Positions 1 to 64,000 of a stretch of DNA of 64,000 nt are shown piece by piece. The first letter of the stretch is position 1; the number at the start of each line of letters is the position of its first letter. Under the pieces are notes generated by a model, which was not told the origin of the DNA, searched no databases, and worked only from the letters and a program-made list of their open reading frames with translations. The stretch covers positions 72,168,001 through 72,232,000 of the forward strand of contig OZ024744.1 of the NCBI GenBank assembly GCA_964016885.1, in the 5' to 3' direction. The DNA comes from Eledone cirrhosa. Lineage: Eukaryota. The translations under genes were made by a program, and so were the position numbers.

Positions 1-3000
1 TTCTCAAGTGTCTCCCCACCCCAGACACCTCCATCCCACCAGACGCCAGCCCACCAAACATCTCCGTCCGCACCCCGCCGGAAACCACCACCAACCCAGA
101 CAACCCCTCCAACAAGGCCAATATAAGAGTTGGATGTGTGAAAGTACGCGTCCTGGGGATGACCTGGAAACGGCAAACTCTTAAACGACCTCAGGTCGCA
201 CAGTATGGATGTGGTAGCCATTTGCGAATCCAGGATCCATAGCGAGCGACAGCTGGCCCCCATCTTCGATGCCTTTGAGATCTACGCATCTCTCTGTCAA
301 CCGGGGGGTGGGGGCGGAGTTGCCGTTTTGCTGCGGAAACACCTGGGCCTCGTAACACAGACGGTACATCTGGACCCGGAGGGTCGACAGTTGGTCCTAG
401 ACGTTGACGGTAGTGAAGGTGGAGCCTTCAGGCTGGTGGCTGCATATGCCCCATCCGGCACACCACGGCCAGACTTCTTCAAACGTCTAGAGACTTTTCT
501 GGGAACGTCCCGCTCCTTGCTTTTAGTAGGGGACTGGAATGGAATCCTAGATGCACGTTGGGAATATGTGGGAGCATGTCCCGATAAAGGGGCGTGTAAC
601 AGCCTCAAACAGTTAATCGACCGATTCGACCTGGCCGATAGATATCGACTAGATTTTCCGACTGTGCCACTGTGGACCTGGAGTAATCGCAGCGGAACAT
701 CTAGATCGTACCTAGATAGGGCTCTAGTTAGAAATAAGGATAGGGACATGTTAAGCTGTCCACAAATGTTCATGGTTACCTATTCAGATCACAAACTAGT
801 GACCTGCATGGCCAACCTTGATAGAACCCATAGACGAGGACCCGGCTACTGGAAGCTGAACTTGTCGTTACCGACAAGCAAAGCCTACAGTAGACGGATT
901 AGCACTTTAGTTAGACAGCACTTGACAGAGGCCATTGTCAACAACAGATGGTGGTACTCTCTCAAGAGGGCAGTTAGATTAGACTCGTTAGTTTTTAGTA
1001 AAGAATTAGCGTTAGATAGAAATAGAACCGAGAAGGAACTTGTAGATAAAGTAGAAGAGGCAATTAGAAGTGGCAACGTAACCAGCGTGCTAGCAACGAG
1101 AACGGCCTTGGACCAGTTCTTCGACGCAAAGAACGAGGGCTGCGTTGTCAGAAGCAAAATACGTGCTCTGGGAAACGAGGGAGCCAAAGCTATTAGCTCG
1201 GCCCGAGTGACGGAGGAAAAAAGTGGCACAAGTCCACGATTCGGTCTTTGAAGGACCAAAACGGACGCGTGATACGTGAGCCGAAGCAGATGTGTGCGTC
1301 CTTTCAGCGGCACTTTGCTCAGCTGTTCGGACGGGGCTATGGATTTCGGTCTATACCTCGACGGCCTACCGCGACTCTCGGACAGCGAGGCAAATTTCTG
1401 CGAAAAGCTGATTTCAGCCGCTGAGATAGGGGACGCGCTGAGCCAATGCGGCAAACACAAATCTCCAAGTCTCGACGGTCTACCCTACGAATTTTACGTA
1501 GCAATGCCGGACTTATTCTCCGGTCTCCTGTAAGCGGTTTACTGCAACTGGCAACAGAACGGAAGAATTCCCAGTTCTGTAACCGGGGCGTAGTAACACT
1601 AGTCAGGAAGGACGAGAATAAGGGGGATGACATAGGCAACTTCCGGCCCATAACTGCTAAACACAGAGTTACAGATTTTGGCCAAGGTGTTGGCATATAG
1701 GCTGGCGTTTGTCGTCGGGAACCTGGTGGGAGAAGCGCAGACATGCGCAATCCCGACCAGGTCCATACACGACAACCTCCACTTCATGTGATACATCATA
1801 GAGAGGGTAGGCTTCGGTTGTGCCCTGATCAACTTGGATCAGTCTAAGGCTTTCGATAGGGTTGACCATCGTTACCTGGATGCGGTGCTCGAGGTGGCAG
1901 GCTTCGGACCCGTGTTCAGGGGCTGGATTGCTGCAATGCACAACAGCAACTTCTGCTCAAGGGTCAAGGTGAACGGCTACCTCTCGGAGCCGTTCCATAT
2001 TACGCGATCCATTCGACAGGAATGCCCTCTCTCCTCTCTTCTGTACGTACTGACTCTCGAGCCACTACAGCGGAAGTTGGAGCTATTGCAGGGCATCCCT
2101 CTGGAACCGGGACTGCGGAAAGCGGCATCGGCCTACGCCGACGACGTGCCAGTAATGGTGTCGAGCGCCTCGCAAATCGAGGAAGTCGGCACCTTACTAA
2201 AGGAATACGAAAGTTTCACAGGAGCAAAGCTGAACCGGGACAAGTCCGTCGGTTTGCAACTCGGATCGTGGAGAGGCAAACCGATGCCTTTCGAAGGCGT
2301 CGTCGGACGCTGGACGGAAGGACCGGTAAAGCTGCTCGGGGCTTGGTTTGGTCCGGACCTCCAGGTGGAGAAGAACTGGAACGAAGGGACGGCCAAGGTG
2401 TTTGCACTCACCCAGAAGTGGGCCGAGTGCAAACTATCCTTGAAAGGTCGAGCGGAGGTGGTGAACACTTTTATAGCGTCCGCCATCTACTACCGCTTGA
2501 CCGTCGTGCCTTGTCCAGCCAAAACGCTCGCCAAAATGGGGCGCGCACTCTTCCAATTCCTTGGAAGAGGCGGGCTCCTTTGGTGAGAAGATCCATCTGC
2601 TGCCAACACCCTTCTAACGGAGGGCTGTCGATGCCGTGGTTGACGATGCGCAAACTCGCGCTCAGGCTGCGGCATCTCTACGTATTCCTCACCGGACAAC
2701 CGGTGTGGGCCCCGTTCGTGAGGCGAGCCTACCCACGACTCGTCTCGCTGACTGAGCTGCAGTCCTGGGTCAAGCAAAGACCGAGGAAAATGGGCGACTG
2801 GCACATCGAATGTGCTCAGGCGCTCACAGCCCACTGGCAGGCGTACCTGGCGATCAGTGGAGACTCCACTTCGTCATTCTATAGAGGGTTGATCCGCAGC
2901 AAGTGCGACGACGCGCTCGGTGAAACTCTAGGCGTAGAGGAAGATGAACTGGCCAGTCTGTTCGGTAGGACCTTCCGCGCGGGACCGATGGACAACTTCC

Positions 3001-3751
3001 AAATGTCCCTGGCCTGGCAGTGCTACCGAGGAGCTCTACCAGTTCGAGACAAGCTCTACAGACATGGGCGCCCGGGCGGGTACCCTGCAAAAAAGATCTG
3101 TCCGAGGTGCGTGCGTAACGAAGAAACCGTCGCGCACGCATTCATACAGTGCCCGGGCGTCACTGACCTGTGGGGCTATGTAGAACGACTATTGTCGCGG
3201 GTGGGACCAATCCAGTTGACCACCGAGTCCATTGTCATGATCAAACCGCCACCCTCCTTCAAAAACGAAGGAGAGGCGGTTTTCCTTTGTGTGATAGCTA
3301 TGGCGAAAGAGGTTGTATGGTGGACAAGGTTGAAAGGGCTGAGGTCAGACACCTTTCTTTCCGGCCAACAACTGATTCTTTTTTTCAAATACCACTTTGG
3401 AAGAAGAATCAGGATTGAGAGAGAGGTACTGTACTCCAGCAAGTTTTATGAAAGGTGGGTGAAAGTGGCGAGAATGGCCCGAGTGAATGGCCCTTCTCTC
3501 TATATCAGCCTGTAGGTTGAGGAAAAGGAGGAGGAGAGAAAAGGAGTACAAACTCTTCGTACTCCTGGAGATGAGGGTTTCACATTTTTTCGGGGGTATG
3601 TGTTACCAATATAAACAGTCTTCCCCTATTGGGGAAAATTGACTAATTTTTAAATTGCATTTGTGATAACATTTTACACGTTTTTATTGTATGTAAACTT
3701 CCCCCTTTGTATTTGTACCCTTCTTTTGTGCCCCTGTGGCTAATGAAGAAA
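1..3751 (+). mobile_element. L1/Tx1-clade non-LTR retrotransposon, near-complete but disabled ORF2 (5' end outside window)
   Basis: APE endonuclease (DVVAICES, YAPSG, GDWN, SYLDR, SDH), RT motifs (KSPSLDGL, FRPIT, DQSKAFDRVDH, IRQECPLS, AYADD) and C-terminal CPRC...H...C finger. 3' UTR ends tgtggctaatgaagaaa followed by (ATCT)n/(CT)n/(TA)n. Confidence 0.95.
119..3515 (+). pseudogene. Tx1-like ORF2 (APE-RT-zinc finger) broken by frameshifts and stops
   Basis: Domain pieces lie in different frames (205-1251, 1276-1533, 1446-1700, 1834-2586, about 2570-3515). Confidence 0.9.
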
Positions 3752-3768
3752 CATATCTATCTATCTAG

Positions 3769-3843
<75 letters not shown>

Positions 3844-5599
3844 TCAAATGTATTTCTTCAACGATATCTCACGTTGGTGGTGTTTGCTAGGTTATGAGTA
3901 AACCACGTGAGACAAATTCCATTTATAACCAACACCGAAGACTGATTACATGCAATGGTTCTTGATTATGTATTTGGTATCGTTGACATAGTCTTATAAC
4001 TTTCATTCTCCGTGTTAATTCCTCTCGCGATTGTATTTCTTCTTTTAGCAGTTTAGCATAGCATAGCGGTTTTTGTTTTATTTTTGTTTTCCTTTTTGTT
4101 TTCTTTTGTATTATTTATTTGCTTTATTTTTATTGGATATTGAAGTGTGAAATTCTTCTCATCATTTACTATTTATTTATTTGTTGTTATGTATTCTTTT
4201 TGTGCAACACAAATCAACTCTTTTTGGGTGTTTTTTCTTCTTAAATTAGTCAATTTTGTGCGGATGCAGAGCATTCGATTTAATCTTTTTATGTACTTGC
4301 ACTAAGTATTATGTCATTATATCACTATTGTTTGTAAACCAACAATTGTATCAATTCGAGATTATAGACACTGCTCTTTCTCTTCTGATTTTCTGATTAA
4401 ACTACAAAAATAACAAGTGCTAATACGATAAAGATGAACATTTAGATATACTAATACGTGTGTTGAAACGAAAATAAAGTAAGTAACTTTTCAGACATAT
4501 TTTTCACCTGTTACTTCCTAGCGATGCTAACCAAGAATGCCTTGCAGGAGTATGTTTTACAATATTAAAAACTGTAGCCAATATTTCTAAGATTGTACAA
4601 AATTAATTGCTGTGGAATTGGTTGATACACTGTTTAACTGATTAGCTAGAAAGATCTTCTGTTGGTTGGTCTAAATAAAACGGATAGTTGCCGTTGCTGG
4701 AATGCCTGTGATCATACGTTTGCTGAGTCGGAACTAGCCTGAGAATACACAGCAACATACACATCGACTCAGAAGTGCGTTTCATCACTACTACAAAAGA
4801 AAATCAACTGAATTTCCGCTATGGAAATATTTACTTTAGAAAATCCAATCACAATAAGATGGAATCTAGGATAATGACTACTTTAGATTTCTCAGTCACA
4901 TAATGCAGGGAAGTAATCCGAGGCTTAAGTCTATTCTGCAGTGATAAAGGCTATTAAAAATAATTGAATTGTAGAAGTGAACGAAAGCACTTTTTCAACA
5001 TCTGACTGCACAGACAGAAGCAGCAGTCGATATATCAGAAGTTGTGAATTAGATTAAATTAGAAATATACATGTAGATTTAATATTTCTTCCACTGTAAA
5101 TCCTCCACATGGATATTCGATGTTTTTAGAGGAGTTCTGATGGGAATATGTCTCAGACCACTCACCAGTGCGGTAGTACTAACATTTTATAGACAAACCC
5201 CTTTTGATTAAACTATTACAAATTAAAAGAAAAACATTTGTGTTGTTATGAACGTCGTTATACCATTAATTTATTTGTCAACAAACACTTTGTCTTTAAT
5301 TAGAGACAAACCCAAGTAGGATACTTTGTAACAGTGTCCTGTTATATTCATGAGATCCAGAAACATTTGAATTCCACATTACTAGCAAAAACCACTGGCG
5401 TTAATTAAATAAATACTTTCGTTACTTGTGACAAAGGGTTAAGCTGTTCGTAGCTATCATGGATATTTATAAAAGTGTCTATTCTACCAACGAGAATCAA
5501 GTATTTTGCCCATAGACAATTACAGCTCAGCTTCCAATTAAATACATCAGCTGCAACTAATATAGATATCAATTTAAAAAAAAATACAATTGTACTTAC

Positions 5600-5703
5600 A
5601 CTTGAATATAACTGAGAAAGATAATTCATGCACAAAAAATAACCAGTCATTCTGGCTTGAATAGCCACAACGGATGCTGCTACTGTGTATAACTGTAGAA
5701 CGG
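5600..5703 (-). CDS. FGF: Internal coding exon of a fibroblast growth factor family gene (middle exon of the FGF core)
   Basis: Minus strand reads ttctattttacAG|CC GTT CTA CAG...TAT TCA AGT|GTAAGT. The exon is exactly 104 bp, phase 1 in and phase 0 out, matching the canonical FGF middle exon. Peptide (x)VLQLYTVAASVVAIQARMTGYFLCMNYLSQLYSS fits the FGF pattern L.I..V..GVVAI.G.....YL.MN..G.LY.S. Subfamily cannot be assigned. Confidence 0.88.
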
Positions 5704-5986
5704 CTGTAAAATAGAAAACAGAATGGGAATGAAAGATAAAGTGAATATTTATACATATCTTTACATAAATACATGCGTAATTATATTTCAATATATATAT
5801 ATATATATAAGTTTGATTAAAACAATAGCAGTGGTCTGGATACGTAAGATCCTGAAAACATCATCAGGTTTGGGATTGCATAATTAGTTAATCAAAAAAG
5901 TAATTACGGCATACACAAACAAAAAAATATAATCAGAAAACATATTTGATTCGAGGACGGCTTGCGATCTAGGTGTCATCATTATC

Positions 5987-6072
<86 letters not shown>

Positions 6073-6227
6073 TGTATACAGCGCACAAGATGCTGCCTGG
6101 GAATCAAGATACCAGATAGAGAGGGAGCTTTAAAGGAACCAAATTATTTACGGTTGACTATTTTCCATTCAGCCAGAGTTGAGTAATTTTTCTTTCGATT
6201 ATCGAATCAATTTCTTTGTCATTATAG

Positions 6228-6389
6228 GGTCGGACGCCATGCTTTCCAGCATAGTTACGTCCCTTTGCGGTCTTAGTTCAAATCCCTCCGAGGTCAACTT
6301 TGCCTTTCATCCTTACGGGGTCGATAAAATAAAGTACCAGTAATGTACTGGGTAATTGATGGCCTTGTGCCAAAAGTAGAAACAATTAT
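6228..6389 (+). mobile_element. tRNA-derived SINE with a Meta-like central domain; representative of about 29 copies
   Basis: B box gagttcaaatccc, core ctttgcctttcatccttacggggtcgataaaataaagtacc, tail gtagaaacaattat. Other copies near 6983-, 8847+, 10380-, 15185-, 15378-, 15488+, 18725-, 19395-, 20605-, 21915-, 22113-, 22315+, 22550+, 24346+, 26748+, 37600-, 37808-, 41368-, 44372+, 44515-, 45058+, 54538+, 59575-, 59748-, 59870+, 60555-, 60940+, 61170+, 62525+. Confidence 0.9.
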
Positions 6390-6956
6390 TAAAACAAGCC
6401 GATTGCTGTACGCCAGGTATTTGAACAGTGGAAACTGGTATGACTTTGTTTGCAAAATCGACATTTGTTTGAACTGGAGAAAGAGTTGTGAACTGGAGCA
6501 AATTGTACTTATATTTTTCTGGTATGTTAGAAGCCAGTCTTATTCTGGTAGCATATCCAGATGATCCCCAAATTGTTAAGCCGAAGCAAATTTACAATAA
6601 GTGTTTTGGTTAAGAATAAATATCGAAGTCATAGCTTAAACCAATTCGCAGATTGTGAAATATTAGAATGTATGTTAGAAATATTTTGTAATTCAAGATG
6701 TATGCAAACGATAAATGTTTTTCAGGGGTAGAAAACTTGCTGCTTTTAGTCCTTTAAACGTAGTCTTGAAGAAGTTTAGATTTTGTATTAAAACTATATC
6801 TTTGTTGTTGGTATATCATTATATTTTTTCAAAGATAGTTATATGTTTACAAAATATCAGTTGATATTTTTATACCTTACTTTAATATTCACAATTACAA
6901 TTTTATTACGAATAATTTTAAAAAAATGATCGCTCTACATGGCTGAATACAATAAA

Positions 6957-7372
6957 TGTAATCTGAGTTTTTCGAATATTAATAATTGTTTCTACTTTAG
7001 GCACAAGGCCAGCAATTACGCAGTGCATTACTGGTACTTTATTTTATCGACCCCGTAAGGATGAAAGGCAAAGTCAACCTCGGCGGGATTTGAACTCAGA
7101 TCGTAAAGGGACGTAACTATGCTGGAAAGCATATTAATAATAATATTCAATTCATTTGCAATTATGCAAACAGCCGCATTTTTAAAGCCATGTCAGTAGA
7201 ATGAGCCCCTCATTCTTGCTCTTGTGTTAGCATGTAAACAGTTCTGTTTATATGCCAACACAAGAGCAAGAATGAGGGGCTAATTCTACTGACATGGCTT
7301 TAAAAAGGAGGCTGTTTGCATAATTGCAAACGAATTGAATATTATCATTAATATTCGAAAAACTCAGATTAC
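6957..7372. mobile_element. Fully palindromic fold-back/MITE-like element with a SINE inserted in its left arm
   Basis: Arms 6957-6986 plus 7142-7240 versus 7245-7372. Apex aaacag-tt-ctgttt. The SINE is flanked by an ATATTAATAAT duplication. Confidence 0.85.
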
Positions 7373-8059
7373 AATTTTATTACATTTTTATTATCAATAT
7401 AATTACATTTTGCCATATAGTATATTTAATATAATACTCATTAATGCGTTCTTATTAAATTATATTTAATTCAGTTAGACCTTCAAATGTAAAAGATATC
7501 CCGCCTTTGTTCTAATCACTAGGAGTAGTTTCATGGTGTTAAACTGTGACATATAGATTCTGTACACTGCACGTGCACTACTCTAGACAAAACGTGCGTC
7601 TATTTTATGCCTCACAAACGTATTCAACATGATCTCTAATCTAGCAGTTTAGTGAAAAATAAATTAAACTAACTAGAGGTATTTACTCTGAATAGCTCTG
7701 AGGAACCATTTGAGCGTTTTCTTTTCCAACCTACAAAAAAAAATGTAGTTAAAACTTCCTCTAATAATAATATACTGGTTAATCTCTAATTGTGAATTTA
7801 ATATTCCAGAAAAGAAGACTTTTCCTGCATTTATAAAGATATGTGTGTTGCAAAGCCTGCAAAAAAAAAAGGAAAAATAAAAATACTCACACACACAGAC
7901 AAGAACACCAACAACAAAATTCTAAAATAATCCGGTAAATGCACGTCTTTACAGCGAAAATATTAACACTGAGAGCAACACAATTATTAAAGAACTACTG
8001 CCGCTATTATCTCCACATATACATCATTTAAAAGTAAACGATTTATATACAAACAATTA

Positions 8060-8260
8060 TAAAGTTTGTAAACATGATACAAAAGATCTAAAATTTGGGC
8101 ACTAACCTCATTTAAACAACTTTCATGAAAATAATAGATTTTATAATCAGTCACGATATTCATGTAGCAATAATTCAGGAAACATTGTTACTACCAGAAA
8201 TAGAACATCTACCAAAATATTTTCCAAAATATTTTCAAATCAGTCTAGATAAACACTTCT
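8060..8260 (+). mobile_element. Degraded LINE APE endonuclease N-terminus
   Basis: IIDFIISHDIHVAIIQETLL resembles APE motif II. Confidence 0.5.
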
Positions 8261-8384
8261 ATAACGGGGTTAGTTTTGTAAGTAAAATGTATGAAAAAAT
8301 GCATTTTGAATATAGATATTAAAAAAATGACATTCATAAACTAATATGAATCAATATTATTCAAGAACTGCGCAATTTCACTTT

Positions 8385-8765
8385 AAAAGGTAACCCACAT
8401 TGCTGCACATGGACTGAGGAGGGTAAACTTTCCAAGTATCAGTCGCTACCCTCTCCGACAGGTTTGCAGTCGAGCCCCTAGCAGTGGAGACTTCTGGTGC
8501 CCTTGGCCCTAGGGATACCTCCCTACTCACCACCGTAGGTGCTGAGCTGGATAGCGGCAGGTGTGAGCCATGCGAGATGGAATGGCTCTTCCAGTGCGTC
8601 TTCCTTACCATCCTCCGAGAAACGCCTTCTGTCCGCCGGGGCCGTGGAGCGGCCAGCACGTGGGACCCCATTTACTCATAATAGATGGGGACGGTGAGAG
8701 AGATGGAGGCAATGACAGTGGGAGTTCGGCTCCTCTGTGTTCGGACCTGGTAAAAAGCTTTACAA
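8385..8765 (+). mobile_element. CRE-like retrotransposon 3' fragment (restriction-like endonuclease C-terminus)
   Basis: EEGKLSKY...FAVEPLAVETSGALGP...EMEWLFQCVFLTILRE; homologous to 61600-62045. Confidence 0.75.
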
Positions 8766-9083
8766 CATGAGTAGCCCTAAATATTTATTCGGATTGTCTC
8801 TCTTTATGACTATACCTCTTATTATTATTTAAACATTGGTGGCAAGGATCGGACGCCATGCTTTCTAGCATAGTTACGTATCTTTACGTTCTGAGTTCAA
8901 ATCCCGCCGAGATTAAACTTTGCCTTTCATCCTTACGGGGTCGATAAAATAAAGTACCAGTAATGTACTGGATAATTGCTGGCCTTGTGCCAAATGTAGA
9001 AACAATTATTTAAACATTGTTCAAAACTATACATTATTTTGTTTCTTTTGTCGATAAAAACTAACTACACGAATAACATTGAT

Positions 9084-9120
<37 letters not shown>

Positions 9121-9178
9121 CCGAAAAAACTATATATTTTTTGCCTGTTTCAAAGTTCAACAGTAGGAAGAGAAAACC

Positions 9179-9222
9179 ATTGTCCTGATGGGTATCATTG
9201 AAGTTCGAAATGCATAGACAAT
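9179..9222 (+). ncRNA. Degenerate minimal hammerhead
   Basis: ATTGTC-CTGATGg-...-c-GAAA-TGCA-TA-GACAAT. Stem I is 6 bp and stem III is palindromic, but A9 and stem II are eroded. Confidence 0.55.
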
Positions 9223-9555
9223 TATCCCCCTTGCTTCTGCTGGACTCCGATAGATGAGGCTTTCAAAATGTTTATTTATTAAACATACCCTATATATTTA
9301 AATATACGAGACTCACGTGAATATATATATATATATATTTCTTTATATCACGTTCTGTGATTTGCAAATTTGTTGTATCATGCTGGAGTTTTTGTGACGA
9401 AACAAATACACTACGTGTTGAATTAATTATGTAATCTATCATAACTTTAAGACTGGCTGCAAAGCGCGGAAGAACACGTGATTATTACATTATTTCGATT
9501 TGATGGTGTGTGTGACGAAGAAGGCATTGAAACTTTAATAGTCTAATACATTTAA

Positions 9556-9776
9556 CCCTTTAGTATTTACATTACTCCTTATTTGCTATTGTATTTTCGC
9601 TGTAAACGCTTTATCTCACATAGTTATTTCACATAATATCACATATATGAGATTTTGATATTATTTATTTTGAGAACAATACCTTAACGTCAGTTTGAGG
9701 AGCCTGTTACTGCCAATGTGAACAGAAAGTGGTGAGAGAATGTTGGCTGGATATGGCTGGTTTAAATGCTAACGGG
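9556..9776. mobile_element. piggyBac-like MITE
   Basis: TTAA|CCCTTTAGTATTTA ... TAAATGCTAACGGG|TTGA. Confidence 0.7.
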
Positions 9777-10027
9777 TTGAGTGAATTATTTCAAACTGAA
9801 TATTGAAGTCTAACAAGGAAATATGATAAGTCCTTAATAAACAGATTAAACTGGAACACTTTATTTCACGTTGCTCCAGTTCACTCAGATCTAGAAATAA
9901 GTTACGACGTTACGATTAGCTTTTCACAAAATCATCTTGCCTGAGCTTCTGCCTCAGAGAGGAACCTTTTAGGTGCAAATACCATGGTCATACATGACCG
10001 AAGGGGGTCCTTCTCTCTCTCTTTCTC

Positions 10028-10112
<85 letters not shown>

Positions 10113-10744
10113 TAGTGAGAGAGCGAGAGAGAGATGTTACATTTTTTCGTATGTATTCCCATCTATTCTTTGTTTAGTCATCGTCTCGCATACATCATAC
10201 CAACAAAGTGGGTTCCGATCTGCTGCACATACTACCATTACAAGTGCAGTACTACCTTAATGAGTGAAACTGCATTTTCAGTAAGGTGGCTGACGAAGTA
10301 TCGAAGCATTTGTTTATTCATGTTATGTAATCGTAATATAATATAATATAATATAATATATATATATATATATATTATATAACTGTTTCTACTTTAGGCA
10401 CAAGGCCAGCAATTATCCAGTGCATTACTGGTACTTTATTTTATCGACCACCGTAAGGAGGAAAGGCAAAGTCAACCTCGGCGGGATTTGAACTCAGATC
10501 GTAAAGGGACGTAACTATGCTGGAAAGCATGGCGTCCGACCCTCTACCGATACTGCCAATCCACCGCCAATCCATCGCCCTTATATATATTATATAACGG
10601 CGATGAATTAGTTTTGCGAGGTTTTTGATATGAAATCGTGTGTCGAAACAAATATTGTTAAACAAGCCAATTATAAACGTAAACATGTAAGTATGTTTTT
10701 GAAACGGTGCGCGAGGTTGAAATTAGAAATTAGAAATTATAAGC

Positions 10745-10960
10745 TTTCACCGTATTTTAGACTAAAGAAATTTCTAGCCTGATAGCCTTTTTCCATTTCT
10801 CCGAGGGTTATAAACCCCACTATCAGGCTAGAAATTTCTTTAGTCTAAAATACGGTGAAAAATATTGTTATACTTGGGGAGGGTCATATTTGTATAATAT
10901 TGAGTATGTTCTGTTATTAATTCTGGCAATATTACACAAATATGACCCTCCCCAAGTATA
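10745..10960. repeat. Two adjacent hairpins, the second resembling the PLE terminus
   Basis: Perfect arms of about 40 bp at 10745-10785 and 10820-10860. Then tatacttgggagggtcatatttg versus caaatatgaccctccccaagtata. Confidence 0.8.
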
Positions 10961-10971
10961 TATATATATAT

Positions 10972-11158
10972 AGGAGCGAAGTGATCAGACAGAAGTCCGG
11001 CGTGAGGGACGTCATTACGGAATATTAGCGCAGCAAGTTCAGATGGGCTGGACACGTCGCCCGGTTCACCGATAATCGGTGGACCCGCGCAGTTGCCGAG
11101 TGGTACCCGCGCGAGCGGAAAGGACCACTCGGAAGGCCTCCACAAGGGTGGAGTTACG
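10972..11158 (+). mobile_element. RTE-1-like LINE C-terminal fragment
   Basis: [10 protein letters not shown]...[36 protein letters not shown]. Confidence 0.85.
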
Positions 11159-11161
11159 ATA

Positions 11162-11319
<158 letters not shown>

Positions 11320-11514
11320 TAAATTAAATTAAATTTGTCGATCGACTTTCGTCAAATCAGACCGAGGAAACAATGCTTCCGTTGGTCTTTCCAATTGCTA
11401 TTACTATCTCTCGGTCGCAACTACAGGTAGAAGGAGCAACGTGAAATAAAGTGTCTTGCTCAAGGACATAGCGCATCACCCGGTCCAAGAATCGAACTGA
11501 CAACCTCACGATTG

Positions 11515-11580
<66 letters not shown>

Positions 11581-11636
11581 CATGCATCCATGCAACCATA
11601 CATACACACGTACATACATACACACATACACATACA

Positions 11637-11694
<58 letters not shown>

Positions 11695-11923
11695 GTGACC
11701 AAGTGGATATAAGTTGCACACGTACAGGGACAAATTATTTCAAGATCATTAAATGGCACACACAAATGCAGACACATATACCAACATGGACACACGTACA
11801 CACATACATTCGCATACTTATTTTACTTTATTTCTATTTATTTTTCTTAAGATAATTTCGGGAACTTCGATCTCAGGTTTAAAACACAGCCTTCGATAAA
11901 AGATTATCATATTATCATCAACG

Positions 11924-11959
<36 letters not shown>

Positions 11960-12108
11960 CCACTACCGCCACCATCATCATTACCACCACTATCAACATC
12001 ATTATCAACATCATCATCATCATCATCATCATCATCACCACTACTATCATCGCCACCACCACTATCATCACCGTCATCATAATCATCATCACCACCACCA
12101 CCACCACC

Positions 12109-12163
<55 letters not shown>

Positions 12164-12827
12164 CTACCATCCCCATTATGATCATCATTTAACTACAACA
12201 ACTGCAATAACAATAACAATAATTAGTACAATCACCTTTACCGCAAGTGAATATCAATGAGGCCTATGTAGGGCGCTTGACTTGCTAGAAATAGCAGTCT
12301 GGTTTGAGGCGTCGCTGCATATGTAGACTTTATTCTTGAGATAGCACTATAAGAGGATTTCAGGAGCGGGCAAACACCAAACATACGAGAAGCCGTTCAC
12401 AATTGTTCCTCTACGTCCTACACAGCTGTCAGAAGAACACTTATTTCACCGTGCTCTTGTGATGTTAAGACAACGAGGCAAGGCCCCATTCGTTAAAAAA
12501 TGTGTCACTATCAGTAAATGTAAAGATTAATAGGTCAACTGTTAACATTTGGAGATATCGATCATCATTTAAGGTTTAATTACAAAAGAAATCAGATTTA
12601 TAACTAACTCAAACTTTTTGTTACAGTTTCATGAGGGTTATTCATGAGGGTTATAACTCTTGTGGGTTTGGATTTGAATGTAATCGATTATTGTAACAAC
12701 AATACATTACTGGTAATTATCAGAGGGAGCTGGCGGGGTGAGTTGAAATGGAAATGTCACAATATTTGGTATATTGAAGAAGAAGAAGAAGAAGAAGAAG
12801 AAGAAGAAGAAGAAGAAGAAGAAGAAG

Positions 12828-12859
<32 letters not shown>

Positions 12860-12872
12860 GATAGATAGATAG

Positions 12873-14972
12873 ATTTCTTTATTTGCCACAAGGGCGCACA
12901 AGAAAAGGGGACAATACAAAGATACATGCCGGGGATTTTACATACAGTCGTGTTAAAATATTATTAAAACAAACAAATTTAACAATCGAAATCCCCAATA
13001 GAGGGAGGCGTTACAAATGGATTCTTTAATACCCCGTCGATAGAACAACCTTCAACTCCAGGAGCGTATTGTGCAAGTGCTCCTTTCTTCCTTTTGCTCT
13101 CTTCTTCAATCTACAGGCTTATATACAGAGAAGATCCAATCACTCGGGCCATTTTTGCTACATTCACCCACCTTTCAGTAAATTTACTGGGGTGCAGTGC
13201 CTCTCTCTCCACTCTGATTCTCCTTCTAAAGTGGTATCTAAAGAAGGGAATGAGTTGTTGTCCGGAGAGAAAGGCATCTGTCCTCAGTCCTCTCAATCCC
13301 GTCCACCATATAACCTCTTTGACCATAGCCACTACACAGAGGAAAACCGCCTCTTTCGTTTTTGAAAGAAGTTGCCGTTTGATCCTTACTGTGGACTCGG
13401 CAGTCAACTGGATTTGTCCCATAGGCGACAGCAATTGTTCTGCATAGTTCCACAGGTCGGTTACGCATGGGCAGTGTACAATTGCTTGCAAGACGGTTTC
13501 AATGTCCTGCTCGCATCTTGGACACGTCTTCTTGGAAGGATCCCTGTCGGGGAAATCTAGTCGATACATATCGGCCAGTTGGAATTGGCCGATTAAATTT
13601 TTGAGGCTGTTGCACACCCTCTACTGGGACATGTCCCTACATAGTCCCAACGTGCGTCTAGGATATCATTCCAACATTTCAATAGGACGCGGTTTATGGG
13701 TTTTTGGCAGGGGTTTCCGACGTTCTGCGAAAATTGTCCTTTAGTTTCTAGTAGGTTTCCATCGAAACCCTTATCAGTTTTAGGTGTGGTGCAGAGTCTG
13801 ACTTGACAAAGGTTTCCCCCTCAGTTTCTTTTTTGGGGTCTTGGGAGATGACCTTCATCAGGTTTTTGTTGTTTGTGTTAATGTATGAGTATTGTTTTTT
13901 TTGTTTTTTTTTTGTTGTTCATTTTGTAGTTTTCTTTTTATGGTGGACATTTATGTTTGGGGTGGTGTTGGTGTTTGTTTTGCTGGTAGAGGGGGGTGAT
14001 TGTGGTGGTCTTTGTGTTGTTGTTTGTGTTGGTGGTTGTGTGATTGTGTTGGTGGTTGGTGTTTTTGTGGCTTTGCGGTTTCTCTTTTTTTGTTTTTTTA
14101 TTTCCGAGGCTCTCCTTCATCTTCACTTGGGGATGGAGAAGTAGCCTCGTCATCAGGGGCGTGTGGTGTTGTGTGGTGATGGTGTGTTGTGTGGTGATGG
14201 TGTGTTTGTGTGTGTGATTGGTAGTGTTGGATGGAGTGGGATGGGGTGGGACTGTGTTTTTCAGGGGAATTGTTTTTGTTTTTTCTGTTGTTTGTGGTTG
14301 AGCAGTTGTTTGTTTTTTGTATGTTTCCTTGTTTTGTGTGTTGTTGTTGTTGTGGTTTTGGTGTTGGTAAAAGTACATTTGGAGGGGGGGTCGTAAGAGG
14401 GGACTGGAGGCCTTTAAATGCGATGTGCTTGCGCATTTAAAATAATGTGGCCTCCAACCTTCTGCCGAAATGTGTATATAGTTTGTATTTTCTACTGGCA
14501 CACTTTCTGGTATCTTGGAAATTCTGTCCGGTTTCATTTGGACCAAAATTTCCAAGCTTGTGCCGTTCCAGGTGTTTCTTGTGGATTTTTGAATCGACAG
14601 TATTGTGTCTTCATCCTCCTCCAAGAACCCTGCCAGAATACACCAGATGTTAATGTTGAGTGGTATGTTTGAAATGTTTATTTTTTGTGTCCTTTTTCCC
14701 ATGTATGTAGGGAAAAAGGTGTGTGTGGCAGAGGTGACCGGGGTCACTGAGTATTTTTTCGCAAGGGCCTCACTTTTGAAGAGTACCGAAATGCTTCCAT
14801 ATAGTTTATTGATCATTTCCTTCGCATTGGAAATATCAATATTTGTAAAACTTCCTTTACTTATTGTGGCAAAAGATTGTTTATGGTTGTTGTTGTTGTT
14901 GTCATTGTTGTCGTTGCTGTTGTTGTTTTGTTGTTCTCAATTGCTTGATTTGTGGTTGTGGAGTTCATTTGT
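12873..14972 (-). mobile_element. Internally deleted Tx1-like element (ORF1 plus APE remnant fused to the ORF2 C-terminus, no RT)
   Basis: ORF1-like 14970-13938 with a degenerate knuckle (HYFKCASTSHLKASSP). 13617-13111 is homologous to both the APE (CNSLKNLIGQFQLADMYRLDFP) and the C-terminus (CPRC...MARVIGSSLYISL) of the 1-3751 copy. Same 3' end (tgtggcaaataaagaaa). GATA repeats on both sides. Confidence 0.9.
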
Positions 14973-16003
14973 GATAGATAGATAGAGAGATAGATAGCTG
15001 TGTGTGTATATGCATACATACAAGTGGTGGCGAGGAGAGAAACCGTAGAATAGTGAGAAGATAGAGAGCAGTAGAAATAGTGAAGACGGACAGGTGAGAA
15101 TATGCTGAGAGTGTGAGAAACGGAGAGAGAAAGAGAAAGATAGAGAGTGAGAGAGAGAGGGGGTGGGTGCAACTTGACGTATATAATTGTCTCTACTTTT
15201 GTCACGAGGCCAGCAATTATCCCAGTGCATTACTGGTACTTTATTTTATCGACCCCCGTAAGGATTAAAGACAAGGTTAACTTCGGCGAGATTTGAACTC
15301 AGAACGTAAAGGGCCGTAACTCTATGCTGTAGAGCATTGTATCTGACGATCTACCGATACTGCCAATTCAACGTCTTATATAATTGTGTCTACTTTTGGA
15401 ACAAGGCCAGCAATTATCCCAGTGTATTACTGGTACTTTATTGTATCGCCCCCTGTAAGGATGAAAGGCAAAGTTAACCTCGGCGGGATTAACTTTGCCT
15501 TTCATCCTTACAGGGTCGATAAAATAAAGTACCAGTAATACACTGGGATAATTGCTGGCACTGTGACAAAAGTAGAACAGTCTTATATAATACGCATCAT
15601 AATCTATTATGTATGTGCACCACTCTCTTTCGTTGAATAACATTTGTTTTTAAAAAAATCTCTTTTGTTAGCTGGAAACACTTCTTCAACGAATCATTTT
15701 GACATTTGCTAATTAATCTAAATTATTTTGATAGTTGGTTTGTATGTTAGAAGTTGGGCGGAACAATCCGACATTGGCGGCAACCCAAAGATATCAAATA
15801 AGGCATATTTTACTTGCTATTGTACGCTTTATATTGATTTATTAACGTTTAAATTTATAAGACAGGTAAAACGAAAAAATGTATGACGAAATGAGATTAT
15901 AGGCTGTTGTTGTTGTTGTTGATGATATTGTTGTCGTCGTCGTCGTTGTTGTTGTTGCTGTTGTCGTCGTTGTTGTTGTTGTTGTCGTTGCTGTTGTTGT
16001 TGC

Positions 16004-16047
<44 letters not shown>

Positions 16048-16048
16048 C

Positions 16049-16081
<33 letters not shown>

Positions 16082-16253
16082 AATGCTACTGATGCTCTTG
16101 GTGGGTGTTATTTTCAAATTATTATTGGTGTTGTTTTCTTTAACTTCAGACCATACCCTGATCTAGCAGGTTTTTAATCAAAACAATTTCAGTATTAATA
16201 GAATATTGGCTTCCTCTCATAAATATATATGTATATATATATATGTGTGTGTA

Positions 16254-16316
<63 letters not shown>

Positions 16317-17610
16317 CTTAAAGATATCTCAAATGAAATACACCAGAAAGACAGTCCGTCTGTATTTCTATTTATTTTTGCCATTCTCTTACGTAAAACC
16401 AGTGGTTTTGTGTAAGAGTCTACAATAGCAAGTGATACCAATATAAATCATAATTTCTTTCTTGACGATGTTTAGTGGAAAATATGCACACACCATGCTA
16501 AGAAACAATTGTATTTATTAATATATTCAGCTGATAATGGGATGAAATTTATTCAAAAGAAAGTTGCTTATATTTCATAACTGAAGGCGAATAAACGGCT
16601 TCCCAAGCCGAAAACCTTTATAAAAGTTGTCTATCTCTTCTATTTTCATAGCACGTGCGTAACCAATACCTAGTTATTGACGAAAATATATCATACAACC
16701 TGTTATGAATAACGATAGAACTATATAAAAAAAAATATAGCAGTCGCGAAATTTTCTCTTACATAAAGGCAATATTTCAAAAAGCAATTGCATTACCGGT
16801 ATTAATACCAACATTTGGGATCCTTGATAAGATAATCATATTGCATACAAAAATGCCTAGGTGTGTTTTGTAGTAAACTTAAGGATAAAAGTAGATGTGA
16901 GAGGACGTGTAGCCTCTTTTAATTTGTGACTGTTTCGTAATGGTTTTGTACTTCAAAAACATGAGATAAATACATAATACCTAATGAACAAAAGAGATAG
17001 CGAAACTTTTAATCTGCAAAGATGTAACCTAAAATGTAAATTACGTGACATTTACTTTGAAGTCCTTGCACACATGATCTGCAGCTGTCTAAAGATGTCA
17101 TGACAATACTATTTTTCAATGCGGCATTAGATTGTTTCTAAAACAATATACATTGCTATCGGTAGGAAATACTGCCCTGGGATAATGATAAAAAATATTT
17201 CTGGTGTTGAATACGTACATACGTAACAATATAAGAAACATTGGTGGAATATTCCCGTCAAAATGTCTACGAAATGCAAACATAGCCGGCCTAATAAATT
17301 TGTTTATGCCAGAAAAGTAAATTTATACGAAATTAAAGAGATCAGCTGTCCTAAAAATATGAACATTTCTTTCAAAATAAGTGACAAAGGTAATATGTAA
17401 GAACAACGGCTTTAAAAGGTACAATTTCTGCAATCAGATTACAAATCACATATAAACCTACAATTATTGGTACTTGTGACTGTGTTATTAAAGTTTCCCA
17501 GTGGGGCTGGTTTATGGCCTGTTGTGTAAATGTGGAGTGAAAAATTAATGCTTGAGCACAACTTGGAGATAAAAATGATGATGACGATTGTGGCGACAAT
17601 AATAGTAATA

Positions 17611-18500
17611 AGTTCTTTATTGGCCACAAGTGTGCTTAATGAAATGATATAAAGACAAATTGTAAAAAACAATAGAGAATTAGATAGAATCTAAAACAGT
17701 GATATACAAAAGAAACGAAATAAGACGTCTTGGTGTTTGGGGAGCTCCCTCGGATCTATCAATGTTCACTAGAAATCAAGAATTATCGCCACTACCAAGG
17801 ACAAATGCTCTTTTCTTGCTATCTTCTTCGTCCTACAATCACATATTACATGTCAACACATCCACCCACGTCATATCTCGGCATTCTCACCTACCTTTCA
17901 ACAAAGTCCCTAGATAACAGCCCCGTCTCCACCTTAACCAATCTCCCTCAGTGGAACTGATAGATGTTGATGAGGGTTTAGTAGAAGGAAACTTTCAGCC
18001 CTGAGTTTTGGTAATCTAGTTTATTATAACATTTATTTCACTATAGGCCTCTCTCGAAGGAAATTTATTTGGCCTACAGGACTCAATCCTCTCGAATGGT
18101 TCAGTGGATATCTAGATCTGCTTTATATGCGACACCAGCCCCTTCGGTATAACTTCACAAGTCAGCAATGTTTCTATCACTGTGCCTGTAGTGTTTATCT
18201 GGAACACCTGATCCAATTCCTCGTAGTAGTACCATGACATAAATTTCTGGAAGTTGTCCAGAGATCCCGACGAAAATACAACCGGAATTGGCTATTCAGT
18301 TGATATTCATCACCTCCCATATTACTACCACAAGAACATCACCAGGCTTGCCTGTATAAGAATGAAAGTGTGGACACACCATTGGCCACATTACTTGAGT
18401 TCTAGAGAACTGTGAAACCTTCACAATATTGTATGCACCAGGTGCATAACAATTGATAACGAAATCGATTATTGCGTCAACAAACATTTTAATGGTAATG
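17611..18500 (-). mobile_element. Old degraded Tx1-like remnant
   Basis: 3' end cttgtggccaataaagaac. Minus-strand traces GSLDNFQKFMSW (compare GPMDNFQMSLAW) and FVINCYAPGA (compare FRLVAAYAPSG). Confidence 0.7.
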
Positions 18501-18951
18501 ACGACAGAAAAATGTAACTCGCTAACTCTCGCGGCGGATTGATTTTTCATTTTGATTCTAAAGTTGCATTTCGTGGTTATTTTTTATTTTAAAAATTAAG
18601 TTGCGGTTAGTGATGGTGATTTTGGAATTTTTATTTGTTATTTCTATTTATTATAATAATTCGTATTTGTTAGTTGAAAAGTTAGACTTGACAAGTATAT
18701 AACCATTTCACCCAATCACCCGTCAAGAAACTGGTACTTTATTTATCGACGCCGAAAAAGATGAACGTCACTGTTGACTTCGGTCGGATTTGAACTCACA
18801 GTGGAGGGAGATGGTTCAAATACCGGGATTCTAATTGATTCTGCCAATTACACCATAATTTTTTACTTACTTATATGTGAACCTCTACGTAGTTATATAA
18901 ATTATTTGCACGTTTATTGCATTGATGTACACATAAAGAGAGCCTCTACGT

Positions 18952-19264
18952 GAGTGGTTCCCAACCTTTTGTGTACCATGCCCCACCTCAACCCCCCTTG
19001 ACAGCAATGATCAATTGCAATGAAAACAGCAATGATCAATTTCAAAGTGTAAACAAATTTGTATATAAGTGGTGCCAAATGCACAATAACATATGGAGGA
19101 GTTGAGACAGGAGTTTCTGACAGTAATGTGTACCAAGTTGCGTTGGTGTAAAAGTAATAAAGTAAAACCTGAGGTTTGTTCTCATTAACATCATTTTCCA
19201 ATGGCCCCCTTAAATATTCAAATTGATCCCCTGTAGGGTGTACTCCCCATGTTGGGAATCACTG
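18952..19264. mobile_element. hAT (Charlie-like) MITE
   Basis: TIRs gAGTGGTTCCCAAC / GTTGGGAATCACTG; 8-bp flanks ctctacgt / gtctccgt. Confidence 0.7.
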
Positions 19265-19780
19265 GTCTCCGTGTTTGGTCAACTGCTAGGAATAGCAATA
19301 GAATACAAATCACAGCCTAGTCTCTTAAAAAAAAAAATGACGAATACATTGGATTACACATCCCTAACTCCTAAATACTATCTAAAAACAAATAATGTTT
19401 TCTACTATAGGCACAAGGTCAGCAATTTGGGGGGAGGGGAAAGTCGATTAAATCGACCCCAGTGCGCGACTGGTACTTTATTTTAACGAACGCGTAAGGA
19501 TGAAAGGCAAAGTTAACCTCAGCGAGATTTGAACTCTAAAAAAAACAAAAAAACAACAACAAATGATAACAAAACAACGGGATTTTATGAGTTGAACGCA
19601 TTTGATCACAAATTGAAATAGAATTACTAAATATTGACAAATTATATACATTCATTTGTGTATGGGTGTTTGTGTGTCCGTGTTTAATTAATTAAATATT
19701 TAATCGTAAGAATGCATGTGCAAGTATAAATGCCTGTGTGATGTGTGTGTGTATGTGAATATATATATATATATATATAT

Positions 19781-19973
19781 AACGAAGGAAATGTGGTAAG
19801 GAACCAGGTGGACCATAACGCACCAAAGTACTCAATACTTAGGGTAGTAGAGTGGGTAATAGGAATGAGTAGGACCCCGACGGCTGAGCTCAAGCCGTTT
19901 CGACGGCTAATTCTGGTCCAGAATTAGCCGTCGAAACGGCTTGAGCTCAGCCGTCGGGGTCCTACTCGTTCCT
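19781..19973. mobile_element. Fold-back mini-element family A in (TA)n; other copies at 23749-23971, 33191-33333, 38385-38575, 40949-41110, 42290-42338, 53470-53527, 56418-56539
   Basis: Shared sequence gaattagccgtcGAAACggcttgagctcag...tattgagtactttggtgcgttatggtccacctggttccttaccacatttccttcgtt. Four copies carry an inverted partial duplicate. Confidence 0.85.
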
Positions 19974-20434
19974 ATATATATATATATACACATATATATA
20001 TGTATGTATATATATATATATATTTACAACAGTGACACATAAATAGGTACATAAGTTTCGTTGGGTTCTGGACCCTAACTCATTCAGTCTAGTGAAGTAG
20101 TACACACACTGACACACACACACACACACACACACACACGCCCCCCCCCCCCCTCTGTCCCACCACACCACCACACACACACATATACAAACACACTAAC
20201 AGACTAACACACACACACACTGAAATATAGTTTCAGACAGTTACAATCTGTCTAGCCTATGTCAGTGTGGAAAAGACAGTGGGGTCCAGAACCTAAGGAA
20301 AGTTAAGTACCACTTTATGTCACTCATGTAATTATTTATACTAAACTCGTTCTATTGGATATTTCTACCAAACGTTTACTACAGTGTATACATATATAAT
20401 ATATAGATGGGTGTTCTGTGTGTGTGTGTGAATG

Positions 20435-20468
<34 letters not shown>

Positions 20469-21072
20469 AGTGTGTCAGTGTGTCTGTGTGTGTGTCCGCG
20501 TGTGTATGTATGTGTGCGTTCATCTGTGTGCGCGTACGTGTGTGTGTGTGTAGTGTATATAATATTAAACACAAAAATAAAGTTCAGCACACATATACAG
20601 TAAAAATAATTGTTTCTACTTTTGGAACAAGGCCAGCAATTACCCCAGTACATTACTGGTACTTTATTTTACATTACTGGTACTTTATCGACCCCGTAAG
20701 GATGAAAGGCAAAGTTAACCTCGGTGGGGTTTGAACTCAGATCGTAAAGGGACGTAACTCTTTGCATCAAAGCATGGCGTCCATAATGTTAATAGCTGCT
20801 GATCATGAGAGCGAAATATTTCTGAAGTAAAATAAAAGAAAAGGTGGCCATTTTCTTTTTGTTTTTAATTTCGCACACATGTTTGACGATATTAATAAAC
20901 ACATACACACAAGCTTACACACAGATACACACATTCTTTTCTACTCTCTCTCTCTCTTTCTTTCTCTCTCAATCTCTCTCTCACTCTCACTCTCACTCTC
21001 TCTCTCTCTCGCTCTCTCTCTCTCTCTCCCATCTCCCACCAACCTAATTTCTGTTTGTTTATTTTTCTTTGT

Positions 21073-21262
<190 letters not shown>

Positions 21263-21277
21263 GTGTATATATATATG

Positions 21278-21351
<74 letters not shown>

Positions 21352-21599
21352 GTGTTTATATTTACATTAAATAAAGCTTTCTTACTCTACAACAGAACAG
21401 AGGAGCTCAGTTATGTTATAATTTGAATGGAAGAATATAGAATATATCCAGAATGTTGGGTGGGACACACTATATATATATATATGTGTGTGTGTTTATG
21501 CGTGCGCCATATGTAAGTGCGTGTGTGTGTGTGTGTGTGCGTGCGTATGTGTATATATATGTTTATATGTATATATATACTTCCACCATCGCCACCAAT

Positions 21600-22295
21600 G
21601 AATTACAATCCCCTCTCATTCCCTGGTCTACAACTAGTTATAGATACACCTGATTTATTTTAGGAAATAGAGACCCGTCAAACTAACTAAGCGAAACTTT
21701 TATGTGTCAGAAAAAAGAAATTAAATTGTATGGCGTGAAGTTTCTTCTGGACTTATACAAGTTCCACTTGAAAAGGAAGGTGAGGGTGGAGTATGAGGTG
21801 CTACCCACCCGCCAGTAAATTTTATGATGAAAGATGGTTACAACTGAGAAACATGGCCCGAGTGAATGAGTCCACTTTCTCAGCTGCCACAGTATTGCGC
21901 TTGTCAATAATATAATAATTGTTTCTACATTTGGCACAAGGCCAGTAAATTACCACAGTACATTACTGGTACTTTATTTTATCGACCCCCGTAAGGATGA
22001 AAGGCAAAGTTAACTTCGGCGGGATTTGAACTCAGAACGTAAGGGGCCATAACTCTATGCTGTAGAGCATTGTATCTGAAGATCTACCGATACTGCCAAT
22101 TCAACGTCTTATATAATTGTTTCTACCTTTTGGCACAAGGCCAACAATTAATCCAGTATATTACTGGTACTTTATTTTATCGACCCCCGTAAGGATGAAA
22201 GAAAGGCAAAGTTAACCTCAACTGGAAGAATAATAACATTGTTGCTTTACATGTCTCTTTTCTCATATTTTGACTCTATGTGGCAAATAAAGAAA
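21600..22295 (+). mobile_element. Tx1-like 3' fragment interrupted by a SINE dimer (21915-22222)
   Basis: FLLDLYKFHLKRKVRVEYEVL...ERWLQLRNMARVNES matches the ORF2 C-terminus. The 3' end tgtggcaaataaagaaa resumes at about 22278. Confidence 0.75.
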
Positions 22296-22882
22296 TGGTG
22301 AGTGTTATTGTTGGTGGTGGATTGGCAGAATCGCTAGAGCGTCGGACAAAATGTTTTGCATTTTGCATTTTGATTTCAAATCCAGCTAAATCAGATTTGT
22401 CTTTTATTCTTCCGGGATCGTTAAGATAAAATATCAGTCAAATACTGAAGTTTATTTAATCAACATTCCCCTTCCTCCAAATTTGCTGGCCTTGTGCCTA
22501 AATTATTATCCTTATTGGTAGTAGTAATGGTAAAGGAAGGGGGTGGTGGTGACAGTATCGGACACCATACTTTGCAGCATAGAGTTATGGCCCTTCGTGT
22601 TCTGAGTTTAAATCCCGCCGAGGTTAACTTTGCCTTTCATCCTTACGGCGTCGATAAAATAAAGTACCAGTAATGTACTGGGTAATTTGCTGGCCTTGTG
22701 TCAAAAATAGAAACAATTATTGATAGTGGCCCAGTAGTAGTAGTAGTAGTGTTTTTGTTGTGTTTGCAGGCATTACCACAAGGGAATGAAATATAAAATA
22801 ATGAAAAAATATAAGTAGCATATTCTATAATTTTTATTTTATTTTATTATAAATAAATGGTTTATAAAGTTTCATTGTGTTT

Positions 22883-23011
22883 TATCATCATCATCGTCAT
22901 CATCACCATCACAATCACCACCACCACCATCATTACCATCATCCTCATCATCATCATCATCATCACCACCTCCATCATAATCACCATCATCATCACCATC
23001 ATCACCACCAC

Positions 23012-23042
<31 letters not shown>

Positions 23043-23227
23043 GTCACCATCATCATCACCATCACAATCACCATCACAATCACCATCACCATCACCATCA
23101 TAATCATCACCATCATCACAATCACCATCACCATCACCATCATAATCATCACCATCATCACAATCACCATCACCATCACCATCATAATCATCACCATCAT
23201 CACAATCACCATCATCATCACCATCAT

Positions 23228-23260
<33 letters not shown>

Positions 23261-23325
23261 TATAATCATTATCATCATCACCATCACAATCACCATCATC
23301 ATTACAATCATTATCATCATCATTG

Positions 23326-23370
<45 letters not shown>

Positions 23371-23411
23371 CCATCATCACCATCATTATTTATATTACCA
23401 TTATTATTATT
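22883..23411. repeat. (CAT/CAC)n trinucleotide tract; similar tract at 11905-12190
   Basis: Direct reading. Confidence 0.95.
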
Positions 23412-23665
23412 GCATGGGGGAGAGGAATGGAAAACAGATATTGAAATAGACTAAAAATAAGAAAAACAAATTTGTACAAACATCACGTTCTAATCGTTTT
23501 ATTCCCAATATGGATATTAAGCATTAGAATACTTAATGAGAACCATGTAATATAAAGAATTTGAAGTATAGTTAAGTATTATTTCGTAAATTCCTAACAA
23601 GTTTGGGTGGACGCCAATTATGAAGTAAAACATACAAGAATGTCATATTTCTCAGTTGTTTCACA

Positions 23666-23749
<84 letters not shown>

Positions 23750-23970
23750 GGAACGCGTAGGACCCCGACGGCTGAGCTCAAGCCGTTTCGACGGCTAATT
23801 CTAGACTTAAAAAAAAAAAATTTTATTTTTTTAGTCCAGAATTAGCCGTCGAAACGGCTTGAGCTCAGCTGTCGGGGTCCTACTAGTTCCTATTACCCAC
23901 TCTACTACCCTAAGTATTGAGTACTTTGGTGCGTTATGGTCCACCTGGTTCCTTACCACATTTCCTTCGT

Positions 23971-24004
<34 letters not shown>

Positions 24005-24063
24005 TATGTGTGTGCGTGTTTGTGCACATATGAATATATATAGATATATATATATATACAAAC

Positions 24064-25362
24064 ATCATCATCATCATCATCATCTTCGTTTAACGTCCAT
24101 CTTCCACGCTAGCATGGGTTAGACGGGAGTTGTCCCGCTTGAGGCAAGGTTGGACGGGTGACCGTGTCTCACTCATATAGGACTATCTGGCAGGTTTTCT
24201 ACGGCTGGATGCCATTCCTAACACCAACCACATTTACAGTGTGGAACTGGGAATTGTTTACCGTGTTACATACACGGCCACATTACAGCGTGGAGTGTGT
24301 GTTTTTTATCGTGACACATACAGGATCTCGATCTCATTATCTCAATTAACTTTGCCTTTCATCCCTACGGGGTCGATAAAATAAAGTACCAGTAATGCAC
24401 TTGGTATTTGCTGGCCTTGTGCCAAAAGTAGAAACAATTATTTCATTTATTTGGACTGGTTGTTGTGGTACCAACTTTACAGAGAGAGGGTGGCGTTGGT
24501 GGGAGTGGGAGGATAGGGTAGGGTTAGTGGATTGGGGTGTATATTTGGTTAAGAGGTGTCTACTGACTGTAGGTTTCGCTTTGTACATAGGCAAGGCGGG
24601 TCTTCTGTATTACTGCGTGGCGCCAAAGATCTCGGTCCAGTGACATTGTCTTAGAGAGGTGCAAGTGTGTAAGGTCGGAATTTATCAGATCGTCCCAGGT
24701 TTTTCTGGGTCTACCTACTCCGAAACTACCATCAATATTGATCGCCCTGCACTTTTTAATGCAGTTGTCGTCTTTCATGCGCATCACGTGGCCATACCAA
24801 CGTAGTTTTCTTTCAAGTAAACAGCATCTGATCCCTCTTATTCCTAATTTCTCACTTAGTTCATTTATGCTTTGTCGTTCACGTATATTATTACACATCG
24901 TATATTATTACACACCCAACGGAGCATGCATGCTTCGTTCCTTTCCAGTCTGCGCAGGTCCTCTGCACGCAATGCCCATATCTCACTGCCATGTAGCATT
25001 GCTGTTCGTATGCAAGCATCATACAATCTGCCTTTCATTTTCAGAGAGAAACATTTTGTGGCCAACAGTGGTATAAGCTCTCTGAACTTTTTCCATCCCG
25101 TTCTGACTGTGGCTACTGTACTTTCAGAGCCCCCTCCACCACTGCTGATTTCGTCACCCAGGTAACGGAAAATGTCCACTATTTCTATAGAACCATCTGG
25201 GCAATGGAAGGAGCTAGTATCCTGTGGGCACTTGCTACTTATTGCTCCTGAGCACCGGCTACATATAAAGTACTTAGATAGTTTACCTGTGATCCCATGT
25301 TTTATGTACCCATAGTTTGCATTTGGGACATAAAATGGGATTACTGCCTACTCCTTTCCTAT
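24064..25362 (-). mobile_element. RTE-clade LINE 3' portion with a PHD-like Cys insert and (GAT)n tail
   Basis: GVGSNPILCPKCKLWVHK...CSRC; FRYLGD...GWKKFREL...LHGSEIW; LRWYGHVMRM...GRPRKTW. 3' end catgctagcgtggaagatggacgttaaacga(tga)n. SINE inserted at 24346-24441. Confidence 0.92.
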
Positions 25363-25467
25363 ATATATATATATATATATGTCCCAAATGCAAACTATGG
25401 GTACATAAAACATGGGATCACAGGTAAACTATCTATATATATATATATTTATATATAGATATATATA

Positions 25468-25531
<64 letters not shown>

Positions 25532-25778
25532 TGGATTTCCAAACGATAAGGTATGATTTTCTTGGGTATGTCTCTATTTATAAAACAAACTTTGTATTTT
25601 ATCTGATGAAAGCGACCCAAGGTTGTCTTGGTACCCTTGAAATATATATAATAAAATAAATATGGATTCATAAATATAGTTTCCATTTATTTAATATCAT
25701 TGTATATATATATATATATGTGTGTCTGTGTGTGCACATATATATATATATATATATATATGCGTACACACACACACA

Positions 25779-25868
<90 letters not shown>

Positions 25869-27590
25869 GTATGCATATATACTGATGAAAATTCAGATTA
25901 AAATCTTTTTTTAACCTTGTCCTTTAAAAAATTAATATTTTCACTTTATCTGACGAAAGGAAAGAGGAAACATAACCTGGCAAGTGAAGCTTTATAGATA
26001 TATGTCATACTTTAATCAAAGACCAAAGACTTAACTGATCCTCTATGAGCCAAAGTGGGTGACCTTTTCGTGGTCATTCAACGTGCCAAATTTTCTTCAA
26101 ATGACACTCTATATTCTTATAAAACTGATGATTCATAAAATATTGTAATCCCAAATACAATATGTCTGAGAGAAAAGCGTAGGATATTCATTGCTGTAAC
26201 GTTGATGTAGGTGCAAAATCACAAACGCAACATCACTTGCTCACCTATATATCTCACAAAGGAGGACCTTATATACTAGCTACTATCGTATTCAAACTGA
26301 GCACGCAAATCTTATAGTTATTTCAGTGAAACAGTAGACACGAGTTTCCTAAACATTAGGTACTTGGAGAACTCCAGACACAGTCATCTTGTGGAATATC
26401 TGGGTCACATCTGGTTGCTATATCCACAGGAGCTGAATTCAACATTGCAGGTTACTAAATATTCGTCAAATATATAATGAGACTTTTATTACTGCTAAGA
26501 AGACTGTCATTGAATTTTTAGTGTATTAGGGGTGAATATAATGCAGTGTTGGTGTAAGATTATAATTTGCCGAACAGTCAGGTGACAGCCTAACAGACTA
26601 GTTGCTATTCATCTTATACTATTATGCCAATGAAAATATTATTGACTGAGTACGTACGTTACCGTACTGTATCTTCCCATGTAATAGATTTGTGTGTCGC
26701 TACTGAGAATTGCCCCCATGCCAAAGTTACATATACTTTCGAGTTCGATTGGCAGTATCGGTAGAGAGTCAGACGCCATGCTTTCTAGCTTAGAGTTACG
26801 GCCCTTGCCATTCTGAGTTCAAATCCCGCCGAGGTTAACTTTGCCTTTCATCTTTACGGGGTCGATAAAATAAAGGACCAGTAATGCACTGGGTAATTGC
26901 TGGCCTTGTGCCAAAAGAAGAAACAATTATATGAAATACTGGAACTAACATTCTACCCATGATGATCTTTCGGTGGAGTATTGTGAGCTCCTGATAGAAT
27001 TCAAGGGGAAGAACTTATTGAACAATATTGGTCTGCAATTGAACCATGGTTGCAGTGCAGCTAAATAGCGGAAAGTAGTCCTTCAGTAACCACGATCACA
27101 TCTGGCTACGATCAACGTGGTCTATAAAGCTTTAATATAGATTTCGTAAACAATATTTTCATACTACTTTCTTTACTTGCATGAGTACACCCCCACTGTT
27201 CCTGTAATTTGTACTAATGTTCCACACTCGTCCCCCTTATGGTGAAAAAATAGAACCGATTATAACAATGTATATAATATCTTTATTATGGTAATAATGA
27301 TTTCGTTTCGTTTTTCATTGGTAAAATGTCACAAATTAACTGCAGTACTCAAATGGCACTTTATTTTATGAAACCCCGGAAGGATAAAAAAAAAAAAATA
27401 AAGCACAGTGTTCTTTGAAATATTTGCATAGGCGGAGTTAAAAGAGAACATAAACAAACAATTCGTATTCAACCCTTTAAGAGATGAATACTCACAGGAT
27501 TGACCTAAAACAACAACAACAGTGTCGTAAATATTCTGGAAACACAAAGTTGTGTATATATACATATATACATGTGTATGTAAGTCTATA

Positions 27591-27642
<52 letters not shown>

Positions 27643-28248
27643 TGCGCAACTAGGATCGCTTGTAGTTAGCAAACATATATGCATGCCTATGTAGATTTAG
27701 ATGCATGTATATTATTTGATGCCTGTATTATGTAATCTATATGGTTAATAAGGTACTAAATGACTGGCACTAGGGTGGTGTGAAGAAAATATAAATATGA
27801 ATAAATAGATGTGTAGGTATTTCAGTTGATACAAACACAAATATATATCAATCTCCACAGATTTTCGCATGAGATTTTTTTCGCATTCTGTTATTATATA
27901 ATTGAAATGAAACTGTGCTGCATTTAAAACAATATTTGTATAACGGCTGTGTTTCAATCAAAAAAATGATGCAGTATTTCCACAAGTGACTTCAAGTCTG
28001 TCTGCTAACACCGTAGGCAGTAATACCACAAACAGTATCAATATTGTCACAGCTACAGAAAAAGCACTAATTAATCTAAAGAAGATGGGTGTCGTTGACG
28101 CGTTTGACAGCTATTGGCGTCTTGTATCTTGTATGCGGGAGATGTTCTGCTAGAGAGTAAGATATAGTTTGATGTGGAGTTGATTCTAAATACAGCAGTT
28201 CACATACCTATAAAACACGCACATACGCACGTAATCACACACACACAC

Positions 28249-28281
<33 letters not shown>

Positions 28282-28615
28282 TGTATGTATGTATGTATGT
28301 ATGTATGTATGTATGTATGCATGTATGTATGTATATATGAGTATTCATGTCACTGTGTGCGTATATATATATATATATGTGTGTGTGAGTGCGTGTGCGT
28401 GTGGATGTGGTGGTGGCGCATGGCTTAGTGGTTAGGGTGTTAGGTTCACAATCGTAATGTCCTGAATTTGATTCCCGACGGCCAGTTGTGTCCATCAACA
28501 CTTATTTCACGTTGCTCCACATATAATTCAATGGCCAGCTTCGTCTTACACACTGAATTCCTCAAGAACTAAGTTAAGAGTACACGTGTCTGTGAAATGT
28601 TTAGCCGTTTGCTCG

Positions 28616-28663
<48 letters not shown>

Positions 28664-29837
28664 GGTGGGGGGGGAGTATCTCTCTGTCTGTGTGTGTATG
28701 AATACGTTTATATGTATGTGTATTATTGGGATAAGGTTTAAACATACTCAGTTTTATACGTTTAGAAACAAGAATAAGAAAACAGAAAAGGGAAGAGGAA
28801 AACTAAATAAAAAAAAAGGATGATGACATATTTGACTGAACGATACATTTCAGCTGGACGGCACAAGCAAGCCAGCGAAAACATTTCTACGGAAAACGAC
28901 CAACGTTACCCATTACATCAATCATTGCACGTTATAGTGCGCCTACTGTATACGCAATGCCTCTTTCAAATTTGGCACAGAAAAACGACAGTTCGGGAGC
29001 CGGAGTTCCCTGAGGTCTCGCTGGCACACACACAAAAAAAAAGAAACGGTTTGTCTAATCCCGGTATTTAGCTATTGTCCACCCCTGTGCTTTACGGGGG
29101 ATGATAACCGAGTATGTAGCTAAAGCATAAGGTTGGCACCAATATAAATGTGGCAAAACGTGGAAGCGAAATATAGTGGAAGACAATAATCGATGAAATC
29201 ATCTCTCAGAATATTACTATTATCTTATTTTATTTACATACACAATGACGAAATGCAAATTTGAACATCTAGAAAGCTTCAACTAAATAGGGATCGTTTA
29301 AGCAAATATATCGGCCCTATTTTATTTTTTAACTCTTAAATAGAGAATCGAACTTAGGAGAAAAACTTCAAAATTGAAAAGGAAGAGTCAAAAGCGAAAA
29401 GGATAGATCTAAGTACCTCAAATCGTTTTGGCCGCTGCCCTTTCGTCAAGCTAACCATCCAGTATAAATCATTTAATGCTTGAGGTTAATAATAAAAAAA
29501 AGTATGCCCCTTAGGGTCTGCTAGAAATAGCAACAAAATCTATCAAAAGCACATCTTACATTTTACAACCCCCCCAAAAAAACCACATAGGATAATATAA
29601 TCGCACATACACTACGCTTAAAGAAAAAAAAAGTGGAACATTCACAGCTGAAATACCTTTGATCATAAGTCAGCTTGTTTAAGGTCGACCTCAGATAAAA
29701 TATTTTTTTTTTAAATATAACAAATTGTATAAAATAAATATCATGAAAGATATTAATAGAGGAGACGTATGTCTGTGTAAACCTGATTGTCGAACATTTT
29801 CAGTTCAAACACTGAGAGATGTAGAGAATTAAGCCTC

Positions 29838-29931
<94 letters not shown>

Positions 29932-30063
29932 TATACATATATGTATATATAGGTATATAAATATAAAATATATATATTTATATATATGTATATATATATG
30001 TACATATATATATATACACAAATATATGTGTGTGTCTATGTCTGTGTGTCTATGTGTGTGTGC

Positions 30064-30165
<102 letters not shown>

Positions 30166-30283
30166 ATTTTAATCTAAAGTTTTGAAGGAGAAGAAAGATG
30201 TACACCATCCGTCAGATAAATACTAGCAGTGTCTGGTAAACAAGTGATGTAAAACCAAATTCTGTTCAAGATGTTATTAATAA

Positions 30284-30314
<31 letters not shown>

Positions 30315-30449
30315 TGTATGTATGTATGTATGTATGTATGTATGTATGTATGTATGTATGAATGTATGTATGAATGTATGTATGTATTTATGTATGTATG
30401 TATGTATGTATGTATGTATGTATGTATGTATGCATGTATTTAATCTAAA

Positions 30450-31348
30450 CCCGGGAGAGATGACCCCTTAGCCTTTGTCAAGGCAGAATTCTAGGAGAAG
30501 GAAAACTCTGATATAACACCTGCAACCCTGATGGTATCCAATGATGTTGACTTGTTCTTCTTTTTGGTAAATATCATCTTGGTTAAGAGAGTGGGACTGG
30601 CTTTGTGCAGTGCCTTTGCTCACTATAAAAGCTTCAAGGCACAGGCATTGCTTTATATCTGGAGATCTCTCTGCACTTGTCGTCACATGGTACCATGGGC
30701 CCAGCACTATGTGTCAATAGTTGTCACAGGTGTAGTGTTTGTACCAGAGTTTTCATGTCGCAGGCTGGACTAAAAAGTCACACTCGTTCAGCGCATCGGT
30801 ATGGGTTCTCCTACATGGATATAAAGTAGTGGCCGTACTCGAAAACGCGTTGGCAGCCACCATGCATGTATGTATGTATGTATGTATGTATGTATGTATG
30901 TATGTATGTATGTATGTATGTATGTATGTATGTATGAATGTATGTATGTATGTATGTATGTATGCATGCATGCATGTATGTATGTATGTCAGTTGGTGCT
31001 ACTGGTAACATGTATCCCAGTACAACCTGTCTCATGGTCGGGTCGTAGGCGACTAAACTGGCAACCCCACCAAGGTTTCTTGGTGAGGAGCGTGACTTTG
31101 GACATCCTGCAGGACTAAAAAGAAAACCTGTCAAAGGGCAAAGGAGCTCTTATGAGTCAATGGCCATCCAAAATCACCGGGAGAGATGACCCCTTAGCCT
31201 TTGTTAAGGCAGAATTCTAGGAGAAGGAAAACTCTGATATAACACCTGGCTGGACTAAAAAGTCACACTCGTTCAGCGCATCGGTAGGGGTTCTCCTACA
31301 TGGATATAAAGTAGTGGCCATACTCGAAAACGAGTTGGCAGCCACCAT
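30450..31348 (+). mobile_element. Two tandem bipartite RTE-derived non-autonomous elements with (ATGT)n tails
   Basis: 30450-30521 equals 31177-31249, and 30764-30862 equals 31249-31348. RTE-like 5'-UTR motifs (aggcgactaaa; ggagaaggaaaactctga). C-terminal C2H2 peptide CSVCTRVFMSQAGLKSHTRSAH. Confidence 0.7.
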
Positions 31349-31544
31349 GTATGTATGTATAATGTATGTATGAATGTATGTATGAATGTGTGTGTGTATG
31401 TATGTATGTGGGTATTGATGCGTATATATATTTATATATGTATGTGTGTGTGTACGTATATATGTATATATACTACCACGCATACATACACACGCATTCA
31501 CACACATGCATCACACACACACACATATATTTCTCTCTCTCTCT

Positions 31545-31650
<106 letters not shown>

Positions 31651-31742
31651 CAGAGAGAGAGAGGGGGGGGGGGTTGAGAGAAAGAGACAGAGGTAGGGAG
31701 AGATAGAGACATATATATATATATATATATAAATATATATAC

Positions 31743-31795
<53 letters not shown>

Positions 31796-31800
31796 TATAC

Positions 31801-31833
<33 letters not shown>

Positions 31834-31834
31834 G

Positions 31835-31865
<31 letters not shown>

Positions 31866-31905
31866 TTATATATACATATATATATATATTTATATATATA
31901 TATTT

Positions 31906-31961
<56 letters not shown>

Positions 31962-32009
31962 TTTTAATATATAGAAATCATCATCATTTTAATATATAGA
32001 AATCATCAT

Positions 32010-32160
32010 TCTTTAGGAATCATCAGGATTCCTGATGATTTCTAAAGAATGAAACAGTTCTAGTCCTGTAGAATCTCATCTATATTAAAACTTTTATACT
32101 CTGCAATATATTGAGTACCTTACTTACTGTGGTTACCTCCGACTCAACCCGGAATAACGT
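32010..32160 (+). mobile_element. Fold-back mini-element family B with a hammerhead-like core; other copies at 33395-33457, 40455-40529, 40676-40860, 42775-42960
   Basis: cCTGATGAtttc....gaatGAAAcagTTctag...tattgagtacc...cccggaataacg(TA)n. The inverted arm begins just upstream of CTGATGA in three copies. Confidence 0.8.
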
Positions 32161-32167
32161 ATATATA

Positions 32168-32212
<45 letters not shown>

Positions 32213-32293
32213 TTGTGTATAATGGTAGCTATGGTGCTTCCATAGACGGTATGCCAAAATTAGCACTCAATATACATACAGCGCAGAGTGTGG

Positions 32294-32586
32294 ATAGTAT
32301 AAAAAAACGAAAAATTAGCGATGCATCTGGACTCAGTTTATTGCGTGTTACAATTGTTTCGCCGGCAGGTAACTCGAGACATGATCACTGTATGGATCTG
32401 GCTGATTTTACGGCTGCAGGTTCCTTCTAACGCCGATAGTTCGTTCGGAGCAAATTTTCTCACTGGGGTGTTATAGACAGTGTTATAACACTGTGTAATT
32501 GGCTCGAGCTACCTGCCGGCGAAACAATTGTAACACGCAATAAACTGAGTCCAGATGCATCACTGATTTTTAGTTGTTTTATACTA
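32294..32586. repeat. Inverted repeat with about 84-bp arms
   Basis: 32294-32377 versus 32503-32586. Contains GAAA-CAATTG-TA, resembling a hammerhead 3' half. Confidence 0.85.
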
Positions 32587-32605
32587 TATATATATATATA
32601 TTATT

Positions 32606-32789
<184 letters not shown>

Positions 32790-33142
32790 TCATACACGGA
32801 TATAAAAATAATTAAAATGGTTTGAAATTACATTAAGATGGGAAAGAGATCCCAACATTTGGTAAAAGTTGTTGGAAGCTGTAGGATATCGCCGCCGCAT
32901 TTCTATATTTTACAGCTTTATAACTAGAAAATTCCTTTTTGCACGCTTCGAATGATTTTAATTTCAACTTTCCGTCTTCGTTCATACACTATTAATTTAT
33001 ATTATTATGCATAATACACGCTTTCCTGCACGAATTTTTATTTATGTTCTCTATGCGCGGACATGACTGTAACCACTGTTGCCTCGGGTGGGCAGACCAA
33101 TGGCTTGGGAACAGAATTTGGTAGATGAAAACTGCAGACTGT

Positions 33143-33194
<52 letters not shown>

Positions 33195-34717
33195 AGATTC
33201 ATAACCCCAACGGCTGAGCTCCGGTCGTTTCGACAGCTAGATCCTGAATCTGTTCATATTACCCACTGTACTACCCCAATTATCGGGTACTTTGGTGCGT
33301 TATGGTTCACCTGGTATCTTACCACACCTTTGTTATATATATATATACCACCAGAAAATGTATAAATACCTCCATAACACATTGACAGTCGGCTCTCCTG
33401 ATGATTTCCTTCGAATGAAACAGTTCTATATGTTCGAATGTAGCCATTTCTATATTAAATATATATATATATATAGGTGGTGAGTAATACTAAATTCTAT
33501 CGGTGGTACATGCTTCAGCATTCAATGATTACACGTGAATTGGATGTTTAGTATTAAAAAGTGTTGATTAACACTGATATCTGGACGCCATATACAGTAT
33601 GTTTATATTAAGAAAGTGATCGAAGTTTCAGTTTCACATATTTTATCGGTAATCACGCTTTATCGGTTACAAAAATCTCAACCACGACTCCAGAATCGGA
33701 AAATGTTAATCTTTTCTTTTGTAGTGTAAGGCATCAGATCTGCCTGTATATAGGATATCGACCATACCCAAATGTCACGTTATTTATTATGTAAGGTTAC
33801 TCCCCTATTGCGAAGAGGCTGACGAAATACAACGATGGAAGTGAGTGGCAGAACGAAAAGAAAAGTCCAATAAAAGAGTAGGTTACCTTCCTATTTCACC
33901 CGCAATTACTACCACTACAATATTGGCCCGTTACTATTTTTCGCAATGAGCAATTCCTATTGTGGGGTCTTCAGTTTAATGCTTATTGTGCTTGGCAAGG
34001 TGATGAATAAATCTAGAATCTAGAATCTTTGTATCGTGATTTTGTAATTCAAATACATAAGCTTATGTTGTTCTCAATCGTTCTACTCAAGGAAGGATAA
34101 TTTCAAGTACTAACGCTTGCAGCTCTTGATAATTTCCGACTTCCAGTTAATTCCGTGGTTCTTAAGCTAATTTCCGTGCATTCTGCAATACACGAGCCAC
34201 AATCACGAAGTGCCATTTTATACGGGGACGCGTGCATAAGCATAAATTATTTGATTCTAAAATTAAGTTTATTATCTTTGTGTTGCCATATAGCCTCCGC
34301 TAATGAAGACTGGGATCTTTAGTTTTTCGTTTTTATTTGTAAATGAACCAGCATGGTTATAATAATTACATTTAAAAGCTGTAGCAGTTGCACCTATACA
34401 TAAGTAATCACATTTATTGGTGGTCCCGGTACATTTGTATACAATGTTAGACGTTAGAGTAATTTAGATCGAATTCTACAATTGAAAGTTGTATATATAT
34501 ATGTATATATATATATATTAAAGGTATATATATATTAAAGGTATATATATATTAAAGGTATATATTGAGTTAGGAACTCAAAATAGTCTCTTACAACAAA
34601 ATAGCTCTAAGAAAGAGATATTTCTGAACCTTATATTATAATAGAATATAAAAGAAAAAACGAACACAGATATATATTGTAAGGGACCTGATTCACCTTA
34701 GCGAATCAGGTCCCTTA

Positions 34718-34756
<39 letters not shown>

Positions 34757-35202
34757 ATTTAAATGGATACAGTTCAATAACACGTGTTTCAATAACAGTT
34801 ACATAACCTGAAAACAGCTGCTATCTACAAAGTATTAGTTATGCAGACATTCAATATTTCAATATTATTATCAACTGTCATTTCATCAGAATAATTTTAT
34901 TGAGAACCTGTTTGGTTTTTATAGAGAATATTAGGAGGGAGTTGTTAGAAGAATAGTTAAGGGAGTGGTTTTTTGATAGCAGTGAGAATTTTTGGTGGCA
35001 GTGAGTAATTAGATTCCCATCTGTTGTTTTGACATTTTTATAGAATATATTGTTTGGCGTTGGTTATTTTTCTAAATCTATAGATGGATTAGAGATAGTA
35101 TAGATATGCATGGTTGGTTTTGTGTTTGCACTTAATTAACATTCAGACTTAAATTTTTCTTTCAAGTGTACGTATCCTTATATATATATATATACATGTA
35201 TA

Positions 35203-35406
35203 CAGGGTGTTTAAAAAAAAGTTTGATATCATTGGCCTGTTCCCAAGGTTGTCACCTTAAATATATATTATGAATTAACGTTATATTGTTGACAAATTTT
35301 GAGGAATACATCTTATTTTGCTTAACATTAAGCTTGATCACCGTTGTCCTCGGCCGTGTAATTTCTAGGATATTTACATCTCAAATGAAATAATTTTTTT
35401 TTAAAC

Positions 35407-35412
<6 letters not shown>
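35203..35412. mobile_element. Tc1/mariner-type MITE
   Basis: TA|CAGGGTGTTTAAAAAAAA ... TTTTTTTTAAACACCCTa|TA. Confidence 0.75.
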
Positions 35413-35440
<28 letters not shown>

Positions 35441-35443
<3 letters not shown>

Positions 35444-36478
35444 ATGAGCAGAACAAACAAACATTAAACAATCCCTTAAATAAATAAAAAAATTATTTAA
35501 ATATCTACCTGTTCATAATGCTATTACCGGCGGTTTCTATTTACAAAAGATTAGAAATTCAGAGAATTTCCAACGGAAATTAAATTTCATCAGATAGCTA
35601 TTTCCATCCTATAGGACTAAGTCCCACGGTCTGCAAATATAATGCTAACTACCAGCTCGTATGAGTTATGGCCGTTAAAGTGACCCACACGTGAACCGGC
35701 CGTTAGTGAAAGCGGGAATATTACAAACGTGTTGATGGCTTTGCTGCTAAAAAATAGCAGTAAGCAACAACGAATTTTTTCTCTGCATAGATTGGAGAAT
35801 ATATAAAAATGAGGTAAATATCTCTCTGAGTACTAAGTACCCATAGAGATATATAGGGTGTCTATAATATAATTGTTGTTCTATGGTACTAATTCGAGAT
35901 ACCAGAACTATAAAAATTGAGCTGAGCAGAACAAACAAACATTAAACAATCCCTTAAATAAATTAAAAAATGATTTAAATATCTACCTGTTCATAATGCT
36001 ATTACCGGCGGTTTCGCTTTAGAAAAGATTAGAAATTCAGAGAATTGCTTACTGCTATTTTTTTTAGCAGCAAAGCAATCAACAAGTCTGTAATATTCCC
36101 GCTTTCACTAGCGGCCGGTTCACGTGTGGGTCACTTTAACGGCCATAACTCATACGAGCTGGTAGTTAGCATTATATTTGCAGACCGTGGGACTTAGGAT
36201 GGAAATAGCTATCCGATGAAATTTATTTTCCGTTGGAAATTCTCTGAATTTCTAATCTTTTGTAAATAGAAACCGCCGGTAATAGCATTATGAACAGGTA
36301 GATATTTAAATAATTTTTAAATTTATTTAAGGGATTGTTTAATGTTTGTTGTTCTGCTCATCAATGTTTATAGTTCTGGTATCTCGAATTAGTACCATAG
36401 AACAACAATTATATTATAGACACCCTATATATCTCTATGGGTACTTAGTACTCAGAGAGATATTTACCTCATTTTTAT
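35441..36478. repeat. 1-kb compound inverted/direct duplication bounded by (TA)n
   Basis: 35441-35766 is the reverse complement of 36045-36365. 35803-35915 is the reverse complement of about 36365-36478. 35445-35567 is directly repeated at 35923-36046. Confidence 0.9.
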
Positions 36479-36504
36479 TTATATATATATATATACACAC
36501 ACAC

Positions 36505-36594
<90 letters not shown>

Positions 36595-36842
36595 TCCAGG
36601 GCTATTTTTATATTTCAAGTTCTATTTTCTATTAACTTCTTTTTTTCATGTTACATGAAAAAAAAAAAAAATGAAGTTCCTAAATCCATCCTCAACATTT
36701 CTACATGTTCCTGGTCACACCTTGAAGATGAAATGATATTGTCGTATGATGTACTCTCTTTACCGAAGGCAGGTACAATGTAATATGTGTAAACATTACC
36801 ACTGGAATTTTGATCATTTTTACTAGATTTATGCGTCATCGG

Positions 36843-37015
36843 CAGTGCCAGATCAAGGACAAATGAGGCTCTGGGCTAATTAAGTTTGTCATTCGGAAAA
36901 TTTTTTTGAAGAATTCACTGTAAACATTTTTTGAGCAGGAAGATGGGTCGCCCCGCTGGCCAAAAGGGCTCTGTGTTTAAAAGTACACCTAAGCACAATG
37001 GAAAATCCGGCACTG
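36843..37015. mobile_element. hAT-like MITE
   Basis: TIRs CAGTGCCAGAT / ATCCGGCACTG; 8-bp flanks gtcatcgg / gtcattgc. Confidence 0.7.
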
Positions 37016-38022
37016 GTCATTGCTCAAGTGTTTGTTTATGTTTCATTTGTGATTAAATATGTATTATCTGTTGTAGCGTTGTGTTGTAGTATGAGTAGTA
37101 TTTTCATCATTATCCGTGTTTTTTTAAATTTTATTAAGTATTCTCTATCAGATAGATGTGTTGGCAGCTAATAAATTCCTGTCTGGATTTGATTTGTGTT
37201 GAGTGATTAACACTTTGTAGGTTCTTCGACGTCCATGTATTGTGGGCATCTACGACCCGTATGTATTTGTGTGTGTGTGTGTGTTTCTATGTGTGTGTGT
37301 ATGTGTTTGTATGTGTGTGTTTGTGTGTGTGTATGTGTGTGGGTGTGCACGTGTGTGTGTGTTTGTATGTATGTGTGTTTGTTTGTATGTGTGTGTTTGT
37401 TTGTATGGGTGCGTGTGTGTGTGTTTGTATGTGTGTGTGTTTGTAGTAGTAATAGTAGTAGTAAAAGGAGAAGCAAGTGGCGGAAAAAAGAGCCTAAAGT
37501 GGAGGGGAAGCAAGAGGAAGGAAGGAAGGAAGGAAGGAAGGAAGGAAGGAAGAAAGGTGGAGAAGGAGGAGGGAAACAAAAGCAAAGTCATTTAAAGCAA
37601 TAATGGTTTCTACTTTTGGCACAAGGCCAGCAAATTATTTCAGTACATTACTGGTACTTTATTTTATCGACCCCGTAAGGATGAAAGGCAAAGTCAACCT
37701 CGGCGGGATTTGAACTCAGATCGTAAAGGGACGTAAATATGCTTCAAAGCATGGCGTCCGACCCTCTACCGATACTGCCAATCCACAAATGGATTGTCAT
37801 TTAAAGCAATAATTGTTTCTACTTTAGGCACAAGGCCAGCAATTACTCAGTGAATTACTGGTACTTTATTTTATCGACCCCAAATGACTTTGAAACTTAA
37901 TGGCTTTGGAATGAACATTAAGGAGATCATTGGGAATAGACAACAGAGGAAACTTTATATATTTAAAGAAAAGATGATCAGATATGAACGGAGAGAATAG
38001 CAATGTTCTTTCTCACTCATTT

Positions 38023-38059
<37 letters not shown>

Positions 38060-38134
38060 CAACATATCATGATATGTTGATTTAAAACTGCACCATCCAC
38101 AAGTGTTTTTTAGCCTTCATATCATGTTCTCCTG

Positions 38135-38201
38135 TTTTATCTGATGAAAACACAAATATTATTGCATGATGATGTTTGTTTTTGAAATGCGCATAATAAA
38201 A
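38135..38201 (+). ncRNA. Type I hammerhead ribozyme
   Basis: TTTTAT-CTGATGA-long stem II-GAAA-TGCGCA-TA-ATAAAA, with palindromic stem III ATGCGCAT. Confidence 0.8.
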
Positions 38202-38329
38202 TACATGGAACTCCTTTAACCATCTTTTGATCTTATATATTATGTATACTCCAGTCCTACAAACTGTAGAGTGCTTCTTATCCGATATCTGCATTGCTTT
38301 ATTGTACTACAATAAAACTGACCTCCTAC

Positions 38330-38387
<58 letters not shown>

Positions 38388-38663
38388 AACCAGTAAGACC
38401 CCCGACAGATGAGCTCAAGCCGTTTCGACGGCTAATTCACAGAATTAGCCGTCGAAACGGCTTGAGCTCAGCTGTCGGGGGTCTTACTGGTTCCTATTAC
38501 CCACTCTACTACCTCAAGTATTGAGTATTTTGGTGCGTTATGGTCCACCTGGTTCCCTACCACATTTCCTTCGTTATATATATATATATATTTATATATG
38601 AGGGACTCATTTTATAACATGTTATCCATGTGCAACCTGCAGTATTCTTCTCCCCATTTTTTC

Positions 38664-39110
<447 letters not shown>

Positions 39111-39282
39111 ATTAAAGTAGGCAAACTGACAAACAAGTAAAACCACCAACTTCTATCGTTTACCGAAGGTTCACAAATCCAAAGAACTGGATCTACCAAA
39201 TCATATTATTTTATAACATTAAATCATAAATTTTCTGAAGTCATTCTTTTCCTTTTTTTCAAATATATATATATATATACAC

Positions 39283-39630
39283 CCGCGTCCCACTACCCCC
39301 CACCCACCACACCACACCTTTCAATGTAAAGTTATGTTGGTACCACAACATCCAGTCCGAAATAAATGAAGTCGTGTAGGTGTCACGACAAAAAAACACA
39401 CAGTTCACGCTGTAATGTGGCCGTGTAGGTAACACGGTAAAAACCTCCCAGACCCACACTGTAAACGTGGTTGGTGTTAGGAAGAGCATCCAGCTGTAGA
39501 AAACCCGCCAGACAGTCCTATGGGAGCAAAACAACCAATCTTGCGTCAAGTGGGAAAATTCCCGTCCAAACCCATGCTAGCGTGGAAGATGGACGTTAAA
39601 CGATGATGATGATGATGATGATGATGATGA
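39283..39630 (+). mobile_element. 3'-UTR-only copy of the same RTE family
   Basis: Matches the reverse complement of 24064-24520 minus the SINE, with the same (GAT)n tail. Confidence 0.85.
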
Positions 39631-39713
39631 TATATATATATATATGTATATATATAATGAAAAATAAAAGTTACGCGCGAGAAAGAGGAGTATTCGTCAT
39701 CGTTTCTTTCGCG

Positions 39714-39767
<54 letters not shown>

Positions 39768-39935
39768 GCGAGGTGTGTGGTTGCATTCAAGTATAATGAA
39801 AAATAAAAGTTACGGGCGAAAGAGAGGAGTATCCGTCATCAGTTGTCTACTAGGAATCATAGACAACTGATGACGGATATCTATTTCAACACACGTCTTC
39901 AGATAAGAAATCTCGCAAAACAAATTAAAAAACGA

Positions 39936-40030
<95 letters not shown>

Positions 40031-40172
40031 AATTATATATTATGGAATACTGTTGGCTTCTTGCTAAAATAATTTCTATACTTTTCATTTATATAAATTA
40101 TATATATATATATAAATTACATATATACATATATAAATTGTAAATATATATATAAATGAATTGTATATATAT

Positions 40173-40244
<72 letters not shown>

Positions 40245-40860
40245 GAAAAGTATAGAAATTATTGTAGCAAGAAGCCAACAGTATTCCATAATATATAAGT
40301 GACTATAGCGTCAAAATGGAAAAATAGTTAACGTAAGATGTGGGAAAATAATTCAAACTCAATTCAAAAAGAATCAGGATATAGATTCATCCACAGAATT
40401 TGGTGAAATCCAGGGAAAAATCAATAGAGCCTTAACTCAGAATAAAATAAAGTTTACAATACTCATCCTTCAAATGTATTGAGTACCTTACTTACTGTGG
40501 TTACCTCCGATTCAACCCGGAATAACGTATATATATATACATGATTTTTAATGCGATGAAATATCAATGATGGTTGGAAAATCACTGACGAAGGACTATT
40601 TTCATCATATGTAACCCATGTGCAACCACGCAGTATTCTTCTTTCTTGTCATGTATTATATATATATATATATATACGTTATTCCGGGTTGAATCGGAGG
40701 TAACCACAGTAAGTAAGGTACTCAATACATAGCAGAGTATGAAAGTGTTAATATAGATGAGATTCTACAGGACTAGAAGAACTGTTTCGTTCTTTAGAAA
40801 TCATCAGAGATTTCTGATGATTTCTAAAGAATGAAACAGTTCTAGTTCTATATTAAAACT

Positions 40861-40950
<90 letters not shown>

Positions 40951-41126
40951 AAGGAAATGTTTAACCCCGACGGCAGAGCTCAAGCGGTTTGGCTCAAGCC
41001 GTCGAAACGGCTTGAGCTCTACCGTTGTGGTTAAACATTTTCCTATTACCCAATTATTGGTACTCTGGTGCGTTATGGTCTATCTGGTTCCTTACCACAC
41101 TTCCTCCGTTATATATATATATAGTG

Positions 41127-41340
41127 AAAGCGTGTGGCTGAGTGGTTAGAGGATTGGATTCACAATCTTGAGGTTGTGAGTTCGATTCCTGGACCGGGCG
41201 ATGCGTTATGTCTTTGAGCAAGACACTTTATTTCACGTTTGGCCTTCTACCTGGAGTTGCGACCGATCGATAGTATTAGCAATTGGAAAGACCAATGGAA
41301 ACATTGTTTGCTCGGTCCGATTTGACAAAAGTCGATCGTT
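41127..41340 (+). mobile_element. Second tRNA-derived SINE family; copy at 11337-11517 (-), relatives at 28414-28617 (+), 9850-10010 (+), 47880-47945 (-)
   Basis: A box tggctgagtgg, B box gagttcgattcc, shared body ttgagcaagacactttatttcacgtt. Confidence 0.8.
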
Positions 41341-42338
41341 CCTTTTTCGTTTTATATATATTTATATATAATTGTTTCTATTGTTGGCACAAGGCCAGCA
41401 ATTACCCAGTACATTACTGGTACTTGATTTTATCGACCCTGTAAGGATGAAAGGCAAAGTTAACCTCGGCGGGATTTGAACTCAGATTATAAAGGGACGT
41501 AACTCTATGCTTCAAAGCATGGTGTCCGACTCCCTACCGATACTGCCATATTCAAAATATTAATAACTGAGAAATATTATCATAACCAAAGTATATATTT
41601 TATTATACGTATTTCAAAGGTACAATGCTGTTTCAGTACGTTTTCATCAGATAAAATATAGAAGAGATTGGTTAAACGACATACCCCTAAGGTCTTGAAT
41701 CTTCAATTCCTATATGTATGTATGTGTATGTATATATATATATACATACATATGTGTGTGTGTGTGTGCGTGCGTGTGTGTGTGCGTGTGTGCGCGTGTG
41801 TGTGTGTCTATTTTCGTATCCGAGTTATATATATATAACTACATGTAATTTCGCAAGTGTTAGGGGTTGAATTGCAGTACTTGTTAACATGTTAACAGAT
41901 TTATGATGTATGTACACTCAGTTAATGTTGTTTACAATAGATGGTTAGGATTAATAATGTTTTGTGGGGTGGCTATTTCTTTTTATATATATGTATTTAT
42001 TCATTCTTGATTTTAATTTTAATTTTTGTTTTGTTTTTTGTTTGTTTGTTTGTTTGTTGTTGTTGTTGTTGTTGTTGTTTTTTTGTTTTGTTTTTTTGTT
42101 CTTGCTAAGAAAATGCTTTAACAGAAATGAATTTTCTTTAACATACATCACGTACGCACATACGCACGCAGGCACACACGTATCTGTATATATACATATA
42201 TATATATGAGTGTGTGTGCGTGCGAGTGTGTGTGTGTGTATGTGTGTGTGTATGCATGCATGTATGTTTATATATATATATATATATATGAAAAGAGTCA
42301 GGTCCCGACGGCTGAGCTCCGGCCGTTTCGACAGCTAG

Positions 42339-42394
<56 letters not shown>

Positions 42395-42395
42395 G

Positions 42396-42449
<54 letters not shown>

Positions 42450-42492
42450 TGTGTGTGTGTGTATGCATGCGTGCGTGCGTGCGTATATATGT

Positions 42493-42770
42493 ATACTCTT
42501 TTACTCTATTTCAGTCATCCGGCTGAGGCCATGTTGCTACACGCACCTACTCCAGCCTGTGTTGGCTGGCCATTGGTGTAAGAGGGAGTTCGTTGCTGCT
42601 GCCCTTAGGTTACCTTGGTATCGTACTGTGGGCTCATCCGAGATCCTGGATAGCAGGGTGTCAAGATGTTTCTTGAAAAATCCACGTCCACACCATGCAG
42701 ATCTCTCAAATTTCTTGGCAGCTTGAAGAGCTGGTGGTCTTTGAAACCAGGCTATTACAATATCTGGTTC
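42493..42770 (-). mobile_element. CR1/L2-group LINE 3' end
   Basis: QLF.LPRNLRDLHGVDVD.FKKHLDTLLSRISDEP...RAAATNSLLHQ; tail gactgaaatagagtaaaagagta. Confidence 0.75.
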
Positions 42771-42958
42771 TTATTCTAGATGTATAGAAATGGCTCCTAC
42801 AGGATTAGAACTGTTTAATTCGAAGGAAATTATCAGAAAATCTATCCTGATAATTTCCCTCGAATAAAACAGTTCTAGTCCTCTAGAAGCCGTTTCTAAA
42901 TTTACTTATAAACTACTATATATTGAGTACCATACTGTTGTCGCCCCGGATTGAATCC

Positions 42959-43041
<83 letters not shown>

Positions 43042-43531
43042 GTGTGTGTGTATACATATATATATGTATATATGTATGAATGCAGATTTTTATGTATTCA
43101 TATCAATTTGATCAATTTGCTTTTTCAATATTTGGATTCTCGTGTTCTCTATAAAATGATCCATGCGAAGGATTATTTCCTTAATAAAACAAATTAAAAT
43201 GGTAATAAATAAAATACAATACAATAAAATAAATCAAAATAAAAACAAAAACAACAAGTTCGATAAGAAAAAAAAATATAATGGGAGAAAATATATGTAA
43301 ATGTGTAAATATAGTAAACACTAAAAAAAAAAAAATAAATTAGTTCTGAATAACCAGGTCAAATCTGACCACCCATCAACAATGAAAAAAAAAATTGCAA
43401 AAAACAAAAATATACAGAGATGTGTTTTTTTTTTGAGAATCAGACAGAGACAAAGTTGATTGACCTCGTATGTTTGGGGCCCCACTTCATCACTAGCGCT
43501 TAAGCTCTGGAGTACAGTGTAGAAAATATAC

Positions 43532-43597
<66 letters not shown>

Positions 43598-44129
43598 TGC
43601 CGTGCTGAAAACAAGTTCTAGTCATTACCTACTTTCTTTGCCTATCAATCTAACAACACATCTTGCTACTTCACAAATCTCTCACCTCTCGCAGGACTTA
43701 ACGAAAACACTCTAGCCTATCTAATGTTTTATTTTAGATTGAATTGTCATGTCTCAAAATAATGTTGTTGTTATTTTGTTTGTTTTGTTTTGTTTTGTTT
43801 TTGCCGCAGTTTACGGCTGAGGGTAAGGTGGTGACACCTCGACTCGTCAGAAATCGGAGAAAAGGGCGTTTGTATAAGTAGTAACAACAACTACAAACTA
43901 AAGCAACAAAAACAAACCAACATCAAGTCATTCACAAAACAGTAACAAGACAACAATGAAACATTAATCGTTCCAGAAATTACAATAATCTATGGATCAA
44001 GAGCTCAACTATGATTTTCATAGCATTAACCCTAGCGATACCAAACATCTTAAAACCGACCCTGATTTTATGATACGAAACTGTTGATTTTAAAGTGTTC
44101 ACGTTTATCTAAAAACATTCCATTATATT

Positions 44130-44365
44130 TCGTTTCTGAATTTGTTTAGAAAGATTCTTTATCTAAAGACGTGAGTTGAAACCGATATTGTTATACTTTG
44201 GGAGGGTCATGTTGCCAATAAGAAACACACGCACCAGTTGCGTTCACTTCAATTTATTATAAATTAAATTATAAATTAAAAAATGTTTATAAATTTCCGG
44301 TTGGTTGTTTGGTTCCACAACCGGACGGTTGTTCATATATTCTCAAAGTTCTTTCGTCACACATA
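44130..44365 (-). mobile_element. Solo 3' terminal fragment of the same PLE
   Basis: Near identical to 50980-51195 (gttgaaaccgatattgttatactttgggagggtcatgttgccaataagaaacacacgcacc...). Confidence 0.85.
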
Positions 44366-45339
44366 ATTTTGTAGTTACGTCCCTTCACGGACTGAGTTCA
44401 AATCCCGCCGAGGTTAACTTTGCCTTTCATCCTTACGGAGTCGATAAAATAAAGTACCAGTAAAGTAATTGTTGGCCTTGTGTTAAAAGTAGAAACAATT
44501 ATAATTTTATATAAATGTTTTCTGATTTAGGCACAAAGCCAACAATTTGGGGAAAGGGGAAAATCAATTAAATCGACCCCAGTGCATTACTGGTACTTTA
44601 TTTTATCGAACCCCGTAAGGATGAAAAGCAAAGTTAACCTCGGTGAGATTTGAACTCAGAACGTGAAGGGCCGTAACTCTACGCTACAAAGCATGGTGTC
44701 TGACGCTCTACCGATACTGCCAATCCACCACACTATTATAATTTTATATAATGACCTTTGGTAAATGATATACCAAACACCAACTTTGCGGCGTGCAGCT
44801 CCAATACCAGTCCCAGAGCCCCTTTCCCTTCTCCCTCCCATTCTGATGTGACACTAGCGCTCTTGCCTTTCCCTTCTTTTTACGTTTTCATATCCACAAA
44901 AGACACTTAAACATTCAATATAACTTTATTTTGTGTAGTGGAGTACACTTTTCATTATAAGTTCCTCTAATTTCTTGATTATTTTTAAAATTAATTGAAA
45001 TACAGAGATACTGTATTTTCTTAGAAACATGGTACCCAAATTTATTAAACATCTAAGAGAGGGTCGGACGCCATGCTTTGACGCAAAGAGTTACGGCCCT
45101 TTCCATTCTGAGTTCAAATCCCGCCGAGGTTAACTTTGCTTTTCCTCCTTACGGGGGGTCGATAAAATAAAGTACCAGTAATACACTAGGTAATTGCTGG
45201 CCTTGTGCTGGCCAAAAGTAGAAACAATTATTTGAAACAAGCAGGAGTGTGTTACGGGTAACATTTATTCTTTCTTTTTCCCAAAATTACAGAAAAGTTT
45301 TCGGCGAAAAATGAAGCAATTGGAAGAGGAACAGGGATG

Positions 45340-46540
45340 ATGGTGTGGATGTGATGTGGCTGGTAATGATAATAGTGGTGGTCGTGTTGGTGGTGGTGGT
45401 GGTGGTGGTGGTGGTGGTGATCGTGGTAGTAATGGTAGTGGTGATTGAGGTTGTGATAGTATGGTGGTGGTAATGGAGGTAATGGTGGCAATGGTGGTAG
45501 TGGTTGCAGTGGTGGTAGTATGGTTGTGATTGTGGTAGTGGGGTTGGTGATGATCGTGGTGGTGATGGTGATTGTGGTAGTGATAGTGTGGTGGTGGTTG
45601 TGGTAGTGATGGTGGTGATGGTGCTGGTAATGTGGTGGTAGAAGTGGTGGTAATGGTGTGGTTGTAGTGGTTGTAGTTATGGTCGTGGTGCTCGAGTAAG
45701 TGATTGTGGTAGTGTTTTTGTTGTTGTTGTTGGTGGTGGTGCTAATGATGGTGGTGGTGGTGGTGGTAGTGGTGGTAATATTGGTGGTGGTGGTGGTGGT
45801 AGTGGTGGTAAGTGGTGGTAGTGGTGGTAGTGGTGGTAGCTGTGGTCGTGATGCTCGTGTTGGTGATTGAGGTAGTGATTGTCGTAGTGTTGTTGTTGTT
45901 GGTGGTGGTAGTCGTCGTGATAATGATGGTAATGGTGGTGCTAGTGGTAGTGCTAATGGTGGTAGTCGTGGTGCTCTTGTAGGTGATTGTGGTAGTGGTG
46001 GTAATCGTGGTAGTGGTAGTGGTGGTGGTGGTGGTGGTGGTGGTAATGATGGTAATGGTGGTAGTGGTAGTATGGTTGCGTGGTTGTGATTGTGGTAGTG
46101 GTGATGGTAGTAGTTTTAATGGTGGTGGTGATGTTAGTGGTGGAGGAGATGGTATGGTGCTGGTTGTGTGGTTGTGGTGATGGTAGTAGTTTTAATGGTG
46201 GTGGTGATGTTAGTGGTGGTGGAGGAGATGGTATGGTGGTGGTTGTGTGGTTGTGGTGATGGTAGTAGTTTTAATGGTGGTGGTGATGTTAGTGGTGGAG
46301 AAGATGGTATGGTGCTGGTTGTGTGGTTGTGGTAGTGGTTTTAATGGTGGTGGTGATGTTAGTGGTGGAGGAGATGGTATGGTGCTGGTTGTGTGGTTGT
46401 GGTAGTGGTAGTGGTTTTAATGGTGGTGGTGATGTTAGTGGTGGAGGAGATGGTATGGTGGTGGTTGTGTGGTTATGGTAGTGGTAGTGGTTTTAATGGT
46501 AGTGGTGATGTTAGTGGTGGAGGAGATGGTATGGTGGTGG
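45340..46540. repeat. Degenerate (GGT)n tract ending in a roughly 65-75-bp minisatellite (46090-46540, about 6 units)
   Basis: Repeated ttttaatggtggtggtgatgttagtggtggaggagatggtatggtg. Confidence 0.9.
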
Positions 46541-46983
46541 TACTCTACTGGTGGGAACAGTATTTTTGTTCTGGTGAATTTCTCATAAAAGAACAACAAA
46601 GAAGATGAGCATGAGTTCATTTCGTTATGCAAAGAGTGAAAGGAAACAAAAAAAAAAGAAAAATAAATAAAATAAACCGACAAAACGAGAAAGAAACAGG
46701 TAAAAAAAAAAAGTACTAAAACAAACAAAATAATAAAAAAATAAGGGAGGAGATGAACGAGAGATATATTTTGTCCAGGCACGCACGACCACACACAAAT
46801 ACCCGTATATACTCAAAGAGGTACAAACACAAACACAAACACAAACCAGGCAAGCATATATAAATACAAAATTCAACAACACGCACACATAAGCAGAGAC
46901 TGAACAAACATGCATTTTTTAAACATGTTAAACCAACAGAAATAATTCACATATTGTACAAACCTGCAAATATTCATATACAC

Positions 46984-47016
<33 letters not shown>

Positions 47017-47052
47017 TGTATGTATGTATGTATGTATGTATGTATGTATGTA

Positions 47053-47111
<59 letters not shown>

Positions 47112-47208
47112 TTATTTATGTATGTATGTGTGGATAGATGGATAGATGAAGGGATGTTTGTATACATATGTACACACATACACAGAGAAATATGTATATA
47201 TATATGTG

Positions 47209-47309
<101 letters not shown>

Positions 47310-47390
47310 TCATACATACACGTACACACACTCACACACACACACACATATATATAATGAATACGCATACATAATATTCTAAGTGCCTGT

Positions 47391-47445
<55 letters not shown>

Positions 47446-48240
47446 CATATATATGTGTGTGTATGTGTGTGTGTCGGTGTTTGTATGGATCTATTTACAC
47501 GTATCCAAACGTACACAACATATACCTTACACCTCATACTCATAAAAATATACACAGAAAATGACGAAGGAAACAAATTCTGTGTCTCTTCGTAACTTCC
47601 CGTGAGAATATCAGAAGCAGCAAAGTTGTAAAAAATACTGAACAAAAGAAATTGCAGAAATTATTAACAGCAAAGGTGAGGTGTATATTATGCTGATTAG
47701 ATTGCTATTGAACTCCTGTCAGTTCAGACGAGTGTTTTGGTTGTTCAACGAACAGAACTACCAGATTGTAAAATGAACTGCAAGTGGCTGAGTATTCCAT
47801 AAAACGGATACATGCTTGACGTAGTACTCGGAGATTCGGCGAGAAAAAGTGAAAATTTTGAATTTCAGATACAACCAGTCATTTTTGTCAAATGAGTGAA
47901 CCTGAGAAACGTGTAATAAAGTAACTTGTTTAAGGACACAACTCCTCGCTGAAAATCGTAGGCCAGCCACACGGACCTGTAACATATCCTGAACAAGCAA
48001 TGACTGTGCTTTGAAGGTGTTTTAAGTGGTGAAAGGCCTTGCACTCGACCAATCCCACTCTCTGAGCATCGAAAACACTACCTGAAAAGGAGAACTTTTA
48101 CAACTTCGCCACCAGGAAGGTGGCTGGTCAAAATCGTACTCAAAATTAAGAAATAGAAAAATACATCCATACATACATACATGCATACATACATACATAC
48201 ATGTATATATACATACATACGCATATACATATATACATAC

Positions 48241-48540
48241 ATTGCTGAGGAATTTGCAGATCCAGTATCCAAGATACACCTTCAGCTTCATACCCATCAT
48301 TAGTAGAGCTACAGGTTATATACCAACCCGCTTGGACCAAAGTATGACTTAACTTGGATTTGTGGACAAAGAACGCAGCTCCCTAATTCATAGACTACAA
48401 ATGGCTGCGATAGCTGACACCTTCAAAATTTGCAAAACATTCTTGTGATTCAAGGGACGACAATTTCTTTTCTTTGACAATCATGCCACCAGGAAGGTGA
48501 CCGGTCAAAAATGTACTGGAAATTATGAGAAAGAGAAACA
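48241..48540 (+). mobile_element. R4/Dong-like (RLE) retrotransposon 3' end in (ATAC)n; sister 3' UTR at 48105-48165
   Basis: LLRNLQIQYPRYTFSFIPIISRATGYIP...LG...IHRLQMAAIADTFKICKTFL*; shared tail gccaccaggaaggtg.c.ggtcaaaa. Confidence 0.65.
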
Positions 48541-48600
48541 TACATACAGACATACATGCACACATACATACATACATGCACACATACATACACACATGCA

Positions 48601-48745
<145 letters not shown>

Positions 48746-48883
48746 CAGAGGAATGTTGCATATAACTAGTTGTTACGTCGTTACATCTTGAGGTTAAGCC
48801 GGTCCTAGCCATCCAAAAGCTCTTTGTGACAGTAGTTTATCACAGTTAAGAGCTGGTGATTAGTTGGTGACGGAGTATTCATT

Positions 48884-49162
48884 TATCAAATAAAGGTAGT
48901 TAAGACGAGATTATTTCACCATAATTGCTTATGGCATGATATATATTTCTGTTAAATTCTTATTCATGTGACTTCATCAGAGTCTTACGCAATCGTAGGT
49001 GCAGTTATGCAATCATTGGGGTATTCCGGTGGCCATGTATGACTGCACATATGATTGCGTAAGAATCTGACGAAGTCACATGAATAACCATATAACAGAA
49101 ATATATATCATGCAATAAACAATTATGGTGAATTAATCGCGTCTTAACTACCTTTATTGATA
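48884..49162. repeat. Diverged inverted repeat with about 125-bp arms
   Basis: tatcaaataaaggtagttaagacg...gtgcagttat versus atgactgcac...cgtcttaactacctttattgata. A CTGAYGA box lies in the arms. Confidence 0.85.
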
Positions 49163-50910
49163 TATATATATAAAGAAATTAGGAAAAAGATTTCAAAGAA
49201 ATTATTTTCCCGTCACACCAATTTAGTTACAACTCTCAACGTGTCATATATTATTCCAAAGGATATAAAAGGATATATGCTTTAATGATGAATGTTGGTT
49301 TACAGAACTGTTCTTTTATCCGTGGTGAACTCCCTTGGATTTATTCAGAATATTTGTTGTTATGAGCTTGCAAGACTTAAATATCACAATAGCAATCCTT
49401 GATTCTACAAATGTTTCTCTACAATATTCAGTTGTTTATACGATCGCACAACATTATTAGATGAAAATATAAAGTCTTCCAGTGACTAAATTGTTTCTCA
49501 AAAATTTACATCTTCAAGAATTTACATCCGCAAAATCAATGGTATAATACCTTGAACAACGGTTGTATACCCGTATGCTAGAATAATATACCTATATACG
49601 AGAAGTACAAAAATAGAAATTGTTGGATAAAGCCCCATACATGATAAATAAAGAGATCATACTGAAAAATGAAAAAGCATTAGGAAAGGATTTCTGCTTC
49701 TAAAATAAAGGCAAGGTGGTAAAGAACTATATTTGAATGAGAGATATGGTAAAAAAAAAAAGAGTACCCACTTAACTATGTGCTTTTCCAACAGAAGACC
49801 TTCCCGGAAAATTTACATTAGTTATTATTGAAAGTTTTAGCATATTCATGTATCAAATCTTTGAAATTACTAATTTTGTGTTGGAATGTGTGTGTGTGTG
49901 TATGTGGTGTTTCTGTGTGAGTGGTTGTGTGTGGGCGAGTTGTTCCTTTTTCTGTTTTTTTTTGTTTTGCATTTACATTTGTGGTGGTGTTGCTGGTAAT
50001 GTTGGTGGTGGTGGTGGAGTAGTGGTGGTGGTAGTGGTGGTGGTAGTGGTAGTGGTGGTGGTGGTGGTGGTGGGGCTGGTCTTGGTGGTGTTGGTGGTGG
50101 CGGCGGCGGCGGCGGCGGTGGTGGTGGCGGCGGTGGTGGTGGCGGCGGTGGTATTATATGGCTCTTAGCAAATAGCTGGGGAAATATTTGCACTCTGAAA
50201 GATTTGTTTTCGTACAACACTTGGTATTAACACTGTTGCTTGAGCCGACATAGTAAGATTATATGGACGTAAGGGGAGGGAGCAACTTCACTGTTTGTGT
50301 TTATTTCTTTGTGTGTGTGCGCCTGTGTGTGTGTGTATGTGTGTGTGTGTGTGCGCGCCTGTGTGTGTGCGCGCGCCTGTGTGTGTATGTGTGTGTGTGT
50401 GTGTGCGCCTGTGTGTGTGTATATGTGTGTGTGCCTGTGTGTGTGTGTGTACGCGCCTGTGTGTGTGTATGTGTGTGCGCCTGTGTGTGTATGTGTGTGC
50501 CTGTGTGTGTGTGTGTGTGTGTCTGTGTGTGCGCGCGCCTGTGTATGTGTATGTGTATGTGTGTGCCTGTGTGCCTGTGTGTGTTAGTGTGCGCCTGTGT
50601 GTGTGTGTGTGTGTATGTGTGTGTATGTGTCAGTCGAAAGGAAGAGGATAGTGTTGGATGTGAACTGCAGAGAAGATAAATTTGCTGATGATCGTTCGTT
50701 CCAGAAGAAAAACATAGAGATTTAGAGACAAAAAAAAAAAAAAGACACAACAAAAAATAGAAAACATAGCAGCGGTGAGGGAAGGAGCAGTAGTGTACTC
50801 TAATGTGATTTCTTCCGGACAGGACCGTTATATGATTATATACACTCGCAAATACATACGTATAAATGTATGTATGTCTATACACATAGATATACGTGTG
50901 TGCCTGTTGG

Positions 50911-50975
<65 letters not shown>

Positions 50976-51409
50976 TTTGTTTCTGAATGTGTTTAGCAAG
51001 ATTCTTTATCTGAAAACGTGTGTTGAAACCGATATTGTTATACTTTGGGAGGGTCATGTTGCCAATAAGAAACACACGCACCAGTTGCTTTCACTTCAAT
51101 TTATTATAAATTAAATTTATAAATTTCCGGTTTGGCTGGCTGGTTCCACAACCAGACGATTGTTCATATATTGTCAAACTTCTTTCGTCACACATTCTGT
51201 GACCTCTTCAGTGACTGGGGATTATTTTCTTTGTTTTTGTGCCTCTCCTTTGTTCTGTCCTACGCCATCTTGTTTTTGTGTGTTGTGTGCTTAGTTTGCG
51301 CATGTGTTACATCCGGGTGTCTGTGTGTGTTTATATTTGTTTATTTATTTGTTTATTTACATGTTACTGGTTGGTTGTTTGTTCTATGTGTGTGTGTGTT
51401 TTCATTTCC

Positions 51410-53079
51410 TTAATTGTAAGTTGTGATGTTGCTGTTCCATTCATGTTTTCTATTTTTTCTATTTAATTTTGGTTGGAGTTCATTTATGTTTATTGCCTCT
51501 GTGATTTGTCTAAACATTGCGTCTTTTCTGTTTGTAGATTCTATTTTTATTTTTATGTTCTGTAATTTACCCTTATGTTCTATTTTAGCATGTTGGTAGA
51601 GTACAGATGATTCTTGAAGCTCTCGCCAGTTTTCATTTATCCATTCCCCTATACTACGAGTTGTCACACCTATGTACACTATATTCTTATCTCTACATTG
51701 TCCTTCCGTATATCTTATGCTATATACTACATTTCTAGTTTTACAGTTAATATGGGGGTTTAGTTTACAGATTATACATTTCTTATCTATACAGGGAGGT
51801 CTTTGAAAAGGGTATGTATTGCTAATAAGTGTTTTTATGGAGGAACCTGGTCTTTCTACTATCTTAATATTGAGTTTATGTTTATCTAGGGCCCTTCTAA
51901 ATTTGTAAGCTAATTCACCTCTAGGGGTTGTATCGATGAACATTACACTCTGGTATTTATTGCTATCATACCATGAGTTTATTCTATTAACTTTATTCCT
52001 AGTTCTTTCTATTCTATTCCAAAATTTGCTCCTATACAAGGGGCAGGTCCCATTTGTATCATTATTTACCATTTTTTCCCATTTAGTTCTGGCTCCTCTA
52101 TATACTCTGATTTTATCTCTCTGATTATAACCAAAGAACTGCATACGGTGGATGAAGTGTTGTATCTGTCTCTCTATTTCTTTGGGGTTGCACATGCGGG
52201 ATACGTTTCTCATCACCCGTACCAAATCCGCAATCAGTATGTTGATTTTGGTGTGGTCCGAAACAGCAGAATTTCGGTGGATCAGATGTTTGGAAGTCAT
52301 GGGTTTGGCATAATGGGAATGGCGGATTTGTTTATTGTTATTAATTGTATCTAACCAGAGCTCTGTGTCTAGTACAGGTACTCGATGGTTGGGGTGTTTG
52401 CTTGGGTAGTCTATAGTAACTCTAATACTCTGGTGGATGGAGTTAGCTATTTGCTGGATGCTTTCCGTGGTGTTTTTCTCTACTTCCTGATTGTTCTCTA
52501 GTGGGTGTGTTTTTAATACGATGTTTATATCATCAACGTAGCAGGAGTACATTATCAGGGTTAAGAGGTTGCTGTCTTCTAATTGTTCTTTAAGTTTAAG
52601 TTTAAGTCTATTGTCCCACCATACCATGAATAGGTTAGCTGTCACCTACAATGCTAACACCAATGGCTGCTCCCTCCTCTTGGGCATATGTTTTTCCATT
52701 AAATTTGAACATATGTTCCATAAGGGTTAATTTTATGCTGGCCTCCACCGCATGTGCAATCATTTTCTTTAGTTCATCGTGGTTTTCGGGTGTCCGTATG
52801 GCTCTGGTCCACTCGTTCCATCTATCTGTGTGGGTTTTCTTGGCCATTGAGGTAATGGTAGGTGGTCTGCCTCTTGCTGGTCTTGTAGGGCACAGGTTGC
52901 TAAGGTCATATGTGTCTCGGTAATTATTACTATAGGTAAGTTTAAGTAGGAGTCCCAGCTCACTGGTATCAATCCCACGGAACTCAACATTGCTCTCACT
53001 GATCATTTCTACGCATTTCTCCACAGCAAAATCCACGTCAATAGATGGGTACAGGGACACAACATCCATACTACCTATT
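51410..53079 (-). pseudogene. PLE reverse transcriptase-GIY-YIG ORF, N-truncated, frameshifted near 52640
   Basis: ORFs 52635-53225 and 51410-52645 join across one frameshift. Substitutions in the nuclease region (IGEWINENWR where R..EH is expected). Confidence 0.88.
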
Positions 53080-53169
53080 ATGCGCAAACTAAGCACACAA
53101 CACACACAAAAACAAGATGGCGTAGGACCGAAAAAAGGAGAGGCACAAAAACAAAGAAAATAATCCCCA

Positions 53170-53212
53170 GTCACTGAAGAGGTCACAGAATGTGTGACGA
53201 AAGAACTTTGAC
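53170..53212 (+). ncRNA. Minimal type I hammerhead ribozyme in the PLE pseudo-LTR (second copy at 51173-51215, minus strand)
   Basis: GTCA-CTGAAGA-g-GTCACA gaatg TGTGAC-GAAA-G aa C-TT-TGAC gives the core boxes, a 6-bp stem II and a 4-bp stem I. Confidence 0.7.
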
Positions 53213-53385
53213 AATATATGAACAATCGTCTGGTTGTGGAACCAACCAGTCAACCGGAAATTTATAAATTCCTAAATTTATAAATTTTATTTATAATAAA
53301 TTGAAGTGAAAGCAACTGGTGCGTGTGTTGTGTGTTTCTTATTGGCAACATGACCCTCCCAAAGCATAAGAATATATATATATAT

Positions 53386-53422
<37 letters not shown>

Positions 53423-53426
53423 GATA

Positions 53427-53468
<42 letters not shown>

Positions 53469-53525
53469 GTTCAGAAATAGCCGTCGAAACGGTTTGAGCT
53501 CTGCCGTCGGGTGTCATACTTTTTC

Positions 53526-53558
<33 letters not shown>

Positions 53559-53707
53559 CCGGCATATATATATGTATGTATATATATATATATATATATA
53601 CATAGATTTACGTGTGTGTCTGTCGATATATATATATATATTATTATATTATTATATTATAAATATACATATATATGTATATGTATATATGTATATATGT
53701 ATATATA

Positions 53708-53738
<31 letters not shown>

Positions 53739-53908
53739 GTATATATATGTATGTATTTATGTATATATGGTAGGTAATAGGACACACCCACACTCCACGG
53801 GCTACGCTGTAATTGATTCATTCCATTTCTACACTGCATGAACGAACAAATATATACACTGTGGAACAGGCATTGAATGCTGTTTGTCGCATTTGTAAAT
53901 GAAAACTT

Positions 53909-53970
<62 letters not shown>

Positions 53971-54091
53971 TAAGTATGCACACATACACATATGTATATA
54001 TAAACAGACACATATATACATAAACATATGTACGTATGGGTTATATCGAACATTAATAATAATGCCCGATTTCAACACTGGCTTTGAGTAA

Positions 54092-54132
54092 CAATCAACG
54101 TGTTTCTGGGTCATTACCCTTCATCAGGACTG
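54092..54132 (-). ncRNA. Minimal type I hammerhead ribozyme
   Basis: Minus strand: CAGTC-CTGATGA-a-GGGT aatg ACCC-a-GAAA-CACG-TT-GATTG. Confidence 0.7.
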
Positions 54133-55162
54133 TATACCTCTGCCAGTCAGTTGAATGGTTGAAAATATATAGTATTTACTTAAGTACACATCGGCTGAGT
54201 AGCCACATTTGCATACCGAGTGATATATACATATACATACATACAAGTATGCATTTGCATACATATATACATATATACAAGTATACATTTACATACATAT
54301 ATACACGTTAGTAATCAGTTGGAGATTTACTTCAATTCTACTCGAAGTTTCACAGACGCGAGGTATCCGTGTGATCAGTCAGACATATATATAGTAGAAG
54401 AGTCAGACCCTTTCTCTGCAGAATATACTCTAGATTCGATAGCCATTGAGACTAACGTAACTATTTCCTCGCAACATAATGGCAAAATTAATAAACAAAG
54501 AAATAGTACATATAAAGAAAGCTAATGAAGGCCACGCACGCCATGCTTTGCAGCATAGAGTTACGGCCCTTTATGATCTGAGTTCAAATCCCGCTGAGGT
54601 TAACTTTGCCTTTCACCCTTACGATGTCGATAAAATAAAGTACCAGTAATTCACTGGAATAATTGCTGGCCTTGTGCCAAAGTAGAAACAATTATATTCA
54701 TCCATGAAAATTCTAACTACTGTTTGTCTTCGATAATTATGAGATTTTCTTAACTTTTCCCCGATATCGATATTTTAGAAAGCCGTACCATTGTAACAAT
54801 ACATTGCTAGAAACTTGGGTGAGAAGCTAGTCTTAACAAAGAAAAAAAAAACCATCCATCAATACATGAGAAGACACGTGAAGTAGACGTTATATTTTAA
54901 TCATCTGTATGACTGGAGCTTTACCACGAGCATAGCCAGTTATTTTCTAACTCGAATGATTTCCGTACATGGTAACATGGTAACAGGAAAACATTCGGAT
55001 ATTCTAAAAAAAATGTTAGTCTCCTGAAATTTTTTCATAGCAAAAATATATTTTTCCCTTTACACATATGAAAAATTAAATGTTCCTCCTCGTGGCATTA
55101 AAATCAACAATTCCTGTCCGAGACCATACACCTCAATAATCAGTTTGTTTCTCTCAAAATCC

Positions 55163-55283
<121 letters not shown>

Positions 55284-55490
55284 AGGTGAGTAATATTTTA
55301 GAACAATATAACTATGCACATATCACATAAGTAGTACTCAAAAGTTGGTAGAACTGGAGTATATATTAAAGAAGAAATTAAAAGATGGTTAAAGAAGTTC
55401 CATACATTTTATTATGCGCATTTCGAAAACATATGTAGGTTTTGCACTTTCATGTTGACAAATGTTTTTAGGCCTCATATCATGTTACCT

Positions 55491-55560
55491 TATTTTATCT
55501 GATGAGAACACAATTTTTGTCCCAGGATGATGTTGTTTTCGAAATGCGCATAATAAAATA
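55491..55560 (+). ncRNA. Type I hammerhead ribozyme, same family as 38135
   Basis: TATTTTAT-CTGATGA-stem II-GAAA-TGCGCA-TA-ATAAAATA, with an 8-bp stem I. Confidence 0.8.
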
Positions 55561-55660
55561 TATGGAACTTCTTTAACCATCTTTTAATTTCTTCTTTTAT
55601 ATATATATAGTATATGGAAGGAATATATTAGTCTAACACTTGAAATAGCAGGAAGAGGGT

Positions 55661-55694
55661 GTTAACGTTTCGGACGCTAGTCTTTCATCAAAAG
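55661..55694 (-). ncRNA. Degenerate minimal hammerhead
   Basis: Minus strand: tTGATGA-aa-GAC tagc GTC-c-GAAA-CG-TT. C3 is mutated. Confidence 0.45.
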
Positions 55695-55927
55695 AAAGAA
55701 TGAGAAATAAGATAGACTGAAGGGACGGGCGGGTGGAATTGGAAAAAAATGTTTTTAGAGAAAAATAACAGGTCCATTCATGTGGCCATCTTAGTTGAAA
55801 GAGTCAACAAACAGAGGCACAAAAGTCTTATTGGTTTCACGCTTTATATTGGAAAGAGGAAATATTTGTTTCAACATACGAGTTCATATCAAAAACCTTG
55901 CAAAACAAATGTATATATATATATATA

Positions 55928-56016
<89 letters not shown>

Positions 56017-56216
56017 TTGTTTTGCAAGGTTTTCGATATGAAATCGTATGTTGAAACAAATATTTCCTCTTTCCAATGTAAAGATCTGAGAAAAACCACA
56101 GACCCTCCATCTCAACTGACCTTTTGAAAAGCAGAAGAACTGCGAAACCGGTAAAGGAACCAAATAAATATATATATATTTTTAAAAATAAGACTCCAGT
56201 TGCATTTTCGATTTCA

Positions 56217-56417
<201 letters not shown>

Positions 56418-56537
56418 AACGAAGGAAATGTGGTAAGGAACCAGGTGGACCATAACGCACCAAAGTACTCAATACTTAGGGTAGTAGAGGAGTAGGAACG
56501 AGTAGGACCCCGACGGCTGAGCTCAAGCCGTTTCGAC

Positions 56538-56717
56538 GGTAACACACCAGAGAGAGATATACAGTGCGTTATCGATAATACAGGGTAAAAAACCACCAGT
56601 GTATGGAATCTATAACCTATAGTCTGCCTTTCATAGGTTATAGATTCCATACACTGGTGGGTTTTTTTTCCCTGTATTATCGATAACGCACTGTATATCT
56701 CTCTCTGGTGTGTTACC
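56538..56717. repeat. Near-perfect hairpin with 85-bp arms fused to a family A copy
   Basis: ggtaacacaccagag...tataacctat versus ataggttata...ctctggtgtgttacc. Confidence 0.9.
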
Positions 56718-56833
56718 TTTTCAACATATTGTATTTTAAAGAGCTCAGGATCTCTTCCCCTTTGAGCACATTATTTACAGGGAATAGCGAGGGCCTATGC
56801 CTCCGTTAATTTATCGTGATATTTATATATATA

Positions 56834-56932
<99 letters not shown>

Positions 56933-56949
56933 ATACGGAATCATTCCCC

Positions 56950-57058
56950 TCATCCTCTCCCTGAACGTTTTCAGCACTTCAAGATAATACTTCGTATTGA
57001 CGGTTTGGCCCTCGGGAAAGCATTCAATGTGATTAAGTCGAAGAAAGGAATAACAATA
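56950..57058 (-). mobile_element. Mariner transposase fragment
   Basis: FFD...[25 protein letters not shown] fits the mariner catalytic-domain pattern H.EF.P.GQTVN..YY.EVL. Confidence 0.75.
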
Positions 57059-57074
57059 TATTCTCTTACGATCT

Positions 57075-57245
57075 GCTCATCACTCCCTTCTCGGGCCTGG
57101 GGGGAGGACATATGTTTGCACTGGTCACACTCTTCTCTTGGTTTCCAGTTATCCTCCTCTCTCCACCTCTTCCATAACCCGCTAGAAGCGCTTTCCGATG
57201 TCTCGCCATACTTTTATTCCAAATAAGTTTGATGCATGTGTAGAT
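57075..57245 (-). mobile_element. Possible HERO/NeSL-like retrotransposon C-terminal remnant
   Basis: GETSESASSGLWKRWREEDNWKP resembles the AE.AS.WLW..R end motif. Confidence 0.4.
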
Positions 57246-57280
57246 GGAGAAAATCCTCTCCTCCCCCCATCCCCCATCTC

Positions 57281-57352
<72 letters not shown>

Positions 57353-57511
57353 CCTCTGCCTCTCTATCTTTCCCTCTCTATCTTTCACATCTTATCTCTA
57401 TCTCTCTCTACAGAATGATGAAAGAGCATTAGTTTAAGGACAAAACTAATTCTCTTTCTTTATTTTGCATTCTGTTTCGATACGGAATAAAAACAACTGA
57501 ATTATATTAAA

Positions 57512-57987
57512 CTAGCAGAAAACCACCCTTTGGGTGGTTTTCTGCCACCATGTGTAGTGTGTATATTGATATTATACGCAAGTATATATACATGTAGATA
57601 TGATACGTCAAATAAAATTGTAATTGACAATATACACAGAAATTGAACGAATACTACGTTACTCTGTCTTATGTAATCAGTAACGTAATCCATGATACAT
57701 TAAAAAAAGACGATATTATATATAAACTGCATTAGGAGAAAATTAGTGACAGAAAATTAATATATTTATTTAAACGATCGACACCGTAAGTGTTGACATT
57801 TGAAAATTTTATAGAAGTGAATCTTTAAATAAGTAATAAAATATATTTAATGAACAGAAACGAAATTTATTAGATAAAATATGTAATATTCTTTCATTAT
57901 TTATTCAAAGTAATCCAATTTTACTAATGGGATAAAACATTTTAAACCGTACGCAGTCCCGCGCTTCTTACTTTATTATAGTTTAGA
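57512..57987 (-). mobile_element. Non-autonomous Helitron (476 bp)
   Basis: Minus strand begins A|TC (aatctaaactataataaag) and ends with the hairpin gcagaaaaccaccc-aaa-gggtggttttctgc and CTAG|T. No TSD. Confidence 0.8.
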
Positions 57988-58632
57988 TTGCTTGCTTTGT
58001 AGAACAAATCAACTTTCATAATTACTTGTTCAGTGAGGGAGTGTATATATATATATATATATAAATATGTCGGTGATATATATATATATATATTTCTCAT
58101 GTTTTTTATACATATTTACCTCGGCTGCGTTTGTCTGTTTCTCTCTTTCTCTCTTACTGCTCCCGCATTCTCCCTGTTTCTCTCACCTTCTTTCGCCTCC
58201 TCTGTCAGTTACACTTTCTCTCGACTGACCTCTTCCTCGCACTTCCACTCACTCACTCTCTGTTTCTCCCCTTCTCACTTCCTCCCGTTTCGTTAGTAGT
58301 GGGTCCTTTCTTGCTCACATCTCACTCACACGGACGGTCTGTATTCTGATCGCTCATGAAATTCACCCAGTTTATGCTGACCGGATAACCATGTTGCTTT
58401 TTTTTCTCCCCTATCTTCGGTTTGCTTTTATCCTTCTATGTTGTTTACTTGTCTCATTCGCTTTACGCGATTCACTTGTCCCAATAGCTTATTTTAGTTA
58501 TTGCTCGCACCAACCTGAGGTATATGATTTTTAATGCGATAAAATACCAATGATAGTTGGCAAATCACTGTCGAGGGACTAATTTTATAATATGTAACCC
58601 AGTGCAACCACGCAGTATTCCTCTTTCTTCTC

Positions 58633-58683
<51 letters not shown>

Positions 58684-58993
58684 GTGATCTTTTTCTAATT
58701 TCTGAGTACACAGCGGAAAAACACACACAGACAACTTCCATATATATAAAAATACATATATAATGTACACCGACATATATATATGGTGTTTGCGTATGTG
58801 TGCGTGCATGCGTGCGCGTGCGTGGGCATGCGTTAGCATGCATGAGCGTGTTTTCTATTAACGGTTATATATGGGATTTGCAGGTGCATGTATGTATGCG
58901 TTTCGTATATGTATGGTCATATATTTATATCTAAATCTTAATCTCTCCTCATTCTTTACTCTCACTTCCTCTCGTTCTTTGTATATATATATT

Positions 58994-59065
<72 letters not shown>

Positions 59066-59155
59066 CATCATGTATATAAATACGTTATATATTCTTATAT
59101 GTGTGTGTACATAGATAGAACGATAGATAACTAAGTACATAGATCGGCAGATAGG

Positions 59156-59253
<98 letters not shown>

Positions 59254-61599
59254 CTTGTATTTGCGTCAATCTGTCTATCTGTGTATGTGGCTCCTCGCCT
59301 AGCTTTCGTTTCTTTCCCTGTGATGACGTCCTGTCAGCTTTAAGCCTAATAAATATGCCAAGTTCAATTTAAGAACTTTTGACAAATAAATCCAGCTTTA
59401 CATCAGATTCCTACGTAAATATGAGAACCTTAAAGAACGGTAAACATATTCTACTGATTCAAATGTAGGTGAAACATTTTGTTATATTTGTTTGATTTCT
59501 TCTTGGTGAATTTAACATGAACTTGGCAGAATTGAATTAAACCGGAAGTAGTTTGTTATCCAACATCAAAATAATCTTGTTTTCTTACATAGATACAGGA
59601 CCTGAAATTTGTAGATTTGCGGGTGTGTAGATGATTAAACTTTCGCCTTTTGTATTACTGGTACTTATTTTAACAATTCTGGAGTTATGAAAAGCTAAAA
59701 CTACTTCGATGACATTTGAACTCGGAAGATAAATGAATGTAATAAAATGGTTTCTAATTCAGGAAGGAAATAAACCAGCAATTTTGGAAAGAGGGTTAAA
59801 TCGATTAAATGGACCTCATTACTTGACTGGTACATAAATGTATCGACACAGGAAGATGAAAGGTGTTCCGTTTCTGTTTTAATTCAAATACCACCAGAGT
59901 TAATTTTGTATTTCATCTTTACAAAATCAACGAAATGAGTAAGCGCCAAGTAAGTGCTGGAATCGATTTAATTGAATCTTTCTTCTCCCAAATATTTGGC
60001 TATATGTTTAGAAAACAATTTTGATTTCGTTATTAAGTTAAATGGTTAAAGCGATATAGTTATATTTCTTTACATTCAAAATGACAGAATAAATGTATTA
60101 TAATATTTATTTGAATTTCGTATATCTAAAGATAAACGGTATGTTTGATAAATAAAAATGTTTAAAACCCAGCTGTGAATAGAAGTCTGACGGCCAACGC
60201 CATCTAGCGGATTCCAGCAGAAGCAGCGGAGGATAATTGTCAATGCATTTCGAATTATGGTTCTTATCAGAACAATGTTTTCTCTTGCTTATTGTTGGAA
60301 TTTGAGACAGGCGAAAATATATAGTTTTTTCGCCTCTGAAGGTGTGCTGATTAGCCTCATTTGCATACGAAGCTGTATAAGTTGGCTCAACTTTAAAGTA
60401 GAATTATAATTTACCTTCGGCATAGCTGTATACATATATGCATGTGAATTTCGTATATCTAAAGATATACGGTATGATTAATAGATACAAATTTTCAAAT
60501 ATGGATTTTGGTTAATATTTTTGAGGTTGACAAAATTAAAGGTAAATATAAGGAAATAATTGTTTCTACTTTAGGCACAAGGCCAGCAATTACCCAGTGT
60601 ATTACTGGTACTTTATTTTATCGACCCGGTAAGGATGAAAGGCAAAGTCAACCTCGGCGGGATTTGAACTCAGATGGTAAAGGGACGTAACTATGCTGGA
60701 TACTGATACTGCCAATCCACCGCCTTAATCCACCTAAATATAAGGAAATAATATTAATTTGTGTCAAATGGGAGGAAATTGATGTTTCTTCTTTCACGCA
60801 GTTGAACCCTTTCATTACCATATTTCGAATAAAATACAATGTCTATAATTTTTAAATAATTTTGAAAATGATCAACCTTATGGTGAGATTTCGTGATATA
60901 AAAAAAAACTTTCTTATTATTAAGCTAGTGATAGGGCAGCGGGTTGGCAGTATCAGTAGAGCGTCGAACAACCTGTTTCGTGGTAGAGAGTTATGGCCCT
61001 TTACATTCTGAGTTCAAATCTTGCCGAAGTTAGCTTTGCCTTTCATCCTTACTGGGTCGATAAAATAAAGTACCAGTAACGTACTGGGGTCGATTTAATC
61101 GACGTTCCCTCGCCCAAAATTGTTGGCCTTGTGTCTAAATCGAAAACCATTATTAAGCTGGTGTAGGGCAGTGGATTGGCAGTATCGGTAGAGTGTCGGA
61201 CACCATTCTATGCTGCATAGTGTTACGGCCCTTTACGTTCTGAGTTGAAATCCTCTCAGGGTTAGCTTTTACTTTCATCCATACGGAGTCGATTATATAA
61301 AGTATCAGTAACGCACTGGGATTGATTTAATCGATTTCCCTTCCTCAAAAATTGTTTGTCTTGTGCCTAAATCCGAAACAATGATTAAGCTAGTGTTTTT
61401 TGCAACATGTCAATATGAACACATTGAAAGAAACAGCCTTGTATTGAAGAACGGGGGTGGTTTCAAGAGGTTTGATATCAAAACGGTTAGCGAATAAGCG
61501 TCAATTATCCCTTTATATTTAATGCCAATCTTTAGCAATTCTCTTTTAGCATGATTAAAAATATTTGTCACACTAAAGCCAGTGGTTCATTCAGTTTTA

Positions 61600-62045
61600 C
61601 AGAATTACCGCACCCTCCAGCGGCAACCAGGTGCAGCGTGCGACTAACCCAATATCTGCTGTACTTTGGGCCGAGGAGGGTAAACTTTCCAAATATCGGT
61701 CGCTCTCCGACAGGTTTGCGGTTGAGCTCGTGGCAGTGGAGACGTCTGGTGTGTCTGGCCCTAGGGCCACCTCCCTACTGACCACCATAGGCACAGAGTT
61801 TGGTACCTGAAGGTTTAAGCCTCGTGAGCTGGAATGGCTCTTCCAGCGCGTCTCCCTCACTATCCTCCGGGAAAATGCCTTCTCTATTCTGTCCACCTGG
61901 GTCGCAGGGTGACCAGCCCGCCGGGGCCACAAGGCGGCCAGCGTGCGAGTCCCCATTTGCTCACAATACTGAGAGATGGGGAGAGCGGGAGAGACAGAGG
62001 CAGGGACAGTGGGATTTTGGTTATTTTGTTCTCGGCGGACATGGT
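61600..62045 (+). mobile_element. CRE-like retrotransposon 3' fragment, second copy
   Basis: AEEGKLSKYRSLSDRFAVELVAVETSGVSGP...ELEWLFQRVSLTILRENAFSI, with one internal stop. Confidence 0.8.
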
Positions 62046-62479
62046 GTATATATATTTAATGACTAAAATCACTAAAAGGATAACTTGTATTAATTATTTC
62101 CATTTATTAAGGTTACTAGCCACACTAATGCGTGTTGCTTTCAATTATAACTTTCTGCCGTCACCTAAAACATTGAATGTCACCAAATTGCGATACAACA
62201 GTCGTTGACAGGATAAAACTCGTATAGATCCCCAGTAACCTATCAATTCGACCACCCAAGGTCTAACCATTGATTATGTACTGATCCATTTAGTGGACTA
62301 ATGTCACATCCGGATGGGGGGTGATGGGGGGGGGGGGTTTACAGGTGATGGCGGTGGTTTAGAGTGTAATAAAAGACAGAAAAAATATGCCAAATAAATG
62401 GCAGAGAAACTTTCGGAGATTATAGTCATATATTAATATATCTGTCAAGTGAAAAGGAAACCATTTAAAAATAACTCAA

Positions 62480-64000
62480 CAGCATATATTGTTATATATA
62501 GCATATATTATTATATACAGCATAGGGCGGTAGATTGGCAGTATTGGTAGAGGGTCGACGCCATGCTTTGCAGCATAGTTACGTCCCTTTACGATCTGAG
62601 TTCAAATCCCGCCGAGGTTAACTTTGCCTTTCATCCTTACGGGATCGATAAAATAAAGTACCAGTAATGCACTGGGTGATTGCTGGCCTTGTGCCTAAAG
62701 TAGAAACAATGATTATATACAGCATATATTGTTATATATAGCATATATTGTTATATATAGCATATATTGTTATATACAGCATATATTGTTATATACACAT
62801 ATATTGTTATATATAGCATATATTGTTATATATAGCATATATTGTTATATACAGCATATATTGTTATATATAGCATATATTGTTATATACAGCATATATT
62901 GTTATATACAGCATATATTGTTATATATTGCATATATTGTTATATATAGCATATATTGTTATATACAGCATATATTGTTATATATAGCATATATTGTTAT
63001 ATACAGCATATATTGTTATATATTGCATATATTGTTATATATAGCATATATTGTTATATATAGCATATATTGTTATATACAGCATATATTGTTATATATA
63101 GCATATATTGTTATATACAGCATATATTGTTATATACAGCATACATTGTTATATACAGCATATATTGTTATATACAGCATATATTGTTATATATAGCATA
63201 TATTGTTATATATAGCATATATTGTTATATATAGCATATATTGTTATATACAGCATATATTGTTATATACAGCTTATATTGTTATATACAGCATACATTG
63301 TTATATACAGCATATATTGTTATTTACAGCATATATTGTTATATACAGCATATATTGTTATATACAGCATATATTGTTATATATAGCATATATTGTTATA
63401 TACAGCATATATTGTTATATATAGCATATATTGTTATATACAGCATATATTGTTATATACAGCATATATTGTTATATATAGCATATATTGTTATATACAG
63501 CATATATTGTTATATATTGCATATATTGTTATATACAGCATATATTGTTATATATTGCATATATTGTTATATATAGCATATATTGTTATATACAGCATAT
63601 ATTGTTATATATAGCATATATTGTTATATACAGCATATATTGTTATATATTGCATATATTGTTATATATAGCATATATTGTTATATATAGCATATATTGT
63701 TATATACAGCATATATTGTTATATATAGCATATATTGTTATATACAGCATATATTGTTATATATAGCATATATTGTTATATACAGCATATATTGTTATAT
63801 ATTGCATATATTGTTATATACAGCATATATTGTTATATATAGCATATATTGTTATATATAGCATATATTGTTATATATAGCATATATTGTTATATACAGC
63901 ATATATTGTTATATACAGCATATATTGTTATATATAGCATATATTGTTATATATAGCATATATTGTTATCTACAGCATATATTGTTATATATTGCATATA
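62480..64000. repeat. 19-bp minisatellite GCATATATTGTTATATA(TA/CA/TT), about 70 units, continuing past the window; SINE inserted at 62525-62711
   Basis: Direct reading of the tandem units. Confidence 0.97.

What the first reader, a model, noticed from the sequence alone, without database searches (positions are those of the whole stretch)
5600..5703. Hidden FGF exon stranded in TE-rich DNA
Seen: strong acceptor and GTAAGT donor around an exactly 104-bp exon whose peptide fits the FGF core. Known: the 104-bp phase 1/0 middle exon is conserved across animal FGFs. The normally invariant Gly of MNxxGxLY is Ser (TCT, which A-to-I editing cannot convert to Gly), and a Cys sits in YFLCMN as in the FGF8/17/18 and FGF19/21/23 groups. 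Inference: a divergent invertebrate FGF with very large introns. I could not find the flanking core exons in this window.
Basis: partly seen in the sequence, partly recalled or inferred. Interest (0 to 1): 0.7.

Follow-up and report, generated by a model that had tools for sequence, protein, structure and literature searches.

The report
Middle exon of an octopus FGF
This 104-base piece is the real, spliced middle exon of an intact octopus fibroblast growth factor gene spread over about 319,000 bases and already annotated in other octopuses; the protein is likely a secreted growth signal of an ordinary kind, and its odd glycine-to-serine change is an old trait shared with limpets.

Summary
Confirmed, on the minus strand. 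Window 5703→5600 is a 104-nt, phase 1/0 exon (TTTTACAG / GTAAGT) whose peptide hits Pfam FGF (E 4.5e-5). It is not stranded: exon 3 begins about 4.3 kb left of the window (intron 9,870 nt) and exon 1 lies about 308 kb to the right (intron about 307,846 nt, one assembly gap), so the rest of the window is intron. Contigs of public runs join exon 1→2→3 at these junctions. The 301-aa product is 35/35 identical over this exon to proteins already annotated in Octopus vulgaris and O. bimaculoides ('FGF20', 'FGF3-like'). The Gly→Ser is genomic, kept in transcripts and shared with limpet orthologues; 145 of 148 other FGFs have Gly and 3 have Ser. The Cys is not an FGF8/19 mark (35 of 148). Best matches are FGF9/20, and another FGF8/18-like locus exists on C2, but trees leave the subfamily open and place the mollusc clade beside ascidian 'FGF3/7/10/22'. 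Likely a signal-peptide-less, ER-routed, disulfide-braced paracrine FGF with a basic tail. Ordinary; low interest.

The parts
5600..5703 (-). Coding exon 2 of 3 of an FGF gene (104 nt, phase 1 in, phase 0 out; residues 67-101 of a 301-aa protein; predicted strands at residues 68-75, 78-83, 89-92, 98-101)
   Evidence: contigs of X1 and X2 lie on exactly 5600-5704 and run on into exon 3 and exon 1
5704..5723 (-). Splice acceptor (pyrimidine tract and CAG) closing intron 1
   Evidence: loose ends begin here in X1, X2
5594..5599 (-). Splice donor GTAAGT opening intron 2
   Evidence: loose ends at 5600 in X1, X2, X9 equal the start of exon 3
5615..5617 (-). Ser96 codon (TCT) at the column that is Gly in 145 of 148 related FGFs
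   Evidence: X9 contig covers it with 0 other letters
5630..5632 (-). Cys91 codon; 17 residues before the conserved Cys108 of exon 3, likely disulfide partner
   Evidence: the bond itself is inferred
1..5599 (-). Part of intron 2 (9,870 nt). Exon 3 lies outside the window at G000:C28:72163729-72163127 (603 nt with stop), about 4.3 kb left of window base 1
5704..64000 (-). Part of intron 1 (about 307,846 nt, with one 200-N assembly gap). Exon 1 coding part lies outside the window at G000:C28:72481748-72481550 (199 nt from the ATG)

Best explanation
This is the spliced middle exon of an intact three-exon octopod FGF gene whose 301-residue product likely acts as a secreted, paracrine FGF most like the FGF9/16/20 type. 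Shown: the three exons join in frame, contigs of public runs carry both junctions, substitutions against a related organism are mostly silent, and orthologues exist in other cephalopods and in limpets. Predicted: residues 36-164 fold as an FGF beta-trefoil. Inferred: with no N-terminal signal peptide, the hydrophobic stretch that this exon encodes (residues 65-83, at the place of the FGF9/LET-756 'EFISIA' motif) would act as an uncleaved signal for entry into the ER; the protein would be N-glycosylated (NGT at 54) and close a Cys91-Cys108 disulfide; that brace would help the hairpin tolerate Ser for Gly at 96; the Thr/Ser-rich linker and very basic tail (34 K/R in the last 60 residues) would hold it on heparan sulfate near its source and may double as a nuclear signal. 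The huge first intron reflects retroelement and microsatellite load in a 3-Gb genome.
For: Exons and phases: 199+104+603 nt, one stop at the end. Junctions: X1, X2 join 1-2-3, X9 joins 2-3; X2, X3, X4 join 1-2. Selection: 12 of 16 listed exon-1 coding changes silent against 0.236 expected, P 2e-5; both listed exon-2 changes silent; upstream of the ATG all 3 affected in-frame codons change residue. Orthologues: 35/35 identity over exon 2 to O. vulgaris and O. bimaculoides proteins, 34/35 to an unnamed more distant protein P0007; Patella and Lottia proteins share Cys, Ser, lack of a hydrophobic N-terminus and a basic tail and form one clade with it (95/81 in 54 rows, 96/91 in 26 rows, 93/82 without the hairpin columns). 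Fold: pLDDT 91-97 over residues 41-180, best Foldseek match FGF9 1g82, E 1.5e-14 (model of the O. vulgaris orthologue). Sequence: mollusc profile scores FGF9 115, FGF20 107, FGF13 94, FGF7 90, FGF1 81 bits. The genome has other loci best matching FGF18/8 (C2, E 2.2e-5) and FGF1-like chains (C17), which with this gene fits the three-gene protostome set suggested in PMC3420111 (passages). Internal-signal secretion of FGF16/FGF9/LET-756: PMC12392149 and bioRxiv 2024.08.30.610304 (passages).
Against: Trees do not place the mollusc clade with FGF9/16/20: it sits beside ascidian 'FGF3/7/10/22' in all three IQ-TREE runs (93/79, 85/88, 93/91; never starred), and holding it with FGF9/16/20 gives p-AU 0.045 (LG+G4) and 0.094 (mixture model), with LET-756-like rows added 0.147 and 0.061. 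The EFISIA motif is not literally kept (QLYTVA, 1 of 6 identical). The hydrophobic stretch is not diagnostic: FGF3-like and FGF11-14-like rows score 1.35 and 1.31 against 1.86 here, and the Patella protein has a polar insert there. No secretion, glycosylation, disulfide or receptor binding was tested. The runs are marked 'RNA?' or '?', so transcription is read from joined exons in contigs, not from recorded RNA libraries. The link between disulfide and Ser tolerance is a guess: 34 of the 35 other rows with the Cys keep Gly, and 2 of the 3 with Ser lack the Cys.
Confidence: 0.68

Rival explanations
1. Same real gene, but the protein works mainly inside the cell (nuclear or cytosolic, like FGF11-14 or the nuclear pool of LET-756), or leaves by a non-classical FGF1/2-like route; the basic tail is chiefly a nuclear or nucleolar signal.
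For: No hydrophobic N-terminus in any of the 5 mollusc proteins measured (best 11-residue hydropathy 0.64-1.28); 34 K/R in the last 60 residues; LET-756 is described as both nuclear and secreted (PMC1513213, start of abstract in the listing).
Against: A Cys pair at the spacing of a potential disulfide and 4 N-glycosylation sequons, with PNGT kept in 4 of 5 mollusc proteins, suit ER passage; FGF11-14 form their own 100/100 clade apart from it.
Confidence: 0.2
2. Same real gene, but by descent it belongs with ascidian 'FGF3/7/10/22' rather than with FGF9/16/20.
For: Sister to the ascidian rows, also after dropping the 7 hairpin columns (93/91); 2 Ciona rows share the Ser; NCBI names include 'FGF3-like' for O. 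bimaculoides and Patella vulgata.
Against: Support never reaches the star threshold; all these branches are long; the ascidian rows themselves do not join vertebrate FGF3/7/10/22 in these trees, and forcing all together gives p-AU 0.053; similarity favours FGF9/20 by 17-25 bits over FGF7; only 137-144 columns.
Confidence: 0.12
3. An orphan or pseudogenic exon, or a chance AG..GT box, left in transposon-rich DNA.
For: The exon alone scores under Pfam's cut-off and E 0.337 genome-wide; the Gly is lost.
Against: In-frame flanking exons, joined contigs in runs of two studies, silent-biased changes, 34-35 of 35 identity in other cephalopod-type proteins.
Confidence: 0.01

Closest known systems
Octopus vulgaris CAI9734346.1 ('Fibroblast growth factor 20'), O. 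bimaculoides XP_014788753.1 ('FGF3-like'), O. sinensis XP_029654774.1 ('protein let-756-like')
   Same: Orthologues: exon 1 63-64/66, exon 2 35/35, exon 3 core 62-63/64 identical for the first two; same start, same Ser and Cys
   Different: Tail 117-118/136 identical; the O. sinensis model starts inside exon 2; the alternative first exon of O. bimaculoides isoform X1 was not found in this locus
Limpet FGF (Patella XP_050417861.1 'FGF3', KAK6173401.1; Lottia LOTGIDRAFT_158297)
   Same: One clade with it; Cys and Ser at the same columns, no hydrophobic N-terminus, basic Cys-bearing tail
   Different: About 30% identity overall; 10/35 over exon 2 to Patella, which has an insert in the hydrophobic stretch
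Vertebrate FGF9/16/20 and nematode LET-756
   Same: Best sequence and fold matches; no cleavable signal peptide; hydrophobic stretch at the EFISIA position; LET-756-like rows also have the Cys and a long basic tail
   Different: About 32-34% identity; EFISIA reads QLYTVA; vertebrate members have Gly or Ala where this has Cys91 and keep the Gly where this has Ser96; monophyly not recovered
FGF8/17/18 and FGF19/21/23
   Same: Cys in the LCM motif (seen in the FGF8-like rows P0018, P0048; for FGF19/21/23 recalled)
   Different: None among the 60 best PDB rows shown; an FGF18/8-like locus exists separately on C2; N-terminal signal peptide, typical of them (recalled), is absent here

Membership tests
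FGF family (PF00167) | FGF core domain above the curated cut-off | tested here: met
   Exon 3 alone 52.6 bits against cut-off 24; exon 2 23.9 bits; orthologue carries PF00167. Exon 1 alone gave no family
FGF family (PF00167) | Beta-trefoil fold | tested here: met
   AlphaFold2 model of the O. vulgaris orthologue with a 100-row alignment; Foldseek 1g82 E 1.5e-14, TM 0.83 by target. A prediction, and the alignment is made of FGFs
FGF family (PF00167) | Two introns inside the core, short middle exon | tested here: met
   Phases 1 and 0 around 104 nt; the C17 paralogue has the same acceptor position with an in-phase donor at 104 or 101 nt; two ancestral core introns per bioRxiv 2024.08.30.610304 (passages). 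That 104 nt is the general animal length is recalled
FGF family (PF00167) | Binds and activates an FGFR with heparan sulfate | not testable with these tools
   No assay; no complex prediction was run
FGF9/16/20 subfamily | Best similarity to FGF9/16/20 | tested here: met
   115 and 107 bits for FGF9 and FGF20 against 94 for the next natural FGF; same order
FGF9/16/20 subfamily | One clade with FGF9/16/20 in a tree | tested here: inconclusive
   Not recovered; p-AU 0.045 and 0.094, with LET-756-like rows 0.147 and 0.061
FGF9/16/20 subfamily | No cleavable N-terminal signal peptide | tested here: met
   Hydropathy only (max 0.64 over 11 residues); no signal-peptide predictor was available; region upstream of the ATG does not behave as coding
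FGF9/16/20 subfamily | Internal EFISIA-type hydrophobic secretion motif | tested here: inconclusive
   Reads QLYTVA; the stretch is the protein's hydropathy peak (1.86) but other subfamilies reach 1.3 there
FGF9/16/20 subfamily | Conserved gene neighbourhood (linkage to a DHHC palmitoyltransferase gene; recalled from vertebrates) | tested here: inconclusive
   1 of 19 DHHC matches is on C28, about 46 Mb away; uninformative
FGF8/17/18 subfamily | Best similarity and N-terminal signal peptide | tested here: not met
   Absent from the 60 best PDB rows; no hydrophobic N-terminus. The tree test with a single FGF8-like row did not reject it (p-AU 0.174)
FGF19/21/23 subfamily | Best similarity; signal peptide; Klotho-binding tail with weak heparan binding (recalled) | tested here: not met
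   Absent from the 60 best PDB rows; tail is strongly basic. No FGF19/21/23 row was in the trees
FGF3/7/10/22 group | One clade with vertebrate FGF3/7/10/22 | tested here: inconclusive
   Sister to ascidian rows only; all together p-AU 0.053

The most novel reading that the evidence does not exclude
The mollusc gene is not FGF9/16/20 but the protostome counterpart of ascidian 'FGF3/7/10/22': an FGF lineage from the bilaterian ancestor, so far counted as absent from protostomes, marked by loss of the hairpin glycine and, in molluscs, rebuilt with a disulfide, an internal secretion signal and a polybasic tail.
Probability: 0.12. Interest if true: 0.5.

Novelty: new member of a known kind. Interest (0 to 1): 0.2.

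Why it matters
Modest. It gives a correct model for one of only three FGF loci found in this octopod genome, a gene that annotation can truncate because its first intron is about 308 kb (two database entries of the orthologue start inside exon 2). FGF ligands of cephalopods have had little study (in the listing, papers on cephalopod development mention FGF 1-3 times), so the gene is a ready probe for arm, brain and regeneration work. The natural Gly→Ser at the position where human FGF10 G138E causes ALSG (PMC2626586, passage; equivalence of the position rests on the alignment plus recalled numbering) is a small structure-function lead. If the ascidian link held, the count of FGF subfamilies in the bilaterian ancestor would change.

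Tried and rejected
Plus-strand reading: stop codon in the frame tried. Exon 1 inside the window: no match by DNA pattern with 3 mismatches, by peptide scan or by tblastn over C28:72158001-72492000, which finds each exon once. First genome-wide pattern hit on C1 (L006): taken as chance, not followed. A-to-I editing or assembly error at the Ser: the X9 contig matches 5600-5691 with 0 differences and all orthologues have Ser; contigs drop rare variants. An upstream non-AUG start (ATT in good context) adding a signal-peptide-like stretch: rejected, since all 3 affected upstream codons change residue against organism A and orthologues start at the same Met; the ATT itself could not be checked in the contigs. 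A splice acceptor just upstream of the ATG: rejected, contigs run through it to L007:1719-1758. Alternative first exon of O. bimaculoides isoform X1: no match at score 28 or more in the window and L008-L027; best 30 of a self score of 91 in L028-L034. Unusual conservation of exon 2 (34/35 against 73/95 in the rest of the core, P 0.008): a vertebrate FGF9-type pair shows the same pattern (33/35), so not special. DHHC linkage test uninformative. Lottia protein as a query against the own genome found nothing, which shows nothing. No RNA holder on record was listed. ESM Atlas gave only generic FGF clusters. Homologue searches reached no bivalve or other gastropod orthologue, a limit of the word index. 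Earlier findings of the scan: none. Two papers on the FGF1 Ala66Cys disulfide and on FGF10 G138E function were not held; PMC7703086 (passages) only names the Ala66Cys variant and cites a title on a vestigial disulfide. Trees: 7 of 152 rows dropped as short cores; 54 and 26 of 145 rows used; subfamily labels rest partly on names and partly on recalled motifs. Supplementary trees of PMC8180254 and PMC3420111 were not read and may already place a mollusc orthologue.

Full report
Observation. The feature is on the minus strand. Window 5703 to 5600 is 104 nt, flanked by a pyrimidine tract ending in TTTTACAG and by GTAAGT; after two bases that finish a split codon it reads 34 codons without a stop. 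The peptide hits only Pfam FGF (profile 35-67, 23.9 bits, E 4.5e-5, cut-off 24), and its 5 PDB matches are all FGFs, though weak. Of 108 open 104-nt AG..GT boxes in the window it is the only one with strong sites under a filter set after the fact. Genome-wide the exon alone is not significant (E 0.337).

The rest of the gene. The window is G000:C28:72168001-72232000 of a 3.0-Gb genome. The FGF profile found the C-terminal exon at C28:72163550-72163732, minus strand, E 4.1e-11, just left of the window; it starts after TTGCAG in phase 0 and runs 200 codons to a stop. Contigs from runs X1 and X2 lay on exactly 5600-5704 and went on, on the left, into the first bases of this exon; X9 did the same on the left with no difference over 5600-5691. 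The right-hand loose end was absent from the window and found once in the genome, at C28:72481558, ending at G|GTAAGT. Laying runs there gave the reverse junction in X2, X3 and X4 (3 of 4 runs; X9 covered the exon's middle only). Exons of 199, 104 and 603 nt join into 301 codons and a stop; introns are 307,846 and 9,870 nt and the coding span is 318,622 nt. Intron 1 holds one 200-N gap, so its length is approximate; tblastn over the 334 kb fetched finds each exon once. The runs are not on record as RNA, so expression is read from exon-joined contigs of two studies. All of the window outside 5600-5703 is therefore intron: 20% tandem repeats, with a LINE-type endonuclease and reverse transcriptase at 163-2583 (2 of 10 ORFs scanned hit Pfam) and further RT-related remnants in the intron beyond the window (3 of 8 ORFs).

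It is a working gene. Against organism A, 12 of 16 listed coding changes in exon 1 are silent (expected share 0.236, P 2e-5) and both listed changes in exon 2 are silent; the tables leave out differences near contig ends. Upstream of the ATG all 3 affected in-frame codons change residue, which supports this ATG as the start. The orthologue is annotated in Octopus vulgaris ('FGF20'), O. bimaculoides ('FGF3-like') and O. sinensis ('let-756-like'); identity over exon 2 is 35/35 to the first two and 34/35 to an unnamed, more distant protein P0007. The window is thus octopod by inference.

The two odd residues. In an alignment of 148 other FGF representatives the Ser96 column is Gly in 145 and Ser in 3; the Cys91 column is Ala 86, Cys 35, Gly 24, Ser 3 (these are the best hits, a set rich in vertebrate FGF9 and FGF11-14 types). 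The three Ser rows are a Patella protein and two Ciona proteins. Patella and Lottia proteins have both Cys and Ser and group with the cephalopod rows (95/81, 96/91, and 93/82 without the hairpin columns). So the Ser likely dates to the common ancestor of limpets and cephalopods; no bivalve or chiton row was reached. The Cys rows include Trichinella, Caenorhabditis, beetle, millipede, scorpion, shrimp and amphioxus proteins, so it is no mark of FGF8 or FGF19 groups. Cys91 and Cys108 are 17 apart, as are the matching Ala and Cys in FGF1-like rows; that this pair forms a disulfide in FGF8/19/23 and in engineered FGF1 Ala66Cys is recalled (PMC7703086 names the variant and cites a title on a vestigial disulfide; passages). 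Whether the bond explains the Ser is weakly supported: 34 of the 35 Cys rows keep Gly and the 2 Ciona Ser rows lack the Cys.

Protein anatomy. The AlphaFold2 model of the O. vulgaris orthologue has pLDDT 91-97 over residues 41-180, and Foldseek ranks FGF9 first (E 1.5e-14). There is no hydrophobic N-terminus; the most hydrophobic 19 residues are 65-83, 17 of them encoded by this exon; sequons lie at 54, 132, 149 and 184; a Thr/Ser-rich linker leads to a tail with 34 K/R in 60 residues and 4 Cys. FGF16, FGF9 and LET-756 are described as secreted through the ER by an internal EFISIA motif without a cleaved signal (PMC12392149; bioRxiv 2024.08.30.610304; passages); here that position reads QLYTVA. 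The stretch scores 1.86 against 1.34-1.79 for two vertebrate FGF9-type rows and 1.22-1.72 for two LET-756-like rows, but FGF3-like and FGF11-14-like rows reach 1.35 and 1.31, so it fits without being diagnostic.

Subfamily. Similarity points to FGF9/16/20 (115 and 107 bits against 94, 90 and 81 for FGF13, FGF7 and FGF1; no FGF8/18/19/21/23 among the 60 rows shown). The two other FGF loci found in the genome match FGF18/8 best (C2) and FGF1-type chains (C17), which with this gene would give the set FGF1/2, FGF8/17/18 and FGF9/16/20 that PMC3420111 suggests for the protostome ancestor; that paper also could not place the two Lottia FGFs, one of which had FGF20 as its best hit (passages). Brachiopods and a phoronid have one FGF9/16/20 and one FGF8/17/18 (PMC8180254, passages). 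My trees do not confirm it: the backbone is open, the mollusc clade sits beside ascidian 'FGF3/7/10/22' (93/79, 85/88, 93/91, never starred), and AU tests give p 0.045 and 0.094 for molluscs with FGF9/16/20, 0.147 and 0.061 with LET-756-like rows added, 0.174 with the one FGF8-like row and 0.053 with all FGF3/7/10/22 rows. It is filed as an FGF that works most like FGF9/16/20, with membership unproven.

Novelty. The gene is in databases under three different automatic names. I found no paper on it or on the mollusc Cys/Ser signature in the searches (listings only; CC-licensed PMC and bioRxiv); supplements were not read. No earlier finding of the scan bears on it. How unusual a 308-kb intron is for an octopod was not measured (one search gave listings only); the C17 paralogue's second intron is about 1 kb.

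Verdict. Real, well supported and ordinary: new member of a known kind, interest 0.2. The boldest reading left open, a protostome counterpart of ascidian FGF3/7/10/22, has about 0.12.

Noticed in passing
window 163-2583 (+), probably on to about 3500: Frameshifted non-LTR retroelement inside intron 2, antisense to the FGF gene: endonuclease (PF03372, E 1.5e-12) and RT (PF00078, E 9.9e-14). Related copies appear in L011, L018, L019, L030.
   Followed up: partly
window 51413-53249 (-): Two adjacent ORFs (411 and 204 aa) that look by eye like a Penelope-type retroelement remnant; no Pfam hit at E 0.01, so the label is recalled resemblance only.
   Followed up: partly
window 62713-64000: 19-bp minisatellite, 67.8 copies at 94% match, running off the window's end.
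   Followed up: no
window 60916-61396: Tandem pair of a 232-bp unit, 79% match, resembling a SINE-like repeat that recurs through the region.
   Followed up: no
G000:C17:23693276-23691946 (-), L002/L003: Second FGF gene with the usual Gly (FNSKG), middle exon of 104 or 101 nt and a second intron of about 1 kb; its last exon matches FGF1-type chains best. First exon not sought.
   Followed up: partly
G000:C2:290946876-290947025 (-), L005: Third FGF locus, weak against Pfam (E 2 genome-wide) but best matching FGF18 and FGF8 in the PDB (E 2.2e-5, 0.0053): likely the FGF8/17/18 orthologue.
   Followed up: partly
window 5600-5703 against L007:1493-1691: Against organism A, exon 2 differs at 2 of 104 bases and exon 1 coding at about 18 of 199 (P 0.016); could reflect splicing signals needed to define a small exon behind a 308-kb intron, or base composition.
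   Followed up: partly
L007:1736-1692 (-): An in-frame ATT in a Kozak-like context precedes a short hydrophobic stretch upstream of the ATG; substitutions there argue against coding use.
   Followed up: yes
P0096 (Penaeus): A shrimp FGF has a similar layout (Cys in LCM, Thr-rich linker, basic Cys-bearing tail) but a signal-peptide-like N-terminus; it fell near the mollusc clade with low support (83/70).
   Followed up: no
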